NCBI GenBank assembly: GCA_965201115.1
Contig: OZ241745.1
Coordinates: 2,306,308 to 2,370,307, forward strand
Source of the DNA: Alphaproteobacteria bacterium
Lineage (GTDB): Bacteria; Pseudomonadota; Alphaproteobacteria; UBA7887
DNA length: 64,000 bases
Direction of reading: 5' to 3'
Both the position numbers and the translations under genes were made by a program. Below the pieces are notes generated by a model that saw only the letters and a program-made list of their open reading frames with translations, was not told the origin of the DNA and made no database searches. The number at the start of each line of letters is the position of its first letter. Position 1 is the first letter of the stretch. Below, piece after piece: positions 1 to 64,000 of the stretch.

Positions 1-603
1 ATGTGCAAGAACTTTTTCGACGTTCGAACCTTCGGGGCGGTGATGACGACGGGCGTAAATTGCGGCCAGGTGCGCGGTCCCGTGCAGTTTGCCTTCGCAC
101 GCTCGGTCGAGCCGATCCTGCCGCAAGAAATTTCGGTGACGCGCATGGCCGCCACCACCGAGGCCGACGCCGAATCCAAGGGCGACGTGCGCACGATGGG
201 GCGCAAGCACATCGTGCCCTACGGTCTGTATCGCGCGCACGGTTATGTGTCCGCATGCCTTGCGGGCGACGAAACCAAGGGAACCGGCTTCTCGGAAGAC
301 GATCTCGAACTGCTTTGGACAGCGCTCGAAAGCATGTTCGAGCATGATCGCTCGGCCGCGCGCGGCGAGATGGCCGCCCGGAAGCTCGTGCTGTTCAAGC
401 ACGGGAGCGCGCTCGGGAACGCGCCCGCGCACAAGCTGTTCGAGCTCGTCGAGGTCAAGCGTGCGTTCCGGGGCGAAGAATACGAACCCGGATCGGAGAC
501 GACCGGCAACTTGCCGCCGGCGCGCGCATTCGACGATTACAAGGTGTATGTGGACCAAGGCGGGAGGCTGCCCCCGGGTGTCGAAATCGTGGAAAGGATT
601 TGA
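1..603 (+). CDS. cas7: Type I-C CRISPR-associated Cas7/Csd2, C-terminal part (gene starts upstream of window)
   Basis: ORF runs from window edge to TGA at 601-603; C-terminal sequence resembles Csd2-family Cas7; immediately followed by cas4-cas1-cas2 and a I-C-type repeat array. Confidence 0.6.
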
Positions 604-1251
604 TTGGCGCTGATGATCCCGGCTTCCGAGAGAATCGCCGAAAGCGATTGCGTTCCGATATCCGCCTTGTCGCACTTGCTCTATTGCCCGCGGCGGTGCG
701 CGCTCGTTCACGTCGAGCGGCAATGGGTCGAGAACCGCTTTACCGCGGAGGGCCGCGTTCTGCACGAACGCGCCGACTCCGGGGTCGGCGAGACCCGGCG
801 CGGCGTGAGGATAGAGCGGCGCGTACCGTTGCGATCCCTGCGGATCGGCGTATTCGGCTTCGCCGATGTCGTGGAGATCCGCGAAGGCAACCGCCCTTAT
901 CCGGTCGAATACAAACGCGGCCGCCCCAAGCCGTACCGGGCAGACGAAGTACAATTGTGCGCCCAGGCGATATGCCTTGAAGAGATGCTGGGCGTGGATA
1001 TAGTCGAGGGTGCCCTGTTCCATGGCGGCGCCCGCCGGCGCAAGACCGTCGCGTTCGACCCGGAACTCCGTGCGCTGACCGAGCGCGTCGCCGGCGAAGC
1101 GCGGCGGCTGATCGCCGAAGGCCGGACGCCTTCGCCGACATATGCCGCGCGGAAATGCGAGCCCTGCTCCATGAACGCGATTTGCCGGCCCAGGCAAATC
1201 GGTGACGCACCCTCGGTCGAGCGCTGGCTGACGGCGGCGTTGACCGCCTGA
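604..1251 (+). CDS. cas4: CRISPR-associated Cas4 (RecB-like nuclease with C-terminal Cys cluster)
   Basis: ATG abuts cas7 stop; N-terminal C..LLYCPRRC motif plus C-terminal CEPCSMNAIC four-Cys cluster typical of Cas4; position before cas1. Confidence 0.8.
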   Translation: MALMIPASERIAESDCVPISALSHLLYCPRRCALVHVERQWVENRFTAEGRVLHERADSGVGETRRGVRIERRVPLRSLRIGVFGFADVVEIREGNRPYPVEYKRGRPKPYRADEVQLCAQAICLEEMLGVDIVEGALFHGGARRRKTVAFDPELRALTERVAGEARRLIAEGRTPSPTYAARKCEPCSMNAICRPRQIGDAPSVERWLTAALTA

Positions 1252-1261
1252 ATGGACCGCC

Positions 1262-2302
1262 GTGCGCCGCCATCTCAACACGCTGTACGTTACCGTGGAA
1301 AACGCCTGGCTGCATAAGGACGGCGAAAACGTCGTCGTTCGGGCCGAAAGCGCCGAACGCGGTCGCGTCCCGGTACATTTGCTCGGCGGCATAGTGTGCT
1401 TCGGCGTGCAAGGCGCGACCCCTCCGCTGCTGGGCCACTGCGCCGAACGCGGCGTCTGTGTTTCATTCATGAGCCGGGCGGGGCGGTTCCTTGCCCGCGT
1501 CGAAGGCCCCGTATCGGGCAACGTCCTGTTGCGCCGAACGCAGTACCGCAGCGCCGACGAACCGGAGGAAAGCGCCGCCCTGGCCCGCAACATTGTCGTT
1601 GGCAAGGCGCTCAACCAACGCACGGTGGTCCGCCGCGCCCTGCGCGATCACGGCGCCGCCATGACGCCGGAAGCGCGCGAGCGCCTCGAAAGCGCCGAGA
1701 AGCGCTTGGGCGACGCCGCCCGGCGGTGCGCGCGCGCGACCGCGACCGATTCCGTTCGCGGCGTCGAGGGCGAGGCCGCTCGGGTCTATTACGACGTGTT
1801 CCAACATCTTGTGCGAAACGAGGATCCCGCTTATGCGTTTGGCAAACGCTCCCGCCGCCCGCCGCTGAATCCGGTTAACGCGCTGCTGTCGTTTCTCTAC
1901 ACGCTCCTGGTCCACGATTGCCGATCGGCCCTGGAAACCACGGGTCTCGATCCCGCTGTGGGCTTTCTGCACCGGGAGCGTCCGGGCCGGCCCAGCCTCG
2001 CGCTCGACATGATGGAAGAACTCCGCCCGGTCCTCGCCGACCGCTTGGCACTGTCGCTGATCAACCGCCGCCAACTGTCGCCGAACGATTTCGAGACCGC
2101 GACGGGCGGAGCTGTATCGTTGCGCGCGAAACCGCGTAAAGCCGTGCTCGTTGCCTGGCAGGATCGCAAGAAAGACGAACTCGTGCATCCCTTCCTCAAG
2201 GAGCGCACTACGTTCGGCCTTGTGCCGTTCCTTCAAGCTGCATTGTTGGCGAGGCGCCTTCGCGGAGATCTCGACGGCTACCCGCCCTTTCTTTGGCGAT
2301 AG
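1262..2302 (+). CDS. cas1: CRISPR-associated endonuclease Cas1 (I-C type)
   Basis: GTG start; 346 aa with Cas1-like sequence throughout; located between cas4 and cas2. Confidence 0.85.
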   Translation: MRRHLNTLYVTVENAWLHKDGENVVVRAESAERGRVPVHLLGGIVCFGVQGATPPLLGHCAERGVCVSFMSRAGRFLARVEGPVSGNVLLRRTQYRSADEPEESAALARNIVVGKALNQRTVVRRALRDHGAAMTPEARERLESAEKRLGDAARRCARATATDSVRGVEGEAARVYYDVFQHLVRNEDPAYAFGKRSRRPPLNPVNALLSFLYTLLVHDCRSALETTGLDPAVGFLHRERPGRPSLALDMMEELRPVLADRLALSLINRRQLSPNDFETATGGAVSLRAKPRKAVLVAWQDRKKDELVHPFLKERTTFGLVPFLQAALLARRLRGDLDGYPPFLWR

Positions 2303-2309
2303 ACCGCCG

Positions 2310-2600
2310 ATGTTGATGCTCGTCGCCTATGACGTATCTACCGTCGATTCGGCCGGGAAGCGGCGGTTGCGCCGCGTCGCGCGCCTGTGTGGCGACTATG
2401 GACAGCGGGTGCAGTATTCGTTGTTCGAATGCCAGGTCGACCCGGCGCAGTGGACCGCGCTGCGCGAGCGTCTCGTCGCCGAAATCGATATCGAAAGGGA
2501 CAGCCTGCGATTCTACCGGCTCGGCGCGAATTGGCGCGGGCGAGTCGAACACGTCGGAGCCAAGCAGACCTACGATCCCGACGGCCCGCTGGTTATTTGA
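2310..2600 (+). CDS. cas2: CRISPR-associated endoribonuclease Cas2
   Basis: 96 aa from ATG 2310 (MLMLVAYDVS...); Cas2 beta-strand N-terminus; directly upstream of leader and array. Confidence 0.85.
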   Translation: MLMLVAYDVSTVDSAGKRRLRRVARLCGDYGQRVQYSLFECQVDPAQWTALRERLVAEIDIERDSLRFYRLGANWRGRVEHVGAKQTYDPDGPLVI

Positions 2601-2779
2601 CCCGCGCGAACCGGAAGCGACCGCACGGGCGTCAGCAGGTTCGCGCACTTGCAACCCGCTGATTTTCCGTAATACTGGCCGCGCGCCCCGAGATCGGGGC
2701 GGCATCGGCGCCGCTGGACCCGACGATTCGCGGAAATCGGCCGATTGCCCGGTGTTTAACAATCGAATATACTATCGCC
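2601..2779 (+). promoter_or_regulatory. CRISPR leader (AT-richer segment between cas2 and first repeat)
   Basis: Non-coding; GC drops near array (…gtgtttaacaatcgaatatactatcg) immediately before first repeat at about 2780. Confidence 0.5.
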
Positions 2780-5700
2780 GCCGCCCCCCCGCGCGGGGGG
2801 CGCGGATTGAAACTTTCCGTCGCGGATCTGTTGCGCGGCGGCGCGCGCGCCGCCCCCCCGCGCGGGGGGCGCGGATTGAAACCAGCGCACGGGCGGCGGC
2901 GCCCCCCGGGGAGAGGGCCGCCCCCCCGCGCGGGGGGCGCGGATTGAAACCCTGCAGCTGGGCGTTGCAGCGGATGGCGCCGGCGCCGCCCCCCCGCGCG
3001 GGGGGCGCGGATTGAAACTCTTCTTCACTCGAGATCGCGCCCGGGCGCGGGGGCCGCCCCCCCGCGCGGGGGGCGCGGATTGAAACCCTCTCGAGCCCCT
3101 CCACGTCTCCGTGTTCGTCGGGCCGCCCCCCCGCGCGGGGGGCGCGGATTGAAACTGGATCGCGCGGAGGCGCGGAAAGCGGCTTTCCCGGCCGCCCCCC
3201 CGCGCGGGGGGCGCGGATTGAAACGCGGTGGATCGGGCGTACGTCCAGGAGATGACGGCGCCGCCCCCCCGCGCGGGGGGCGCGGATTGAAACCGGGTGC
3301 CGGCGTGGTCATCGCGCATTCGCCGGGCCGCCCCCCCGCGCGGGGGGCGCGGATTGAAACCGCGCCCAGTCCGCGCGCGGCACGGGGCGCCCGTGCCGCC
3401 CCCCCGCGCGGGGGGCGCGGATTGAAACAGGCGGTGCGTGCGCCGCGCCATGACGCGGGGCAGCCGCCCCCCCGCGCGGGGGGCGCGGATTGAAACTCGC
3501 CCCGGGTTCGCGGCTACGCCGCGGCCGGCGGCCGCCCCCCCGCGCGGGGGGCGCGGATTGAAACCGGCCCCGCGCTCGACATGCTGCGCGTGTTTATCGC
3601 CGCCCCCCCGCGCGGGGGGCGCGGATTGAAACATCAAAAGGCGGCGGAAGCGGGATTGCAGGCGAGGCCGCCCCCCCGCGCGGGGGGCGCGGATTGAAAC
3701 TGGTGGTTATGCGGTCGATTCGGAACGACGGCGGCCGCCCCCCCGCGCGGGGGGCGCGGATTGAAACACGTTCCGGTCACAGTTAGTGATATAGATTCCC
3801 GGGGCCGCCCCCCCGCGCGGGGGGCGCGGATTGAAACCACGTAGCCGCCGCAACTGCTGGCGCGGGTGCCGGCCGCCCCCCCGCGCGGGGGGCGCGGATT
3901 GAAACATTTTTTTCTCCTCGGTTGGGGCGGCGGCCCATCGCCGCCCCCCCGCGCGGGGGGCGCGGATTGAAACACCTACGTCGATCGCGCCGATGGGTGG
4001 CGGCGGCGCCGCCCCCCCGCGCGGGGGGCGCGGATTGAAACGCACGACCTGGCCGGCGGGGGGGTCACGGGGCGGCGCCGCCCCCCCGCGCGGGGGGCGC
4101 GGATTGAAACCACGTACCGCGAGCGATAACGCATTCGATTTCGGGCCGCCCCCCCGCGCGGGGGGCGCGGATTGAAACGCATATCGGAACAATTAGACCG
4201 AAGCGGCCGCCGGGGCCGCCCCCCCGCGCGGGGGGCGCGGATTGAAACGTGATGGTCGTCACCAGGCTGCTCCGCCGCGGCGGCCGCCCCCCCGCGCGGG
4301 GGGCGCGGATTGAAACAGCTTCTCAACCAACCGGGCGCAGCGCGCTCCGGGGGGCCGCCCCCCCGCGCGGGGGGCGCGGATTGAAACGCCCGCAGCAGGT
4401 CCTGAACGGTGACGGTCACACCGGCCGCCCCCCCGCGCGGGGGGCGCGGATTGAAACGTGCGCGCCACGCCCACTTCCCAGTCGGCCGCCCCGCCGCCCC
4501 CCCGCGCGGGGGGCGCGGATTGAAACCCGCTATCGGAGAGGTACAGCGGGAGCGGCCCGTTGCCGCCCCCCCGCGCGGGGGGCGCGGATTGAAACATTTC
4601 GTTTCTCCGGCGGCGCGGCGGGCGGCTGGCCGCCCCCCCGCGCGGGGGGCGCGGATTGAAACGAGCGCGAGTTCCGCCGCCGTGGAGCCCGCCGCCAGCG
4701 CCGCCCCCCCGCGCGGGGGGCGCGGATTGAAACATTTCCGCGATCGATCTGCAGCCGGTGGCGGCGAGCCGCCCCCCCGCGCGGGGGGCGCGGATTGAAA
4801 CTTTGCGCAATGGCTTTTGCGAACGAAGGACGGTGCCGCCCCCCCGCGCGGGGGGCGCGGATTGAAACATGTTGAGAAAGGAGATGGCGTTGTCGGTATC
4901 AGGCCGCCCCCCCGCGCGGGGGGCGCGGATTGAAACCCCGGAAACCCTGATGGTTTCCATTCGCGATAAACTGCCGCCCCCCCGCGCGGGGGGCGCGGAT
5001 TGAAACGCTTCCCGACAGGGAAATTCGGCTGTCGCAAAGGGCCGCCCCCCCGCGCGGGGGGCGCGGATTGAAACACGAACAGCTGGAAACGGCGGTCGGC
5101 GGGTTCGGCCGCCCCCCCGCGCGGGGGGCGCGGATTGAAACCAGTCGTCGGGCAGTGCGAGATCGAAGGCGAGATTGCCGCCCCCCCGCGCGGGGGGCGC
5201 GGATTGAAACTGGAAAGTGAAGGATTTTCTTACGAAATCCGGGCCGCCCCCCCGCGCGGGGGGCGCGGATTGAAACGTTACCTGTTCCCCGCACACGCGG
5301 GGATAGACCGGGAGCCGCCCCCCCGCGCGGGGGGCGCGGATTGAAACATTATCTTCTTCTTTCCAAAGACGAAAGCGATAATGCCGCCCCCCCGCGCGGG
5401 GGGCGCGGATTGAAACACCGCCCGCGGCGGCAGCTGTCTCGGCGGCGCGGGCCGCCCCCCCGCGCGGGGGGCGCGGATTGAAACCAGATACGACTGCGGC
5501 GCGGGCCGGCGCACCAGGCCGCCCCCCCGCGCGGGGGGCGCGGATTGAAACGCTTCGAGGCGCGAATTCGCGGTCGGAAGCGATATGCCGCCCCCCCGCG
5601 CGGGGGGCGCGGATTGAAACATTTCGCGGCGTGCTGATGAAGTACGGCGCCATCGGGCCGCCCCCCCGCGCGGGGGGCGCGGATTGAAACTCGGACCCGG

Positions 5701-6637
5701 CCGGCAACGCCAAACTCGCCAAGGGGCCGCCCCCCCGCGCGGGGGGCGCGGATTGAAACGGTGGCGCCGCGCGCCTCGAGCCGCGCCGCCGCCGGCCGCC
5801 CCCCCGCGCGGGGGGCGCGGATTGAAACGGTGGCGCCGCGCGCCTCGAGCCGCGCCGCCGCCGGCCGCCCCCCCGCGCGGGGGGCGCGGATTGAAACGCC
5901 TGCGCTTCCGGGCGGCGCCCCGCCCTGTATTGCCGCCCCCCCGCGCGGGGGGCGCGGATTGAAACCTTTTCCGCTACCATCTCGTTCATGTTAGCGGCGT
6001 GCCGCCCCCCCCCCCCCCGCGCGGGGGGCGCGGATTGAAACCATAAACGGCCTAAATGGGCGCGTGACGCGCGTCGGCCGCCCCCCCGCGCGGGGGGCGC
6101 GGATTGAAACATGAGAAAGAACAGGAAGCGAACGAATGCCAGGCGGGCCGCCCCCCCGCGCGGGGGGCGCGGATTGAAACCGTATTACCGAAGGCGCAGT
6201 TACCCACCGGCGCATGCCGCCCCCCCGCGCGGGGGGCGCGGATTGAAACCGTATTACCGAAGGCGCAGTTACCCACCGGCGCATGCCGCCCCCCCCCGCG
6301 CGGGGGGCGCGGATTGAAACTCGCCGTCGATCGCCGCGCCCTCGGCCTTCGCGGCGCGCCGCCCCCCCGCGCGGGGGGCGCGGATTGAAACAGCGCGGTC
6401 GAGGGGTACTGCCGTGTCTCGGCGCGCCGCCCCCCCGCGCGGGGGGCGCGGATTGAAACCGCGTGAAGAAAGACCGTTGGGAAGGCGCGCACCGGCCGCC
6501 CCCCCCCCCCGCGCGGGGGGCGCGGATTGAAACGAGCAGGTCGATGAAAATCTCGCCGGCGCCCAGGGCCGCCCAGGGCCGCCCAGGGCCGCCCCCCCCC
6601 CCCCCCCCGCGCGGGGGAGGGGGCACCAGCTCTAAAC
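2780..6637 (+). CRISPR. CRISPR array, about 56 repeats and about 55 spacers; repeat G(C)CGCCCCCCCGCGCGGGGGGCGCGGATTGAAAC (33-34 bp), unit 68-70 bp, degenerate terminal repeat at about 6591-6637
   Basis: Regular 68-70 bp periodicity of a conserved palindromic repeat ending GGATTGAAAC (I-C signature); spacers of heterogeneous GC; terminal repeat mutated (…gcgcgggggagggggcaccagctctaaac). Confidence 0.95.
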
Positions 6638-8878
6638 GACCAACGATTCCGAGTCGAGAAACACCGGTCGGTCCCACGTCAGGCCAGTGTCGGGACGGTA
6701 GAGATCGAGACTGCGCAGTACGGCGAACTGCCGTCCAAATTTCTTTTCGTTCACGAATTCGACGGCGCCGGATTCGACGAGCGCGTTTTGCACACGCCGC
6801 GGGACGGGCACGGTATAGGGCTGCAGGCGCCGCGCGACTCCGCCCGGCCTCTCGACCGATTGCAGTTTGCCGAGTAAGCGTTCGGCCTCGCTTCCGCGCT
6901 CCATAGGGCCGCGGTAAGGCACGATCACCGGAATCATGTCGGTTTCGATCATCCGGAACTTCGCCGCCACGGATTCGAACGGGAAGTCGAGTTTCCGCAA
7001 TCTTTCGGCAATCGTCCGGAGTATCCGCTTGGCGTCGAGTTCGTCTGCCTTGGTCCAATACAGTTCGCCAAAGTAATCGCGAATCGCCTCAGGCGAATCC
7101 AGCGCGGAGCAACGGCGCATGACGGCCCGGGCCGCATCGGCGAACTGCGCTACCTCGGGCGGCGGTTTGCGGCCCGCGCTTTCGCCCGGGTCGAATACGA
7201 AGACCTCGCCCGCAAGGGCGCGGCCTTCGCGGTTGCAGCGCCCGGCAGCCTGTACGATCGATTCCAGGCCGGCCCAGGCGCGCCAAACGACCGGAAAATC
7301 CACGTCGACTCCGGCCTCGATCAATGACGTTGCAACGAGCCGTACCGGCGCCCCGTTTTTCAGATCGATGCGCACGGCGTCCAGCGCGTCGCGTCGATGG
7401 GCGGCGCACATGCATGTCGTCAGGTGCCGGGCGCCTTCGGCCTCCCGGATGAGTTCGTAGAGTTCGCGCGCGTGACGGCGCGTGTTGACGATGCAAAGGA
7501 CCTGCGAGGCAGCGCGCAATTGCGCCGACAGCTCGTCGTCGTCCACTCTGCCCCGGTCGCTTATCGCGACGCGCTTGAGCGTTCGGTACAGGCGTTCGGG
7601 TTCGGGCGCGATTTCGCGCATGTCGGCGAAGCCGCCGGTAAAACCGTCCGCCTTGCCCAAGGCGGGTTGCGTGGCGGTGCAGAGAACGACGGTGGTTCGC
7701 CAGTTGCGCGCCAGCTCGTCGAGCGCGGCGACGCACGGCCGCAACAGTTTCAGGGGCAACGTTTGCGCCTCGTCGAGAATGACCACGCTGTTCGCAATGT
7801 TGTGCAACTTCCGGCAGCGCGACGGGCGGTTGGCGAACAGGCTTTCGAAGAACTGTACGGCGGTCGTGACGACGACCGGCGCATCCCAGTTCTCCATCGC
7901 CAACCGCAGCTTGTCCCTCGCTTCGCGCCTGCCGATACGGTCTTCGTCGAACGCGCTGTGGTGCTCGATTACAAAGTCGGTTTCCGCGCCCTCGCCGAGC
8001 GCCTCGCGAAACGCCGCGGCGGTTTGCTCGACGATGCTCGTGAACGGGATGACGTAGATGACGCGCTCCATGCCGTGGCGCGCGGCGTGGCGCAGCGCGA
8101 ACGCCAGCGACGAAAGCGTCTTGCCGCCGCCGGTCGGAACGGTGAGCGTGAACAAGCCCGGCGCGGCCGCTGCCTTCTCCCATGCATGCTTCAGCACCTC
8201 GGCGCGGGCGGCATTCACCGCACCGGGTTCGGCGCCGGCCGCAAGCTCGCGAAGATACGCGTTGAGCCGCGCCGCCAATTCTTCGATGGGCGGATGGCTC
8301 CCGCGCATCGGATCATCGCCGTCAAGCCGGGCGAAATAGGCTTCTGTGTCGAGATAGTCGGCGTCCACAAGGGCGGAAAACACCATGCGCGTGAGAAAAG
8401 CCGCGCCGAAGGCCCCGCCTTCCCGGTCGCGGGGTTTCATGAGCGGCATTTTCGGTTCCGGCAGCGCGATCTCGCGCCGCCACGCGGGGTCGGGTTTCGG
8501 AACCCGCTTCGAAAGACGATCCTCCAGAGCGGCGATTCGGCCTTTTCCGCCGGATACGCCGTCGGCGAGGCCCGCGTGGTGGCCCGCCACGCAAAACGCC
8601 AGGATTTTTCCGATCCGCCCGCCGTAGCGCTCCATCGCGATTTGCGCCCCGGCGGTCGAGTGATCGACACGACCGGGGTTGCCGGCGAGCCGCTTCCTGA
8701 ATTCGGCCGTGTATTTTCCGACGTCGTGCAACAGGCCTGCCGCGCGCCCGAAATCGGCGCAGCCGGCCGATTCGAGAAAGGCGGCGGCCCGCTTGCCTGT
8801 TTCTTCGAGATGAGCGGACAGGATATGCCAGTCCCGACGATCATCGCCGCCGCTGCTATGCGCGTACCAAGTACTCAT
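6632..8878 (-). CDS. cas3: CRISPR-associated helicase/nuclease Cas3 (HD domain + DEAD/DEAH helicase)
   Basis: Start MSTWYAHSS at 8878; HD motif (LLHDVGKY…HHAG), Walker A (PTGGGKT), DEAQ box; ORF track's extra 63 N-terminal codons judged read-through. Confidence 0.85.
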   Translation of the reverse strand: MSTWYAHSSGGDDRRDWHILSAHLEETGKRAAAFLESAGCADFGRAAGLLHDVGKYTAEFRKRLAGNPGRVDHSTAGAQIAMERYGGRIGKILAFCVAGHHAGLADGVSGGKGRIAALEDRLSKRVPKPDPAWRREIALPEPKMPLMKPRDREGGAFGAAFLTRMVFSALVDADYLDTEAYFARLDGDDPMRGSHPPIEELAARLNAYLRELAAGAEPGAVNAARAEVLKHAWEKAAAAPGLFTLTVPTGGGKTLSSLAFALRHAARHGMERVIYVIPFTSIVEQTAAAFREALGEGAETDFVIEHHSAFDEDRIGRREARDKLRLAMENWDAPVVVTTAVQFFESLFANRPSRCRKLHNIANSVVILDEAQTLPLKLLRPCVAALDELARNWRTTVVLCTATQPALGKADGFTGGFADMREIAPEPERLYRTLKRVAISDRGRVDDDELSAQLRAASQVLCIVNTRRHARELYELIREAEGARHLTTCMCAAHRRDALDAVRIDLKNGAPVRLVATSLIEAGVDVDFPVVWRAWAGLESIVQAAGRCNREGRALAGEVFVFDPGESAGRKPPPEVAQFADAARAVMRRCSALDSPEAIRDYFGELYWTKADELDAKRILRTIAERLRKLDFPFESVAAKFRMIETDMIPVIVPYRGPMERGSEAERLLGKLQSVERPGGVARRLQPYTVPVPRRVQNALVESGAVEFVNEKKFGRQFAVLRSLDLYRPDTGLTWDRPVFLDSESLVV

Positions 8879-9216
8879 TGGCGCCCGGCGGCGCGGGCGT
8901 CGTTCGAAAGGTCCATGGCATCCCGCCCGTATCCATGCCGTGCTTGGCCACGAGGGTACGATGGTCGAGTGTTGTTGTCTAATACCGTTGGCTATCGATA
9001 CCGACGGGTAGCCGTCGGCATGGACTGGGCAGTTGTCTCCGGGGCGCGATCCGGACGCCGCGGGCATCCTGCCCGCGCACTCTCGCCAGTCTCGCCGCCG
9101 ATGTGCGGTCGGGGCGCCCGCGGTCCCGGGCGGCGGCGCCGGCGCGGCGGGCGGTTGCCAAGGGGCGGGGGGATGGTGTGTATTGGGGCCGCGGCAGTCA
9201 CCGGGGAGGCGGGGCG

Positions 9217-10809
9217 ATGATGGGAATGGCGCGGTTGGCGGCGGGGGCGTGGGCGGCGCTGGCGGCGGTGCTCGCGGGCGCGGCGGGGGGCGCGGGGGCG
9301 CAGGACGGGGCGGTCTTGCGCATCGTTCCGCACGCCGACCTCAAGAACCTCGACCCCATATGGACCACCGCCTATATCAGCCGCAACCACGGCTACATGA
9401 TCTACGACACGCTGTTCGCGCTCGACGAAAACCTCCGGCCCCGGCCCCAGATGGTCGAGGACTGGACCGTCAGCGCCGACGGCCTCGCGTGGACCTTCCG
9501 CCTGCGCGAGGGCCTCGCGTGGCACGACGGCGCGCCGGTGACCGCCGCCGATTGCGTCGCCTCCATCCGCCGCTGGGGCGCCCGCGACGGCATGGGCCAA
9601 AAGCTCATGGACGCAACCGAAAGCCTCGCCGTCATCGACGACCGCACATTCGCGCTCACGCTGGCGGCGCCTTACGGGCTGGTGCTGCAATCGCTCGGCA
9701 AGATTTCGTCCAACGTGCCGTTCATGATGCCCGAACGGCTGGCGGCGACGGACCCGTTCGAGCAGGTTCCCGAAACCGTGGGTTCGGGGCCGTTTATGTT
9801 CGCCGCCGACGAGTGGGTTCCGGGGGCGCGGGCGGTGTATGTGCGCAACCCGGCCTATGTTCCGCGGGCCGAGCCGCCTTCGTTCGCGGCCGGGGGCAAG
9901 GTCGCGAAGGTCGAGCGCGTGGAATGGCACTACATCCCCGACGCGGCGACGGCGATGAACGCGCTGATCGGGGGGGAGATCGATTATTTCGAGCTCCCGC
10001 CGCACGATCTTCTGCCGGTCATGGAGGCGTCTCCGGGCGTTTCGGTGCGGACGCTGGACCGGCTGGGCACTCAGGGCTGGGTGCGCCTGAACCACCGCCT
10101 GCCGCCGTTCGACGATGCGCGGGCGCGGCGGGCGGTTTTGTGGGCCTTGGATCAGACCGAGTATTTGCAGGCGACGGTGGGCAACCCGGCGTATTACCGG
10201 GCCTGCGCGGCGTATTTCGGCTGCGGGACGCCGCTCGAGAGCGCCGCGGGTTCGGAGGCGCTGGCGGCGCGGGACCTCGATCGCGCGCGGGCGCTGGTGG
10301 CGGAGTCGGGATACGCCGGCCACCGCGTGGTCGTGTTGCAGGCGACGGACATCGCGATCAACAGCGGGGCGGCGCTGGTGACGGCGCGCCTGTTGCGGGA
10401 GATCGGCTTCGAGGCGGAGCTTCAGGCGATGGACTGGAGCACGCTCACCTCGCGCCGCGCCGTCAGCGACCCCGTCGAACAGGGCGGCTGGAACGTATTC
10501 ATCACATGGTGGATCGGCGCCGACATTCTCAACCCCGTCGCGAATATCGGGGTTTCCGGGGGTTGTCTCGAGCGCGCGTGGTTCGGGTGGCCTTGCGACC
10601 CGGAGATCGAGGCGTTGCGCGACCGTTTCGCGCGGGCGGCGGGGCCGGACGAGCGGCGCGCGCTGGCGGAGGCGGTGCAGCGGCGCGCCTACGAAATCGT
10701 TACTTACGGCAATTTCGGCCAATGGTTCAATCCCATAGCCTACCGCGACGAGCTCGCCGGGATGATCGAATCCCCCGTTCCCTTCTTCTGGAACATAGAA
10801 AAACGCTAG
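9217..10809 (+). CDS. ABC transporter substrate-binding protein, family 5 (peptide/glutathione/nickel type)
   Basis: Start chosen at MMGMARL (signal peptide) at 9217; SBP_bac_5-like sequence; followed by two permeases and fused ATPase. Confidence 0.75.
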   Translation: MMGMARLAAGAWAALAAVLAGAAGGAGAQDGAVLRIVPHADLKNLDPIWTTAYISRNHGYMIYDTLFALDENLRPRPQMVEDWTVSADGLAWTFRLREGLAWHDGAPVTAADCVASIRRWGARDGMGQKLMDATESLAVIDDRTFALTLAAPYGLVLQSLGKISSNVPFMMPERLAATDPFEQVPETVGSGPFMFAADEWVPGARAVYVRNPAYVPRAEPPSFAAGGKVAKVERVEWHYIPDAATAMNALIGGEIDYFELPPHDLLPVMEASPGVSVRTLDRLGTQGWVRLNHRLPPFDDARARRAVLWALDQTEYLQATVGNPAYYRACAAYFGCGTPLESAAGSEALAARDLDRARALVAESGYAGHRVVVLQATDIAINSGAALVTARLLREIGFEAELQAMDWSTLTSRRAVSDPVEQGGWNVFITWWIGADILNPVANIGVSGGCLERAWFGWPCDPEIEALRDRFARAAGPDERRALAEAVQRRAYEIVTYGNFGQWFNPIAYRDELAGMIESPVPFFWNIEKR

Positions 10810-10830
10810 CGGCCGCGCGGGAGCGGCGCG

Positions 10831-11772
10831 GTGTTCGCTTTCGTCCTGCGCCGCGTGCTGGCGACGATTCCCGTCATGGGCATCGTCGCGGTCTTCGTGT
10901 TCCTGCTGCTGCATCTCAGCCCGGGCGACCCCGCCACGGTCATCGCGGGCGACTATGCGAGCCCGGAAGACATAGAGCGCATCCGCGCCCGGCTCGGTCT
11001 CGACCGGCCCCTGCACGTCCAGTTCGCGTCGTGGATCGGGCGGATCGCGCAAGGCGACCTGGGAACCTCGATCTTCTCCAACCTGCCGGTGTCGCGGCTG
11101 ATCGCGCAGCGCCTGGAGCCGACGCTGTCGCTCGCGCTGCTCACGCTGGCCTTCACGGTGGCGGTCGCGGTGCCGCTCGGCACGGTGGCGGCGTGGCGCG
11201 CGGGGACGTGGATCGACCGCGCGGTCATGGCGTTCGCCGTGGTGGGCTTTTCCGTTCCGGTGTTCGTGCTCGGCTATATCCTGATCCAGGTCTTCGCGAT
11301 CGGCGCGGGGTGGTTTCCGGTACAGGGCTACGCGCCGCTGTCGGAAGGCGCCGGGCCGTTTCTCCACCGGCTGATCCTGCCCGCGCTGGCGCTGAGCGCG
11401 GTGTATATCGCGCTGATCGCGCGTATCGCCCGCGCCAGCGTGCTGGAGGCGCTGGCCGAAGACCACGTGCGCACCGCGCGCGCGAAAGGCCTGCCGGAGC
11501 GCCTGGTGCTGCTGCGCCACGCGCTGGCCAACGCCGCCGCGCCGATCGTCACGGTCATCGGCATCGGCTTCTCGCTGCTGATCGGCGGCGTGGTCGTGAC
11601 CGAAAGCGTGTTCAACATTCCCGGCCTCGGCCGGCTGACCGTCGATGCGGTGCTGCGGCGCGACTACCCGGTAATCCAGGGCATCGTGCTGGTGTTCTCG
11701 GCGGCCTGCGTGGCGGTGAACCTCCTGGTCGATCTGCTCTATACGGCGTTCGACCCGAGAATCCGCTACTGA
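10831..11772 (+). CDS. ABC transporter permease (DppB/GsiC-like)
   Basis: 313 aa, multiple TM segments, EAA-like loop (…ARAKGLPERLVLLRHALAN). Confidence 0.8.
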   Translation: MFAFVLRRVLATIPVMGIVAVFVFLLLHLSPGDPATVIAGDYASPEDIERIRARLGLDRPLHVQFASWIGRIAQGDLGTSIFSNLPVSRLIAQRLEPTLSLALLTLAFTVAVAVPLGTVAAWRAGTWIDRAVMAFAVVGFSVPVFVLGYILIQVFAIGAGWFPVQGYAPLSEGAGPFLHRLILPALALSAVYIALIARIARASVLEALAEDHVRTARAKGLPERLVLLRHALANAAAPIVTVIGIGFSLLIGGVVVTESVFNIPGLGRLTVDAVLRRDYPVIQGIVLVFSAACVAVNLLVDLLYTAFDPRIRY

Positions 11773-11785
11773 GGGCGGCGCGCGC

Positions 11786-12667
11786 GTGATTTCGGCGTTC
11801 AAGACGGTCGCATGGGACCCGGCGGGGCGGCGCGCGGGGGCCATGCGGCCGGGCCGCCATCCGGGCGTTCTGTGCGGCGCGGCCATCGTCGCCGCGCTGG
11901 CGGCCGCGGCCGTGTTCGCGCCCTGGCTGTGGACGGGCGACCCCGCCGCGCTCGATCCCGCCGCGCGGCTGGCGCGGCCCGGCGGCGCGCACTGGTTCGG
12001 GACCGACATGTACGGGCGCGACCTGTGGACGCGCACGATCCACGGCGCGCGCATCTCGCTGATCGTCGGCGCGTGCGTCACCGCGCTGGCGGTCGCGGCG
12101 GGGCTGGCGATCGGCCTGACGGCGGGCTATGTGCGCTGGATCGACGCCATCGCCATGCGCGTCATGGACGGCGTGATGGCAATCCCCGGCATTCTGCTCG
12201 CCATCGCGACGATCGCGCTGGCGGGCGCCAATCTCGCGACCGTGGTGGCCGCCATCGCCGTGCCCGAGGTTCCGCGCGTGGCGCGGCTGGTGCGCGGCGT
12301 CGTGCTCTCGATCCGCGAGGAGCCCTATGTGGAGGCCGCGGTGGCGATGGGCGCGCGGCTGCCGAAACTCCTGCTGCGCCATGTGCTGCCCAACGCCGTG
12401 GCGCCGCTGGCGGTCCAGGGCACCTATGTGTGCGCATCGGCCATCGTCACCGAGGCGCTGCTGTCGTTTCTCGGCGCCGGCATCCCGCCGGAGCGCCCGA
12501 CCTGGGGCAACATCATGGCCGAGGGGCGGGCGCTGTTTCAGGTCGCGCCGTGGATCGTGTTCTTTCCGGGGCTGTTTCTCGCGCTCGCGGTGCTGGCCAT
12601 CAACATCCTGGGCGACGGGCTGCGCGACACGCTCGACCCGCGCATCGCGCGGCGGCTGCGCGCATGA
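11786..12667 (+). CDS. ABC transporter permease (DppC/GsiD-like)
   Basis: 293 aa hydrophobic, BPD_transp_1-like; GTG start; stop overlaps next gene's ATG (ATGA). Confidence 0.75.
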   Translation: MISAFKTVAWDPAGRRAGAMRPGRHPGVLCGAAIVAALAAAAVFAPWLWTGDPAALDPAARLARPGGAHWFGTDMYGRDLWTRTIHGARISLIVGACVTALAVAAGLAIGLTAGYVRWIDAIAMRVMDGVMAIPGILLAIATIALAGANLATVVAAIAVPEVPRVARLVRGVVLSIREEPYVEAAVAMGARLPKLLLRHVLPNAVAPLAVQGTYVCASAIVTEALLSFLGAGIPPERPTWGNIMAEGRALFQVAPWIVFFPGLFLALAVLAINILGDGLRDTLDPRIARRLRA

Positions 12668-14283
12668 CGGCGGTGTTGGCGGTCGAGGGGCTGACCGTGC
12701 GCCTGCCCCCCGGCGCCGACCGCGAGCTCGCCGTCGCGGGCGTCGGCCTGTCGGTCGCGGCGAACGAAACCCTCTGCGTCGTGGGCGAGTCGGGTTCCGG
12801 GAAGACTGTGGTCGCGCAATCGGCGATGGGCCTGTTGCCGCCGCGCCAGCTGGAGGTAACCGCGGGCGGCATCGCGCTGCTCGGCGAGGATTTGCGCGCC
12901 GCCTCGCCGGCGCGGCTGCGGGCGCTGCGCGGCGCGCGCATGGCGATGATCTTCCAGGAGCCCATGACCGCGCTCAACCCCGTGATGTCCGTCGGGCGGC
13001 AGATCGAGGAGACGCTGCGCACGCACACGCAAATGCCCGCGCCGCGCCGCGCCGCGCGCGTGCTCGCGACCATGCGCGAGGTGGACCTGCCGGAGCCGGA
13101 GCGGTTGCGCGGGGCCTATCCGCACCAGCTGTCGGGCGGCCAGCGCCAGCGCGTCATGATCGCGATGGCGCTGGCGCTCGAGCCCGCGCTGCTTATCGCC
13201 GACGAGCCGACGACCGCGCTCGACGTGACCACGCAGGCGCGCATCCTGGCGCTCATCAAGCGCCTGCAACGCGAACGCGGCATGGCGGTGCTGTTCATCA
13301 CCCACGATTTCGGCGTCGTCGCCGAGATCGCCGACCGCGTGGCGGTGATGCGCGCGGGCGAAATCGTGGAGGCCGGGCCGGCGGAGCGCGTCCTGTCCGC
13401 GCCGCGCCACGCCTATACGCGGCGGCTGATGGCGGCGGTGCCGAGCCTGCGCCCGCCGGCGCGCGAGCCGCGCGACGCCGCGGCGGCGGCGCTGGAGCTC
13501 CGCGGCCTCTCGAAAACGTGGCCCGGCGGCGGCTGGCTGCGCCGCCGCCGCGCCGTGCGCGCCGCCAGCGACGTCTCGTTCGTGCTGCGGCGCGGCGAAA
13601 CGCTGGGCCTGGTCGGCGAATCCGGGTCGGGGAAAACCACCGTCGCGCGGTGCGCGCTGCGGCTGGTGGAGCCCACGGCGGGCGCGGTGCTGCTCGGCGG
13701 CGCCGACCTGGCGCGGCTCGGCCGCCGCGCGCTCAGGCCCCACCGGCGGCGGATACAGATCGTGTTCCAGGATCCCTACCGCTCGCTCAACCCGCGCCGC
13801 CCGGTGGGCGACTCGATCGTCGAGGGGCCGGTCAACTACGGCGTCGCGCTCGAGGAGGCGCGCCGCCGCGCCGCCGCGCTGCTCGAACTCGTGGGCCTCG
13901 ACGCCGCGGCGGCGGGGCGCTATCCGCACGAATTCTCGGGCGGCCAGCGCCAGCGCATCTGCATCGCGCGCGCGCTGGCGATGGAGCCGGAAGTGCTGGT
14001 CGCCGACGAACCGGTCTCGGCCCTCGACGTCTCGGTGCAGGCGCAGGTGCTGGCGCTGCTCGACAGCGTGCGCGCGCGGTTCGACCTCGCCATGCTGTTC
14101 ATCACCCACGATTTGCGCGTCGCCGCGCAGGTGTGCGACCGCGTCGCCGTGATGTACCGCGGCGAAATCGTCGAGACCGGCGCGACCGCCGCGCTGTTCG
14201 CCGCGCCGCGGCACGACTATACCAAGCGCCTGTTCGCCGCCGTCCCCGGCCGCGACCGCGATTTCGCGCTCGCCGCGCGGTGA
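12664..14283 (+). CDS. ABC transporter ATP-binding protein with two fused nucleotide-binding domains (GsiA/DppDF-like)
   Basis: Two Walker A motifs (GESGSGKT twice), two LSGGQRQR signatures, two Walker B; ATG 12664 overlaps upstream stop. Confidence 0.85.
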
Positions 14284-14311
14284 GGCGGAAAGCGCGCCCG
14301 CGTCCTGCGCC

Positions 14312-15211
14312 GTGAGCCTGCGCCTCGTCTTCATGGGCACGCCGGCGTTCGCCTTGCCGGCGTTCGAGGCGCTGCGCGCCGCCGGCCACCGCATCGCGCG
14401 CGCCTATACGCAGCCGCCGCGGCCCGCGGGACGCGGACGGCGCGCGCGGCCCGGCGCGGTCGCGCGCGCGGCCCATGCGGCGGGCGTCGAAACCCGCTGG
14501 CCGGAAAGCCTGAAAGACGAAACCCTGCCGCCCGGCCTTGACGCGGCGGTGGTGTGCGCCTACGGCCTCATGCTGCCGGAGCGCGTTCTCGCGGCGCCGC
14601 GGCGGGGCTGCCTCAATATCCACGCCTCGCTGCTGCCGCGCTGGCGCGGCGCGGCGCCCATCGCGCGCGCCGTCATGGCCGGCGACGCCGAGACCGGCAT
14701 AACGATCGTGCGCATGGACGCCGGCCTCGACACCGGGCCCATGCTGCTGCGGCGCGCCGTTCCCGCCGCGGGCGCCGACGCGGGCGCGCTGCACGACCGC
14801 CTGGCGGCGCTCGGCGCGGAGGCCATTATCGAAGCGCTCGCCGGAGACTATGCGGAAACGCCGCAGCCCGCCGCGGGCGCGACCTACGCCCGCAAGCTCG
14901 AACGCGCCGACTTGCTTATCGACTGGCGCCGCCCCGCCGCGGAAATCGCGCGGCAGGCGCGCGCGCTCGCGCCGCGCCCCGGCGCGCGGTTTGCGCTCGA
15001 CGGCGAGGAGTGGAAACTGCTCGCCGCGGAAGAAGTAGAGGCCGCCGGGGCCGACGTCGCGCCGGGCGCGACCCTCGACGCCGCGCTGACCGTGGCGTGC
15101 GGCGCCGGCGCGCTGCGCGCCCTGCGCGTCCAGCGCCCCGGCCGCAAACCCATGAGCGCCGCCGCGACCCTGCGCGGCCGCCCCGTCCCGCCCGGAACGC
15201 GCCTGCTCTGA
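14312..15211 (+). CDS. fmt: Methionyl-tRNA formyltransferase
   Basis: N-terminal RLVFMGTPAFA, formyltransferase core (NIHASLLPRWRGAAPI), ~300 aa. Confidence 0.85.
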   Translation: MSLRLVFMGTPAFALPAFEALRAAGHRIARAYTQPPRPAGRGRRARPGAVARAAHAAGVETRWPESLKDETLPPGLDAAVVCAYGLMLPERVLAAPRRGCLNIHASLLPRWRGAAPIARAVMAGDAETGITIVRMDAGLDTGPMLLRRAVPAAGADAGALHDRLAALGAEAIIEALAGDYAETPQPAAGATYARKLERADLLIDWRRPAAEIARQARALAPRPGARFALDGEEWKLLAAEEVEAAGADVAPGATLDAALTVACGAGALRALRVQRPGRKPMSAAATLRGRPVPPGTRLL

Positions 15212-15214
15212 GCG

Positions 15215-15958
15215 ATGCCGCGCTACCGCCTGACGGTCGAATACGACGGAACCGGCTATGCCGGCTGGCAGCGGCAGGACAACGCGCCGTCGATCCAGGC
15301 GGCGCTCGAGGCCGCCGTGCATGCGTTCTGCGCCGAAAACGCGACGGTTTACGGCGCGGGACGCACCGACGCCGGCGTCCACGCGCGCGGGCAGGTCTGC
15401 CATCTCGATCTCGAAAGGCGCGTTTCCGCCGCCACGTTGTGCAACGCGCTAAACGCGCATTTGCGCCCCGCGCCCGTCGCCGTGCTCGCCGCGGCGGAGG
15501 CGCCGCCCGGTTTCCACGCGCGCTTCTCGGCCACCGAGCGGGAGTACCGCTACCGCATCCTGAACCGCCGCGCCCCGCCGGCGGTCGATCGCGGCCGCGT
15601 ATGGCATGTCGCCGCGCCGCTCGACGCCGCGGCGATGGCCGCCGCCGCCGCGCATCTTGTCGGGCGCCACGATTTCAGCAGTTTCCGCGCGGCGGCGTGC
15701 CAGGCGAAATCCCCCGTCAAGACGCTGGACGCGCTGGACGTCGCGCGCCGCGGCGCCGAAATCGCGATAACCGCGCGCGCGCGTTCGTTCCTGCACCATC
15801 AGGTGCGCGTCATGGCCGGCACGCTGGCCCGCGTCGGCCTGGGCAAGACGCCCCCCGCCGCGATCCCCGCCATACTGGCCGCCCGCGCCCGCCCCGCCGC
15901 CGGCCCGACGGCCCCGCCCGGCGGCCTGTGCCTGGTCGCCGTGCGCTACGGCGCGTAA
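15215..15958 (+). CDS. truA: tRNA pseudouridine(38-40) synthase
   Basis: MPRYRLTVEYDGTGYAGWQRQ… and catalytic GRTDAGVHA motif. Confidence 0.85.
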   Translation: MPRYRLTVEYDGTGYAGWQRQDNAPSIQAALEAAVHAFCAENATVYGAGRTDAGVHARGQVCHLDLERRVSAATLCNALNAHLRPAPVAVLAAAEAPPGFHARFSATEREYRYRILNRRAPPAVDRGRVWHVAAPLDAAAMAAAAAHLVGRHDFSSFRAAACQAKSPVKTLDALDVARRGAEIAITARARSFLHHQVRVMAGTLARVGLGKTPPAAIPAILAARARPAAGPTAPPGGLCLVAVRYGA

Positions 15959-15989
15959 CGCCGGACGGAAGGGCCGCCGCGGGCGTTGA

Positions 15990-16033
15990 CCACAATCCCG
16001 TTGTCAACAAATCTGTTGACAACGGGATTGTGG
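15990..16033. repeat. Perfect 20-bp inverted repeat (CCACAATCCCGTTGTCAACA-aatc-TGTTGACAACGGGATTGTGG)
   Basis: Exact reverse-complement arms with 4-nt centre, 31 bp after truA stop and about 90 bp beyond the 3' end of the transposase remnant. Confidence 0.8.
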
Positions 16034-16120
16034 TGCGCTACCCCAAGTTTACCGCTGTATTTGGCGAGTTGTTATGCATCGGCGTGTTACGCTGGTTTTG
16101 GCGCGCGAGCGGCGCTACAT

Positions 16121-16645
16121 TCAGGCGGTGTATTTTTGCGTTCCTCCGGGTTGTGGGTCGATGCCGAGCGCGGCGTGGATTTCGTTCTGTTCGCCTCCGG
16201 GCATGGCGGCTTTTCGCACATGGAGGGCGCGTCCGTCGGTCTGTCGGAAGGTTGCGGTCACGCGTTGCTGTCCTTCGAGGATTTTGCTCAGGGTATTCCA
16301 GCTGTGGCGGAGTCCGTGTCGGCGCAGTTGCTTTCGTATGGTTTGGACGAGTCGGCATGCGATGACGGATATGAAGAGATGGCCTTCGGCGCGTTCCGGT
16401 TTGCGGCGATATACGGGGCGCGGGCCGAGTTCGGATTCGAGGGATCGGAAGACGGCTTCGAGATCTGTGAGCGTGGCGTATGTTCTCCGGAGGGTTTCTT
16501 CGTCCCATTCGGTTATGTTGCCGCGCAGGCAATAGACGCCGGGATGTGTGGCCATGGAGCCTTCGAGGGGTTTGCGGGTCCACGTTACGGCTGTGGCTTT
16601 TTCTCCGCTTTCGTCGTCGGCGACGCGAATGCTGTAGCGTTGGGC
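16121..16645 (-). pseudogene. DDE transposase C-terminal remnant (IS4/IS1634-like family, tentative)
   Basis: Last about 174 codons of minus ORF 16121..18973 read …TWTRKPLEGSMATHPGVYCLRGNITEWDEETLRRTYATLTDLEAVFRSLESELGPRPVYRRKPERAEGHLFISVIA…GIDPQPGG, a transposase C-terminus; upstream part of ORF is antisense to the caspase gene and not transposase-like. Confidence 0.6.
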
Positions 16646-16933
16646 GGCTCCCCGGCTTTTTCCTTCAATCGTCCGATGCGCTTCCACACGGCGTCGATGC
16701 GTTTGCGCGTCCGGGACCGGGACAGGCCCTGGTGGAGTTGGGCGCGCGCGGTTTCGAAGCGCGTTGCGAAGCGTTCGACGATGGCGCGCTCTGGGTATGG
16801 GCGACTCGCGGATCGGGCGTTGCCGTTCGGGCGCGCGCGCCGTATGTATGGTCGCGTAGTGTGTCGCCGGTGCGCTCGGGCAGCGCGGCCGCCGGCGCGT
16901 TTCCGCACGCGGGAGCGGAGAGGAGGAGACGGC

Positions 16934-18544
16934 ATGAATGCAGCGGGCGCGAAAGGGCCGCGGGTGCGCTTGCGCGCATGGGCGGCGGCGCTGTTCGTGT
17001 CGGCGGCGTGGGCGTTCGGCGCAACCGCGGCCGCGGACTACGCCAACCCGAACGGCGTGGCGGTCATCGTGGGCAACCGGAACTACGGACACCGGGACGT
17101 GCATGAGGTGTCCTACGCGCACCGCGATGCGGAGGCGTTCCGGCTCTACGTGCTGGACGTACTCGGCTTCGATCCGGAGAACATCATCGATCTGCGCGAC
17201 GCGAGCCAGGCGGCGCTCGAGACGGCGTTCGGCAACGAGCGCAGTCCCAACGGGATGCTGTGGCGTTATCTCGACCCCGAGGGCGGTTCCGACGTCGTCG
17301 TTTTTTATTCCGGGCACGGTGTTCCGGGCCTGAGCGACGAGCGGGGCTACCTGCTGCCGGCGGACGCCGATCCGAACACGGCGGAGATCAACGGTTACCC
17401 GATAGACGTGTTGTACGCGAACCTCGGTAAGCTCAAGGAGGCGCGTTCGGTTCGGGTATTTCTGGATGCGTGTTTTTCGGGGGGCAGCGACCGGGGGATG
17501 CTTGTGCGTTCGGCGTCTCCGGTGTTCGCGGAGGCGGAACTGCCATCGGCGTCGCGCGCGCTCACGGTCTTGACCGCCGCGTCGGGGGATCAGGTTGCGT
17601 CGTGGGACGAGGCCGCGGGCCACGGGCTGTTTACGCACCATCTTCTGGATGCGCTGTACGGGGCGGGGGACGCCGACGGCGATGGGTCGGTGACGGCGCT
17701 GGAGGCGAAGGCGTATCTCGACCGGTACATGACGCGCGCGGCGCGGCGCGCGCTCGGGCGTCTGCAAAACGCCGGTCTTCGCGGCGATGCGGCGGCGGTT
17801 TTGGCGGCGGCGGCGGGCGGTTCGTTTCCGGAGCGCCCGGTTATCGACGCGGCGGCGGATTCGGCGCCGACGCGCCCCCCTGCCGCGGCTCCCGCGGCGG
17901 CGGCGGCGGCGGCGGCGCTTGGGTTGGACCGCGCGTCGCGTGCGCTGGTTCAGCGGGGGTTGGCTTCGTTGGCGTTCGATCCGGGTCCTGTCGATGGCGC
18001 GTTCGGACCGCGGACCCGTTCGGCTCTGGGGGCGTGGCAAACGGCGAAAGGGTACGAGGCGACGGGCCGGTTGACGCGCGAGCAGGCGGAAGCGCTGGTC
18101 GCGATGGGCCGCGATGCCGAGAGCGCGGACCGCGCCGAGCGCGAGCGCGAGGCGGAAGCGGCGGAGCAGGAGCGTCTTGCACGCGCCGATGACGACGCGT
18201 TTGCCTCCGCGCTCGGCTCCGCCCCGGAGCCGTCGCGCGACATGGCCGCGATAGGGGACTATGGCGGCACGCTGCTTCAGCTGCTGAACCGCAACGCCGC
18301 CCTCAGCTACCCCCGCGTCTCCATGCAGAAAGGCGAGGAAGGCTCCGTGCCCCTCCTGCTGCGCATCGCCCCCGACGGCGACCTGCTGGAAGTGCGTGTC
18401 CTCGACGACTCGCAAGCCTCGCGCACCTTGGTCAGCGCCGCCGTCCGCGCCGTCCAGCGCTCCTCCCCCTTCAGCGACTTCGCCACCGGCATGGGCAACG
18501 ACCCCATCGAGTTCCCGATCACAGTTAACTATCGCCTGCGATGA
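16934..18544 (+). CDS. Secreted caspase-family (peptidase C14) protein fused to a peptidoglycan-binding domain and a TonB C-terminal domain
   Basis: Strong SD AGGAGGAG before ATG 16934; signal peptide; His/Cys dyad context (YSGHG … VFLDACFSGG); PG_binding-like segment (LVQRGLASLAFDPGPVDGAFGPRTRSALGAWQ); C-terminal TonB_C-like (SYPRVSMQKGEEGSV…PITVNYRL). Confidence 0.7.
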   Translation: MNAAGAKGPRVRLRAWAAALFVSAAWAFGATAAADYANPNGVAVIVGNRNYGHRDVHEVSYAHRDAEAFRLYVLDVLGFDPENIIDLRDASQAALETAFGNERSPNGMLWRYLDPEGGSDVVVFYSGHGVPGLSDERGYLLPADADPNTAEINGYPIDVLYANLGKLKEARSVRVFLDACFSGGSDRGMLVRSASPVFAEAELPSASRALTVLTAASGDQVASWDEAAGHGLFTHHLLDALYGAGDADGDGSVTALEAKAYLDRYMTRAARRALGRLQNAGLRGDAAAVLAAAAGGSFPERPVIDAAADSAPTRPPAAAPAAAAAAAALGLDRASRALVQRGLASLAFDPGPVDGAFGPRTRSALGAWQTAKGYEATGRLTREQAEALVAMGRDAESADRAEREREAEAAEQERLARADDDAFASALGSAPEPSRDMAAIGDYGGTLLQLLNRNAALSYPRVSMQKGEEGSVPLLLRIAPDGDLLEVRVLDDSQASRTLVSAAVRAVQRSSPFSDFATGMGNDPIEFPITVNYRLR

Positions 18545-19521
18545 CTCCGACCGGCCCGTTGCCGACGACATCTGACTCGAACACGCGATCGCCGTCGGCT
18601 CGATCCCGCCGGAACTGCGCGACGTGTGGAATCGACTCGAAAACGAAGGGATCGCGGTCGCGCGTCTCGAACGCGGCGCGCCGCATGGGCGAGAACAAGA
18701 GGCGGACCGGATGCCCGGACGCAACGGCTTCAGCGAACGGCTCCTACGCCCACATACGCGTGTACGACCCGGCGATCCAGACGCTGTCGGAGTTGGCCGA
18801 CATACAGGCCGACCGCGCGACCGGCGAACCGCGCATGGTGCGCACCATCGTGCCCGACAAGATGACCGCGCTGATCGCGCGCGAACGCACCGGCGAAGGC
18901 CGGCACGTCCGCTTGGCGATGCTCGACGCCACGATCTCCTGTCTGTGGCCCGAAGGCATGTCGGCGCTCTCATGGGCGGACCGCGAGGCCGACCCCGCGC
19001 GCGGGCAGATGGGCCTCGACCTCGTGTTCAAGACCGCCGACGGCCATATCACCGCCGGCGCGGTGACCGACGCCGAATGGGCCGGCCTCTGCCGCGCGCT
19101 GCGGCGCGAAGATCTGCTGGCCGACCCGCGTTTCGAAACCCCGGCGCTGCGCTTCGCCAATGTCGCCGAGCGCCGCGCGATCATGAGCGCCGAAATCGCG
19201 AAATGGCCGTCGGCGGAGATCCTCGCGCGCCTCGACGCCGAACAGGCGCCGTCGGCGCCGGCGCTGCGGCGCCGCGAACCGCCCGGCGACCCCCAAGTGG
19301 TGGAGAACGGCATCGTGGAGCTTCATGACGACCCCGTGCTTGGCCCGGTGCGCCAGCCGCGCCCCGCCGCGCGTTTCGACCGCACGCCCGCCGGGGGCGC
19401 GCTGGCCCCCTTCCCTGGCGCGCATGACGCCGATATACTGGCCGAACTCGGCTACGGCCGCGCCGCCATCGCCGCCTTCGCGGCGCGCGGCGTAACCGCC
19501 GCGCAGGAGCAAACGCCATGA
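18541..19521 (+). pseudogene. Family III CoA-transferase (CaiB/BaiF-like), N-terminally truncated/corrupted
   Basis: Only the middle and C-terminal parts (…ALIARERTGEGRHVRLAMLDA…) resemble CoA-transferase III; N-terminal about 190 aa absent, first about 100 codons are non-homologous junk; ORF begins at the caspase gene stop. Confidence 0.5.
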
Positions 19522-20705
19522 CCGCAACCGAACCCACCCCCGCCGCCGCGCCCTGTTCGGGGCCGAAGGCCCTGCCGAACGACGGGCGGCATTTCGACAG
19601 CGTGACGATTCGCCGTTTCCGGGGGCTCGAGGACCTCGAGCTCGACGGCTTGGGTGCGTTCAACCTGTTCGTCGGCGCGAACGACGTCGGCAAGACGTCG
19701 GTGCTTGAAGCCGTATTCCTGTTGTGCGCTACACATCCGATGGCGCTGGTGCATATGCAGAACCACCGGCTTCTTGCCGTCTCAGGATTCGACGATCTCG
19801 CCATAGCGTTTCATGGCCTGAACGTCGATGAGAATATCGAATTGATCGCAAAATCGCGCGAGGAACACCGCAATGTTTCCTTCTCGTCGGCCGATACATG
19901 GGCGCCGGGACAGCGCATGCAGGCGCTCAAGGGAATGCAAACCACGAATTTGGCTGGTAAAAAAAAGATTGTGGATATATCGACATCGTTCGGAGCCGAT
20001 GCAGAACGAGTTATGCAATGGAAAAGCGAAGTGTTCACCGAGGCCGGTGACGCCCCGCTATCCGCCGAGGCCCAGTTTCGGTTTTTAGAAGATGAACCGA
20101 AGTTCGATCCCGGCGCTTCACCTGCTAATTTTAAAGAAATTATCGATCGCACGCGAATTCGGGGCCAATTGATCAGCACAGGCAGGGGATACGAACCCGG
20201 ACCCATCGCCGAGATCATAACAAAAAAAAGAAAGAAGGATTTGTTGATGTCTTTGGAAGGCATCGACCCGCAGATCCAGGATGTTACAGTCCGAGGAGAC
20301 ACTATCTATCTGGATACCGGTGTGAAAGAAATGCTCCCGTTGAACATGTTCGGCAATGGCGTCGGTCTTGCAACGAACATTGTGGCGCAATGTGTCTTGC
20401 GCGACTTCCGGAGCATTATGATAGATGAAATTGAAAACGGTCTCCATTATACGGCCATCCGTCAAGTGCTCGAATCGATTTTACGCTTGGCTGTTTCCCA
20501 TGGGATTCAGGTATATGCGACCGCCCATAGCATCGATGTCTTGACATGTTTTCGAGAAGTTTTACTTGGAGAGGAATTCGAGGCATATCGATCAATGATA
20601 GCATGCTATGTTTTGGCTAGAGATCGGAAAGATCGTGTGCGTTCATACAGATACGGCTATGAGCAGTTCGATCACTGCATCAAGCACGGAATCGAGATCC
20701 GGTGA
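19518..20705 (+). CDS. ABC/AAA-type ATPase of the OLD/AbiL/PARIS AriA-like class (AAA_15/AAA_21-like)
   Basis: N-terminal IRRFRGLEDLELD…FVGANDVGKTSVLEA (Walker A), distal IMIDEIENGLH (Walker B/D-loop region); markedly lower GC than surroundings; first about 28 codons GC-rich so true start may be GTG 19602. Confidence 0.65.
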   Translation: MTATEPTPAAAPCSGPKALPNDGRHFDSVTIRRFRGLEDLELDGLGAFNLFVGANDVGKTSVLEAVFLLCATHPMALVHMQNHRLLAVSGFDDLAIAFHGLNVDENIELIAKSREEHRNVSFSSADTWAPGQRMQALKGMQTTNLAGKKKIVDISTSFGADAERVMQWKSEVFTEAGDAPLSAEAQFRFLEDEPKFDPGASPANFKEIIDRTRIRGQLISTGRGYEPGPIAEIITKKRKKDLLMSLEGIDPQIQDVTVRGDTIYLDTGVKEMLPLNMFGNGVGLATNIVAQCVLRDFRSIMIDEIENGLHYTAIRQVLESILRLAVSHGIQVYATAHSIDVLTCFREVLLGEEFEAYRSMIACYVLARDRKDRVRSYRYGYEQFDHCIKHGIEIR

Positions 20706-21292
20706 TGTCCATCGAATTTGCACTATTCGTTGAGGGAGTCAACGAAGAGCTTCTGTTCTGTGTCCTTCTTCATCGCCTCGGTCTTTCGAAGTTCACGATA
20801 GAAAAGATCGACGGAGGCGTTTCGAAACTGGCCTCGGCGAAGCCGCGTATGGATCGGCGTCGGAATGAAGGGAAACGAATCGCAGTCGTTCTCGACGCAG
20901 ATCAGGATGCGCAGGCAACCTTGAACGAGTTCGAGGCCGAAAAGAAGCGGCTCGATCTTCCCGTGGACCGGGTATTTCTTGTCCCTGACAACCGGAGCCC
21001 GGGAAGTATCGAGACCATTCTGGAAGCGATGGCGCCCGAACGGCATCGGCGGATACACGAATGCTTCACTCAATACCGGGAGTGTCTGAAGGAAATATCG
21101 CCGGAGTACGTTCTTCCGAAACCGAAGGCCCGGATTTTCGCTTACTGCGAAGCTGTCGGCAACGGACCGAAGGAACGCAACAGGGATTTCAGAGTCGCCG
21201 CACACTGGAACCTCGACGCGCCCGCTCTCAGTCCGTTGAAGGCCTTTCTACGCGAGTGCGCCAACACTGACCCGATCGACGAAACCGCGTGA
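20702..21292 (+). CDS. Small TOPRIM-like protein (DUF4276/RloB-like, tentative), partner of upstream ATPase
   Basis: Start overlaps ATPase stop (GTGATG); conserved Glu (FALFVEGVNEE) then DxD (VVLDADQD) about 60 aa later, the TOPRIM pattern; 196 aa. Confidence 0.5.
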   Translation: MMSIEFALFVEGVNEELLFCVLLHRLGLSKFTIEKIDGGVSKLASAKPRMDRRRNEGKRIAVVLDADQDAQATLNEFEAEKKRLDLPVDRVFLVPDNRSPGSIETILEAMAPERHRRIHECFTQYRECLKEISPEYVLPKPKARIFAYCEAVGNGPKERNRDFRVAAHWNLDAPALSPLKAFLRECANTDPIDETA

Positions 21293-21309
21293 CGACCGAA
21301 CACAGGAGG

Positions 21310-22107
21310 ATGATCATGATCGTCAAGCAGCTCTACACCGGGAACGCCTACCGCAACTTCAACTACCTGATCGCCTGCCCCGAGACGGGCGAGGCGCTGG
21401 CGGTGGACCCGCTGGACCATCGGCGGTGTTTGGCGGCCGCGAAAGCGGAAGGGTGGGAGATAACCCAGATACTCAACACCCATGAGCATGGCGACCACAC
21501 GGGGGGCAACGCCGCCATGATCGCCGCTACCGGCGCGAAACTGCTCGCCCATGCGGGCGCGAAGGATCGCATCCCCGGCATCGACGTCGGGCTGGCGGCA
21601 GGCGATGTCGTGAAGGTGGGGCGCGCGGTCGCGCTCGAGGCGCTCGACACGCCGGGGCATACGATGAGCCATGTATGCCTGCTGTCGCGCACCGACGCCC
21701 CGGCGCTGTTCTGCGGCGACACGCTGTTCAACGCCGGCGCGGGCAACTGCCACAATGGCGGCCACCCGGCGGAACTGTACGACACATTCGCCGGCCAGCT
21801 GGCGCAACTGCCCGGCGACACGCTGGTGTATCCCGGCCACGACTATATCGCGCATAATCTGGCGTTCACGCTCGACCGCGAGCCGGACAACGCCGGCGCG
21901 CGCGCCCTCGCCGACGAGGTGGCGGAGCAGGACCCGCATGCGGCGAAGGTCACCACGCTGGCGCTGGAGAAAGAGGTCAACGCCTTCTTCCGCCTGCGCA
22001 GCCCGAGCGTGATCGCCCGCCTGCGCGAGGCCTTCCCCGACCTGCCCGACGAGCCCTCGCCCCGCGACGTGTTCCTCAAGCTCCGCGAATTGCGAAACAG
22101 CTGGTAG
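21310..22107 (+). CDS. gloB: Hydroxyacylglutathione hydrolase (glyoxalase II), MBL fold
   Basis: HxHxDH motif (THEHGDHTGG), GloB-like length and C-terminal domain; alternative start 21289/21316. Confidence 0.8.
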   Translation: MIMIVKQLYTGNAYRNFNYLIACPETGEALAVDPLDHRRCLAAAKAEGWEITQILNTHEHGDHTGGNAAMIAATGAKLLAHAGAKDRIPGIDVGLAAGDVVKVGRAVALEALDTPGHTMSHVCLLSRTDAPALFCGDTLFNAGAGNCHNGGHPAELYDTFAGQLAQLPGDTLVYPGHDYIAHNLAFTLDREPDNAGARALADEVAEQDPHAAKVTTLALEKEVNAFFRLRSPSVIARLREAFPDLPDEPSPRDVFLKLRELRNSW

Positions 22108-22561
22108 GGATGCATGGTATCGTGCCCGGCCCGTTCATCGGAGAATCGCCTCGGCCGGCATGGGAAAGCGGATGCAGAAGGATCGACATCGACGGCCTCC
22201 GGTATGACGCACAAAATCGACTTGCCTGTCGACATATCCGGCTCCGTTGGATACCCCCCTGTACATCTCGCGCCCCGGGGCCGCCGGCCGGCCCCGGCGA
22301 CCGCCGCAAGCAACCCACGCTGAATCGCTCCTTTGCGACAGAGAAGCAAAGCCATGCGCTCGATTCGCATATCGTCCGTATGTGGATCGCAACTTTCGCG
22401 GGGCTGCCCGGGACCGCGGGCGTCCCCGCCCACATGTTTCCGCGCGGCGCGGCACTGGCGGGGCGCTACGCTCGGCGCGCCGCTCCCGACGGATTTCGGC
22501 GCCGCGCAAACCCACGGGCGCGGCGCCCGCGCTCACGGGAAGCGCTTGCGCGCCGGAGCCG

Positions 22562-23287
22562 TCAACAGCCCAGTTTCGCAGCGAGGTCCTCGAGGTCGTC
22601 CGCCACGACGTCCCAGTCGTCGTCCGGGGCCAGGTCCGTCGTTTGGCGCGGGCCGTATTCGGCGGGGCGGGCGATAAACGCGGTCTTCATGCCGCGGGCG
22701 CGGGCGGCGCGGAGGTCGTCGTTGTGCGCCGCGACCATCGCCGCCTGTTCCGGCGCCAGGCCGAGCATGGCCACCGTTGTGTCGTACACTTCCGGGCGGG
22801 GCTTGTATTGCCGCGCCATTTCCGCGCCCAGCGGCGCGTCCCACGGCAGGCCCGCGCGGCGCGCCATGTTCACTATCAGCGCCACGTGGCCGTTCGAGAG
22901 CGCGGCGAGGATGTAGCGCTTGCGAAGCCGCGCGAGGCCGCCGCGCGCGTCGGGCCAGCCGTCGAGGCGATGCCACACGCGGTTGAGATGCGCGGTTTCC
23001 GCCTCGCTCAGCGCATCGAGGCCGAAGCGCCCGGCGATGCCATCCAGTATCTCGCGGTGCAGCGTATCGAGCGCGGCCCACGGGCGCGCCCCCGCGCGCA
23101 CCGGCTCCATGGCGGGCTGGTAGCCTGCGCGCCATGCGTCGGCGAACGCCGCCCAGTCGGCGTCGATTCCCTTTGCCGCGCCCAGCGCTTCGCCCTCGCG
23201 GATTATCGAGCCGCGCCAATCGACAACGGTCCCGAACACGTCGAAGCACAGCGCCCGGATTCCGCCGGCGCCTCCATCGGCGATCAT
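22562..23287 (-). CDS. HAD-family hydrolase (haloacid dehalogenase type II-like)
   Basis: Motif I FDVFGT(V), HAD core; ATG at 23287 (MIADGGAGG…); remainder of long ORF 22562..25483 is read-through. Confidence 0.7.
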   Translation of the reverse strand: MIADGGAGGIRALCFDVFGTVVDWRGSIIREGEALGAAKGIDADWAAFADAWRAGYQPAMEPVRAGARPWAALDTLHREILDGIAGRFGLDALSEAETAHLNRVWHRLDGWPDARGGLARLRKRYILAALSNGHVALIVNMARRAGLPWDAPLGAEMARQYKPRPEVYDTTVAMLGLAPEQAAMVAAHNDDLRAARARGMKTAFIARPAEYGPRQTTDLAPDDDWDVVADDLEDLAAKLGC

Positions 23288-25620
23288 GTTTCGCCTCCCT
23301 TTGCTTTCGCTTCCCGGACGGCGCGCCAGATCCGTTCGGGGGTCAGGGGCATTTCGAGATGGCGCACGCCGAGCGGCGCCAGCGCATCGACGACGGCGTT
23401 GACGAAAGCCGGCGGCGCGCCCGCCGCGCCGGCCTCGCCGCAGCCCTTGAACCCCGCCGGGTTCGACGGGCACGGCGTCTCGACGCGCGTAAACGAAATC
23501 GCCGGCAGCGAATCCGCGCGCGGCAGGCAATAGTCCATGAACGAGCCCGAAAGCAGCTGCCCGGATTCGTCGTACACGACAGATTCGAACGCCGCCTGTC
23601 CGAGCCCCTGCGCCGCGCCGCCGTGGATTTGCCCCGCCAGCAGCGCCGGGTTGAGCGCGCGCCCGAAATCGTGGACCGCCGTGAAGCGCGCGATTTCCGC
23701 CGCCCCGGTTTCCGGGTCGACCTCCGCCTCGCATACGTGGCAGCCGTTGGGATAGGTGTGGTTCTGCGGGTCGAAGCGCCCGGTCGCGGCGAGCGCGGCG
23801 CCGCGTTCGGCCGCCGCGGCGGCGACATCGGCCCAACCCGCGGCGCGGTCCGTGCCGACGATACGGAAGGCGCCGTCGGAAAACGCGATATCCTGCGCGG
23901 CGGCCTCGAGCAGTTCGGCGGCGAGCGGCGCCGCGGCTTCCACGATCTCGCGCGCCGCGGCGGCCAGGCATGCGCCGCCGAGCGGTATCGAGCGCGACCC
24001 GCCCGTGCCCTGGCCCTCGGCCACCCGGTCGGTATCGCCCTGGACCACCGTCACCCGCTCGGGGTCGATGCCGAGAAAATCTCCCGCGATCTGCGCGAGC
24101 GCGGTTTCGTGGCCTTGTCCGTTGGCCATCGCGCCCGAGAGCACGACGGCGGAGCCGTCGGCCTCGATGCGGAGCTCGGCGCTGTCGGAAACGCCGTGGC
24201 CGCAGCGTTCGACGAAATTGGCGAGGCCGAAGCCGCGCAGCCGTCCGCGCCGCCCGGCTTCCGCGCGCCGCGCCGCGAAACCCGGCCAGTCGGCCTCCGC
24301 CAGCCCGCGCTCCAGCATCGCCGGGTAGTCCCCGCTGTCGTAGTTCAGGCCGAGCGGCGTGCGGAACGGCAGTTCGGACGGCGCGACGGTGTTGCGGCGG
24401 CGCAGCTCGAAACGATCGACGCCCAGCTCCCGCGCCGCCGCGTCCACGAGGCGTTCGAGCAGGTGGAGATTCTCCGGCCGCCCCGCGCCGCGGTACACTT
24501 CGGTGGGAACCGCGTTCGTGAACGCGCCCCGCGCGCGGACGCGGATGGCCGGCGTGCGGTAGGCGCCGGAAAACGACGCCGAGTTCAGCGTCGGCGGGAT
24601 CGCCCCCCGCGCGCTGGGGTGCGCGCCGAGATCGGCGACGATATCCACGTCGAGGGCGAGAAAGCTGCCTTCCGAGTCGAGCGCCAAAACGGCGTCCGTC
24701 ACGCGCCCGCGGCCCTGGTAGTCGGTAAGAAACGCGTCGGCGCGCGCGCCGCTCCACTGCACCGGGCGCTCCAGCGCGCGCGCCGCCCAAAGCAGCAGCG
24801 GCAGCTCGCGGTAGATCGAGTTCTTCACGCCGAAGCCGCCGCCCACGTCCTCGATAATCACGCGGAAGCGTTCTTCCGGCAGGCCGAACGCGCGCGCGAG
24901 TTCGGCGCGCAGCGGATGCGGCATTTGCGATGCGCAGCGCAGCGTCCACCGACCGGCGGCGCCGTCCCACGAGCCGACCGCCGCGCGGGTCTCCAGCGCG
25001 CAAACCGCGACGCGCGGGTTGGCGGCGCGCAGTCTCACCTTGTGCGCGGCCCGCTCCATCGCCGCGCCGACCGCCCCGGCGTCGCCTGTCTCCCACGCGA
25101 AGCACAGATTGCCGGGCGCGGAGTCCCACAGGCGGGGCGCGCCGGGGGCCAGCGCCGCGACGGGATCGACGACCGCCGGGCGCGGCGCGATGTCGCACGT
25201 CACCAGTTCCGCCGCCGCCTGCGCCGCGGCCTCGGTTTCCGCGACGACCATCGCGACCGTGTCGCCGACGAAACGCACCCGGTCGGTCGCGAGCATGGGC
25301 TGCTCCGGAACGACCGCGGGCGGGCCGCCGTTGCGCGGCGGCAGCGACGTCACCGGCATCGGCCCGAGCGCGCCGGCGATATCGTCCGCCGCGTAGGCGC
25401 CGAGAACGCCCGGCGCGGCGCGCGCGGCCGCGCAATCGACCGCGCGCAAATCCCCGTGCGCAACCTGCGAGCGCACGAACCATGCATGCGCGGCCTCCGG
25501 CGGCGCGGCGTTCGCGACGAACCGCCCGGCGCCGGTAAGGAGGCGGAAATCCTCCTTGCGCCGCAGCGGTTGCCCGATCCCGAAGCGGTTCACGGGTTGC
25601 CCCGCGCCGCGACGGGCCAA
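23284..25620 (-). CDS. Molybdopterin-binding subunit of xanthine dehydrogenase/CO dehydrogenase (CoxL) family
   Basis: 778 aa; N-terminal …FGIGQPLRRKEDFRLLTGAGRF… signature of aldehyde oxidase/XDH a/b hammerhead; large MoCo-binding domains. Confidence 0.7.
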   Translation of the reverse strand: MARRGAGQPVNRFGIGQPLRRKEDFRLLTGAGRFVANAAPPEAAHAWFVRSQVAHGDLRAVDCAAARAAPGVLGAYAADDIAGALGPMPVTSLPPRNGGPPAVVPEQPMLATDRVRFVGDTVAMVVAETEAAAQAAAELVTCDIAPRPAVVDPVAALAPGAPRLWDSAPGNLCFAWETGDAGAVGAAMERAAHKVRLRAANPRVAVCALETRAAVGSWDGAAGRWTLRCASQMPHPLRAELARAFGLPEERFRVIIEDVGGGFGVKNSIYRELPLLLWAARALERPVQWSGARADAFLTDYQGRGRVTDAVLALDSEGSFLALDVDIVADLGAHPSARGAIPPTLNSASFSGAYRTPAIRVRARGAFTNAVPTEVYRGAGRPENLHLLERLVDAAARELGVDRFELRRRNTVAPSELPFRTPLGLNYDSGDYPAMLERGLAEADWPGFAARRAEAGRRGRLRGFGLANFVERCGHGVSDSAELRIEADGSAVVLSGAMANGQGHETALAQIAGDFLGIDPERVTVVQGDTDRVAEGQGTGGSRSIPLGGACLAAAAREIVEAAAPLAAELLEAAAQDIAFSDGAFRIVGTDRAAGWADVAAAAAERGAALAATGRFDPQNHTYPNGCHVCEAEVDPETGAAEIARFTAVHDFGRALNPALLAGQIHGGAAQGLGQAAFESVVYDESGQLLSGSFMDYCLPRADSLPAISFTRVETPCPSNPAGFKGCGEAGAAGAPPAFVNAVVDALAPLGVRHLEMPLTPERIWRAVREAKAKGGET

Positions 25621-26699
25621 ATATCGACCAGCGTATCGCCCCGCACGCAGTGATAGGCGTCGTACAGGTTCACGGTGGGGTCGCAGTGCGGGACTTGCAG
25701 GGTTACAACGTCGCCGACCGCGAGGCGGGCGTTCGCCGGGCCGTAATCCGCCGCGCCGTGTTCGTCGCCGAGATAGCGGTACGCCGCGCCCCTGGGCGCG
25801 CCGCCCGATGCGCCGCCCCCGGGCGCGCCGCCGCGGAAGACCGGCGCCGGCCCGTCGGTCGCGAAACTCTTGAGCCCGGCGTCAAGCACCGCGTGGCTGT
25901 CGTGGACGTCGTTAACCACGGTCGCCTGGACGAACAGCGCCGGCGCGAACGGGCGCGGCGCTTCCGCCGTCAGCGCGCAGGCGTCGTATTGCACGTCGGT
26001 AAAGACGTAGGAACCCGCTTGGAGCTCGTTCAGCGCGCCCTCGCGCCAGTCTATGTCGTGCGTGCCCGTGCCGCCGCCGGTGATGAGACCGGGCGGCAGG
26101 CCGGCCGCCGCCAGCGCGGCGGCGGTCTCGCGGATCCGCGCGGTTTGCGCGCCGGCGGCGGCGCGGCGCGCCCCGAAATCCTCGATGTGCTGCACATGGC
26201 CGTAATAGGCCTGCAGGCCGGCGAAGGCGAGGCCGGGCGCGGCGGCGACCGCGCGCGCCAGCGCGACCGCCTCCGCCGCGCCGCTGACTCCGGTGCGCCG
26301 GAGGCCGACATCGAGATCGACGACGACGCGCAACGGCGGCGCGGCGCCCCGCGCGGCCTCCGCGAGCGCCGCCGCATGGGCCGGCGTGTCGGTTACGACC
26401 GTCAGGTCGGGCGCCCGGGCGCGGAGCGCCATGACGCGGGCGATCTTGGCGGCGCCGGCGGGCGGCGAGGTTATCGCCAGGCCGCCGATGCCGGCCGCGG
26501 CAAGCGCCTCGGCCTCGCGAATCGTCGCGCAGCATTGCCCCGCGGCGCCGGCGGCGATTTGCAGGCGCGCGATGTCGGGCGACTTGTGGCTCTTGGCATG
26601 CGGCCGCAACGCCTGCCCGGCGCGCCGGCAATGCGCGGCCATCGCCTCGATGTTGCATTCGAGAGCGTCGAGGTCCAGCGCAAGCGCCGGCGTATTCAT
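25590..26699 (-). CDS. DSD1-family PLP-dependent enzyme (alanine-racemase-N-like; D-threo-3-hydroxyaspartate dehydratase/D-threonine aldolase-like)
   Basis: …TPALALDLDALECNIEAMA…HAKSHKS… (PLP Lys context); start uncertain (26699, 26756 or 26789). Confidence 0.6.
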   Translation of the reverse strand: MNTPALALDLDALECNIEAMAAHCRRAGQALRPHAKSHKSPDIARLQIAAGAAGQCCATIREAEALAAAGIGGLAITSPPAGAAKIARVMALRARAPDLTVVTDTPAHAAALAEAARGAAPPLRVVVDLDVGLRRTGVSGAAEAVALARAVAAAPGLAFAGLQAYYGHVQHIEDFGARRAAAGAQTARIRETAAALAAAGLPPGLITGGGTGTHDIDWREGALNELQAGSYVFTDVQYDACALTAEAPRPFAPALFVQATVVNDVHDSHAVLDAGLKSFATDGPAPVFRGGAPGGGASGGAPRGAAYRYLGDEHGAADYGPANARLAVGDVVTLQVPHCDPTVNLYDAYHCVRGDTLVDIWPVAARGNP

Positions 26700-26881
26700 C
26701 CGCCAGCGCCCGCCGGGAACCCCGACGAGATGCGCGTTCGGCGACAATTCCGCCATACCCGGGCCTCCTTTCGCGCCGCGCGGGCGCAAATCGCGCGCGC
26801 GGGCTGTTGCGCGCGGGTATTATATGCGATACGTTGCGTCCCCGCGCGGGGCGCGCACGAGCGAGGGGGGAGACCCGCCGT

Positions 26882-27226
26882 ATGGACTGGACTGACGATG
26901 CCTGCGACATACTTCGGAAGATGTGGAGCGACGGGCGCAGCGCGCGCGAAGTCGCCGGGAGGCTGGGCGTGACGCGCAACGCGGTAATCGGCAAGGCGAA
27001 TCGCATGGGCCTGTCGCATAACTCCAACGCCATGCGCGAGGCGGAGAGAGCGGCGCGCCCGTCGAGCCCCCTCGATCTCACCGAGCGCATGTGCCGTTGG
27101 CCGATCGGCCACCCCGGCGAGCCGGACTTCCACTTCTGCGGCGTCCAGCGCGAGCCCGGCCGCCCCTATTGCGGCGAACATTGCGCCTTGGCCTATCGCG
27201 GCCGCAGCAACGTCGAAGCCGCCTGA
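26882..27226 (+). CDS. gcrA: GcrA cell-cycle regulator
   Basis: MDWTDDACDILRKMWSDGRSAREVAGRLGVTRNAVIGKANRMGLS… and C-terminal Cys-containing conserved segment (CRWPIGHPGEPDFHFCG…PYCGEHC). Confidence 0.8.
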   Translation: MDWTDDACDILRKMWSDGRSAREVAGRLGVTRNAVIGKANRMGLSHNSNAMREAERAARPSSPLDLTERMCRWPIGHPGEPDFHFCGVQREPGRPYCGEHCALAYRGRSNVEAA

Positions 27227-27339
27227 CCCGCGATCTCCCGGCGCCGCCGCCGTCTCGATCCGGGTGCGCCGGCATGCGAGCGTTTTGCCGGCCCCGCCGT
27301 GGAGGCCGGCCCCGAAAGGATCCCTTGCCCGCCCCGGCG

Positions 27340-28140
27340 TTACGGCCTGGCGAGGCCCGCCGCGCGGTCGGCGAGCCGGGCGAGCAGGCGGCCTTTCGCG
27401 GCCAGCGTGAGCGCGCCGCCGCCGGGCAGCGCCGCGCTGTCGGTCAGCACGCCCGCCTCGCGCAGGAGCAGCGCGCCGATCCCCGGCGCCGCCTTCGGCT
27501 CGGCGCCGGCGAAACCGTCGAAACGCCCGGCCGCCACCCAAGCGATGTCCAGCGCCGCGCAGCCCGTCACGCGAACGGCCGCCGGGCTCGCCGCGGCCGT
27601 CAGACGCGCCTGCGAAAGTCCCTCCGGCGGCGCCAGCGCGATGACGGCGGCGTCCAGGTCGGCGGGATCGGCGCCGCGGATGCGCCGCCGGTCGACATAG
27701 GCGCCGACGCCCGCCTCGGCCCAGTAGAGCTCGTTGCGGAAGGGGTCGAACACCACGGCCGCCGCCAGCCTGACGGCGCCGTCGCCGACCCGCGCGCGCG
27801 CGCCGAGCGCCACGGCCGCATGCGGTATCCCGTGGGCCAAATTGGCCAGCCCGTCGAGCGGCGCCACCAGCCAGGCGGGGCCCCCGGGGTCGTCGTCCTC
27901 CGGCGCAAGCACGCGGTAGTCGCCCCGCGCCCGCGCGAGCTCCCTCGCGATGCCGTCCCGCACCCGCGCGGCGGCGTGGGCGGCGAACGCGCCGGCGCCT
28001 TCGCGGCTCGCGAGGAGATTCTCGATCTCGCCGAAATCGCGCTGCAACGGGCGCGACGCGCGCACCGCCGCCCGCGCCATCAGGTTCGTGAGCGCCGACC
28101 GCGCGGCCGACTGCGCAACCGCCGGGCGCATGGCGCTCAA
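27340..28140 (-). CDS. Inositol monophosphatase family protein (SuhB/CysQ-like)
   Basis: IMPase motifs (…[17 protein letters not shown]…, …[15 protein letters not shown]…), 266 aa. Confidence 0.7.
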
Positions 28141-28703
28141 TCTTTCGCGCGTTCGGCGTAGCTGCCGTCGGAGGTGTTGACCACGACGCGCGCGCCCGTC
28201 TCGATATGCGGCGGGACCATGATGCGCTCGCCGTTCTCCAGTATCGCGGGCTTGAAACTCGAAGCCGCGGTCTGCCCCTTTACCACCGGCTCGGTCTCGG
28301 CCACCGCCATCGCAACCGTATCGGCGACGCGGACGGCGATGGCCGCGTCCTCGAACGATTCGACCTCGACTTCCATGCCTTCCTGCAGGAACGCCCGCCC
28401 GGATGCGACAAGGGCCGCGTCCACATCGATCTGTTCGTAGGTCTCGCCGTCCATCAGCGTAAGCACCTCGCCGTTGGCGTAGAGATACTGGTAGCGCTTT
28501 TGCTCAAGCCACGCGCGCTCGACCGACTCGGCGGCGCGGAAGCGCTCGTTCAGCTTCGTGCCGTCGCGCAAATGCTTCAGCTCGACCTGGTTGTACGCGC
28601 CGCCCTTGCCGGGCTGCGTGGCCTGGTTGCGCACGACGCGCCACAACGCGCCCTTGTGCTCGATAACCATGCCGGGGCGGACGGCGTTGCCGTTGATCTT
28701 CAT
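28137..28703 (-). CDS. efp: Translation elongation factor P
   Basis: [24 protein letters not shown]…QPGKGGA (conserved Lys loop KGG) ; 188 aa. Confidence 0.85.
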
Positions 28704-28830
28704 GAGCGGATTCCGGGTTTGCGCCGCGCTGCGGCCTCGCAACGCGCGATTTTACCCGCGCCGCCGCCCCAACGCAATTGCCGCGCGCGCCTCCCGCAAC
28801 TCCCGCCGAAGGCGGGGCCTGGGCGCCCGA

Positions 28831-31800
28831 TCAGAAGCGGACGGTCAGGGTGGCGCTGCCGGTGAAGTCGCGGTTGCCGTGGCGGGCGGCGGCGTAGTTG
28901 GCGTTGGCGCGGAGGGCCATGCGGCCGTCGGCCCATTCGTGGGCGGCGCCGAGGCCCAAGCGGGCCCATGTCGCTTCCGCTTCGGCCTTGAAGGGCGGCC
29001 TGTCCGCCGCGGTGGTTTCCATTGCGCCGGACAGTTCGCGCTCCAGGTCCAGCGTTGCGAACATGGCGCCGGCGCCGCCGGGGAGGGCGGCGGACTCGGC
29101 GCGCACGCCGGCGCGGGCGGTAATGCGCCGGCCCGCGTCAAGCGACACGCGCTCGTTCACGGAGTCCGTGAACGACGACATCTCCACCATCGACCAATCG
29201 GCGCCCGCGCGCGGGGTCAGCGTTACGCGGCCCAGCTCGAGGCGCCGCCCGATCTCCACGCCGGCAGCGTAGCCGCGGCCCGAAAGATCGCGCGCAAGCG
29301 CGCCCTCGAGCGCCGCGTCCGAATCGAGGTCGGCCTCGTACAGCGTAGCCGCGGCCTGAGCGCTCACATAGATATTCTCGGCGGGCAGCCACGCGCCCGA
29401 TATGCGGGCGCCCGTGCCGGTTATCTCGACACGGCCGCCGCCCGCCTCGGTGTCCGCGTCCGTGTCCACATCGGCGCGGCCGCGCACATGATGGACGGAG
29501 ATCGCGAACACGCCGCGTTCGCCCGCCGCGCCCTCGATCCCGGCCTCGAACCCGAAGCGGCGGTAATCGTGATGCGCCTGGGCTGTCGAGGACGCCGGAT
29601 GGCGGTCGCCGCCGGCGGCGTCGAGGCGCGCGAACGCGCCGCGCGGCGCGCCCGCCGAAGCGAAACGGTCGCCATGGGCGGGGAGCGCGTTCAGCGCCAG
29701 CAGCACCGAAGGCAGAGCTTCGTACACGCGGTGGCGCGGCGCCGGACCGACCTCGATGCGGCCGTCGGCGGTTATCCGGGGCATCGAGTCGGCGCGGCCC
29801 TCGCGCTTGAGGACGACGGCAGCGCCGCTGCTGTCGATGCGCCCGCCGCCGACGCGTTGCGCTGCCTCCTCGTCCGATTCGCCCGCGGCGGCCGTTATCG
29901 TCACCCTCTCGGCGCGGGCGACGGGCTCCTCGATGCGCCCGTTGGCGCCCACCGTCACCGCGCCGCGGGGTACGTCGACGCTTTGCACCGCGCCGTTCAC
30001 CTCGACCGCGCTGCCGGTTCCCGCCAGCGTAACCCTGCCGTCGATTTCGCCGCCGGCGCCGACCGTCACGGTCGAAGCCGCGCCGGCGTCGCGCGCCTCC
30101 ACGGCGCCCTGCACCATGCCATCGACCGTCATGCTCAGCGCGCCGGTTTCGGCCAGGACCGCAACGCGGCGGCCCTCCGCGTTCTCCGCGCCCACAAGCG
30201 CGCCGCCCGCGGCAACCTCGACCGCGCCGCCGGCGGGAACATGCAACATGCCTTCCGCATCCCCGCCCACGGCGATGAACTCGACGCCACGGACATTCCC
30301 CCTGAACTCCGCGCCGGACGCCACCGTCAGACGGTGCATGCCCCCGCCGCCGCCGATGACGTCGCCCGTCAGCGCGTTCGCGACCGCAACCGTCAGCGCC
30401 CCGGGGCCCAGGTCCTCGATATTGCCCACGACATTGCCGTTCACCGTCACCGTCAGGTCGCCGGACGCGCTGCGCACCGCCGCCCGCCCGTCGAGGTTCG
30501 ATAGCCGCCCCCCGGCGTTTACCGCGACCGTTCCGCCGCGGTCGAACAGCACGCTCCGGGCGGAGCCATCGACCGTCACCGCGCTGGCGGCCAGATGGAT
30601 GAGACCCTCGACCGAGCCGCCGGACTTCACATGAACGTCATGCTCGCCGCCGCCGCGGCCGAATATCCCGCCCTCGACCTTGCCGCTCACATCTACTTTC
30701 AGATCGCCGTCGCCCTCGCCGCGAATGTCGCCCGTCACGGTCGCCCGCGCCGCAACGTCCACCGTCAGGTCGCCCGCCGCGCCGCGGATCGCCTCGGTCG
30801 TTCCATCGCTCTCGACGCCTGTTACCGAGCCGCCGCTGGCGACCGTTACCGAACCGCCATTGTCGTAGAGCACCCGCCCAACGCGGCCCGCAATCGTCAT
30901 CGCGCTTGCCGGAAGATGCACCGTGCCCGTCACCGCGCCGCCGGCCATCACCGCAACCGTGTGCGAACCCGCGCCCATGCCGCGAATGCCGCCGGTCACC
31001 GTGCCCGTCACCGTCGCCGTCAAATCCCCCGCGCCGCGCTCCTCGATGTCGCCCGTCACGCGGCCCGCAACCGTCGCGGTCAAGTCGCCCGCGCCGCGCT
31101 CCTCGATGTCGCCCGTCATGCGGCCCGCGACCGACGCGACCAGGTCGCCGGCATCCAGATCCACGATATCGCCCGTCACCATGCCGCCGGACGCGACCGT
31201 GACTTCGTGCTTGCCGGCGCCCTTGCCGTGGATGGCGCCCGTCACCGCGCCGCTCACATTCACGGTCATGGCCCCCGCGCCGCGCCCCTCGATGCGGCCC
31301 GTCACCATGCCGCCGGACGCAACCGTGACATCGAGAGCGCCCGCGTCGGCGCGAATCGCCTCGCCGCCGATGCCGGCGATGCGGCCCGTCGCCGCAACCA
31401 TCAGCGCGCCGCCGTTGTCGAACAGAACGCGCCCCGCAGCGCCGCGGATCGTCGTCCCGCTCTTCGGGTTATGCACCGTGCCCAACACCCGCGCCTTCTC
31501 CGCGATCTCGACGGTATGCACGCCGCCGCCGCGACCGAAGATCTCCCCGTTAATCGTTCCGGTCTCCGACACCGTAACCGTCAGGTCGCCATCGCCGCGC
31601 GCCTCGATATTGCCCGCGACCATGCCGTGAACAGTCACCGCCAAATTGCCCGCGTCGCCGCGGATCGCCTCCTTCGTTCCGTCGATATCGAGGCCCGTAA
31701 TCTCGCCGCTGGCGTTGACCGTTACCGCGCCTCCGTTGTCGTAGTGGACGCGCCCGACATCGCCCGAGACCGTCAGCGCCGCGCCCGCGGGCAGGCGGAC

Positions 31801-34800
31801 CGTTCCGGCAACGGCGCCCGAGGACGCCACCGTAACCGTGTGTTCGCCGGCGCCTTCGCCGACAACGCCGCCCGTCACCGTTCCGGCGACCGAAACCTCC
31901 AGATCGCCCGCGCCGCGCTCGGCGATGTCGCCTGTTACCGCGCCGGCGACGTCGACCTCGAGATCGCCGGCGCCGCGGCCCTCGACGAGGCCCGTGACCG
32001 CGCCATTGGCCATAACCGTGACGTCGAGATCGCCCGCGTCGGCGCGAATCGCCTCGGTCGTTCCATCGTTATCGACGCCCGTGACGGCGCCGCCGCCGGC
32101 GACCGTCACCGTTCCGCCGTCGGCGTAGAGAATGCGCCCGACGCTGCCGCCCACGGTCATCGCCGCGGGGTTGCGTATCGTGCCCGTCACCGCGCCGCCG
32201 GCCTCGACGGTCGCCATCAGCGTCCCGCCCGACTCGATGTCGCCCTCGACGCGCCCTTCGTCCCGGACCGTGACCGTCAGCGCGCCCATCGTGCTCTCGG
32301 CGGCTGTGCCTTCGACGCCGGTCAGTTTCCCGCCGCCGGCGACCGTTACCATCCCGCCCGAGGCATACAGAACGCGCCCGACGCTGCCCGAAAACGTGAA
32401 CGACGCTTGCGGGTTGTGTATCGTGCCCGTCACGACGCCGCCGGCCTCGACGGTCGCCGTCAGCGTCCCGCCCGACTCGACGTCGCCCTCGACGCGGCCT
32501 TCGTCGTTCACCGTGACGGTCAGCGCGCCGGCCGTGCTCTCGGCGGCTGTGCCTTCGACGCCGGTCAACTTCCCGCCGCCGGACACCGTCACCGTCCCGC
32601 CCGAGGCGTAGAGAACGCGCCCGATACTCGCCCCGCTCCCGACCGTGAACGACGCCTGCGGGTCCCGTATCGTCCCCGTCACGACGCCGCCGGCCTCGAC
32701 GGTCGCCGTCAGCGTCCCGCCCGATTTGACATCGCCCTCGACGCGGATCCCGTCGTTCACCGTGACCGTCAGCGCGCCGGCCGTGCTCTCGATGGCCACG
32801 CCCTCGACGCCGGTCAGCGTCCCGCTCCCGGACACCGTCACCGTCCCGCCGCTGGCGTAAAGAATGCGCCCGATGCTGCCCGCGACCGCAAGCGCGGTCT
32901 GCGGGTCGTGTATCGTGCCCGTCACAACGCCGCCGGCCATGACATTCGCCGTCAACGAGCCGCCGCCATCGACGCGGATATCGCCCGTCACTGTTCCCGA
33001 AACGGTCGCCGTCAGAGCTCCGCCGCCGTCGCCGAGGATGGCGACGCCCGACGCCGCGCCCACTTCGCCGCCCGCGCCCACGGTCACCGCGCCGCCGCCG
33101 AACAGATGCACGCCCGCGCCGGTTCCGCCCATCGCGGCGCCGTGTACCGTCACCGTCTGATTGCGCACGCCCGCCGTGACGCCCGCGCCGCGGACATAAA
33201 TGCCCTTCGCCCCGCCCGTCACACGCGCGCCCGCGGAAACCGTGACCGCGATGGCGCCGTTGCTGTCGTGCGGAACGACGTAAAGCGCCTCCACGCCGTT
33301 CCCCTCGGCGTCGATGGCGCCGCCGGTCACGTCCACATGGATGTCGCCGGCGTTGTAGGTCAGCGCGTGTTGCCGGACCGTGTTCTTCCACGCGGCGTCG
33401 TAGTCGGCGTCGGGAAGGGCGGTCAGCGCCGTCGTCAGTCCGCTGCTGTCGCCCGACAACACGGCTGTCAGCGCCGCGCGCTCCGCGGCCGAGAGAGCAT
33501 CGCCGGCGCGGACACGATCGGCGATCGCCGTGTGGGACAGCGCCATGGCGCGGACGCCGGCGCGCGACAGACCCAGTATTTCCTCCGCCGCCGCGTGCGC
33601 CAGCGGGCCGTCGCCGGTCGGCGCGGCGGTCGCCGCGGCGCGCTTGCGCCGGAGATCCTCCGCTGCCGCCTTCCACGCGGCGTCGTAGTCGTCGGCCGGA
33701 AGCGCCGCCAGCGCCGTCGTCAGCGCGGCCGAATCGTTATCCGTTATCGCCGCAAGCACAGCCTGTTCCGCCGCCGACAGCGTCTCGTCGGCGCCCGCGA
33801 TCCGGCCCCGGATGAAAGCCTCCCTCACCGGCGCGCCCACCGTGACCGTTCCGCTCGACGTAACGTGGATCATGGGCATGGTCCGCGCCGCGTCGTCCGC
33901 TGTTGTCGCGCCCACGCCCATCGTGTGGCCGCTCGACCGCCGCGCCCAGGCGACAACGCCGGCCTCCGGCGCCTCGACCGCGCCCGCATGCGTCACAAGG
34001 ATGCGCCCCGCCGCGCTGTCGTCGTTCGTAAGCCGCCCCTCCATGCCGATGGCGAACGGCGCCGCGACTTCCGCCGCCGCGCCCGTCGTCATCTCGATGG
34101 AGCCGAGGCCGTCATGGCGTACCCAGAGACCCCGCGCGTTCAGGCCTTCCGCGGAGACGGCGCCGCCCGTCATCTCGACGGAGCCCTTTCCGGGCGACCC
34201 CGACTTGTAAACATGCAGCCCGTTGGCGTTGTCGCCCGCCGTCTCGACCGAGCCCCCCGTCATGCGCGCGGAGGCGGAGCCGCTCCCCCCGCTGCGCTCG
34301 GCGTAAACCCCGTGGGAATGGATGATATTGACATAGCTCCCGCCCCGCGTGCGGATCGCGCCGCCTTCCATGACGACGGCCACGTTCGAGACGCCCGCCC
34401 CCCGATATCCGGACCAGCCCCTGAGACCTATGGCCCCCGCCCCCGTCGTCTCGATCAGGCCGTCGGTCATGGTAACCGTGACGTCGCCCTGCCCTCTCTC
34501 GGAGCCGGAGACGCCGTAGGCGCTGTGGCCCTCTGTCTTGACGACGGTGTCGCTGCCCGAGAGGGTGACGGCAACGGCGCCCGTCGAGGAGGCGTTGCTC
34601 CGCGCGCCGGCGACGCCCGCGGAGGAGGCTCCTTTCGTCGAGACGGAGCCGCTCACGCTAACGGTTACGTTGCCCGTCCCGGCGTGGGCGCCGCTGACGC
34701 CGGTGGCGCTCGCCCCCTGCGTCGCGATGGAGCCGCCGCTCATGCTGACGGTTATGTTGCCCGACGCGCCGGAGGCGATGGAAGCCGTCAAGCCGCTACC

Positions 34801-35259
34801 GTCTCCCCCCTGGCTCGAGAGGGAGCCGCCGGTCATGTAGATGCCGATGTCGCCCGCCCCGGCGAGGCGGTTGACATAAAGGAGACGGGAGCTCGGCTCC
34901 CTCGTCTCGACGGAGCCGCCGCTCATGCGGATGATCGCGCTTCCGGTCCCGCGGCGCTGGATCCGCAGGCCCTCCGCCTGGTCCCCCAAGGTTACGACCC
35001 TGCCGGCCGTCATGCGAATCTCGGCGTTGCCGGAACCGTCGTGATCGACCCTGATGCCCCGGTTGTTGGCGGTGTAACCGGTAATGTTGACGCTACCCGG
35101 GTCGACGAGGATGTCGGCCGCGCTACTGCCGCCTTCGATGCAGACGATGATCCCGCCGCCGGTGTGCGGCCCGCCGCGGCACACGTTCTGCGCCGCCGCC
35201 TCCCCGGCTCCCAGCGCGAGCGCAAGCAGCAGCCCCGCCGCAAACGCCCGCGCGCTCAC
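28831..35259 (-). CDS. Giant autotransporter (type Va secretion) with glycine-rich, internally repetitive passenger and C-terminal beta-barrel ending …LTVRF
   Basis: 2142 aa; signal peptide (MSARAFAAGLLLALALGAGEAAAQ); tandem about 65-70-aa passenger repeats (…GGTVTVSG.GKLTGVEGTAAEST.GALTVTV.DEGRVEGD.ESGGTL.ATVEAGG.VTGTI…); C-terminal autotransporter barrel with terminal Phe. Confidence 0.8.
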   Translation of the reverse strand: MSARAFAAGLLLALALGAGEAAAQNVCRGGPHTGGGIIVCIEGGSSAADILVDPGSVNITGYTANNRGIRVDHDGSGNAEIRMTAGRVVTLGDQAEGLRIQRRGTGSAIIRMSGGSVETREPSSRLLYVNRLAGAGDIGIYMTGGSLSSQGGDGSGLTASIASGASGNITVSMSGGSIATQGASATGVSGAHAGTGNVTVSVSGSVSTKGASSAGVAGARSNASSTGAVAVTLSGSDTVVKTEGHSAYGVSGSERGQGDVTVTMTDGLIETTGAGAIGLRGWSGYRGAGVSNVAVVMEGGAIRTRGGSYVNIIHSHGVYAERSGGSGSASARMTGGSVETAGDNANGLHVYKSGSPGKGSVEMTGGAVSAEGLNARGLWVRHDGLGSIEMTTGAAAEVAAPFAIGMEGRLTNDDSAAGRILVTHAGAVEAPEAGVVAWARRSSGHTMGVGATTADDAARTMPMIHVTSSGTVTVGAPVREAFIRGRIAGADETLSAAEQAVLAAITDNDSAALTTALAALPADDYDAAWKAAAEDLRRKRAAATAAPTGDGPLAHAAAEEILGLSRAGVRAMALSHTAIADRVRAGDALSAAERAALTAVLSGDSSGLTTALTALPDADYDAAWKNTVRQHALTYNAGDIHVDVTGGAIDAEGNGVEALYVVPHDSNGAIAVTVSAGARVTGGAKGIYVRGAGVTAGVRNQTVTVHGAAMGGTGAGVHLFGGGAVTVGAGGEVGAASGVAILGDGGGALTATVSGTVTGDIRVDGGGSLTANVMAGGVVTGTIHDPQTALAVAGSIGRILYASGGTVTVSGSGTLTGVEGVAIESTAGALTVTVNDGIRVEGDVKSGGTLTATVEAGGVVTGTIRDPQASFTVGSGASIGRVLYASGGTVTVSGGGKLTGVEGTAAESTAGALTVTVNDEGRVEGDVESGGTLTATVEAGGVVTGTIHNPQASFTFSGSVGRVLYASGGMVTVAGGGKLTGVEGTAAESTMGALTVTVRDEGRVEGDIESGGTLMATVEAGGAVTGTIRNPAAMTVGGSVGRILYADGGTVTVAGGGAVTGVDNDGTTEAIRADAGDLDVTVMANGAVTGLVEGRGAGDLEVDVAGAVTGDIAERGAGDLEVSVAGTVTGGVVGEGAGEHTVTVASSGAVAGTVRLPAGAALTVSGDVGRVHYDNGGAVTVNASGEITGLDIDGTKEAIRGDAGNLAVTVHGMVAGNIEARGDGDLTVTVSETGTINGEIFGRGGGVHTVEIAEKARVLGTVHNPKSGTTIRGAAGRVLFDNGGALMVAATGRIAGIGGEAIRADAGALDVTVASGGMVTGRIEGRGAGAMTVNVSGAVTGAIHGKGAGKHEVTVASGGMVTGDIVDLDAGDLVASVAGRMTGDIEERGAGDLTATVAGRVTGDIEERGAGDLTATVTGTVTGGIRGMGAGSHTVAVMAGGAVTGTVHLPASAMTIAGRVGRVLYDNGGSVTVASGGSVTGVESDGTTEAIRGAAGDLTVDVAARATVTGDIRGEGDGDLKVDVSGKVEGGIFGRGGGEHDVHVKSGGSVEGLIHLAASAVTVDGSARSVLFDRGGTVAVNAGGRLSNLDGRAAVRSASGDLTVTVNGNVVGNIEDLGPGALTVAVANALTGDVIGGGGGMHRLTVASGAEFRGNVRGVEFIAVGGDAEGMLHVPAGGAVEVAAGGALVGAENAEGRRVAVLAETGALSMTVDGMVQGAVEARDAGAASTVTVGAGGEIDGRVTLAGTGSAVEVNGAVQSVDVPRGAVTVGANGRIEEPVARAERVTITAAAGESDEEAAQRVGGGRIDSSGAAVVLKREGRADSMPRITADGRIEVGPAPRHRVYEALPSVLLALNALPAHGDRFASAGAPRGAFARLDAAGGDRHPASSTAQAHHDYRRFGFEAGIEGAAGERGVFAISVHHVRGRADVDTDADTEAGGGRVEITGTGARISGAWLPAENIYVSAQAAATLYEADLDSDAALEGALARDLSGRGYAAGVEIGRRLELGRVTLTPRAGADWSMVEMSSFTDSVNERVSLDAGRRITARAGVRAESAALPGGAGAMFATLDLERELSGAMETTAADRPPFKAEAEATWARLGLGAAHEWADGRMALRANANYAAARHGNRDFTGSATLTVRF

Positions 35260-35280
35260 GCCGCGCTCCCCGGCTGCCGC

Positions 35281-35303
35281 GGGGGGGGGGGGGGGGGGGG
35301 GGG
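35281..35303. repeat. Homopolymeric G23 tract (poly-C in sense orientation) 21 nt upstream of autotransporter-1 start codon
   Basis: 23 consecutive G between promoter-like region (TTGCCG…CAAATAAACGTA) and SD GGGGAG/GTG start of the minus-strand gene. Confidence 0.9.
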
Positions 35304-35439
35304 TACGTTTATTTGCACGGCAAGCGCGGGCGCAAACCCTCGGTACGGACGGGGCATTGTCATGACGGAGCGCTCCTCGGCGGAAATGGGTACCACGCGG
35401 ATGTCGTCAATATACCACACACGGCGCGCGGGCGCAAAC

Positions 35440-35950
35440 GCCTCGGGGCGGGGGGCGATGACCGCGACTCTCCCCGGCGGGATCGCGGCGCGCGGGAACG
35501 TGCGGGCTGGAAGCCCGCGGTCCCGGGCCCCGCCTTCGGCGGGGTTGCGCCTCCCCCGGCGGCATCGCGGCGGGCGGAAACGTGCGGGCGAGACGCCCGC
35601 GCACCCAAGAAGCTCGCGCGGGCGCCGTTGCGGGGCATTGCGGGGATCCGCGGGGCTCGGGGCTGTCGAGACGCCCGCAGTCCCGGGAAGCGCGCGCCGC
35701 CCGCAAACGCGCCGCAGGCGCTGACCGCCCGGGTGCGCGGGCGTCTCGCCCGCACGTCTCGACAGTTTCGATCGTTGGCGGGAGGGGCGTAACGACTGCG
35801 CCCTTCCCGGCAATGCCGCGGCGCGCGAGAACGTGCGGGCAGGATGCCCGCGGTCCCGGGCCCCGCCTTCGGCGGGGTTGCGCCTTCCCCGGCGGGCGCC
35901 GCGCGGGTCGCCAACGTGCGGGCGAGACGCCCGCGCACCCAGGAAGCGCG
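35440..35950. repeat. Cluster of REP-like dual-hairpin intergenic repeats
   Basis: Recurring units …GGGAACGTGCGGGCAGGATGCCCGCGGTCCCGGGCCCCGCCTTCGGCGGGG… (hairpins GCGGGCA-gga-TGCCCGC and CCCCGCC-ttc-GGCGGGG) and variant GCGGGCG-aga-CGCCCGC. Confidence 0.8.
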
Positions 35951-35953
35951 CGG

Positions 35954-37069
35954 TCAGTGGCGGCGGGCGATCTCCTCCGCGCGCGCCAGCAGCGCGTCGC
36001 CGCTCGCGCACACGATCACCGCATCGCCGACCTCCTCGAGCCGGTCCGGATCGTCCACGCCCGCTACCGCCGCCGCCAGACGCGAAGCCGCCTCCGCCCC
36101 GAACTTGCGGCCCGCCTGCCGCGCCAGAAGCGCACGCTCGCGCTCAAGGCCGCGCGCCCGTTCGCGCGATGCGCCTCGCTCAAGACCACGCGCCTCGCCA
36201 AGCTCAAGCCCACGCGCCTCGCCAAGCGCTTCGCTGCGCTCCGCGCGCTCGGCAAGCAAACTGTCGAGCCGTTCCGCAAACAACGATTCCATGGCCCCCA
36301 AATCCTCCAAATCCCCGACCCGCCTCAAACGCGCAGCCAGCGCGCCGTCCGAAGCCCCGAACCGGTTCGCCTCGAGCATGTGCCGAAGCGTCGCCCCGAA
36401 CGCGCGGCGCAAACTCGCATGCTCCGGACCCGAAAGCAACCGACGCAACGCCGCGACAACCGCCGGCACAGACTCCGGATCCCCGTGCTCAAGCGCAAAA
36501 CGCGCCGACACAACGTTGCCCGCGGGCAAATCCTCCGGACGCAGACGATGAACATCGAGCAGCAGGTAACCCTGCCGGGGCTGAAAACGCTCCAGCGCAG
36601 CCCCCGCCGGCGCTATCTCGTCGCGAACCTCCCGCGACGCAGACCAACGCGCACGCCCGTTGTAAACGACAATCGGCAAGACCGGCGGAAGCGGACCCGC
36701 GCGCCGGTTCTTCCGGTCGTCCCGGCGAAGCCGCGAATACAACTGAGCCGTGTACGCATACACGCGCACCGCCATGTCCAGGTCGACCTGCGACTGAAAC
36801 TCCAGCATGACCAGCAGATACACCCAGCCGGTCGTGCCGTCGGCGGCGCGGTAGCGCAGCCGCCACACGCGGTCGCCCCGCGTCTGCCGCAGATCCTCGT
36901 CCACGTACTCCGCCGGCGCCGGTTCGAGGCTGGCGAGGTCGAGGCGGGAGACATCGAACTCCGGGCCCAGCGCCTGCCGCATGAACCCCCCGAGCAGGTC
37001 GGCGACCGCCCGCTCATGCTCGAAAAACAGTTTAAAGCTTGCATCGTGTATCTCGCGCATGGCGGTCAT
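35954..37069 (-). CDS. Rpn/YhgA-like recombination-promoting nuclease / putative transposase (PDDEXK_7 with C-terminal DUF4351-like tail)
   Basis: 371 aa; N-terminal …DASFKLFFEHERAVADLLGGF… typical of Rpn family; D/E-rich core (…VWRLRYRAADGTTGWVYLLVMLEFQSQVD…). Confidence 0.65.
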   Translation of the reverse strand: MTAMREIHDASFKLFFEHERAVADLLGGFMRQALGPEFDVSRLDLASLEPAPAEYVDEDLRQTRGDRVWRLRYRAADGTTGWVYLLVMLEFQSQVDLDMAVRVYAYTAQLYSRLRRDDRKNRRAGPLPPVLPIVVYNGRARWSASREVRDEIAPAGAALERFQPRQGYLLLDVHRLRPEDLPAGNVVSARFALEHGDPESVPAVVAALRRLLSGPEHASLRRAFGATLRHMLEANRFGASDGALAARLRRVGDLEDLGAMESLFAERLDSLLAERAERSEALGEARGLELGEARGLERGASRERARGLERERALLARQAGRKFGAEAASRLAAAVAGVDDPDRLEEVGDAVIVCASGDALLARAEEIARRH

Positions 37070-37079
37070 TATAGCACAT

Positions 37080-37290
37080 GGCGCCGAACGAAGCGCCCCC
37101 CGAGGATCGCCGGCATCGCGCGGGGCGCCGACGTGCGGGGCATTGCGGGGCTCCGCGGGGCTCGCGCGGCTGCGGGGCTCCGCGGCTTGGCGCTCGCGCC
37201 CTCCTGCCGACGCCGCGGCGGGCGGGAACGCGCGGGCAGGATGCCCGCGGTCCCGGGCCCCGCCTTCGGCGGGGTTGCGGCTTCTTCCGC
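37080..37290. repeat. REP-like dual-hairpin repeat copy between Rpn gene and autotransporter-2
   Basis: Same GCGGGCAGGATGCCCGC / CCCCGCCTTCGGCGGGG unit as elsewhere. Confidence 0.8.
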
Positions 37291-37292
37291 GG

Positions 37293-40200
37293 TCAGAAGC
37301 GCACGGTGAGTGCGGCGCTGCCGCTGAAGTCGCGGTTGCCGTGGCGGGCGGCGGCGTAGGCGGCGTTGGCGCGGAGGGCTATGCGGCCGTCGGCCCATTC
37401 GTGGGCGGCGCCGAGGCCGAGGCGCGCCCATGTCGCTTCCGCTTCGGTCTCGAAGGGGCGGTCTGCCGCTGTTGTTTCCATCGCGCCGGACAGTTCGCGC
37501 TCCAGGTCCAGCGTTGCGAACATGGCGCCGGCGCCGCCGGGGAGGGCGTCGGACTCGGCGCGCACGCCGGCGCGGGCCGTTATGCGCCGGCCCGCGTCAA
37601 GCGATACGCGCTCGTTCACGGAGTCCGTGAACGACGACATCTCCACCATCGACCAATCGGCGCCCGCGCGCGGGGTCAGCGTCACGCGGCCCAAGTCGAG
37701 GCGCCGCCCGATCTCCACGCCGGCGGCGTAGCCGCGGCCCGAAAGATCCCGCGCAAGGGCGCCCTCGAGCGCCACGTCCGAATCGAGGTCGGTCTCGTAA
37801 AGCGTCGCCGACGCCTGACCGCTCACATAGACGTTCTCCGCCGGCAGCCACGCGCCCGACAGGCGGGCGCCCGTGCCGGTTATCTCGACACGGCCGCCGC
37901 CCGCCTCCGCATCCATCTCCGCGTCTGTCTCCACATCGGCGCGCCCGCGCACATGATGAACGGAGACCGCGAACACGCCGCGTTCGCCCGCCGCGCCCTC
38001 GAACCCCGCCTCGAACCCGAAGCGGCGGTAGTCGTGATGCGCCTGCGCGGTCGAGGAGGCCGGATGGCGGTCGCCGCCGCCAGCGTCGAGGTGCGCGAAC
38101 GCGCCGCGCGGCGCGCCCGCGGCGGCGAAGCGGTCGCCGTGGGCGGGCAGCGCGTTCAGCGCCAGCAGCACCGAAGGCAGTGCCTCGTACACGCGGTGCC
38201 GCGCCGCCGGCCCGACCTCGATACGGCCATCGGCGGTTATCCGAACCTGCGAATCGACACGGCCCTCGCGCTTGAGGGTAATCGTGGCGCCTGCGGCGTC
38301 GATGCGACCGCCGCCGACGCGCAGCGCCGCCTCCTCGTCGGTTTCGCCCGCGGCCGCACGTATCGTTACCGTCTCGGCGCCGATGACGGGGTCCTCGATG
38401 CGCCCGTTCTCGCCCACCGTCACCGCGCCGCGGGGCACATCGACGCTCTGCGCCGCGCCATCGACCGTGATCTTGCTGTCGGCGCCCGCCAGCGTGACCT
38501 TGCCGTCGATTTCGCCGCCGGCGCCGACCTTCACGGTCGAAGCCGCGCCGGCGTCGCGCGCCTCGACGGCGCCCTGCACCGCGCCATCGACTGTCATGTC
38601 CAGGGCGCCGGTTTCGGCGACGACCGCCACGCGGCGGCCTTGCGCGTCCTCCGCGCCCACGAGCATGCCGTCCGCGGGGACCGTCACCTCGTTGCCCGCG
38701 GGCACATCCAGCGTTCCCTCCGCGCGCCCGGCCACGAGTATGGACTCCACGCCCTCGACATTTCCCTTGAAGACGCCGCCGGGCTGCACCGTCAGCCGAT
38801 GCATGCCTCCGCCGCCGCCGATGACGTCGCCCGTCAGCTCGTTCGCAACCGTAACCGCGAGGTTTCCGGGGCCGGTGTCGGAGACGCTGCCCATGACGAC
38901 GCCGTTCACCGTCACCGTCAGGTCATCGGCCGCGCTGTAAACCGCGCGGCCGTCGAGGCCCGTTATCCGTCCTTCGGAACCGACCTCGACCGCGCCGCCG
39001 CGATCGAACCGGATGCTCCGTGCGGAGCCGTCGACCGTCACCGTGCTGGCGGCCAAGTGGATGAGACCCTCGACCGAGCCGCCGGATTTCACATGAACGT
39101 CGTGCTCGCCGCCGCCGAGGCCGAATATCCGGCCCTCGACCTTGCCGCTCACATCCACCTTCAAATCGCCATCGCCCGCGCCGCGAATGTCTCCCGTTAC
39201 GGTCCCCATCGCCGCCACGTCCACCGTCAGATCGCCCGCCGCGCTGCGGATCGCCTCCCGCACCCCATCGGTCTCGACGCCGGCAATGGTCCCCGACGCC
39301 GCGATGGTTACCGAACCGCCATTGTCGTACAGCACGCGCGCCGCGCGGCCCGCGACCGTCGCCGCGTGCGAACCCGCGCCGACGCCGCGGATGGCGCCCG
39401 CAACCGAACCCCCGGACGCAACCGTAACCCGGTGCATGCCCGCGCCCATGCCGCGGATATCGCCGGCAACCGAGCCCGCAACCGTTACCGTCAGGTCACC
39501 CGCGCCGCGCTCCTCGACGGCGCCCGCAACCGAACCGCCGGACGCAATCGCGACCCGATGCGCGCCGGCGCCCATGCCGCGGATATCGCCGGAAACCGCG
39601 CCCGCAACCGTTACCGTCAGGTCGCCCGCGCCGCGCTCCTCGATCGAACCCGTCACCGAACCCGCAACCGTCGCGACCAGGTCGCCCGCGTCCATATCGA
39701 CAATGTTACCCGTCACCGAGCCGCCGGAGGCGACCGTAACCTCGTGCCTGCCGGCGCCCTTGCCGAGGATGGCGCCCGTTACCTTGCCGCCCGCGTTCAC
39801 GGTCATGCCGCCCGCGCCGCGCTCCTCGATGACGCCCGCGACGGCGCCGCCGGACGCGATCGCCACCGTCAGGTCTCCCGCGTCGGAACGGATCGCTTCC
39901 CGGACGCCCTCTATCTCGAGACCGGCAATCCGGCCCCGCGCGCCGACCTTCACGGCGCCGCCACGGTCCAGCAACACGCGCCCGGCCGCGCCGTGCTCCA
40001 CATCCACCTCGCTCGCCGCCAGGCGCACCGTTCCCGTGACCATGCCGCCGCCGCGCACCGCGACCGTGTGTTCGCCGGCGCCGAGACCCAGTATGTCGCC
40101 CTCGACCGTGCCGGTTACCGTCGCCGCCAGAGCGCCGCCGCGGCTCTCCACATTTCCGGTCGCCTCGCCGGCGACCGTAACCTCCAGGTCGCCCGCGGCG

Positions 40201-42950
40201 CTGCGGATCGCCTCGCCGCCGATGCCCGAGACGCGCCCGCTCGCGGCGATGGTCAGCGCGCCGCCGTTGTCGAACAGAACGCGCCCGACGGCGCCGCTTA
40301 TGGTTGTCCCGCGCTTCGGGTTATGCACCGTGCCTGCAACCGTCGCCTTCTCCGCGATTTCGATGGTGTGCGTCCCGCCGCCGCGGCCGAATATCTCCCC
40401 CATAATCGTCCCGGTTTCCGACACCGTGACCGTCAGATCGCCGTCGCCGCGCGCTTCGATATTGCCCGTCACCTCGCCGTGAACGGTGACCGTCAAATCC
40501 CCCGCGTCGCCGCGGATCGCCTCCCGCGCGCCCTCGATTTCGACGCCCGTAATCTCGCCGTTCGCATTGACCGTGACGGCGCCGCCGTTGTCGTAATAAA
40601 TGCGTCCGACCTTGCCCGCGACGGTCATCGCGCCTGTCGGCAAACGCACCGTCCCCGTGACGGCGCCCGCGGATTCTATCGCGACCGTGTGCTCGCCGGC
40701 GTCCTCGCCGCGAATATCGCCGGCGACCGTGTTCGACACCGTGACGTCCAGGTTGCCGGCGCCGCGTTCGGCAATGTCGCCCGTTACCTCGCCGGAAACC
40801 GCGACTTTCAGATTGCCGGCGCCGCGGCCCTCGATGTTTCCCGCAACCTCGCCGTCGGCGGCCACCGTGACGGTCAAATCCCCCGCGCCGGCGCGGATCG
40901 CTTCCCGCGTTCCCTCGATTTCGACGCCCGTAATCCGGCCGCCGCCGGCGACCGTTACCGTTCCGCCGTTGTCGTAGAGTATGCGCCCGATGCGCACCTC
41001 GTCCGCAACCGCGAACGGGCTCCGGGGGTTGTGTATCGTGCCTGTAACCGCGCCGCCGGACATGATATTCGCCGTCAGCGCGCCGGCGTCGACGATGCGG
41101 ATATCGCCTTCGATCCTGCCTCCGCTCTCCACCGTGACGGCGAGATCGGTTTCCGGCGCTTCGTAGTCTTCGCCGGGTTCCGCGGGCGGCGCGTATCCGG
41201 CCTCGATCGCCAAGCCCGAGCCTGCCTTGACGACGCCCGTGCGGCCGACCGTTACGGCGCCGCCGCGCCGCATCCGGATGGCGGCGTCCCGCGCGCTCGC
41301 GCCGATCGTCTCGACGGTTCCGTTCACGATTACGCGGTCCTCCACGCCGGCGCCGGCGGGGGGCCCAGTTATCACGATGGCGTGCATTACGGGTTCGAGG
41401 AGGTTCGCGGTCGTGGTCTCGCCGTCGGCGCCGGGCCGCTCCGCCTCGACGGTCCGCCACCCATAGACATGCGTCGGGTATATGTACCGGTTTCCGTTGG
41501 CGCCGAGCTGTTCTTGCGTAATCGCGCCGTTTTCGTAGTCCTCTTCCGTCAGCGCCTGGGCGCGCACGGTTGCGCCCTCGGCCACCCGGACGGTAAACGC
41601 GGCGCCGGCGGTTCGCGGCAGGGCGTAGATGGCGGTACCGCCGCGGGTCTCCACCGATCCGCCCGTGACGTCGACGATGTGCCCTTCGATCGTGTCGGTC
41701 GTTTCGGGATCGTCGGTCAGATCGTTCGCCGCGTTGAGTACCTGCGCGTCGATGGCGAGGCCCTGCACGGTCGCTATCGTGCCCGACGACACGACGCGGA
41801 CGCGGCCCAAGCCGGAGTTCCGGGCGTTGATGCCCGAGCCCTGCCGGGTGCTCCAGGTCGGGCTGCGCCGGACCGCGGCCCGGATCGTGCCGCCGGCGTT
41901 GACGATGACGTCGCCCGACTGATAGGTGTCGCCGTCGGCGTCGGGGGCCGAGTCCCTGGCGAAATTGCTGCCGGGAAGAAGCCACGCCCAGATGGCCCTG
42001 CCGCCCTCGGCGGAGACGTCGAGCAGCGATCCCGGTCTGAGGTCGATGACGATATCGCCGTCCTCGCCATTCTGCTCGACATACATGCCGTTGCCGCCCG
42101 CCGACCCCTCGACGTTCCGGACGATGCTGTTAGCTCCCATTACGATATTGACGTCGAAATTCTTTCTTCCCTCGGAGATGGGGACGTAATCGGTCAGATG
42201 GACCCATATCGCGGAGCCGTTGCCGGCCCAATGGCCGATGCTCCCGCCGAACCGGGGGTTGAGATCGACGTTGCCGTTAAGCGTGAGCGCTATGGGCGCC
42301 CACCCGCTGCCGCTCATATGGATGCCGCTGTGGGAGTTCGTGGCCTCCCTCGCGGACGAGTAGTACAGCTCGGTACCGTCGGATGGGCGATTCGGGTCGT
42401 CCGCCGGCCAATACGACGGCGTCCGGCTGAACTCGATCGTGGCGCCCTCCTCGACGATCAAGGTCGGGCCGCCGTGCGTCTTCAACTTGAGAGCGCCGTC
42501 GACCCAGAAGCCGCGCATGTCGGCGAGGCCGGTCGCCGCGATCCTGACGCCCGTCTTGACGGTGATTTCCACATTGTTCTCACGGGTGTTTTCGCCCACT
42601 ATCTGATCGGCGGGATCCGTGTAGTAGGTTCCCCGGCGATGGTCCCAGTACCTCACGCCGTTCCGCGTGCGCCCGCCTCCGTACTGGTCCCAGTGGACGG
42701 CTCCCCAGTCGGCCTCGCCCGCCGGCTTGTTCGCCCTCGCGGCGCAGACCGCGGCGGTTGTGTACTGCTGGTTATGCGGGCTTCGCAGGCCATAGCCCGC
42801 GCGCACGTCCGGGGCTGTCATGGCGCATATTACGGGGGCCTGAAACGGCGCCAGCTGCGCCTGCGCCGGGGCGGCGAACATCGCCAGGCCGACCGCGCAG
42901 AAGACGGCGGCGGCGCGCATCGCGGTTCCGGGGAAGCTCCGTGCGATCAT
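37293..42950 (-). CDS. Second giant autotransporter paralog, with C-terminal beta-barrel about 90% identical to the first
   Basis: Start taken at ATG 42950 (MIARSFPGTAMRAAAVFCAVGLAMFAAPAQA signal peptide; SD GAGGA); alternative in-frame ATGs 42962/43049/42920; same passenger repeat family and near-identical last about 350 aa. Confidence 0.8.
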   Translation of the reverse strand: MIARSFPGTAMRAAAVFCAVGLAMFAAPAQAQLAPFQAPVICAMTAPDVRAGYGLRSPHNQQYTTAAVCAARANKPAGEADWGAVHWDQYGGGRTRNGVRYWDHRRGTYYTDPADQIVGENTRENNVEITVKTGVRIAATGLADMRGFWVDGALKLKTHGGPTLIVEEGATIEFSRTPSYWPADDPNRPSDGTELYYSSAREATNSHSGIHMSGSGWAPIALTLNGNVDLNPRFGGSIGHWAGNGSAIWVHLTDYVPISEGRKNFDVNIVMGANSIVRNVEGSAGGNGMYVEQNGEDGDIVIDLRPGSLLDVSAEGGRAIWAWLLPGSNFARDSAPDADGDTYQSGDVIVNAGGTIRAAVRRSPTWSTRQGSGINARNSGLGRVRVVSSGTIATVQGLAIDAQVLNAANDLTDDPETTDTIEGHIVDVTGGSVETRGGTAIYALPRTAGAAFTVRVAEGATVRAQALTEEDYENGAITQEQLGANGNRYIYPTHVYGWRTVEAERPGADGETTTANLLEPVMHAIVITGPPAGAGVEDRVIVNGTVETIGASARDAAIRMRRGGAVTVGRTGVVKAGSGLAIEAGYAPPAEPGEDYEAPETDLAVTVESGGRIEGDIRIVDAGALTANIMSGGAVTGTIHNPRSPFAVADEVRIGRILYDNGGTVTVAGGGRITGVEIEGTREAIRAGAGDLTVTVAADGEVAGNIEGRGAGNLKVAVSGEVTGDIAERGAGNLDVTVSNTVAGDIRGEDAGEHTVAIESAGAVTGTVRLPTGAMTVAGKVGRIYYDNGGAVTVNANGEITGVEIEGAREAIRGDAGDLTVTVHGEVTGNIEARGDGDLTVTVSETGTIMGEIFGRGGGTHTIEIAEKATVAGTVHNPKRGTTISGAVGRVLFDNGGALTIAASGRVSGIGGEAIRSAAGDLEVTVAGEATGNVESRGGALAATVTGTVEGDILGLGAGEHTVAVRGGGMVTGTVRLAASEVDVEHGAAGRVLLDRGGAVKVGARGRIAGLEIEGVREAIRSDAGDLTVAIASGGAVAGVIEERGAGGMTVNAGGKVTGAILGKGAGRHEVTVASGGSVTGNIVDMDAGDLVATVAGSVTGSIEERGAGDLTVTVAGAVSGDIRGMGAGAHRVAIASGGSVAGAVEERGAGDLTVTVAGSVAGDIRGMGAGMHRVTVASGGSVAGAIRGVGAGSHAATVAGRAARVLYDNGGSVTIAASGTIAGVETDGVREAIRSAAGDLTVDVAAMGTVTGDIRGAGDGDLKVDVSGKVEGRIFGLGGGEHDVHVKSGGSVEGLIHLAASTVTVDGSARSIRFDRGGAVEVGSEGRITGLDGRAVYSAADDLTVTVNGVVMGSVSDTGPGNLAVTVANELTGDVIGGGGGMHRLTVQPGGVFKGNVEGVESILVAGRAEGTLDVPAGNEVTVPADGMLVGAEDAQGRRVAVVAETGALDMTVDGAVQGAVEARDAGAASTVKVGAGGEIDGKVTLAGADSKITVDGAAQSVDVPRGAVTVGENGRIEDPVIGAETVTIRAAAGETDEEAALRVGGGRIDAAGATITLKREGRVDSQVRITADGRIEVGPAARHRVYEALPSVLLALNALPAHGDRFAAAGAPRGAFAHLDAGGGDRHPASSTAQAHHDYRRFGFEAGFEGAAGERGVFAVSVHHVRGRADVETDAEMDAEAGGGRVEITGTGARLSGAWLPAENVYVSGQASATLYETDLDSDVALEGALARDLSGRGYAAGVEIGRRLDLGRVTLTPRAGADWSMVEMSSFTDSVNERVSLDAGRRITARAGVRAESDALPGGAGAMFATLDLERELSGAMETTAADRPFETEAEATWARLGLGAAHEWADGRIALRANAAYAAARHGNRDFSGSAALTVRF

Positions 42951-42988
42951 GGTTGTCCTCATGGGGTCGGGGCGCGCCGGCCTGCCGC

Positions 42989-43005
42989 GGGGGGGGGGGG
43001 GGGGG
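42989..43005. repeat. Homopolymeric G17 tract (poly-C in sense) upstream of autotransporter-2, with flanks conserved relative to tract 1 (CAAAT(A/T)AACGTA-Cn-GCGGCAG)
   Basis: 17 consecutive G; flanking motif shared with 35281-35303 tract. Confidence 0.9.
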
Positions 43006-43119
43006 TACGTTAATTTGCCCGCCGCCGCCGCGGGCAGGCGCAAACCCATTGCGTGGAACGGGTATCGTCATGACGGGGCCCTCCTGGGCGGGAACGGACA
43101 ACGCGCGGATGCCGCGAGC

Positions 43120-43860
43120 GGCGGGATGGTACGCCATGCCGCGCGCGGGGGGCAACCGTTTTGTGCGGGGGGACTCGCGGCGGCTTCCTGGGCGCGCGGG
43201 CGGGGCGGCGGGGATCCGCGGGGCTCTGCGGGGCTCGCGCGGCCTGGCGCTCGCGTTTTCCTGCCGACGCCGCGGTGGGCGGGGACGTGCGGGCAGGATG
43301 CCCGCGGTCCCGGGCCCCGCCTTCGGCGGGGTTGCGCGGTGGCGGGAAACGGCGCGCCCTCCCCGCCGACGCCGCGGCGGGTGGGAACGTGCGGGCGGGG
43401 ACGCCCGCGCACCCAGGAAGTTCGCGCCTTCGGCGCGGGTGGGGCGGCGGGGATCCGCGGGGCTCTGCGGGGCTCGCGCGGTTGCGGGGCTCTGCGGCCT
43501 GGCGCTCGCGGCTTCCTGCCGACGCTGCGGTGGGCGGGAATGTGCGGGCAGGATGCCCGCGGTCCCGGGCCCCGCCTTCGGCGGGGTTGCGCGGTGGCGG
43601 GCAACGGCGCGCCCTCCCCGCCGACGCCGCGGCGGGCGGGAACGTGCGGGCGGGGACGCCCGCGCACCCAGGAAGTTCGCGCCTTCGGCGCGGGTGGGGC
43701 GGCGGGGATCCGCGGGGCTCTGCGGGGCTCGCGCGGTTGCGGAGCTCTCGGCCTGGCGCTCGCGGCTTCCTGCCGACGCTGCGGTGGGCGGGAACGTGCG
43801 GGCAGGATGCCCGCGGTCCCGGGCCCCGCCTTCGGCGGGGGTGCGAATCGGCGGGCGGTC
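43120..43860. repeat. REP-like repeat array including about 2.6 tandem copies of an about 240-bp composite unit (about 43210-43850)
   Basis: Unit GGATCCGCGGGGCTCTGCGGGGCTCGCGCGG…GTGCGGGCAGGATGCCCGCGGTCCCGGGCCCCGCCTTCGGCGGGG…GTGCGGGCGGGGACGCCCGCGCACCCAGGAAGTTCGCGCCTTCGGCGCGGG recurs with period about 240 bp. Confidence 0.8.
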
Positions 43861-45138
43861 TCATTTTATGTAGAGGCGCACCTCGGGGGCGGCGGCTTCG
43901 GGGGCGGTGGCGAAGGCCAGATCGATCCGTTCGGCCGGCATGTTCATGGCAAGCAGCGAGGCGAGGACGCGCTCGGCGTTGCGGCCCGCGGCCTCCGCCG
44001 CGCCGCCGGGCGGGGACGCCGCCAATATCTCGAAGCGCGCGCCCGGACGCCGCGCCAGCGCCGCGCTCACCGCCTCGTAAAGCGCGTCTTCGTAATCCGG
44101 CGCCCCGTTGTCGAAACGGATGGTGAGCAGCGCGGGCGCGCGCCCGGACGCGGCCGGGGGCGGCGGCGGCGCGGGAACCGGCGGCGCGACCGCGGCGAGA
44201 GCCGGCGGCGGCGCCGCGGCGTCCGGTTCGGGCGCCGCATCGGTCATGCGCGCGGTCGCGCCGTCGCGGAAACCCGCTTGCGCGCCGTCCACATAGGCGG
44301 CGTAGCGGCCGAGAATCTCGCTCACATCCGCCAGCAGGCGGTCGTTCTCGCCGACCACGCGGGTTACGCCGCTTTCCACGCCCGAGATCTCGCCGCCATC
44401 GACGCCGAGCGCGTCGCGCACCGACCGCGCCGCGCGGGTCGACTCGGACAAATAGGCCGCCATGCCGCGATTTTCGGCCACGCGCGCGCTCAACTCGCGC
44501 AGGCGCGTCGAATAGGCGGAGGCGACCGCGCGCAGCGCGCTTTGCGCCGATCTCCACTGGCTGATGAGCAGCGGGTCGTCGGGCGGCGCGCCCTCGCCCC
44601 AGCGCTGGTCGACCGCTTCCGCCGCCGCGGCGTACAGCGTGGCCGACTCGGCCACGCCGTCGGCCAGCGCTCGCAGTTCCGCGCGCTGGCTGTCGATCAG
44701 CCCCGACAACCCCGCCAGTTCGTTGGAGAGCGCGGCCGCGTGCAGGCGCATGAACGCCGCGGGCGCGCCGGCGGCCACGCTCCTCTCCCCGAGCGCGGGC
44801 GGCGCGTCCGGCGCCGGCCCCGGCGCCGATGGCGGCTGGAGCGGCGGCGCTTCCGCCGCGGGCGGGGGGGGCGGGGGCGGCGCGAGCGGCGGGGCTTCCG
44901 CTACAAGCGCCGGCGGCGGCGCGAGGGCGGGCGGCGGGAGCGGCTCCGGCTCGGGCCGCGCCTCGGGCTCCGGCGGCGGCAAGGGCGCCGCGACCGGCGC
45001 CGCCGCGACCGGCGGAAGCGCATCCGGCGGCGCGAGCAGATCGGTCGCGTCGGGCGTCAGCCCGAAGCCGTCGAACGAACAGGCGCCGAGTATGCCGGCC
45101 GCCAGGCCCAGCGCGGCCCGCCGCAGAACCTTCGTCAT
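43861..45138 (-). CDS. Proline-rich lipoprotein of unknown function
   Basis: ATG 45138; lipobox (…LAAGILGAC-S); long PPxxAPP-rich spacer then alpha-helical core; 425 aa. Confidence 0.55.
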   Translation of the reverse strand: MTKVLRRAALGLAAGILGACSFDGFGLTPDATDLLAPPDALPPVAAAPVAAPLPPPEPEARPEPEPLPPPALAPPPALVAEAPPLAPPPPPPPAAEAPPLQPPSAPGPAPDAPPALGERSVAAGAPAAFMRLHAAALSNELAGLSGLIDSQRAELRALADGVAESATLYAAAAEAVDQRWGEGAPPDDPLLISQWRSAQSALRAVASAYSTRLRELSARVAENRGMAAYLSESTRAARSVRDALGVDGGEISGVESGVTRVVGENDRLLADVSEILGRYAAYVDGAQAGFRDGATARMTDAAPEPDAAAPPPALAAVAPPVPAPPPPPAASGRAPALLTIRFDNGAPDYEDALYEAVSAALARRPGARFEILAASPPGGAAEAAGRNAERVLASLLAMNMPAERIDLAFATAPEAAAPEVRLYIK

Positions 45139-45149
45139 GAACGCACCCC

Positions 45150-45615
45150 TCGGCCCGCCGCGCCGCGCGCGGGCAAAACCCCCACCGCCGGTCCGCCGGT
45201 CACGGGACCGAGTATATACCGGCGCGCGGGGATCCGCAACGCGCCTTCCGGGCGCGCAGGCGCGGCGCGGAAACGTGCGGGCGGGGACGGGGCGGGCGCC
45301 CAGGAAGCGCGCCGCGCACTCCCCGCAAACGCCGCGCTGCTTGCCGACGTGCGGGCAGGATGCCCGCGGTCCCGGGCCCCGCCTTCGGCGGGGCAAGCAT
45401 TTCGGTACAGACACCGAGGGCGCGCCGCCATGCGCTTCCTCGCTAACGCCGCGCCGCACGGGAACGTGCGGGCGAGACGCCCGGGCGCCCAGGAAGCGCG
45501 CCGCGCACTCCCCGCAAACGCCGCGCTGCTTGCCGACGTGCGGACAGGATGCCCGCGGTCCCGGGCCCCGCCTTCGGCGGGGCAAGCATTTCGGTACAGA
45601 CACCGAGGGCGCGGT
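45150..45615. repeat. Four tandem/nearby copies of REP-like dual-hairpin repeat (two subtypes alternating)
   Basis: …GCGGGCAGGATGCCCGCGGTCCCGGGCCCCGCCTTCGGCGGGGCAAGCATTTCGGTACAGACAC… twice, interleaved with …GTGCGGGCGGGGACGGGGCGGGCGCCCAGGAAGCGCGCCGCGCACTCCCCGCAAACGCCGCG… units. Confidence 0.8.
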
Positions 45616-46292
45616 CAAGAGAACGTCAGCGCCATCCACCGCACTTCGCCCACCGTTTCGGCGTCGTCGGGCCAGGGAACGGCGGGGTATTCGGGCGCCG
45701 GGTTGTCGCTTACCAGCCGCCAGCGCCGGTCCGCGCCCTGCCCCGCGCGCTTGATCACCAGCCCGTCGCCGGTGCGCAGCACATACAGCTTGCCCGCGCG
45801 GCGGCGGCGCGCGGCGCGGTTGACCAGCACGCGCGACCCGTCGGGCAGCGTGGGCTCCATCGACGCGCCGCGCACGCGCATGACCATGCACTGCGTGGGG
45901 TCGAGGCCGTTGGCGTCGAGCCAGTCGCGGCGGAACGACAGCGCGCTGACGGCGCGTTCATCGTCGGCCTCGGCGCCGCCGCCCGCCGCGGCGGCCACTT
46001 CGACCACCTCCACCTGCCGCGTCGCGGCGGGCGCCGCGTTCCCGCCGCCGCGGGAGTCAGGGGCCGGCGCGGGCGCGCCCGCGCGCGGCGCGATGCGCAG
46101 TTCCAGCCCCAGCGCGCCGCAGATTTCCGCCGCCCGATCGACCGAGGGGGCCTGTTTGCGTTTGGGGTCGAGCAGGCCGCGCAGCGTCCACGGTCGCAGG
46201 CCGCGCGCGCGTTCGAACCGCCGCGCGCCCATCGCGGCGCCGTCCAGCGCCTCGCGCACCGCGTCGCGGATTCGCTCGCTGGGGGGGCGCAC
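45615..46292 (-). CDS. LexA/CI-like transcriptional repressor (HTH + S24 peptidase domain)
   Basis: C-terminal S24 signature …GASMEPTLPDGSRVLV…GKLYVLR.GDGLVIKR (Ser/Lys dyad context); N-terminal HTH-like. Confidence 0.65.
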   Translation of the reverse strand: MRPPSERIRDAVREALDGAAMGARRFERARGLRPWTLRGLLDPKRKQAPSVDRAAEICGALGLELRIAPRAGAPAPAPDSRGGGNAAPAATRQVEVVEVAAAAGGGAEADDERAVSALSFRRDWLDANGLDPTQCMVMRVRGASMEPTLPDGSRVLVNRAARRRRAGKLYVLRTGDGLVIKRAGQGADRRWRLVSDNPAPEYPAVPWPDDAETVGEVRWMALTFS

Positions 46293-46305
46293 GGCGCGCC
46301 GCGGC

Positions 46306-47742
46306 TCAGGGCGCCTCGGTGCCGCCGACCGTGAGCCCGTCGACGAGCAGGGTCGGCTGCCCCACGCCCACGGGCACGCCCTGGCCGTTCTTGCCGCAGG
46401 TTCCGATGCCGGGGTCGAGGCGCATGTCGGCGCCGATCGCGCGCACGTTTTTCAGCACTTCGTGGCCTGTCCCGATCAGCGTCGCGCCCTTGACCGGCGC
46501 GCCCACGCGCCCGTCCTCGATGCGGTAGGCCTCGGAGGCGGAAAACACGAACTTGCCGGATGTGATGTCCACCTGCCCGCCGCCGAAATTCACCGCGTAC
46601 AGGCCGTTGGGGACGCTCCGGATAATGTCCTCGGGGTCCTCCGCGCCCGCCTGCATGATTGTGTTGCGCATGCGCGGCATGGGTTGGTGCGCGAAACTCT
46701 GGCGGCGCCCGTTGCCGGTGGAGGCGGCGCCGGTCAGCCGCGCGTTGAGACGGTCGTGCATGTAGCCCACCAGTATCCCGTCGTCGATCAGCGTCGTGGA
46801 CTGCGTGGGCGTGCCTTCGTCATCGACGGTGAGCGAGCCGCGGCGGTCGGGCAGCGTGCCGTCGTCGATCACCGTCACCCCGGGGGCGGCGACGCGTTCG
46901 CCCATCAGGTCCGAGAACACGCTGGTCTTCTTGCGGTTGAAATCGCCCTCCAGCCCGTGGCCGATCGCCTCGTGGAGCAGGATGCCGGGCCAGCCGGGGC
47001 CGAGAACGACCTGCATTTCGCCCGCCGGGGCGGCCTTCGCCTCGAGCAGCGTCAGCGCCTGGCGCAGCGCCTCGTCCACGTGGCCGCGCCAGCGCGCCGG
47101 CGCCAGCAGCGGCGCATAGCCGTGGCGCCCGCCCGAACCGTAGCTGCCGGTTTCGCGCACGCCGCCTTCCTCGACGACCACCGAGACATTGAGACGCAGC
47201 AGCGGGCGGATGTCGTCGGCGCGCGCGCCGTCGGCGCGGCGGATCGAGACCGCCTGCCAGCTGCCGGTCAGCGACGCCATGACCTGCCGCACGCGCGTAT
47301 CGGCGGCGCGCGCATGGGCGTCGATCTCCTGCAGCAGATGCACCTTGCTGGCGAACGGGACCGCGTCGAGCGGGTTGCCGGGCGCGTAGAGCTGGCGGTT
47401 GGTCTTGCCCGGCGCGGCGCCGGGCGCGCCCGCGCGGCCCGAGCGCACCGCGCGCACGGTCTCGGCCGCGCGCCGGATCGCCGCCTCGCTCAGCTCGGAG
47501 GCGTGCGCATAGCCCGTCGCCTCGCCCGACACCGCGCGCAGGCCGAACCCCTGCGCGGTGTCGAAACTCGCCGCCTTCAGCTTGCCGTCCTCGAACGAAA
47601 ACGATTCCGATTGCCGGTATTCGAGGAAGAGCTCGCCGTCGTCGGCGCCGCGCAGCGCCTCGCCGACCAGCGAATCGACGCGCCCGGGGTCCATCCCGGT
47701 GCGCGCAAAAAACAGTTCGTCCAACGCCGCCGTGTCCGTCAT
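46306..47742 (-). CDS. tldD: Metalloprotease TldD
   Basis: ATG 47742 (MTDTAALDELFFAR…); conserved HEAIGHGLEGDF motif; 478 aa. Confidence 0.85.
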   Translation of the reverse strand: MTDTAALDELFFARTGMDPGRVDSLVGEALRGADDGELFLEYRQSESFSFEDGKLKAASFDTAQGFGLRAVSGEATGYAHASELSEAAIRRAAETVRAVRSGRAGAPGAAPGKTNRQLYAPGNPLDAVPFASKVHLLQEIDAHARAADTRVRQVMASLTGSWQAVSIRRADGARADDIRPLLRLNVSVVVEEGGVRETGSYGSGGRHGYAPLLAPARWRGHVDEALRQALTLLEAKAAPAGEMQVVLGPGWPGILLHEAIGHGLEGDFNRKKTSVFSDLMGERVAAPGVTVIDDGTLPDRRGSLTVDDEGTPTQSTTLIDDGILVGYMHDRLNARLTGAASTGNGRRQSFAHQPMPRMRNTIMQAGAEDPEDIIRSVPNGLYAVNFGGGQVDITSGKFVFSASEAYRIEDGRVGAPVKGATLIGTGHEVLKNVRAIGADMRLDPGIGTCGKNGQGVPVGVGQPTLLVDGLTVGGTEAP

Positions 47743-47829
47743 CGCCTGTCCTCCCGTGCCCGAAGCGCCCCAACGTAATACGGCGCGCGCAACGTTCCAA
47801 CCCGCGCGTCCGCCGCTGAGAGTCTGTAC

Positions 47830-48000
47830 CGGAATTCGGCAGCTATCGGTTCGGCAGGGACCGGTGGGCGTCTTGTCCGCTTGCGCTTCCCTGCCGACAT
47901 CGCGCCTTGCGGGAACGTGCGGGCAGGATGCCCGCGGTCCCGGGCCCCGCCTTCGGCGGGGCAAGCATTTCGGTACAGACACTCACGGCGCGCCGGCGCC
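47830..48000. repeat. REP-like dual-hairpin repeat copy upstream of Sel1 lipoprotein gene
   Basis: …GGGAACGTGCGGGCAGGATGCCCGCGGTCCCGGGCCCCGCCTTCGGCGGGGCAAGCATTTCGGTACAGACACTCA…. Confidence 0.8.
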
Positions 48001-48049
48001 CGGGCGGGCGGCGGGTGGCGCCGGCGGGCCGCGCGCGGTAGGCTTCGCG

Positions 48050-48071
48050 CCCCCCCCCCCCCCCCCCCCCC
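48050..48071. repeat. Homopolymeric C22 tract 48 nt upstream of Sel1-repeat lipoprotein start
   Basis: 22 consecutive C on the coding strand between REP element and RBS (GGAG) of gene at 48120. Confidence 0.9.
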
Positions 48072-48119
48072 GCGCCGATTTGCGTCCGCGCGATTCGCAA
48101 GGAAGCCACGGAGTCCGTC

Positions 48120-49214
48120 ATGCGTTGGATCGAAGCCGGCCCCGCGCTCGCCGTCCTGCTCGCCCTGGCCGCCTGCGAAACGGACGAGCCCTCCGGCGGC
48201 GCCGAGGCCGGCGACGGCGCCGCATCGGAAGCCTACGAAGCCGCCGTCGCCGCCTGGGAGGGCGGGGATTCCGCGGCCGCCGCCGCCGGTTTCCGCGCGC
48301 TCGCCGACGCCGGCGACCCGGCGGCGCAAACCGCGCTGGCCACACTCTACGCCAACGGCGAGGGCGTGGCGCGCGACGACGCCGAAGCCGCCGCGTGGTT
48401 TCGCCGCGCCGCCGAACAAGACGGGGTCGTCGCCCAATACTATCTCGGCGTCATGTACGACAGCGGGCGCGGAGTGGACGAAGACGCGGCAACGGCGGCC
48501 GCATGGTTTCGCCGCGCGGCCGAGGCCGGACACGCCAAGGCGCAGTTCGACCTCGGCGCCATGTACGACGCCGGACGCGGCGTCGCGCAAGACGACGCGC
48601 AAGCCGCCGCCTGGTACCGCCGCGCGGCGGAGGCCGGACTTCCGGCCGCGCAATTCAACGCGGCAGTCTTGTACGACACCGGCCGCGGCGTGGAGCAGGA
48701 CGCGGCGGAGGCCGCCGCGTGGTACCGCCGCGCGGCCGAAGCCGGACACCCCGCCGCCCAGCTGGCCGTCGGCATGATGCACGACCTCGGCCGCGGCGCC
48801 GCGCAAGACGATGCGCAAGCCGCCATCTGGTATCTCCGCGCGGCGGAACAGGACCACCCCGCCGCGCAGTTCAACATCGGCGCCATGTACGACGCCGGAC
48901 GCGGCGTGGAGCAGGACGACGCGGAAGCGGCGGCGTGGTACCGCCGCGCGGCCGAAGCCGGACACCCCGCCGCCCGGTTCAATCTCGCCCTCATGCGCGA
49001 GCAGGGCCGCGGGGTCGAGCGGGATTATGTGCGCGCCCACATGTGGTTCGCGCTCGCCGCCGCCGGGTTCGCGCCGCCGGAGGCCGGGGAAGAGGATTTG
49101 CGCGCCGTCGCGGAGCGCAACCGCGATCGCGTCGCGGAGCGACTCTCGGCCGGGGAGCTCGAACGCGCCCGCGCCCTCGCGCGCGACTGGCGCCCCGCCG
49201 GCGATGCCCGGTAA
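48120..49214 (+). CDS. Sel1-repeat (SLR/TPR-like) lipoprotein
   Basis: Lipobox LLALAAC; about 7 tandem 36-aa Sel1 repeats (…AAWYRRAAEAGHPAAQFNLG.MY..GRGV.QD…). Confidence 0.8.
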   Translation: MRWIEAGPALAVLLALAACETDEPSGGAEAGDGAASEAYEAAVAAWEGGDSAAAAAGFRALADAGDPAAQTALATLYANGEGVARDDAEAAAWFRRAAEQDGVVAQYYLGVMYDSGRGVDEDAATAAAWFRRAAEAGHAKAQFDLGAMYDAGRGVAQDDAQAAAWYRRAAEAGLPAAQFNAAVLYDTGRGVEQDAAEAAAWYRRAAEAGHPAAQLAVGMMHDLGRGAAQDDAQAAIWYLRAAEQDHPAAQFNIGAMYDAGRGVEQDDAEAAAWYRRAAEAGHPAARFNLALMREQGRGVERDYVRAHMWFALAAAGFAPPEAGEEDLRAVAERNRDRVAERLSAGELERARALARDWRPAGDAR

Positions 49215-49483
49215 CGCCGGCGGAAGCCTCGCCATCGGCTCCCGACCGCGCGAACGGAACGCCGCTTGCTTGCGGGCGCGGCCGTCCCGCGCGGCTCACG
49301 GGCGCGCGGGGGCGTGCGGATGCCGGCGCTCCCGGATTGCGGGCGCGCGGGCATGCGCAGGGTATTGTCTCCCCCGCGCGGGGCGGCTATGGTGCGGCGG
49401 ACGCGGCGCGGGGGACGCGCCGGAGCGGTCGGGCGCGCTCTGCGCGCCGGCGACGGTCTTCAGCGAGGAGCGGGGCTAAACAC

Positions 49484-50305
49484 ATGAGAATTTTCGCTAT
49501 TGCCGCCGGGCTCGCGGCGGCGGCGGCGTCCGGCGCGGCCTGGGCCGAGGGCGCGGAAACGGGCGGCGCGCCGCAGCCGTGGCAGATGAACTTTCCGGAG
49601 CCGGCCACGCCGGTCATGGCGGAAATCGTCGGCCTGCACGATATCCTGCTCGTCGTCATCGTGGCGATCGCGGTGTTCGTCACCGCGCTGATGGGCTACG
49701 CCATGTACCGCTTCCGCGCGTCGGCCAACCCGACGCCGAGCCGGCGGACGCACAACGCCGCGCTGGAAATTACGTGGACCGTGATTCCGACGCTCATCCT
49801 CATCGCCATCGCCGTCCCGAGCTTCCGGCTGCTCTATTACGCGGAGACGCACCCGGAGCCCGACCTGGTCGTCAAGGCGACCGGGGCGAGCTGGTACTGG
49901 ATGTACGAATATGTGGACGACGGCATCGAGCTCTATTCGATGATGGTCGATGAAGACGACCTCGAGGAGGGCCAGCCGCGCCTGCTGGCCACCGACGCGC
50001 CGCTCGTGGTTCCGGCCGACAAGGTGGTCAAGATTCAGGTCACATCGTCCGACGTCATCCATGCCTGGGCGATGCCGGCGTTCGGCGTCAAGGTCGACGC
50101 CGTGCCGGGCCGCCTGAACGAAATCTGGTTTATCGCCGAGAAGACCGGAACCTTCTACGGCCAGTGCTCGGAGCTCTGCGGAACCAACCACGCCTTCATG
50201 CCCATCGAGCTGAAGGTGGTGACGCAAGAGGAATTCGACGAATGGCGGGCGCTTAACGTCGCCGCGGCGGCCGCCCGCTCCGCGCCGGCGGCGCAGAACG
50301 GATAG
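49484..50305 (+). CDS. ctaC: Cytochrome c oxidase subunit II
   Basis: ATG 49484 (MRIFAIAAGLAAA…); CuA site (HAWAMP…CSELCGTNHAFMP); the listed 915-aa ORF is upstream read-through. Confidence 0.9.
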   Translation: MRIFAIAAGLAAAAASGAAWAEGAETGGAPQPWQMNFPEPATPVMAEIVGLHDILLVVIVAIAVFVTALMGYAMYRFRASANPTPSRRTHNAALEITWTVIPTLILIAIAVPSFRLLYYAETHPEPDLVVKATGASWYWMYEYVDDGIELYSMMVDEDDLEEGQPRLLATDAPLVVPADKVVKIQVTSSDVIHAWAMPAFGVKVDAVPGRLNEIWFIAEKTGTFYGQCSELCGTNHAFMPIELKVVTQEEFDEWRALNVAAAAARSAPAAQNG

Positions 50306-50312
50306 GGAGTAG

Positions 50313-51989
<1,677 letters not shown>

Positions 51990-52017
51990 CGGGAAGCCGG
52001 ACCGGGAGCGCGGCGCG

Positions 52018-52929
52018 TTGCGGGCGGGCGAAACGGGCGCCGCGCCGGCGCTGGCGGCGGAAGCGTGCGCCGCCGGAGCGGCGGATTATTTCGCGCTGCT
52101 CAAGCCGCGCGTGATGTCGCTCGTGTGCTTTACCGGCCTCGTGGGCATGTGGCTCGCGCCCGGCGCGCCGCACCCCACCATCGCGTTCACGGCGATGCTC
52201 TGCATCGCCGTGGGCGCGGGGGCCGCCGGTGCGCTCAACATGTGGTGCGACCGCGACATCGACGCGCTCATGCGCCGCACGCGCAACCGGCCCATCCCGG
52301 CGGGGCGCGTGACGCCGGAGTCGGCGCTCGGCTTCGGCGCCGTGCTGGCGGTCGGCGCGGTCGCCGTCATGGCGCTCGCCGTCAACTGGCTCGCCGCGGC
52401 GCTGCTTGCGCTCACGGTCGCGTTCTACGTCTTCGTCTATACGCTCGGGCTGAAACGGCGCACGCCCAACAATATCGTCATCGGCGGGGCCGCGGGCGCG
52501 CTGCCGCCGGTCATCGGCTGGGCCGCCGCCAGCGGCGAGACCGCGCTCCTGCCGTGGGCGCTTTTCGCCGTTATCTTCATGTGGACCCCGCCGCATTTTT
52601 GGGCGCTGTGCCTGTACAGCGCCGGGGATTACGCGCGCGCGGGGATACCCATGCTGCCGGTGACGGCCGGCCGCCGCGAGACCCGCCGGCAAATCGTGCT
52701 CTACAGCGTTGCGCTGGCGGCCGCCGGGCTGGCCCCCGCGGCGTTCGGCGCGGGGTGGCTCTATCTCGCCGGCGCCGCGGCGCTCGGCGCCGGCTTCGTC
52801 TGGCGCGCCGCCGCCCTGTGGCGCAGCGACTCCGATGGCGACGCGAAACGCCTCTTCGGCTACTCGATCGCCTATCTGTTCCTGATCTTCGCGCTGCTGC
52901 CGGCCGACCGGCTGCTCGCGGGCGCCTGA
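52018..52929 (+). CDS. ctaB: Protoheme IX farnesyltransferase (heme O synthase)
   Basis: …DYFALLKPRVMSLVCFTGLVG… conserved N-terminus requires a non-ATG start upstream of ATG 52114; TTG 52018 proposed; UbiA-family TM protein. Confidence 0.7.
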   Translation: MRAGETGAAPALAAEACAAGAADYFALLKPRVMSLVCFTGLVGMWLAPGAPHPTIAFTAMLCIAVGAGAAGALNMWCDRDIDALMRRTRNRPIPAGRVTPESALGFGAVLAVGAVAVMALAVNWLAAALLALTVAFYVFVYTLGLKRRTPNNIVIGGAAGALPPVIGWAAASGETALLPWALFAVIFMWTPPHFWALCLYSAGDYARAGIPMLPVTAGRRETRRQIVLYSVALAAAGLAPAAFGAGWLYLAGAAALGAGFVWRAAALWRSDSDGDAKRLFGYSIAYLFLIFALLPADRLLAGA

Positions 52930-52934
52930 GCGCC

Positions 52935-53057
52935 GTGCCGCCGCACCCGCTGCATCGCCGGAGACGCGCGCGCAACATAGCGCTCGCCGCGAGCCTGTTC
53001 GCGCTCGTCGCGCTGTTCTTTCTCATCACCCTCGCCAAGATGGGCGGCGCGCCGTGA
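52935..53057 (+). CDS. Small single-TM protein between ctaB and ctaG (CoxF-like, tentative)
   Basis: 40-codon GTG-initiated ORF (…NIALAASLFALVALFFLITLAKMGGAP) in the position of coxF in alphaproteobacterial cox operons; stop overlaps ctaG ATG. Confidence 0.35.
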   Translation: MPPHPLHRRRRARNIALAASLFALVALFFLITLAKMGGAP

Positions 53058-53656
53058 ACGCGCGCAAGAACCGCCGCGTGGCGTTCGCGTTCGCCGCGCT
53101 GGTCTGCGGCATGATCGCGCTCGCCTTCGCCTCGGCGCCGCTCTACCGCGCGTTCTGCCAGGTCACGGGCTACGGCGGCGCGACGCGGACGGCCGAGGCG
53201 GCCCCCGGCGCGCGCGGCGACAGCGCCATCACGGTGCGCTTCAACGCCGACACGGCCCCCGCGCTGCCCTGGAGGTTCGAGCCGCTCGAACGCAAGATGC
53301 GCGTGCGCCCGGGCGAGCCGGCGCTCGCCTTCTACCGCGCCGTCAATACCGGCCCGGCCGGCGTCGGCACGGCGACGTTCAATGTCGCGCCGTTCGCCGC
53401 CGGGCCGTATTTCAGCAAGGTCGAATGCTTCTGTTTCGAGGAGCAGTATCTCGCGGCCGGCGAAAGCGCCGAGTTCGCGGTATCGTTCTTCATCGACCCC
53501 GCCATCGCCGACGACCCCGACACGGCCGGCATCGGCACGGTGACGCTTTCCTACACCATGTTCGACGCCGGGGAGGAGGCGCTGGCGCGCCACGCCTCCG
53601 TTTCCGCCGGCGCCGTTCCCGCCGCCAACCCCGCCAAGCGAGGCATGACGCAATGA
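53054..53656 (+). CDS. ctaG: Cytochrome c oxidase assembly protein CtaG/Cox11
   Basis: TM anchor then Cox11 copper-binding CFCF motif (…KVECFCFEEQ…). Confidence 0.85.
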   Translation: MNARKNRRVAFAFAALVCGMIALAFASAPLYRAFCQVTGYGGATRTAEAAPGARGDSAITVRFNADTAPALPWRFEPLERKMRVRPGEPALAFYRAVNTGPAGVGTATFNVAPFAAGPYFSKVECFCFEEQYLAAGESAEFAVSFFIDPAIADDPDTAGIGTVTLSYTMFDAGEEALARHASVSAGAVPAANPAKRGMTQ

Positions 53657-54483
53657 CGACCGACGCCCAAGCCAAGCACCACCCCTATCATCTCGTGGAC
53701 CCGAGCCCGTGGCCGCTGATGGGCGCCTTCGCCGCGCTGCTGCTTACCTTCGGCGCGGTGGTCTATATGCACGACGCGACCGGCGGGCCGTGGATCGCCA
53801 TCGCCGGCGCGATACTCGTCGCCGCGACCATGGTCGTCTGGTGGCGCGACGTGGTGCGCGAGGCCACGTTCGAGAACCATCACACGCCCGTCGTGCAGCT
53901 CGGCCTGCGCTACGGCATGGCGCTGTTCATCGCGTCGGAGGTCATGTTTTTCGCCGCGTGGTTCTGGGCCTTTTTCGACGCCTCGATCTTCGCCGACGAG
54001 GCCATCCAGTTCGGCCGCGTCGAGGCCAATGGCGGCCAGTGGCCCCCCGCGGGCATCGAGGTGTTCGACCCGTGGCATCTGCCCCTGCTCAACACGGTCA
54101 TATTGTTGACGTCGGGCGCCACCGCCACGTGGGCGCACCACGCCCTGCGCGAGGGCAACAGGAAGCATCTCCTTCTCGGCCTGTGGTGTACCGTCGCCCT
54201 GGGCGCGCTGTTCACCGCCGTGCAAGCCTACGAATACGCGCACGCCCCCTTCGGCTTCTCCGACGGCATCTACCCCTCGACCTTCTTCATGGCCACCGGC
54301 TTCCACGGCGCGCACGTAATCATCGGCACGGTCTTCCTGATCGTCTGCCTCGCCCGCGCCTACAAGGATCACTTCAAGCCCGACCATCACTTCGGCTTCG
54401 AAGCGGCCGCCTGGTACTGGCACTTCGTCGACGTGGTGTGGCTGTTCCTGTTCTTCTGCATCTACGTCTGGGGCGCGGGGTAA
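53653..54483 (+). CDS. ctaE: Cytochrome c oxidase subunit III
   Basis: ATG 53653 (MTTDAQAKHHPYHLVDPSPWP…), canonical COX3. Confidence 0.9.
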   Translation: MTTDAQAKHHPYHLVDPSPWPLMGAFAALLLTFGAVVYMHDATGGPWIAIAGAILVAATMVVWWRDVVREATFENHHTPVVQLGLRYGMALFIASEVMFFAAWFWAFFDASIFADEAIQFGRVEANGGQWPPAGIEVFDPWHLPLLNTVILLTSGATATWAHHALREGNRKHLLLGLWCTVALGALFTAVQAYEYAHAPFGFSDGIYPSTFFMATGFHGAHVIIGTVFLIVCLARAYKDHFKPDHHFGFEAAAWYWHFVDVVWLFLFFCIYVWGAG

Positions 54484-54660
54484 CCCGGTCGCCGGCGCGG
54501 CAGCGAACCGACCGATGGATCTCGACGGCGCCGAGGCCGCGTCGCTGGGCGCCCGCGGTTTCGTCGTCCGTGCGGGGCATAAAGCGGCGCTCCGGGCTCG
54601 CGCCGACGGCGTCCGCGCGCGCCGTTGCAACAAGCCTGACCGTACGATAGCGTTCGGCGC

Positions 54661-55866
54661 ATGGTCCCCGATTCGCCCGTAAAGGACAGCATTCCGCGGC
54701 TGCAACAGCTGCTGCCGCACATGCGCGCGCAGCTCGTCGGGTTGCGTGGCGGCTCGACATTCGAGCAAGCGCGGCGGCGTTACGACGCCACGGTTCAGGC
54801 GCTCGTCGCGCACGGCCGCGGGCGAGCGGCCAGCCGGATGACGGGCGCGGATCGATACTGGGCGCCGACGCGCGACCTGCTCGACGAAACAATGCGACTG
54901 AACTTCGTGGAAAGGCAAAAACTGCCGTCGACGCGCAAGCACATGGATGCGTACCGCGGTTGCCGTTACAAGCTCACCCCTGTCGGCGAGCGTGTGGCCG
55001 CCGAAGCGCGCGAGAACGTTGCCGCCTTCTCCGATACGCTCGCCGACGCCATCTACAACGCGCACCCGCACTTCCGGACTTTCGTCAGCATTCTCGAGAA
55101 CGGCCCGGTCTTCTACCCGCAAATCACCGAAGGCGAGGTCGAGCGGTCGCGCCGCCGAGACGACGGTACCGAGCGTTGGGTCGATTACGCCGCCGACGGG
55201 CTGAGGCGCTGTGCGCTGACCGAGAGCGAAACCGCGATTGTCCGCGAAACCGTAATCTCCGTTGTGCGGCGCAGGTTCGGCCGCCGCCGCGGCAAACAGC
55301 CGACAAGCAAGGAGCTCGCGGACACCTTGAATGACGCTTTCGAGCAAGCCGCGATGCGGCTTCGCGGTCTGTCAATCGGCGCGACCGGGTTTAATATACT
55401 GCGAAGTTGGGGTTCGCAACTCAGGCTGCTCGACCAATCCCGTTACGTTTCACGCTACGAAGGGCGTAACATCGTATGGCTGGCCGCCGATATATGTAAC
55501 AGCAATGGTTTTCGTATCCGACGCCGCACACTCGACGGATACCGGCGCAAGGCGTCGAAGGCCGTGATAACGGCCTACCGCGCATTGGCCGCGGCGTCGG
55601 ACAGCACTCTGAATGCGCCTTACATCCCGATTTACCGCATTCGAGCGGATGCCGCATTTCTCTGCCGGGTGACCCGCGCTCTCGTGGATCTCGTGATCGA
55701 ACGTCTCACGGCAGAGAACGCACCCGATCTCGGGTTCGATATATATCTCCATCTTGGCCACACCTTGCAACCGTCATCCGAACCCGTGTATCGGCGCGGC
55801 GGCCAGCGCCATTACGAAATGACGATGCAACCGAGAAATCGCCTGGGAGGACGACATGCCGCATGA
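54661..55866 (+). CDS. Hypothetical protein (401 aa), first gene of a lower-GC three-gene operon
   Basis: No recognisable motif; stop overlaps next gene's start by 11 nt. Confidence 0.5.
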   Translation: MVPDSPVKDSIPRLQQLLPHMRAQLVGLRGGSTFEQARRRYDATVQALVAHGRGRAASRMTGADRYWAPTRDLLDETMRLNFVERQKLPSTRKHMDAYRGCRYKLTPVGERVAAEARENVAAFSDTLADAIYNAHPHFRTFVSILENGPVFYPQITEGEVERSRRRDDGTERWVDYAADGLRRCALTESETAIVRETVISVVRRRFGRRRGKQPTSKELADTLNDAFEQAAMRLRGLSIGATGFNILRSWGSQLRLLDQSRYVSRYEGRNIVWLAADICNSNGFRIRRRTLDGYRRKASKAVITAYRALAAASDSTLNAPYIPIYRIRADAAFLCRVTRALVDLVIERLTAENAPDLGFDIYLHLGHTLQPSSEPVYRRGGQRHYEMTMQPRNRLGGRHAA

Positions 55867-57130
55867 TCCCTTCGACCATATGGAGGAAGCCTGGGGCCTG
55901 GATGGCAACCCCTTCCCGTCGGAAGCTGTAAATGCTCCGGATCAGCCGTATAGCCCGAATGTGTTCGATAACGAGCTCGACGAATTTCGGCGAAAGCTCG
56001 TTCGCGGCTGCATTGGCGGCAGTGCGAACATCGGTTTTCTGTGGTCGCAGGGCATCCGCGCGGATACCGGGTTCGGCAAGACTACGTTGATGCGCCAGAT
56101 CGCCAAGGAGATAAATCGCGACTTCGGCGCCGGTACGCTTGCGAAGGCCGGTGTACAGCCCGGCAAGCTGGCGCCTGTCGCCGCAGCTTACTCCAACCTG
56201 GATACCATGGACGCCACGGGGCTCTATCCCGTCTTGTTCAACGCTGTCGTCGATCTCGCTCAAGCGCCCTCCGGCGAGCTGGATGTGCTGGACAAGGCGA
56301 GGGAACGTATAGCGCGGACGCTTGGAGCGGACGACGGCGGAGCGCTCGACAGTCATATCAGGGATACGTGGTTGCGCATCGCAGGAACTGCGGGGCCGCT
56401 TCGACCCGAACTCACAACCGCGTTCGCCGGCGGCGGCATGCAAAAGCTTCGCGAAGTTTTGAGTACTGCTTCGGTGGCGCGGCGGGTGCGGTCGGGTCAT
56501 CAGTACTTCCAATTCGCGTTATGCATTTTGGCGGCGGCCGGGATCGATCATCTCTACTTGATGATCGATCAGCTTGAGGATCTTGCGACGAACAAGTCTA
56601 TCTCATCGGCAAAGCGATCCCGTGAAATAGGGCGTATTCGCGATATGCTGGAGGGGCCGCCTTACGCGAACAGAGTCCATTTTATTTTCACGTTTCATAA
56701 TGAGGCAGCGCGGGTGCTTGCAAATTACTGGACCCAAAACCGACTGCCTTCGTTCGAGATTTCCCCCGGCAATACGGCGTCTGTCGTGGTGTTGCGCGGT
56801 CTCAAAGACGATGAACAGGTGCGCCAGCTGCTTCGCGTGTATCTTGAGGATCATCGCGACGACAATAGCCGCGACAGCGAGCTAACGCCCTTTGAACCTG
56901 AAGCGTTAGGCGTTCTGAAGAGCGTATCCGATGGCCGGGTCGGAGTTTTGTTGAATCGCGCACACGTTTTGATTCATTCCGCAGCAGAACGAGGCCTGCC
57001 TCGTATAACCGGCGAATTCGCACAACGATTTTTCGATGGCGCCGTTCAGGATAACTACGACGAGCAAGCAACAGAGGGCGAGACCGATGAACCGGGCAAT
57101 ATCGACGATCTGCTGCTGGGCGAGCGATAG
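55856..57130 (+). CDS. P-loop NTPase (Walker A GFGKTT; putative Walker B LYLMIDQLED), 424 aa
   Basis: Strong SD GGGAGGA before ATG 55856; Walker A at about aa 70, hydrophobic-D(Q/E) box at about aa 236; lower GC than flanks. Confidence 0.6.
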   Translation: MPHDPFDHMEEAWGLDGNPFPSEAVNAPDQPYSPNVFDNELDEFRRKLVRGCIGGSANIGFLWSQGIRADTGFGKTTLMRQIAKEINRDFGAGTLAKAGVQPGKLAPVAAAYSNLDTMDATGLYPVLFNAVVDLAQAPSGELDVLDKARERIARTLGADDGGALDSHIRDTWLRIAGTAGPLRPELTTAFAGGGMQKLREVLSTASVARRVRSGHQYFQFALCILAAAGIDHLYLMIDQLEDLATNKSISSAKRSREIGRIRDMLEGPPYANRVHFIFTFHNEAARVLANYWTQNRLPSFEISPGNTASVVVLRGLKDDEQVRQLLRVYLEDHRDDNSRDSELTPFEPEALGVLKSVSDGRVGVLLNRAHVLIHSAAERGLPRITGEFAQRFFDGAVQDNYDEQATEGETDEPGNIDDLLLGER

Positions 57131-57133
57131 GCG

Positions 57134-57913
57134 ATGATCGAATCCGGAGTCTCCAAGATACTTGCCGAGTGCGCTCTTGATATATATGTTCTTGCACAGG
57201 CAACGCAACGATTCCCGGACGCGCTCGTGAACGGCCGGGTTTGGGAACGAGTTGTCGGCGAATCTGTCCGACGCCCGGGCTTGGGCAAATACACGCAAGC
57301 GGCCGGTAAAACCACACTGTTCAATTATTCTTCGGCGTCGGGAGCAGAACACGAGCTGGATGCTGTGGCCGCGGGTTCGAGGGACGCTGTCATACTCGAG
57401 TGCAAGTCGCAGGCGACCGGGCCGACGAAGGCCGACGCGGCGCTTTCCCATGAGAAAGTAATGGACTTCTATTGCGAACGCGCGGAAGCCGTCGCAGGCG
57501 AGCGATGGCAGAGACTGATGGTATCGTCCACTCCCGTTTCCGAACCTGTTCGTCGGTTCTGCGTACATCTCGGAATAATTTTATGCGATCCAAGCCTCCT
57601 GCCGTTGCCGGTCGTGGTATGGGTTGCCAGCCAGCCGAGCGCCGATCGACAATTACGGGATCCACTCCTTCAGGAAGCCGTACGTATGGGAGAGCCGGCA
57701 TTATCATCCATGCAGGAACGCTGGATGTACGATCCTGCCGCGCAAGAGATCCGGTTTCGCCCGAGGATCTTGACTGCCGGCGAGATCGACGACCTGTTGT
57801 GGCTTCAAAGCGAGCTCGGACAGGATATCCTTGAACTTTACGAGCGTGCCCGGCCGGGCTGGCTGGCAAGGAAAACGATGGAAGCATATAACAAACTGGT
57901 AAAATTTTCCTGA
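57134..57913 (+). CDS. PD-(D/E)xK nuclease-fold protein (259 aa), third gene of operon
   Basis: Motif …GAEHELDAVAAGSRDAVILECKSQ… (D … E-x-K spacing typical of restriction-endonuclease-like fold); starts 4 nt after previous stop. Confidence 0.5.
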   Translation: MIESGVSKILAECALDIYVLAQATQRFPDALVNGRVWERVVGESVRRPGLGKYTQAAGKTTLFNYSSASGAEHELDAVAAGSRDAVILECKSQATGPTKADAALSHEKVMDFYCERAEAVAGERWQRLMVSSTPVSEPVRRFCVHLGIILCDPSLLPLPVVVWVASQPSADRQLRDPLLQEAVRMGEPALSSMQERWMYDPAAQEIRFRPRILTAGEIDDLLWLQSELGQDILELYERARPGWLARKTMEAYNKLVKFS

Positions 57914-58102
57914 GTATGCTACGTGGCCTGAAATACCCGCAGTAAAGTAACGGTTCCGCCGCGCAACCGGGGGGCGAAGACGGTAACCCCTGTATACCGA
58001 TCGGCGCTGGAGACGAAGCCCATTTTGGGATAGTGTGCCTGAGAAGCGGCTGGCGAATCAAGCAGAGTCCCGATTGAAATAGCTGTAGAACCGGTCGACG
58101 GA

Positions 58103-58285
58103 TCATGAACAGTTATCGTTTGTCTCAGGCAGTTCGCTGACGATATCGTCGCCTTTCAACCATTCGGCAACCGTTTCCAGCGTATCGGCGATTCGCGTTT
58201 TCGATGTCGTCCTGACGGCGCACTCCCGTAATGCGAGTACGCGCCGGCTCAGCTCCTTCAATCTGGATATGTCTCGATCATCCAT
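58103..58285 (-). CDS. Small hypothetical ORF (60 aa) in low-GC gap
   Basis: Only ORF with plausible codon usage in the 57914-58819 gene-poor segment; no motif. Confidence 0.2.
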   Translation of the reverse strand: MDDRDISRLKELSRRVLALRECAVRTTSKTRIADTLETVAEWLKGDDIVSELPETNDNCS

Positions 58286-58819
58286 TCCCCGGTTTTCGGA
58301 GATCTTTTCCGGCGGAAAATCCGGTCGGCTCGCGGGTTACCAGAAAACGTGGCAATCGTGACCGTGCCAAAACAACCATGGACCGGTATGACGGCGCGAC
58401 GGCACGGAAATACAAGATTGGGAGCCTCCGGAAGCGAACGGTTGTGAAACCGGTAACGCAAGCCCTTCGCATGGCGAAAGCGGCGCACCTGCAATTTCGG
58501 CATCGTACTCTTTCCGTTGAAGACGGCCATCAAGCGACGGCGGGGCGCCCTGCGCAAGCGTCCGGTTATGGGGCTTTGGGCTGTTATGGTGGGGGTTTGT
58601 GTTTCCAGTTCCACGGCATGAGTTCATAACCCGCGTGCGCAAAGGCCTCCACACGGTCGTTGAGGAAGACGCCGCAGGCAGCGGGCGGGTCGGCGGCGGC
58701 CGTAGCGGCGGCTGCGCGCTCGACGATCAAGCAGCGGCGGAAGCAGCGCGCGCGGCGGAGCGCCGCCGGGGCGCCGGCGGTCCCGGGGCCTTGAACGCCG
58801 GGAGCGGGCGGGGCAGACT

Positions 58820-59773
58820 ATGTTCATGAAGGCGATATGGCATCATCCGGCGGGCGGGTGGCTGCGCGAGCGCCTGGCGGGGCTGGAGGCCGCGCACGGT
58901 TTGTCGGTGGAGGTCGTTCCGCCCGGCGAGGACGCGCGTCTCGCCGCCGCGCTGGCCGGGGCCGAGGCGGTGTGGCATGTGCTGGAGCCCTTCCGCGCCG
59001 AATATCTCGCCGCCGCGCCGCGCCTGCGGCTGATCCAGAAAATCGGCGTGGGCGTCAACACCATCGCCGTTGAGGCGGCCTCCGCGCGCGGCGTGGCGGT
59101 GTGCAACATGCCGGGGACGAACAGCCGCGCCGTGGCGGAGCTGGCGCTGGCGCTCATGCTGGCCTGCCTCAGGCGGCTGTTGGAGCTGCACGGCCGCACC
59201 CGCGCCGGCGCGGGCTGGCGCCTGCCGCCCGACATGCCCGAAGGCCTCGGCGAAATCGGCGGGCGGACGGTGGGGCTGGTGGGCTACGGCGCGGTTCCGC
59301 GCGTGCTGGCGCCCGTGCTGCGGCTCATGGGCGCGCGCATCCTCTATACCGCGACCGCGCCGAAGCCCGACGCCGCCGGCGAATGGCGGACGCTCGACCC
59401 CCTGCTCGCCGAGAGCGACATCGTATCGCTGCACGTTCCGCTGACGCCGGAGACGGAAGGCATGATGGACGCGGAACGGATCGCGCGCATGAAAACCGGC
59501 GCGATCCTGATCAACACCGCGCGCGGCGGGCTGACGGATCAAGACGCGCTGTGCGCCGCGCTGGCGGAGGGCCGCCTCGCGGCCGCCGGCCTCGACGTCT
59601 TTGCCGAAGAGCCGCCGCCGGCCGGCGCGCCGATACTCGAACTGCCCAATGTCGTGCTGGCGCCGCACGTGGCGTGGCAGACGCGCGAGACGCTGGAGCG
59701 CAGCCTCGCCGCGGCGGCGGAAAACTGCCGCCGGCTCGCGAGCGGCGAGCCGCTGCTGCACCGCGTTAATTGA
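58820..59773 (+). CDS. D-isomer-specific 2-hydroxyacid dehydrogenase (NAD-binding)
   Basis: Rossmann GxGxxG (LVGYGAVPRV), catalytic His/Arg/Glu context (…NTARGGL…APHVAW…). Confidence 0.8.
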   Translation: MFMKAIWHHPAGGWLRERLAGLEAAHGLSVEVVPPGEDARLAAALAGAEAVWHVLEPFRAEYLAAAPRLRLIQKIGVGVNTIAVEAASARGVAVCNMPGTNSRAVAELALALMLACLRRLLELHGRTRAGAGWRLPPDMPEGLGEIGGRTVGLVGYGAVPRVLAPVLRLMGARILYTATAPKPDAAGEWRTLDPLLAESDIVSLHVPLTPETEGMMDAERIARMKTGAILINTARGGLTDQDALCAALAEGRLAAAGLDVFAEEPPPAGAPILELPNVVLAPHVAWQTRETLERSLAAAAENCRRLASGEPLLHRVN

Positions 59774-59886
59774 CGCGCGCCGACACGGCCGCGCGGCTTG
59801 CGTTCCGGCGGCGCCCGCGGTAGCGTAACCCCCGTGCCGGGCGCCGGACGAATTCGCCGCCGGGCCGAGGGAAAGGAAACGGGCGC

Positions 59887-60507
59887 ATGGGCATAGCCGT
59901 TCCGGGGCGGCGGGTCGAACTGCTCTCGATGGACCCGCATTTCCGCGACATAACCGTTGCGCTGTATTGGCAGGCGGGCCCGGCGAGCTATCTCGTGCAT
60001 TCGTTCAGCGGCCTTTCGGGCGCCGATGGGCGCGTCGCCGGGATCGCCGCCTCAATGCGCGCGCTGGGCGGCATGGAGGCGGCCGGCGCGCCCGGCGCCG
60101 TGCGCTTCTCGTGCGGCGATCCCCACACGCTCGCCGCGCGGCGGCTGTTCATCGAGGCCTGCAAGATCGCGCCCGGCGGCGCGGTCGAGCCGCGCCCCAT
60201 GCAGGCGGAGGACAAGAAGTCGGGCCAGACAATCCGCGCCGCTTCGCTCGGCGGCGGGCGCTACCGCGTCTCCTCCGCCGGCAGCGATACACGGCGCGTT
60301 CTCGCGGTCGCGCGCGGGCTGACGCGGCTGGCCGAGATGCGCGCGGTCGAGGGCGCCGGCGACGAAGTGGAGTTCGCCTGCGGGCGCGCCCACGACCCGC
60401 TGATCGGCCTGCTTATGGTGCGCGCCTTGAATCTGCGCGCCGTGATGCGCGAGATCGAGATGCAGGCGGCGCGCGGCGTGCTTGCCGCGCCGAGCGCGCA
60501 GAACTGA
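59887..60507 (+). CDS. Hypothetical protein (206 aa), possibly accessory to the adjacent corrinoid methyltransferase module
   Basis: ORF with typical codon bias; no assignable motif. Confidence 0.35.
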   Translation: MGIAVPGRRVELLSMDPHFRDITVALYWQAGPASYLVHSFSGLSGADGRVAGIAASMRALGGMEAAGAPGAVRFSCGDPHTLAARRLFIEACKIAPGGAVEPRPMQAEDKKSGQTIRAASLGGGRYRVSSAGSDTRRVLAVARGLTRLAEMRAVEGAGDEVEFACGRAHDPLIGLLMVRALNLRAVMREIEMQAARGVLAAPSAQN

Positions 60508-60548
60508 CCCGCGAGACATTTTTTTCGCGCAACCGGGGAGCTCCGATC

Positions 60549-61595
60549 ATGACCGAACCCGTCCCTGCGATGACTTCGCGCGAGCGCGTACTGGCCGCGC
60601 TGGCGCGCCGGCCGGTCGACCGCACGCCGGCGTGCAACCCGACCTCCGTGGCCACGGTCGAGTTGATGGACCTGGTGGAGGCGCATTTTCCCGCCGCCAA
60701 CCGCGAGGCGGAGGCCATGGCGCGCCTCGCCGCCACGGGCTACACCGAGCTCGGCTTCGACTCGATCATGCCCGTGTTTTCCATCATCCAGGAGTCCTCG
60801 GCTCTCGGCTGCAAGATGCAGTGGGAGCAGAAGGACAACTGGCCCACCGTGCGCATGCGCGAGCCGATCTGGCGAGACGCCGACGACATCGTCATCCCGA
60901 ACGACCTGCTTACCCACCCCGACACCGCCTGCGTGATCGAGGCGATCCGCATTCTCCGCCGCGAATACGGCGACGAGGCGGCGATTATCGGCAAGACGAT
61001 GGGGCCGTGGTCGCTCGGCTACCACTGCTTCGGCGTCGAGCCCTTCCTGCTGCTGTCGCTCGACGATCCCGGACGCACGAAACTCGTTCTCGACCGGCTG
61101 AAGGAGGCCACGGTCCAGTTCGGCCTGGCGCAGATCGACGCCGGCGCCGACGCGCTTACCCTGCCCGATCACGCCACCGGCGACCTGGTGAGCGGCGAGT
61201 ACTACGAACGCTACCTGAAGGAGCTCCACGCCGAGTTCGCCGAGCGCCTGCCGATCCCGCTGATCCTGCATATCTGCGGGCGCACGGTCGATCGGATGCC
61301 CTTCATCGCCGAGACCGGCATGGCCGCGTTCCATTACGATTCGAAAAACAAGCCGCGCGAGTCGATGGACGCGGTGAACGGCGGCATCGCCCTGGTGGGC
61401 AACATCAACAACCCCGAGACGCTGTTCGCGCGCGGGCCGGAGGAAGTGCGCGCCGAGGTGTTCGCCAACCTCGACGCCGGCGTGCAGATGGTGGGGCCGG
61501 AATGCGCCGTGCCGCTTCAGGCGCCGCTCGAGAACCTGATGGAAATCCCCCGCGCCGTGCGCGACTGGAGCGCCGCGCGCGCGCCGGTCCACTGA
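60549..61595 (+). CDS. Uroporphyrinogen-decarboxylase-like methyltransferase (MtaA/MtbA/CmuA-type methylcobamide methyltransferase)
   Basis: ATG 60549 (MTEPVPAMTSRERVLAAL…); URO-D fold features (…ILHICG…); followed by cognate corrinoid protein. Confidence 0.7.
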   Translation: MTEPVPAMTSRERVLAALARRPVDRTPACNPTSVATVELMDLVEAHFPAANREAEAMARLAATGYTELGFDSIMPVFSIIQESSALGCKMQWEQKDNWPTVRMREPIWRDADDIVIPNDLLTHPDTACVIEAIRILRREYGDEAAIIGKTMGPWSLGYHCFGVEPFLLLSLDDPGRTKLVLDRLKEATVQFGLAQIDAGADALTLPDHATGDLVSGEYYERYLKELHAEFAERLPIPLILHICGRTVDRMPFIAETGMAAFHYDSKNKPRESMDAVNGGIALVGNINNPETLFARGPEEVRAEVFANLDAGVQMVGPECAVPLQAPLENLMEIPRAVRDWSAARAPVH

Positions 61596-61616
61596 CCGCG
61601 GAACGGGAGGCGCCGC

Positions 61617-62366
61617 ATGGCCGGGCTCGCCGATATCGCGAACGGGATCGTTCGCGAGGAAATCGAGGAGTATCTCGAACGACCCGAGGAAATTGCGCGC
61701 AATATCGAGCTGTTCGCGCGCGCCCGCCCGCTCATGCAGGACATCGCCGCCGGCATTATCGAGGGCGACGACGGCGAGGTCGATGCGCTCACCCGCCGCG
61801 CCCTCGACGAAGGCGTCGAGGCGCTCGAAATCATGGACGACGGGCTGATCGCCGGCATGGGCATCGTCGGCATCAAGTTCCGCGAGAATTTCATCTTCGT
61901 CCCCGAGGTGCTCGCCTGCGCGCGCGCCATGAAAGCGGGCATGGCGCATATCGAACCCATCCTTTCGGCGTCGGGGATAGAGCCTGTCGGCACGGTGGTG
62001 ATGGGAACGGTGAAGGGCGACCTCCACGACATCGGCAAGAACCTGTGCATCATGATGCTGCGCGGGGCCGGTTTCGTCGTCCACGATCTGGGCGTCGATA
62101 CTTCCGAGGACGAGTTCATCGAGGCGGTGGAGCGCCACGGCGCGCCGGTGCTCGGCATGTCCGCCTTGCTCACCACCACCATGCCCAACATGGGCAAGAC
62201 CATCGAGGCGTTTATCGACGCCGACCTGCGCGACGATGTGCGCATCATGGTCGGCGGCGCGCCGGTGACGCAGGAGTTTGCCGACGACATGGGCGCCGAC
62301 GGCTACGGCAAGGACGCGCTCGCCTGCGTCGCGCTCGCCCGGGAACTCGTAAGCGCCGACGCCTGA
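61617..62366 (+). CDS. Corrinoid (B12-binding) protein of methyltransferase system
   Basis: B12-binding-2 helical cap plus Rossmann-like domain with DxHxxG motif (GDLHDIGKN) and …GMSALLTTTM…. Confidence 0.8.
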   Translation: MAGLADIANGIVREEIEEYLERPEEIARNIELFARARPLMQDIAAGIIEGDDGEVDALTRRALDEGVEALEIMDDGLIAGMGIVGIKFRENFIFVPEVLACARAMKAGMAHIEPILSASGIEPVGTVVMGTVKGDLHDIGKNLCIMMLRGAGFVVHDLGVDTSEDEFIEAVERHGAPVLGMSALLTTTMPNMGKTIEAFIDADLRDDVRIMVGGAPVTQEFADDMGADGYGKDALACVALARELVSADA

Positions 62367-62372
62367 CTGCCC

Positions 62373-62696
62373 ATGCCCCCCCCGGACAAGGACGAACTCC
62401 AGAAACGGCTCGACCGCATCGGCGAAATCTTCGGCGCGATGGTGACGCACGCCGACGCGCAGGCGAAAACCCGCTGCCCCTACCGCGACAAGCGCGATCT
62501 CTGCACGGCGCATATCCGCTGCCGCCACCAGCTGCCGCTCGACGCCGGCGAGGCCCGCCTTATGTGTACCCACGACGGGAACTTCGATTACCGTCTCGCG
62601 TGGGAAACCCGGCCCGACAGCCGCGAACGCGCCAAACGGCGCATCGAGGCGATCCGCGAACGCGCGGCCGCGCGGCGCAAGACCGGCGGCGCGTGA
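62373..62696 (+). CDS. Small Cys-rich hypothetical protein (107 aa)
   Basis: Four spaced Cys (…TRCPYRDKRDLCTAHIRC…MCTHDG…); stop overlaps next gene start. Confidence 0.35.
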   Translation: MPPPDKDELQKRLDRIGEIFGAMVTHADAQAKTRCPYRDKRDLCTAHIRCRHQLPLDAGEARLMCTHDGNFDYRLAWETRPDSRERAKRRIEAIRERAAARRKTGGA

Positions 62697-64000
62697 GCCG
62701 GGTCCGCCACGGCGGCGAGGCGCGCGACGCCGTTGTCGGGCGCAGCGTCTTCGATTACGCCGACGAACTCGCGGTCGAGGTCGCCACGTCGTGCGGCCGC
62801 ACCGGCCGCTGCCGCGAATGTGTCGTCGAAATCCACAGCGGCCTCGAGGCGCTGACGCCGCGCGGCGAGGCGGAAGCGTTCCTCCGCGACCCCTACCGCC
62901 TCGCCTGCCAGGCGCGCCTCGCCGCCGACGATACGGAGATCCTCTTTGCGCCGCTGCGCCGCCGTCCGCGCATCGTGACCCTCGGCGCCGCGCGCGCGCC
63001 GGTCGAACGCGCCCCGATGGCGGTCCGGCGCGGCGGCGAAGTCCTGTACGACGGCGCGCCCATCGACAATTACCGCGGGCGCATCCTCGGCGTCGCCGTC
63101 GATCTCGGCACCACCACCGTAGTCATGGACATCGTGGACCTGGAAACCGGCGCGTCGGTGGAGACGGTGGCGTTCGAGAACCCGCAGCGCTTCGGCGGCA
63201 GCGACGTCATGAGCCGCATCTCCTACGAAGCCGACGCGGGCCGCGGTCCCTTGCGCGAGGCCGCCGTCTCCGCGCTCAATCGCGAAATCCGCAACGCCGC
63301 CCGCCGCCGCGGCTTCGCCCGCCGCGCCATCTACGAAATCGTCGTCGCCGGCAACTCCACCATGCGCGACATCCTCTTCGGCTACGACGTGCAGTCCATC
63401 GGGCAGAAACCCTACAAGTCGCTGACGGAGCATGAGTGGCGCGCGGGCAAGCGCGACGGCACGGCGCTTTCCGTCGAGGCGTGGGACCTCGGCCTGCGCG
63501 TCAACCGCCGCGCCCGCGCCTGCGGGCTGCCGCTGATCGCCAGCCATGTGGGCGCCGACACCGCCGCCTGCCTTCTCGCCATCGACCTGGCGCATGGCGG
63601 CAAGCCCGTCATGCTCGTCGATATGGGCACCAATACCGAGGTAGTGGCCGCGGCGGGCGGTCGTATCGTCGCCGCGTCCTGCCCCGCCGGCCCGGCTTTC
63701 GAGGGCGGGCTGGTGGAGTTCGGGATGCCGGCGGCGGACGGCGCCATCGAGTCGATCCGCCGCGGCGCCGACGGGCGCTTCGCCTGGCGCACGGTCGGCG
63801 GCGCGCCGCCGGAGGGCCTGTGCGGCTCGGGCCTTATCGATCTCCTCGCCGAGCTGCGCCGCGGCGGCGTCATGACCGCCAAGGGCGTCTTCGCCGCCGA
63901 CCGCAAGCGCTTCGCCATCCCGGTCGTCGAGGAGCGCGGCATCCGCTTTTCGAAGCGCGACGCCAGCAACCTGGCCCAAGCCAAGGCCGCCAACTATTGC
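62693..64000 (+). CDS. RamA-like corrinoid activation (reductive activase) protein: N-terminal 2Fe-2S ferredoxin + ASKHA ATPase domain; continues beyond window
   Basis: GTG 62693 overlapping upstream TGA; my own translation gives …SCGRTGRCRECVVEI… (ferredoxin Cys cluster) then …GVAVDLGTTTVVMDIVDLETG… and …VDMGTNTEVV…CPAGPAFEGG… (actin-like ATPase motifs); not in supplied ORF track because it runs off the end. Confidence 0.65.
   Translation, partial: MSRVRHGGEARDAVVGRSVFDYADELAVEVATSCGRTGRCRECVVEIHSGLEALTPRGEAEAFLRDPYRLACQARLAADDTEILFAPLRRRPRIVTLGAARAPVERAPMAVRRGGEVLYDGAPIDNYRGRILGVAVDLGTTTVVMDIVDLETGASVETVAFENPQRFGGSDVMSRISYEADAGRGPLREAAVSALNREIRNAARRRGFARRAIYEIVVAGNSTMRDILFGYDVQSIGQKPYKSLTEHEWRAGKRDGTALSVEAWDLGLRVNRRARACGLPLIASHVGADTAACLLAIDLAHGGKPVMLVDMGTNTEVVAAAGGRIVAASCPAGPAFEGGLVEFGMPAADGAIESIRRGADGRFAWRTVGGAPPEGLCGSGLIDLLAELRRGGVMTAKGVFAADRKRFAIPVVEERGIRFSKRDASNLAQAKAANYC

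Follow-up and report, generated by a model that had tools for sequence, protein, structure and literature searches.

Does the run of 22 cytosines ahead of a Sel1-repeat lipoprotein gene (sel1) make expression of that gene variable, or is it a by-product of mutation? The question is raised by a 64,000-nt stretch of DNA, here called the window, in which a homopolymer scan finds an exact C22 at 48050-48071 on the plus strand, 48 nt before the sel1 start codon (ATG 48120), in agreement with the coordinates and distance given in the initial annotation. At the composition of the window (70.4% G+C) an i.i.d. model predicts 6.5e-6 C runs of at least 22 nt per 64 kb, and four C or G runs of at least 17 nt are observed where the same model predicts approximately 0.002. 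Homopolymers of whatever base reach 9 nt at most in 80 loci (1.38 Mb) of related alphaproteobacteria, which were among the matches listed in a TldD search of genome contigs, have at most 80% identity and contain no sel1. The C22 before sel1 is real and far beyond chance, being the kind of run, far longer than composition predicts, that is sought in a contingency locus; its placement between conserved blocks also agrees with the promoter, 5' leader or 5' coding position of such loci.

A sequencing or assembly artefact, with the run absent from the real genome or much shorter there, is highly improbable. Long homopolymers are error-prone on all platforms, and the closest strain (L084, 98.4% DNA identity to window positions 45797-47816) is an Illumina scaffold that ends approximately 38 nt before the tract position and so cannot confirm the tract. 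However, the exact C7 found in 52 of the 56 CRISPR repeats of the window points to consistent homopolymer calling, runs of C17, C27 and C30 are found at homologous autotransporter leaders in independently assembled relatives, and false runs are not expected mid-contig between conserved flanks. Tract lengths as assembled are not trustworthy to the single base, and the C22 may be off by 1-2 nt.

The product of sel1 has the N-terminus MRWIEAGPALAVLLALAAC, from which a lipobox (LAAC, residues 16-19) can be read, and seven Sel1 repeats (PF08238, E 3.6e-59). The combination of multiple repeats and a lipobox signal peptide is that of a Sel1-like repeat lipoprotein and bears out the earlier description of a lipoprotein with about seven repeats. 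NCBIfam profiles matched the protein at repeat level only, and those for MerG, AlgK, ExoR and MotX (a phenylmercury resistance protein, a lipoprotein, a regulator and a flagellar protein, respectively) all scored far below cut-off. The surface location and host-interaction role first suggested for the protein are putative. No close homologue is present among the 120 matches listed from a large protein collection, all of which are repeat-level with at most 57% identity, and exact-sequence look-ups of the window Sel1 and TldD proteins returned no match. A GGAG motif (48110-48113) precedes the start codon. The leader itself gave no match in a metagenome scan, RNA folding found no structure in it beyond that of shuffled sequences, Rfam matched neither leader nor window, and a tRNA search of the window found none. 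The features of the locus, and the tracts compared with it, are collected in Table 1.

Table 1. Positions in the 64,000-nt window of the features discussed in the text.
Feature	Position	Strand	Details
CRISPR array trailer end, expanded C7 runs	6002..6636	+	C14 6005-6018; C9 6289-6297; C12 6499-6510; C17 6592-6608
C23 (sense; G23 on plus strand) in AT1 leader	35281..35303	-	poly-Pro in ORF from ATG 35363
C17 (sense; G17 on plus strand) in AT2 leader	42989..43005	-	upstream ATG 43071; signal-peptide start 42950
tldD	46306..47742	-	divergent from sel1; anchor used to find relatives
MITE-like insertion, 169 nt	47817..47985	+	19-nt inverted arms; REP-like core 47930-47962
Block 5' of the tract, conserved in relatives	47994..48049	+	contains TAGGCT 48039-48044 (alignment, frame analysis)
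Tract-to-start leader, conserved, 48 nt	48072..48119	+	point changes and one 3-nt indel relative to relatives
sel1	48120..49214	+	364 aa; lipobox LAAC; 7 Sel1 repeats
ctaC-ctaD, cytochrome c oxidase subunits II and I	49484..51989	+	ctaC 49484-50305; ctaD 50319-51989

In more than 50 related genomes tldD adjoins ctaC-ctaD directly and divergently with no sel1 between them, and sel1 is therefore best read as a lineage-specific insertion between tldD and ctaC. A second addition to the locus is the MITE-like element upstream of the tract, the inverted arms of which lie at 47817-47835 and 47967-47985, with no further copies in the window. Its REP-like 33-nt core is present in nine same-strand copies between 35.5 and 48 kb (at most one mismatch), where none is expected, and many short GC-rich hairpin copies in intergenic DNA are characteristic of REP/BIME elements. 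No REP-associated transposase was found among the ORFs scanned against Pfam, and a metagenome scan with the core gave no match. The insertion is missing from the three relatives that could be compared (L084, L085 and L086), with the L084 alignment ending exactly at the insertion edge, and because this block of approximately 169 nt is absent from all three the REP-like element near sel1 is a separate insertion, independent of the C22. The initial annotation had placed such an element immediately upstream of each tract; the elements are indeed upstream, but the distance from core to tract is 88 nt for sel1 and 210 and 295 nt for the autotransporter genes AT1 and AT2, and a specific link between element and tract is unsupported. 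GC skew of the window gave no usable signal of replication direction.

Relatives covering the tldD-sel1 region were found by TldD protein search and their spacers were compared with that of the window (alignment A3). The nearest relatives to cover the tract site, L085 and L086, have 92% DNA identity to the window in tldD and 84% in sel1, with Sel1 proteins that are 86% identical to that of the window. In both, the C22 is replaced by a 16-nt non-repetitive C-rich stretch, CACGCGCGCCCTTCCC, where the window reads C22 and then GCGCCGATTT. The flanks are conserved on both sides: upstream the sequence is ...GGCGCCGG(A/C)GGGC...GGTAGGCT(C/T)CGCG and downstream it is GC(A/G)TCCGCGCG(T/A)TTCGCAAG...GAAGCCACGGAGTCCG(C/T)CATG. 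The presence of CACGCGCGCCCTTCCC between conserved flanks in L085 and L086 argues that the sel1 tract is derived and young, and the retention of both flanks makes the C22 an expansion that arose at one defined place within a functional leader. The between-strain difference at sel1 is thus one of a C22 in the window versus no tract in its nearest relatives, and the C22 appears to have expanded recently rather than to be a conserved regulatory device or switch.

The same relatives raise the prospect that the tract is translated. Both L085 and L086 have, within C(A/G)TGGTAGGCT, an ATG or GTG that is in frame and is preceded by GGAGGG at a distance of 7 nt; a start at this point would add 24 aa, MVGSAHARPSRIRAFRKKEATESA, ahead of MRWIEAG; the L085 gene has been called in this way, at 383 aa. 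Were the true sel1 start of the window also upstream, the C22 would encode poly-proline in a signal-peptide extension and act as an intragenic frameshift switch, ON at C21 or C24. The tract would then stand at codon 6 of the extension, mirroring the tracts of the autotransporter and adhesin genes considered below, and the indels 3' of the tract are multiples of 3. In the window, however, the homologous start codon is GCG and its Shine-Dalgarno sequence (SD) is GGCGGG, the sel1 frame is ended by the stop codon TAG (48039-48041), 9 nt short of the C22, and frame analysis found no start in the other two frames across the tract nearer than the inserted element. Meanwhile, ATG 48120 is a conserved start with a GGAG of its own, and the lipoprotein signal peptide that it opens is a normal one of 19 residues. 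A frameshift switch at sel1 is improbable in light of these features, and because of the GCG codon, the altered SD, the stop and the lack of a near start in the other frames, the C22 of the window is predicted to be non-coding and outside any ORF.

A tract outside the reading frame could act through the promoter or through the 5' leader. Consensus scans found no sigma-70 promoter in 47600-48300 and no promoter or terminator match around any of the three tracts. The only -10-like hexamer near the tract is TAGGCT (Table 1), which corresponds to TGGTAGGCT in the relatives and is a candidate promoter element on the strength of its sequence. Transcription from it would begin where the tract begins, so that the tract would be part of the mRNA instead of the promoter spacer. 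With the tract absent from the nearest relatives and no consensus promoter found, a regulatory role for it is plausible but unproven.

The mechanism that such a role would require can be set out in outline. C:G pairs would be gained or lost at the C22 during replication by slipped-strand mispairing, and at 22 units the rate is expected to be high, so that tract lengths would be mixed within a population. The C22 separates the -10-like TAGGCT region upstream from the leader downstream that bears the ribosome-binding site, and, according to the position of the transcription start, a change in length would alter either promoter geometry or the opening 25 nt or so of the mRNA; in the latter case the mRNA would begin with an unstructured poly-C leader, with the G run on the template strand. 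The outcome would be heritable, stochastic cell-to-cell variation in sel1 expression, and it would be in keeping with a lineage-wide habit of long tracts, C17-C30 at the autotransporter loci of relatives and G11 at that of a giant adhesin, proposed to be 5' coding frameshift switches. Both the length instability at sel1 and its effect on expression are deductions from these features. The chances that the C22 is a slippage-prone tract that renders sel1 expression variable are judged to be about even.

The autotransporter genes provide the comparison. Three poly-C tracts of at least 17 nt in the sense orientation had been reported in the window, and all three are present, the C22 being joined by the G23 and G17 in the leaders of the minus-strand genes AT1 and AT2. 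These genes are paralogous, with 65% identity over 1382 residues, and carry the PF03797 barrel (3.9e-27 for AT2; 7.4e-28 for the C-terminal 319 aa of AT1) that identifies classical (type Va) autotransporters. An SD and ATG are conserved upstream of both tracts, and a downstream start with its own SD is also kept. The upstream ORFs read MTMPRPYRGFAPALAVQINV-Pn and MTIPVPRNGFAPARGGGGQINV-Pn, and several of the differences between the AT1 and AT2 extensions are synonymous third-position changes. For AT1, with its signal peptide start at GTG 35259, the C23 is one base short of joining the upstream ORF to that start in frame and C24 or C21 would be needed; the AT2 tract is one base too long, and C16 or C19 would be needed. 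A protein search with an in-frame fusion of the AT1 N-terminus as query recovered six homologues, including P0121, which begins MTMPRPYRGFAPVLAVQINV-P6-REGRGMSARALAP... and has the same extension joined in frame to signal peptide and passenger. The DNA that encodes P0121 (L082) has C17 versus the C23 of AT1 between flanks that are approximately 96% identical. A second type of leader has C30 in L081 and C27 in L083, with the upstream ATG in frame with the signal peptide, so that L081, L082 and L083 all have the extension in frame, and both window copies are out by one base. In L089 the leader has decayed: the tract reads C7AC3, the upstream ATG is gone and there is a stop codon in the signal peptide. 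The extension resembles the autotransporter extended signal peptide region (ESPR) in layout only, and its identification as a known ESPR was rejected, with no Pfam match at E <=10 for the fused AT1 and AT2 N-termini, P0121 or P0122. Homology between the sel1 leader and the autotransporter leader was likewise rejected after both orientations had been tried, as only short motifs are common to them.

Judged by their reading frames, the autotransporter tracts appear to be intragenic and poly-proline-coding, and they vary in length, as in the classic frameshift type of switch. The length differences at orthologous loci (C23 versus C17, C30 versus C27) mark them as slippage-prone contingency tracts, and they show that such tracts change length in this lineage. 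The initial annotation's placement of the poly-C tracts upstream of the three genes consequently holds for sel1 and not for the autotransporters, where the tracts are part of the N-terminal extension, as codons for a run of prolines, a position at which gene callers mis-start or split genes. The further suggestion of coordinated phase variation in the three genes lacks any basis, as slippage at one tract is independent of slippage at another.

Long tracts elsewhere bear on whether any of this requires selection. L081 has, in addition to its C30, a G11 in codons 18-21 of an adhesin-like gene (5043 aa), within its signal-peptide part, and a C14 near codon 62 of a small gene for a hypothetical protein; the adhesin tract is poly-G in the sense orientation, and sense-strand poly-C is therefore not a rule of the lineage. 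Two tldD neighbourhoods (43 kb) from relatives with 86-87% identical TldD contain just one G9. Across the window and 146 kb of relatives, every long tract outside CRISPR either falls in the first 65 or so codons of a gene or shortly precedes its start, four of the five independent long tracts are in secreted-protein or lipoprotein genes, and none outside CRISPR is in a 3' intergenic or housekeeping region. The 5' ends of genes for secreted proteins are where tracts show enrichment.

C runs have also lengthened at the CRISPR locus, away from any surface gene or gene control. Here cas7, cas4 and cas1 open the window; a 56-repeat array (2781-6636) comes next, and then a convergent cas3. The four repeats that do not have the usual C7 are expanded (C14, C9, C12 and C17) and all fall among the last nine repeats, at the end distant from cas1; three of these runs, the C14, C12 and C17 within 6005-6608, are additional to the tracts reported earlier. 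In most CRISPR arrays the end far from cas1 is the old end. The pattern fits a slow, time-dependent expansion of C runs without selection, and because C runs have grown in old CRISPR repeats, C-run expansion needs no selective reason. The bias towards surface-protein genes put forward in the initial annotation is upheld in that the tracts are non-random and sit at the 5' ends of secreted-protein and lipoprotein genes, but the expansion in CRISPR repeats goes part of the way towards the even spread that the same annotation had named as evidence against a functional link.

It follows that the C22 may be a neutral by-product, in which a mutational bias that lengthens C runs produced an expansion that is tolerated in a non-essential leader and has no meaningful effect on expression and no selection upon it. 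The growth from C7 to C9, C12, C14 and C17 in only the nine oldest repeats, dependent on time and unrelated to gene control, speaks for this reading; the absence of the tract from relatives with 92% DNA identity in tldD, the mutation in the window of the upstream start and SD found in those relatives, which suggests relaxed constraint, and the failure of scans to find a promoter motif are all compatible with it. Against it, the long tracts outside CRISPR are limited to the 5' ends of genes, most of which encode secreted proteins, the relatives offer no seed run of at least 7 nt at the site but only CCCTTCCC, and known cases make it unlikely that a 22-nt G:C run 48 nt ahead of a start codon would be silent (PMC10172299). 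Neutral expansion is a possible explanation but a distinctly less probable one than variable expression.

The expression switch has its own difficulties, namely the absence of the tract in relatives, the promoter motif that was not found, the decayed upstream start, the neutral expansion in CRISPR and the unstructured leader. It is favoured by how long the tract is, by its location amid conserved blocks of the leader, by the length changes of its sister tracts and by the bias to gene 5' ends, and when both sides are considered the case for a functional switch is evenly poised.

Among characterised systems, the sel1 tract resembles the sense poly-C upstream of the envelope or surface-protein genes fim2 and fim3 of Bordetella pertussis, where single-base length changes through slippage are likewise expected (PMC10172299). 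The poly(C) of Pfim3 is 11-16 nt, single cultures contain mixed lengths, and measurements have tied expression to length, with the gain or loss of one C enough to change it in known cases (PMC10172299). The Bordetella tract differs in lying inside a mapped BvgA-dependent promoter (PMC10172299), whereas the sel1 tract is longer (22 nt), is absent from close relatives and has no identified promoter or activator site. In Neisseria meningitidis the autotransporter genes nalP and ausI are turned ON and OFF by frameshift at poly-C in the coding region (PMC5472700). Both window autotransporter tracts are similarly poly-C in the coding region of classical autotransporters, but they precede the signal peptide, are much longer (17-30 nt) and have a second start and SD downstream; the sel1 tract, unlike those of nalP and ausI, lies outside any predicted ORF in the window.

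If the sel1 tract is transcribed, its closest analogue is the poly(G) in the 5' untranslated region of the surface-protein gene uspA1 of Moraxella catarrhalis, which modulates transcript level with no frameshift and for which the transcription start has been mapped, although that tract is shorter and belongs to another phylum-level lineage. Within the alphaproteobacteria, mononucleotide repeats early in adhesin reading frames are known from the low-GC genus Bartonella: badE of B. krasnovii has a nine-base A run and the other listed loci have runs of approximately 7-12 bases, all intragenic, and switching has been shown experimentally (PMC11466379). Reversible indels in homopolymers also occur in Mycobacterium, in the frd operon of M. 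bovis (PMC12263978) and in simple sequence repeats of M. tuberculosis (PMC13596474), but those tracts are in coding or operon sequence of metabolic genes and not at the 5' ends of secreted-protein genes. A literature search found no report of homopolymer contingency loci in a high-GC alphaproteobacterium, and the novelty first ascribed to the tracts stands to that extent; alphaproteobacterial adhesin loci of this kind as such are already known in Bartonella (PMC11466379). The tract lengths of 22-30 nt exceed the ranges given in the publications consulted here.

The sel1 tract is probably a young addition to the known class of slipped-strand contingency tracts. A broader and more doubtful proposal, somewhat less probable than neutral expansion at sel1, is that an uncultured, high-GC, Rhodospirillales-like lineage with genomes of approximately 3.5 Mb possesses a contingency system of 17-30-nt C tracts. 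In such a system the autotransporter tracts would encode 6-10 prolines in an undescribed extension and control expression through frame and poly-proline translation, sel1 would be a new recruit controlled through its leader or promoter, and the same mutational bias would be eroding the CRISPR repeats.

Most of what is known about homopolymer contingency loci comes from a few host-adapted bacteria, and the occurrence of unusually long ones in an uncultured lineage of high-GC alphaproteobacteria would broaden the range of the phenomenon. Furthermore, the old and maintained autotransporter tracts, the young sel1 tract and the non-functional CRISPR expansions would form a natural series that could show how such a switch originates.

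In the leaders of both paralogous autotransporter genes, AT1 and AT2, a conserved Shine-Dalgarno sequence and ATG lie ~60 nt 5' of the poly-C tract, and the ORF opened by this ATG encodes a short peptide followed by poly-Pro. The upstream ATG is in frame with the autotransporter signal peptide in three relatives; in the window, both upstream ORFs are one base off that frame, and in AT1 the TGA that ends the upstream ORF overlaps the downstream GTG start (GTGA). A decayed autotransporter leader is found at locus L089 of a related genome (~9880-9950), where the tract reads C7AC3 and the signal peptide contains a stop codon. Two tracts in other genes were located at a second related locus, L081 (see table).

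Coordinates of the features (window positions unless L081 is named)
Feature	Position	Strand	Remarks
AT1 gene	28831-35259	minus	
AT1 leader	35259-35363	minus	
AT2 leader	42950-43071	minus	
YhgA-like gene	35954-37069	minus	Transposase_31, PF04754
MITE-like insertion	47817-47985		169 nt; 19-nt inverted arms; REP-like core inside
CRISPR array	2781-6636		56 repeats; repeat GCCGCCCCCCCGCGCGGGGGGCGCGGATTGAAAC
cas3	6632-9067		convergent
G11 tract	L081 1375-1385		sense; signal peptide of 5043-aa LapA/Calx-beta adhesin gene
C14 tract	L081 3612-3625		~codon 62 of small hypothetical gene adjoining TIR-domain gene

Read along the + strand, the hexamer ATTTGC (at 35311, 43013 and 48078) occurs 6-7 nt past each of the three long tracts, even though two of these are G runs on that strand and the third is a C run. 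It occurs 25 times in the window, counting both strands, and comparison of the three leaders revealed no broader homology; its place after all three tracts may be due to chance.

The third tract belongs to the Sel1-repeat lipoprotein gene, sel1. In more than 50 related genomes tldD and ctaC are direct, divergent neighbours, and in the window sel1 and its leader form an insertion between them (47743-49483). At L001, where TldD is 80% identical, the gap holds a DUF3422 gene instead, while at L085 a YhgA-like gene follows sel1 and replaces ctaC. By eye, a GGAAC with a CGTT 18 nt on was also noted 5' of tldD (47775-47810, minus strand), conserved in 4/4 strains. The pair resembles alphaproteobacterial ECF promoters of the EcfG type, whose usual spacing of 16-17 is one base shorter than here.

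All nine copies of the 33-nt REP-like core are on the + strand and inside 12.5 kb (35513-47962); among them lies a tandem triplicate of a 255-nt unit (43239-44002), and the 3.2 kb separating AT2 from a Peptidase_S24 gene consist mostly of REP-like repeats. The window's own YhgA-like gene sits between AT1 and AT2 with REP-like copies on its flanks. The MITE-like insertion is missing in L084 (from a 98.4% identical strain), L085 and L086.

Cytosine runs have also grown in the CRISPR array, which is preceded by cas7, cas4 and cas1: the C7 run of the repeat has reached C14, C9, C12 and C17, in every case within the final nine repeats. The array also contains a duplicated spacer (6147-6320), and a 10-nt unit, CGCCCAGGGC, is repeated 3.5 times (6560-6594) ahead of the degenerate last repeat.

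Searched against Pfam at full length, the AT1 protein had no match because of a filter effect of its long repetitive passenger, but its last 319 residues matched PF03797 (7.4e-28). Automated annotation may overlook the family through this same effect.

Follow-up and report, generated by a model that had tools for sequence, protein, structure and literature searches.

The window, i.e., the whole 64,000-nt stretch of alphaproteobacterial DNA that was analyzed, carries three open reading frames on the forward strand after the cox operon, between ctaE and a gene for a 2-hydroxyacid dehydrogenase, which an earlier note had proposed to be a candidate defence or stress system. Gene 1 (54661..55866) codes for a 401-aa protein of several predicted winged-helix domains, a proposed DNA-recognition subunit and possible autoregulator; gene 2 (55856..57130) for a 424-aa P-loop NTPase; and gene 3 (57134..57913) for a 259-aa predicted PD-(D/E)xK nuclease that has a helical domain at its C-terminus and is proposed as the effector. 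The positions and lengths of all three were recovered exactly as the earlier note gave them. The genes are translationally coupled: the ATG of gene 2 (55856) falls within the last stretch of gene 1, creating the 11-nt overlap previously reported, with the Shine-Dalgarno sequence GGGAGG 6 nt upstream of that ATG, and the tight spacing claimed for the second junction amounts to 3 nt between the stop codon of gene 2 and the ATG of gene 3. The GC content is 0.629, 0.579 and 0.569 for genes 1, 2 and 3, respectively, against 0.68–0.70 in the 5-kb flanks, so that the earlier figure of about 50–58% holds for genes 2 and 3 but not for gene 1, which is at 63%. GC3 shows the same gradient more steeply (0.73, 0.65 and 0.60, versus 0.90–0.93 for ctaD, ctaE and the dehydrogenase gene).

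Low GC and GC3, together with comparison to sister strains, delineate a strain-variable foreign segment of ~4.2 kb (54484..58690). Its limits, set by that comparison, are the stop codon of ctaE (~54484) on the 5' side and a point ~130 nt upstream of the dehydrogenase gene (~58690) on the 3' side. In one locus (L164), whose flanks are 98.7–99.1% identical to the window, the match stops at 54481 and resumes at 58691, with other cargo between; two further loci (L092 and L093) diverge from the window at 54486, their tails representing a third haplotype at the site; and the contig of another (L166) ends at 58690. In a sister strain this very site is occupied by an adenine methyltransferase (matching PADLOC HmaB at 4e-29, as well as PglX, DUF1156_MTase and MTase_II), partnered by a 246-aa protein without an assigned family. 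The ctaE-dehydrogenase site is a strain-variable hotspot with at least three alternative cargoes in strains at least 97.6% identical in their flanks. Because its GC3 is foreign and sister strains hold other cargo at the same site, the cassette is horizontally acquired, in agreement with the earlier description of an insertion after the cox operon. A search of 185,579 species genomes recovered no empty site anchored on the dehydrogenase gene, the nearest species being 74–78% identical and lacking the synteny with ctaE.

The stretch downstream of the trio (57914–58819), previously described as a gene-poor gap, proved to contain the remains of a vsr (very-short-patch-repair endonuclease) gene, encoded on the minus strand (58103..58614; Pfam Vsr, PF03852, E 3.3e-13, 49.7 bits against a cutoff of 27). 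As aligned by tblastn, it switches frame between HGCF and WHGH, has an in-frame TAA at 58337–58339, and shows the catalytic motif PDIVF altered to PNLVF; judged by these lesions it is a pseudogene and no functional Vsr endonuclease, a neighbor in the same foreign segment that lies outside the trio. We rejected vsr as a regular companion of the trio, since it occurs nearby in just one of the trio loci searched. Scans of the window found no match to tRNA genes or Rfam families, no promoter or terminator signal exceeding those of shuffled sequences, and, as the earlier note had already remarked, no integrase. The segment is not bounded by terminal direct or inverted repeats, a 16-nt pair at 54479 and 58326 being no better than many chance pairs.

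The trio is named by none of the curated databases searched (Pfam, NCBIfam, PHROGs and PADLOC 2.0.0), just as no named system had been put forward for it before. The first three gave no above-threshold match for genes 1, 2 or 3, and PADLOC 2.0.0 (a 2023 copy; a later catalogue might list the trio) gave none at E <= 1 for the three window proteins and none at E <= 0.01 for ten distant relatives of the NTPase. Profile searches against PDB sequences produced no significant match to the families of genes 1, 2 or 3, and the trio is described nowhere in the literature that we searched.

In the predicted structure, gene 1 has several winged-helix domains in a row that together make up a single DNA-recognition module, and its nearest multi-domain structural match is the recognition module of FokI. 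Thus modeled, gene 1 resembles the FokI/DndG/SspB-like recognition modules, and its earlier casting as a specificity or sensor partner is plausible because the protein appears to be built of winged-helix DNA-binding domains. At the sequence level, it has no profile match to SspB or DndG/DptG in PADLOC or Pfam at E <= 1, libraries which we assume to contain models for these families.

Gene 2 displays both nucleotide-binding motifs attributed to it earlier: a Walker A motif, ADTGFGKTTLM (G72-x-G74-K75-T76), and a Walker B-like hydrophobic-Asp box, HLYLMIDQLEDL, with D238-Q-L-E241-D242. Residues G72, G74, K75, T76, D238, E241 and D242 are invariant across 51 sequences, and P19, G72, K75, D238, H281 and W292 remain so even in relatives of 19–50% identity; the C-terminal tail is acidic and conserved (DIDDLLLG). 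No member exceeds the Pfam gathering threshold for AAA_16, NACHT, ORC-CDC6-like or BrxC_BrxD domains. Sub-threshold matches are recurrent, with AAA_16 weakly recovered in 45 of 51 members (19.5 bits for the window protein, cutoff 32.6) and NACHT in 31 of 51. BrxC_BrxD (PF10923) is likewise weakly matched by 5 of 39 distant relatives (best E 9e-5; in one of them, 16.3 bits against a cutoff of 22.2), and the window protein itself has no match to it. Hence, by sub-threshold likeness, gene 2 may be placed weakly in the AAA_16/ORC-Cdc6/BrxD neighborhood of P-loop NTPases. The family is small and isolated, with 287 matches in 1.84 billion representatives, and an hhalign comparison with the gene 3 family revealed no REase-like insert (probability 0.8%).

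For gene 3, the predicted structure comprises an alpha-beta-beta-beta-alpha-beta core fold followed by a C-terminal helical domain, which agrees with the restriction-endonuclease fold suggested for it earlier. The motif reported as ELD(x9)ILECK is there, with a spacer of 10 residues rather than 9. Across 46 sequences E74, D76, E89 and K91 do not vary, and E38 is nearly invariant; in the model D76 lies just before the strand 77–80, and E89 and K91 within the strand 84–91. A profile search against PDB sequences aligned VC1899, non-significantly, to this motif region. On the strength of the model, gene 3 is a predicted nuclease of the PD-(D/E)xK restriction-endonuclease fold with an intact catalytic motif.

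The co-occurrence of the three families, which the earlier note had proposed as a check, extends well beyond this genome. Of the 35 loci whose flanks suffice, 34 have all three genes, and in 33 the order and strand are also the same; where the flanking DNA permits a test, gene 1 accompanies the NTPase in 51/51 loci and gene 3 in 49/51. This linkage persists down to ~35% NTPase identity, and a 26% identical variant from Azospirillum keeps all three families in permuted order. All three genes have a dN/dS of 0.22 relative to a 95%-identical strain, a value of about 0.22 being the reason for which we regard purifying selection on the trio as indicated. The distribution is patchy across phyla, with 57–66% identity among copies from Deltaproteobacteria, Bryobacterales, Gammaproteobacteria, rhizobia and soil metagenomes, and the carriers include soil bacteria, rhizobia and, apparently, sponge-associated bacteria. 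Such identity across phyla is unusually high conservation for immunity proteins and counts against an immune function.

In its genomic context, the trio is often carried by an ICE or a plasmid, or has AbiE, BREX, Qat or pAgo genes as neighbors. One locus on an integrase/MobA element adjoins genes for BrxL, AAA_13, AbiE and HEPN-AbiV; another adjoins two integrases, AbiE and TrwB/TrwC; a third copy lies on a conjugative element of Sinorhizobium fredii; and metagenomic neighbors include QatA/C, pAgo, AbiE, OloB and PDC-S24/S66. No homologs of the trio were detected in phage GenBank records or IMG/VR viral contigs, and in the plasmid collection the distant Azospirillum variant was the sole match. 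No locus has a methyltransferase inside the cassette, and the 129 neighboring ORFs of 21 loci yielded a single C5-MTase Pfam match. Housekeeping genes alone surround the trio at L001, L006 and L096, and also in the window apart from the vsr relic; such housekeeping-only neighborhoods at several loci count against the immunity reading.

Upstream of gene 1 a palindrome occurs in 15 of 25 loci, as against 1 of 25 controls (e.g., TCAGGTCTCTTGCAAGAGACCTGA). It overlaps the promoter rather than the cassette ends and is the sole conserved non-coding element, no conserved non-coding sequence being detectable downstream of the cassette across loci. The predicted operator over the promoter in most homologous cassettes points to transcriptional autoregulation, for which gene 1 is the simplest candidate. 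In the window, the leader 5' of gene 1 (54486..54660, forward strand) has a -35-like TTGCAA at 54625–54630, followed by AAGCCTGA at 54632–54639, a stretch similar to the right arm of the palindrome that homologous cassettes conserve as an operator. No left arm accompanies it, so that the operator of the window copy appears eroded, and the best palindrome of the window (score 8) is no better than those of shuffled sequences. With its promoter and operator thus degenerate, expression of the window copy is uncertain.

Taken together, we favor, with a probability of roughly 0.6, the interpretation that the trio is an immunity cassette of three components, self-contained and horizontally mobile, which targets DNA and operates without a methyltransferase. 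A role in defence is argued from association (with defence islands, with mobile elements and with an R-M-like module that uses the same hotspot) and from domain logic. Under this scenario, gene 1 would bind DNA and provide target recognition; gene 2 would bind and hydrolyze NTP, assembling on DNA or scanning it with gene 1 and licensing the effector; and gene 3 would cut the recognized DNA. No methyltransferase travels with the trio, and therefore self/non-self discrimination cannot rest on cognate methylation; it would more likely be type-IV-like, with a modification or feature of the invader DNA being recognized, or else abortive. In the simplest case of autoregulation, gene 1 would also regulate its own operon via the palindromic operator.

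A bolder version, to which we attach only tentative weight, is that the trio represents a new class of methyltransferase-less "restriction", in which an ORC/BrxD-like NTPase and a FokI/SspB-type reader scan DNA and license the nuclease only on DNA carrying or lacking a feature other than host methylation. Hypermodified phage DNA, a modified backbone, or an intermediate of replication or transfer could provide that feature. If true, the trio would amount to the scanning module of the Ssp/Dnd and BREX-type systems in minimal, free-standing form.

The strongest competing explanation, which we consider rather unlikely, is that the trio is a competition or stabilization module of mobile elements, either targeting incoming plasmids and ICEs, as Wadjet and Lamassu/DdmABC do, or serving as an addiction module of its carrier, with phage defence being secondary. 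It would account for the frequent residence of the trio on conjugative or mobilizable elements, with VirB/Trb, TrwB/C, MobA, TraD or a resolvase nearby, for its consistent absence from the phage collections, and for the operator and autoregulation pattern, which is typical of addiction modules. The winged-helix likenesses of gene 1 also include the kleisins MukF and ScpA; however, each of these matches is confined to one winged-helix domain, the trio is accompanied by no SMC-like or coiled-coil ATPase, and many copies stand alone in chromosomes, at a great distance from recognizable mobile elements. Defence systems are also common ICE cargo, and therefore the genomic context does not separate this explanation from the immunity reading.

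It seems quite improbable that the trio instead serves to move a small selfish element, its nuclease being TnsA-like, its ATPase TnsC/MuB-like and its DNA-binding protein the selector of targets. Such an element would explain how the insertion could fall right at the stop codon of ctaE with no integrase, the precise position relative to the flanking genes, the lack of an integrase at several loci and the compactness of the cassette (~3.25 kb in all loci), and there is a very weak PHROG match to a "DNA transposition protein" ATPase (E 0.19). Against this, the three cassette genes contain no DDE or other transposase or recombinase domain, conserved terminal repeats and target-site duplications were not found, and the sole conserved non-coding element sits over the promoter. 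The sister-strain hotspot holds unrelated cargo and an IS630-like remnant (recognized by eye only), which points to a source of the turnover other than the trio. A Tn7-like TnsA/TnsB/TnsC module was rejected, there being neither a DDE transposase nor conserved element ends. Finally, a housekeeping complex for DNA repair or chromosome maintenance (e.g., a NucS-like mismatch endonuclease acting together with an ATPase and a protein that binds DNA), which the earlier note had set against its own proposal in case it was conserved at this locus, is very improbable given an extremely patchy distribution (287 NTPase representatives among 1.84 billion clusters), the foreign GC3, presence and absence varying among strains at least 97.6% identical, and the want of synteny in the nearest species.

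If the immunity interpretation is confirmed, the trio would constitute a compact three-protein DNA-targeting immunity system that is invisible to Pfam, NCBIfam, PHROGs and PADLOC 2.0.0. The locus also records a defence hotspot directly after a core respiratory operon. With its small reader, NTPase switch and nuclease on separate proteins, it could be a tractable model for the cooperation of ORC/BrxD-like ATPases with FokI/DndG/SspB-type readers, which to our knowledge is still an open question for BREX, Ssp and Dnd.

Among known systems, restriction-modification of types I–III needs a linked cognate methyltransferase, whereas the trio has none in any locus. The likeness to McrBC-type NTP-dependent (type IV) restriction is one of analogy and not of membership: the trio lacks a McrB-type GTPase signature or a Pfam or PADLOC match to it, and its reader is a separate 400-aa protein rather than an N-terminal domain of the NTPase. 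BrxD is a stand-alone ORC-Cdc6 AAA+ ATPase (PMC12839542). Gene 2 is similar in size (about 420–470 aa) to BrxD/PglY (PF10923) of type 2 BREX, and both are stand-alone and without DNA-binding domains; however, all matches of the gene 2 family are below the gathering score, the window protein has none, and no PglZ, PglX or BrxHI is linked to the trio. [quoted passage not shown] These share with the trio an ORC/Cdc6-like ATPase (putatively so in gene 2), an REase-fold nuclease that is predicted to be active in the trio, mobility and a patchy distribution, but HerA/FtsK is absent from the trio loci, and the ATPase of the trio is short (424 aa), shows nothing suggestive of an REase-like insert and has an acidic tail, not a wHTH, at its end. 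With respect to the Ssp and Dnd systems, SspA/SspD (sulfur modification), SspE and DndF/DndH are absent beside the trio, whose partner is a small PD-(D/E)xK nuclease. Moreover, genes 1 and 2 have no match at E <= 1 in PADLOC, which we understand to include Ssp and Dnd/Dpt models. What SspB-SspC and the DndG of DndFGH have in common with the trio is the architecture of a separate multi-winged-helix reader paired with a stand-alone P-loop ATPase (PMC10853773), which is ORC/Cdc6-like in those systems and putatively so in the trio.

ORF analysis placed the three genes of the cassette on the forward strand exactly where an earlier note on this DNA had put them. Gene 1 (401 aa) spans 54661-55866, gene 2 (424 aa) 55856-57130 and gene 3 (259 aa) 57134-57913. 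The overlap and SD sequence described there are also present, with gene 2 starting 11 nt inside gene 1 and GGGAGG lying 6 nt upstream of that start; gene 3 begins 3 nt after the stop of gene 2. The composition of the cassette is clearly foreign, the GC of genes 1, 2 and 3 being 0.63, 0.58 and 0.57 against 0.68-0.70 in the 5-kb flanks, and their GC3 0.73, 0.65 and 0.60, whereas ctaD, ctaE and the 2-hydroxyacid dehydrogenase gene reach 0.90-0.93. The cassette thus lies below its flanks as had been claimed, but gene 1 is less GC-poor than was stated. Elsewhere in the window, an ORF upstream of ctaC holds a tandem array of 5.4 copies of a 108-nt (36-aa) unit (48444-49024), which by eye resembles a Sel1/TPR-type repeat (LG.MY..G.GV.QD...A..WY..AA..G) and appears ordinary.

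None of the three proteins has a significant match in Pfam, NCBIfam, PADLOC 2.0.0 or PHROGs, and profile searches of PDB sequences returned nothing significant. They define three unnamed, strongly conserved protein families (488, 199 and 65 matches, respectively), whose matches are all annotated 'hypothetical' and carry no Pfam domain. Gene 1 encodes a predicted winged-helix DNA-binding protein. By its motifs the product of gene 2 is assigned as a P-loop NTPase: the Walker A and Walker B residues are invariant in the family alignment, and sub-threshold similarity was seen consistently to AAA_16 (45/51 members) and also to NACHT (31/51). An exhaustive profile search recovered only 287 relatives of this protein among 1.84 billion representatives, and 5 of 39 distant full-length family members gave weak matches to BrxC_BrxD, BrxD being a stand-alone ORC/Cdc6 AAA+ ATPase (PMC12839542). 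Gene 3 encodes a predicted nuclease of the PD-(D/E)xK type whose active site is intact; the spacer of its ELD...ILECK motif is 10 residues long rather than the 9 counted earlier. No REase-like insert related to gene 3 was detected in gene 2 by hhalign. The last residues of the NTPase (~409-424; 57080-57127) form an acidic tail that includes the conserved motif DIDDLLLG, with D417, D418 and L420 invariant; this tail might serve to dock a partner subunit. In one 501-aa relative from the representative library (P0400), a C-terminal fragment of the NTPase is joined to a DDE transposase domain of the IS1595 type (PF12762, E 3e-13); an insertion sequence has probably interrupted this gene.

To assess linkage, loci were gathered from encoding-contig look-ups, a metagenome scan and one plasmid match, and searched with HMMs of the three families; the counts include the near-duplicate contigs L001/2/3/98/125, L004/5 and L006/7. 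Gene 1 was found in all 51 loci whose contig extends far enough upstream of the NTPase and gene 3 in 49 of 51 that extend far enough downstream, and the complete trio was present in 34 of the 35 with sufficient sequence on both sides, bearing out the co-occurrence that had been proposed as a check; in 33 of these 35 the order is gene 1-gene 2-gene 3 on a single strand. The cassette measures ~3.25 kb in nearly every locus, and linkage is kept down to ~35% NTPase identity. A ~26%-identical trio on Azospirillum brasilense p1 (L008 ~7860-11231) has the permuted order NTPase, winged-helix protein, nuclease. The linkage of the three genes is obligate and the trio is a unit. No methyltransferase linked to it was found across the loci examined. 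Three loci look like decaying cassettes: L123 lacks gene 3 although 4 kb of downstream DNA is present, and the gene 3 copies of L102 and L100 are truncated. Two Mesorhizobium loci (L004 12046-12315, L005 11033-11302) bear an extra 89-aa ORF that shares 4 nt with the end of gene 3, has no Pfam match and is absent from the other loci.

The site after ctaE is variable among close relatives, represented by contigs from metagenome records labelled PANK22 and ROBB21 and presumably derived from a sponge-associated alphaproteobacterium. Contigs L089-L091, 95-99% identical to the window, have the same cassette there. Contig L164, with flanks 98.7% and 99.1% identical, matches the window only to 54481 and again from 58691; in place of window 54482-58690 it holds a different 4.1-kb low-GC segment (L164 2137-6228), so that the cassette is indeed absent from this position in a relative, as had been suggested for checking. 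Its cargo comprises a 752-aa DNA adenine methyltransferase (PADLOC HmaB 4e-29, PglX, DUF1156_MTase, MTase_II) and a 246-aa protein without assigned identity; an apparent IS630-type HTH remnant was noted by eye at ~5501-6070. Over the cox genes, contigs L092 and L093 show 98.9% and 97.6% identity; at the ctaE stop codon they part from both the window and L164. Their tails (L092 4056-4230, L093 3559-3714), where the contigs end, are 93% identical to each other and match neither of the two, forming a third haplotype. Therefore, at least three cargoes alternate at one site, and since one of them is R-M-like, this is the signature of a defence hotspot. Contigs break exactly at the segment boundaries (L092-L094 on the left, L166 on the right at 58690), and inspection of the junctions revealed neither repeats nor att-like sites.

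The same foreign segment contains, at 58103-58614 on the reverse strand, what its sequence indicates to be a decayed vsr gene, so the gene-poor gap noted earlier downstream of gene 3 is not empty. An above-threshold Pfam Vsr match (E 3e-13) covers 58258-58614, and tblastn with the intact Vsr of locus L026 revealed a single reading frame in the N-terminal half, a frame shift of 1 nt at HGCF|WHGH, an in-frame stop codon (TAA, 58337-58339) and a change of the catalytic motif PDIVF to PNLVF (catalytic Asp to Asn); the C-terminal part coincides with a 60-aa ORF (58103-58285). As just one of the searched trio loci has a vsr in its vicinity, the gene is a neighbour of the system rather than part of it. 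The window trio itself retains every invariant residue of the three families at family-norm lengths. Relative to a 95%-identical strain, the three genes all give dN/dS values of 0.22-0.23 and the cox genes 0.02-0.11, and the dS of genes 1 and 2 approximates that of the cox genes; these values indicate purifying selection on a cassette that predates the split of the two strains.

In 15/25 homologous loci (among them L128 ~1360-1395, L109, L100, L110, L095, L130, L135, L137, L144, L153 and L159) the start of gene 1 is preceded, at a distance of 14-54 nt, by a strong palindrome; only 1/25 downstream control regions has such an element, and the mean score is 10.5 against 5.1 in shuffles. This conserved operator-like element, for example TCAGGTCTCTTGCAAGAGACCTGA, overlaps a -35-like hexamer; in many cases TTGCAA or TTGACA of this kind stands at its centre and a TATAAT-like -10 follows ~17 nt downstream. 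The arms vary by lineage with symmetry preserved (GGTCTC/GAGACC, CGTCTC/GAGACG, GGTATC/GATACC, GGGTCT/AGACCC), which fits the operator of a dimeric cassette-encoded protein, for which gene 1 is the obvious candidate. At the equivalent window position (54625-54639) only TTGCAA (54625-54630) and the right-arm-like AAGCCTGA are left; the operator appears eroded in this copy, so expression may need read-through from ctaE, and in the interval from ctaE to gene 1 a pattern scan picked up nothing resembling a terminator.

Carriers of the trio include Deltaproteobacteria, Bryobacterales, Gammaproteobacteria, Mesorhizobium, Sinorhizobium and many soil metagenomes, their NTPases being 57-66% identical to that of the window. 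The Mesorhizobium copy belongs to an element that encodes an integrase, MobA and TraD, and its neighbours there are BrxL, an AAA_13 ATPase, AbiEi/AbiEii and HEPN-AbiV; in another genome, two integrases and AbiE precede it and a ResIII helicase and TrwB/TrwC follow; the Sinorhizobium fredii copy is carried by a conjugative element, next to a resolvase. The neighbours at 21 metagenome loci include QatA/QatC, class I pAgo, AbiE, OloB, PDC-S24/S66, a type II methyltransferase, integrases, a Mutator transposase and a T4SS coupling protein, interspersed with ordinary metabolic genes. Other copies stand alone amid housekeeping genes, and none was found in 50,697 phage records or in IMG/VR viral contigs. 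The trio is mobile and its neighbourhoods are of defence type.

We favor, with a probability of roughly 0.6, the reading that the trio provides DNA-targeting immunity. The winged-helix protein would be the reader of target DNA, and probably also of its own operator, the NTPase an NTP-dependent switch or scanner, and the nuclease the effector. Because there is no methyltransferase, discrimination of self from non-self would be type-IV-like or abortive. That the trio instead serves competition between mobile elements, or addiction, we consider unlikely. A role as transposition machinery is highly improbable, and housekeeping repair can hardly be credited. As a DNA-targeting immunity system, the trio is an experimentally tractable and well-supported candidate, one of many candidate defence systems.

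The nearest parallels come from four known kinds of system. SspB-SspC and DndG likewise pair a winged-helix reader with an ATPase, but the Ssp/Dnd enzymes are missing from the trio. The neighbourhoods combining Orc/CDC6, REase and wHTH, with or without HerA/FtsK (PMC10853773), follow a similar logic, the trio being without HerA/FtsK. The same is true of McrBC-type NTP-dependent restriction, whose McrB signatures are absent, and of BrxD-like stand-alone ATPases in relation to gene 2, with PglZ/PglX absent. For each of the four, the trio fails at least one tested feature of membership, profile matches being among the missing items. By analogy, the trio would work like the Ssp/Dnd, Orc/CDC6-REase, McrBC and BrxD systems, while fitting under none of them.
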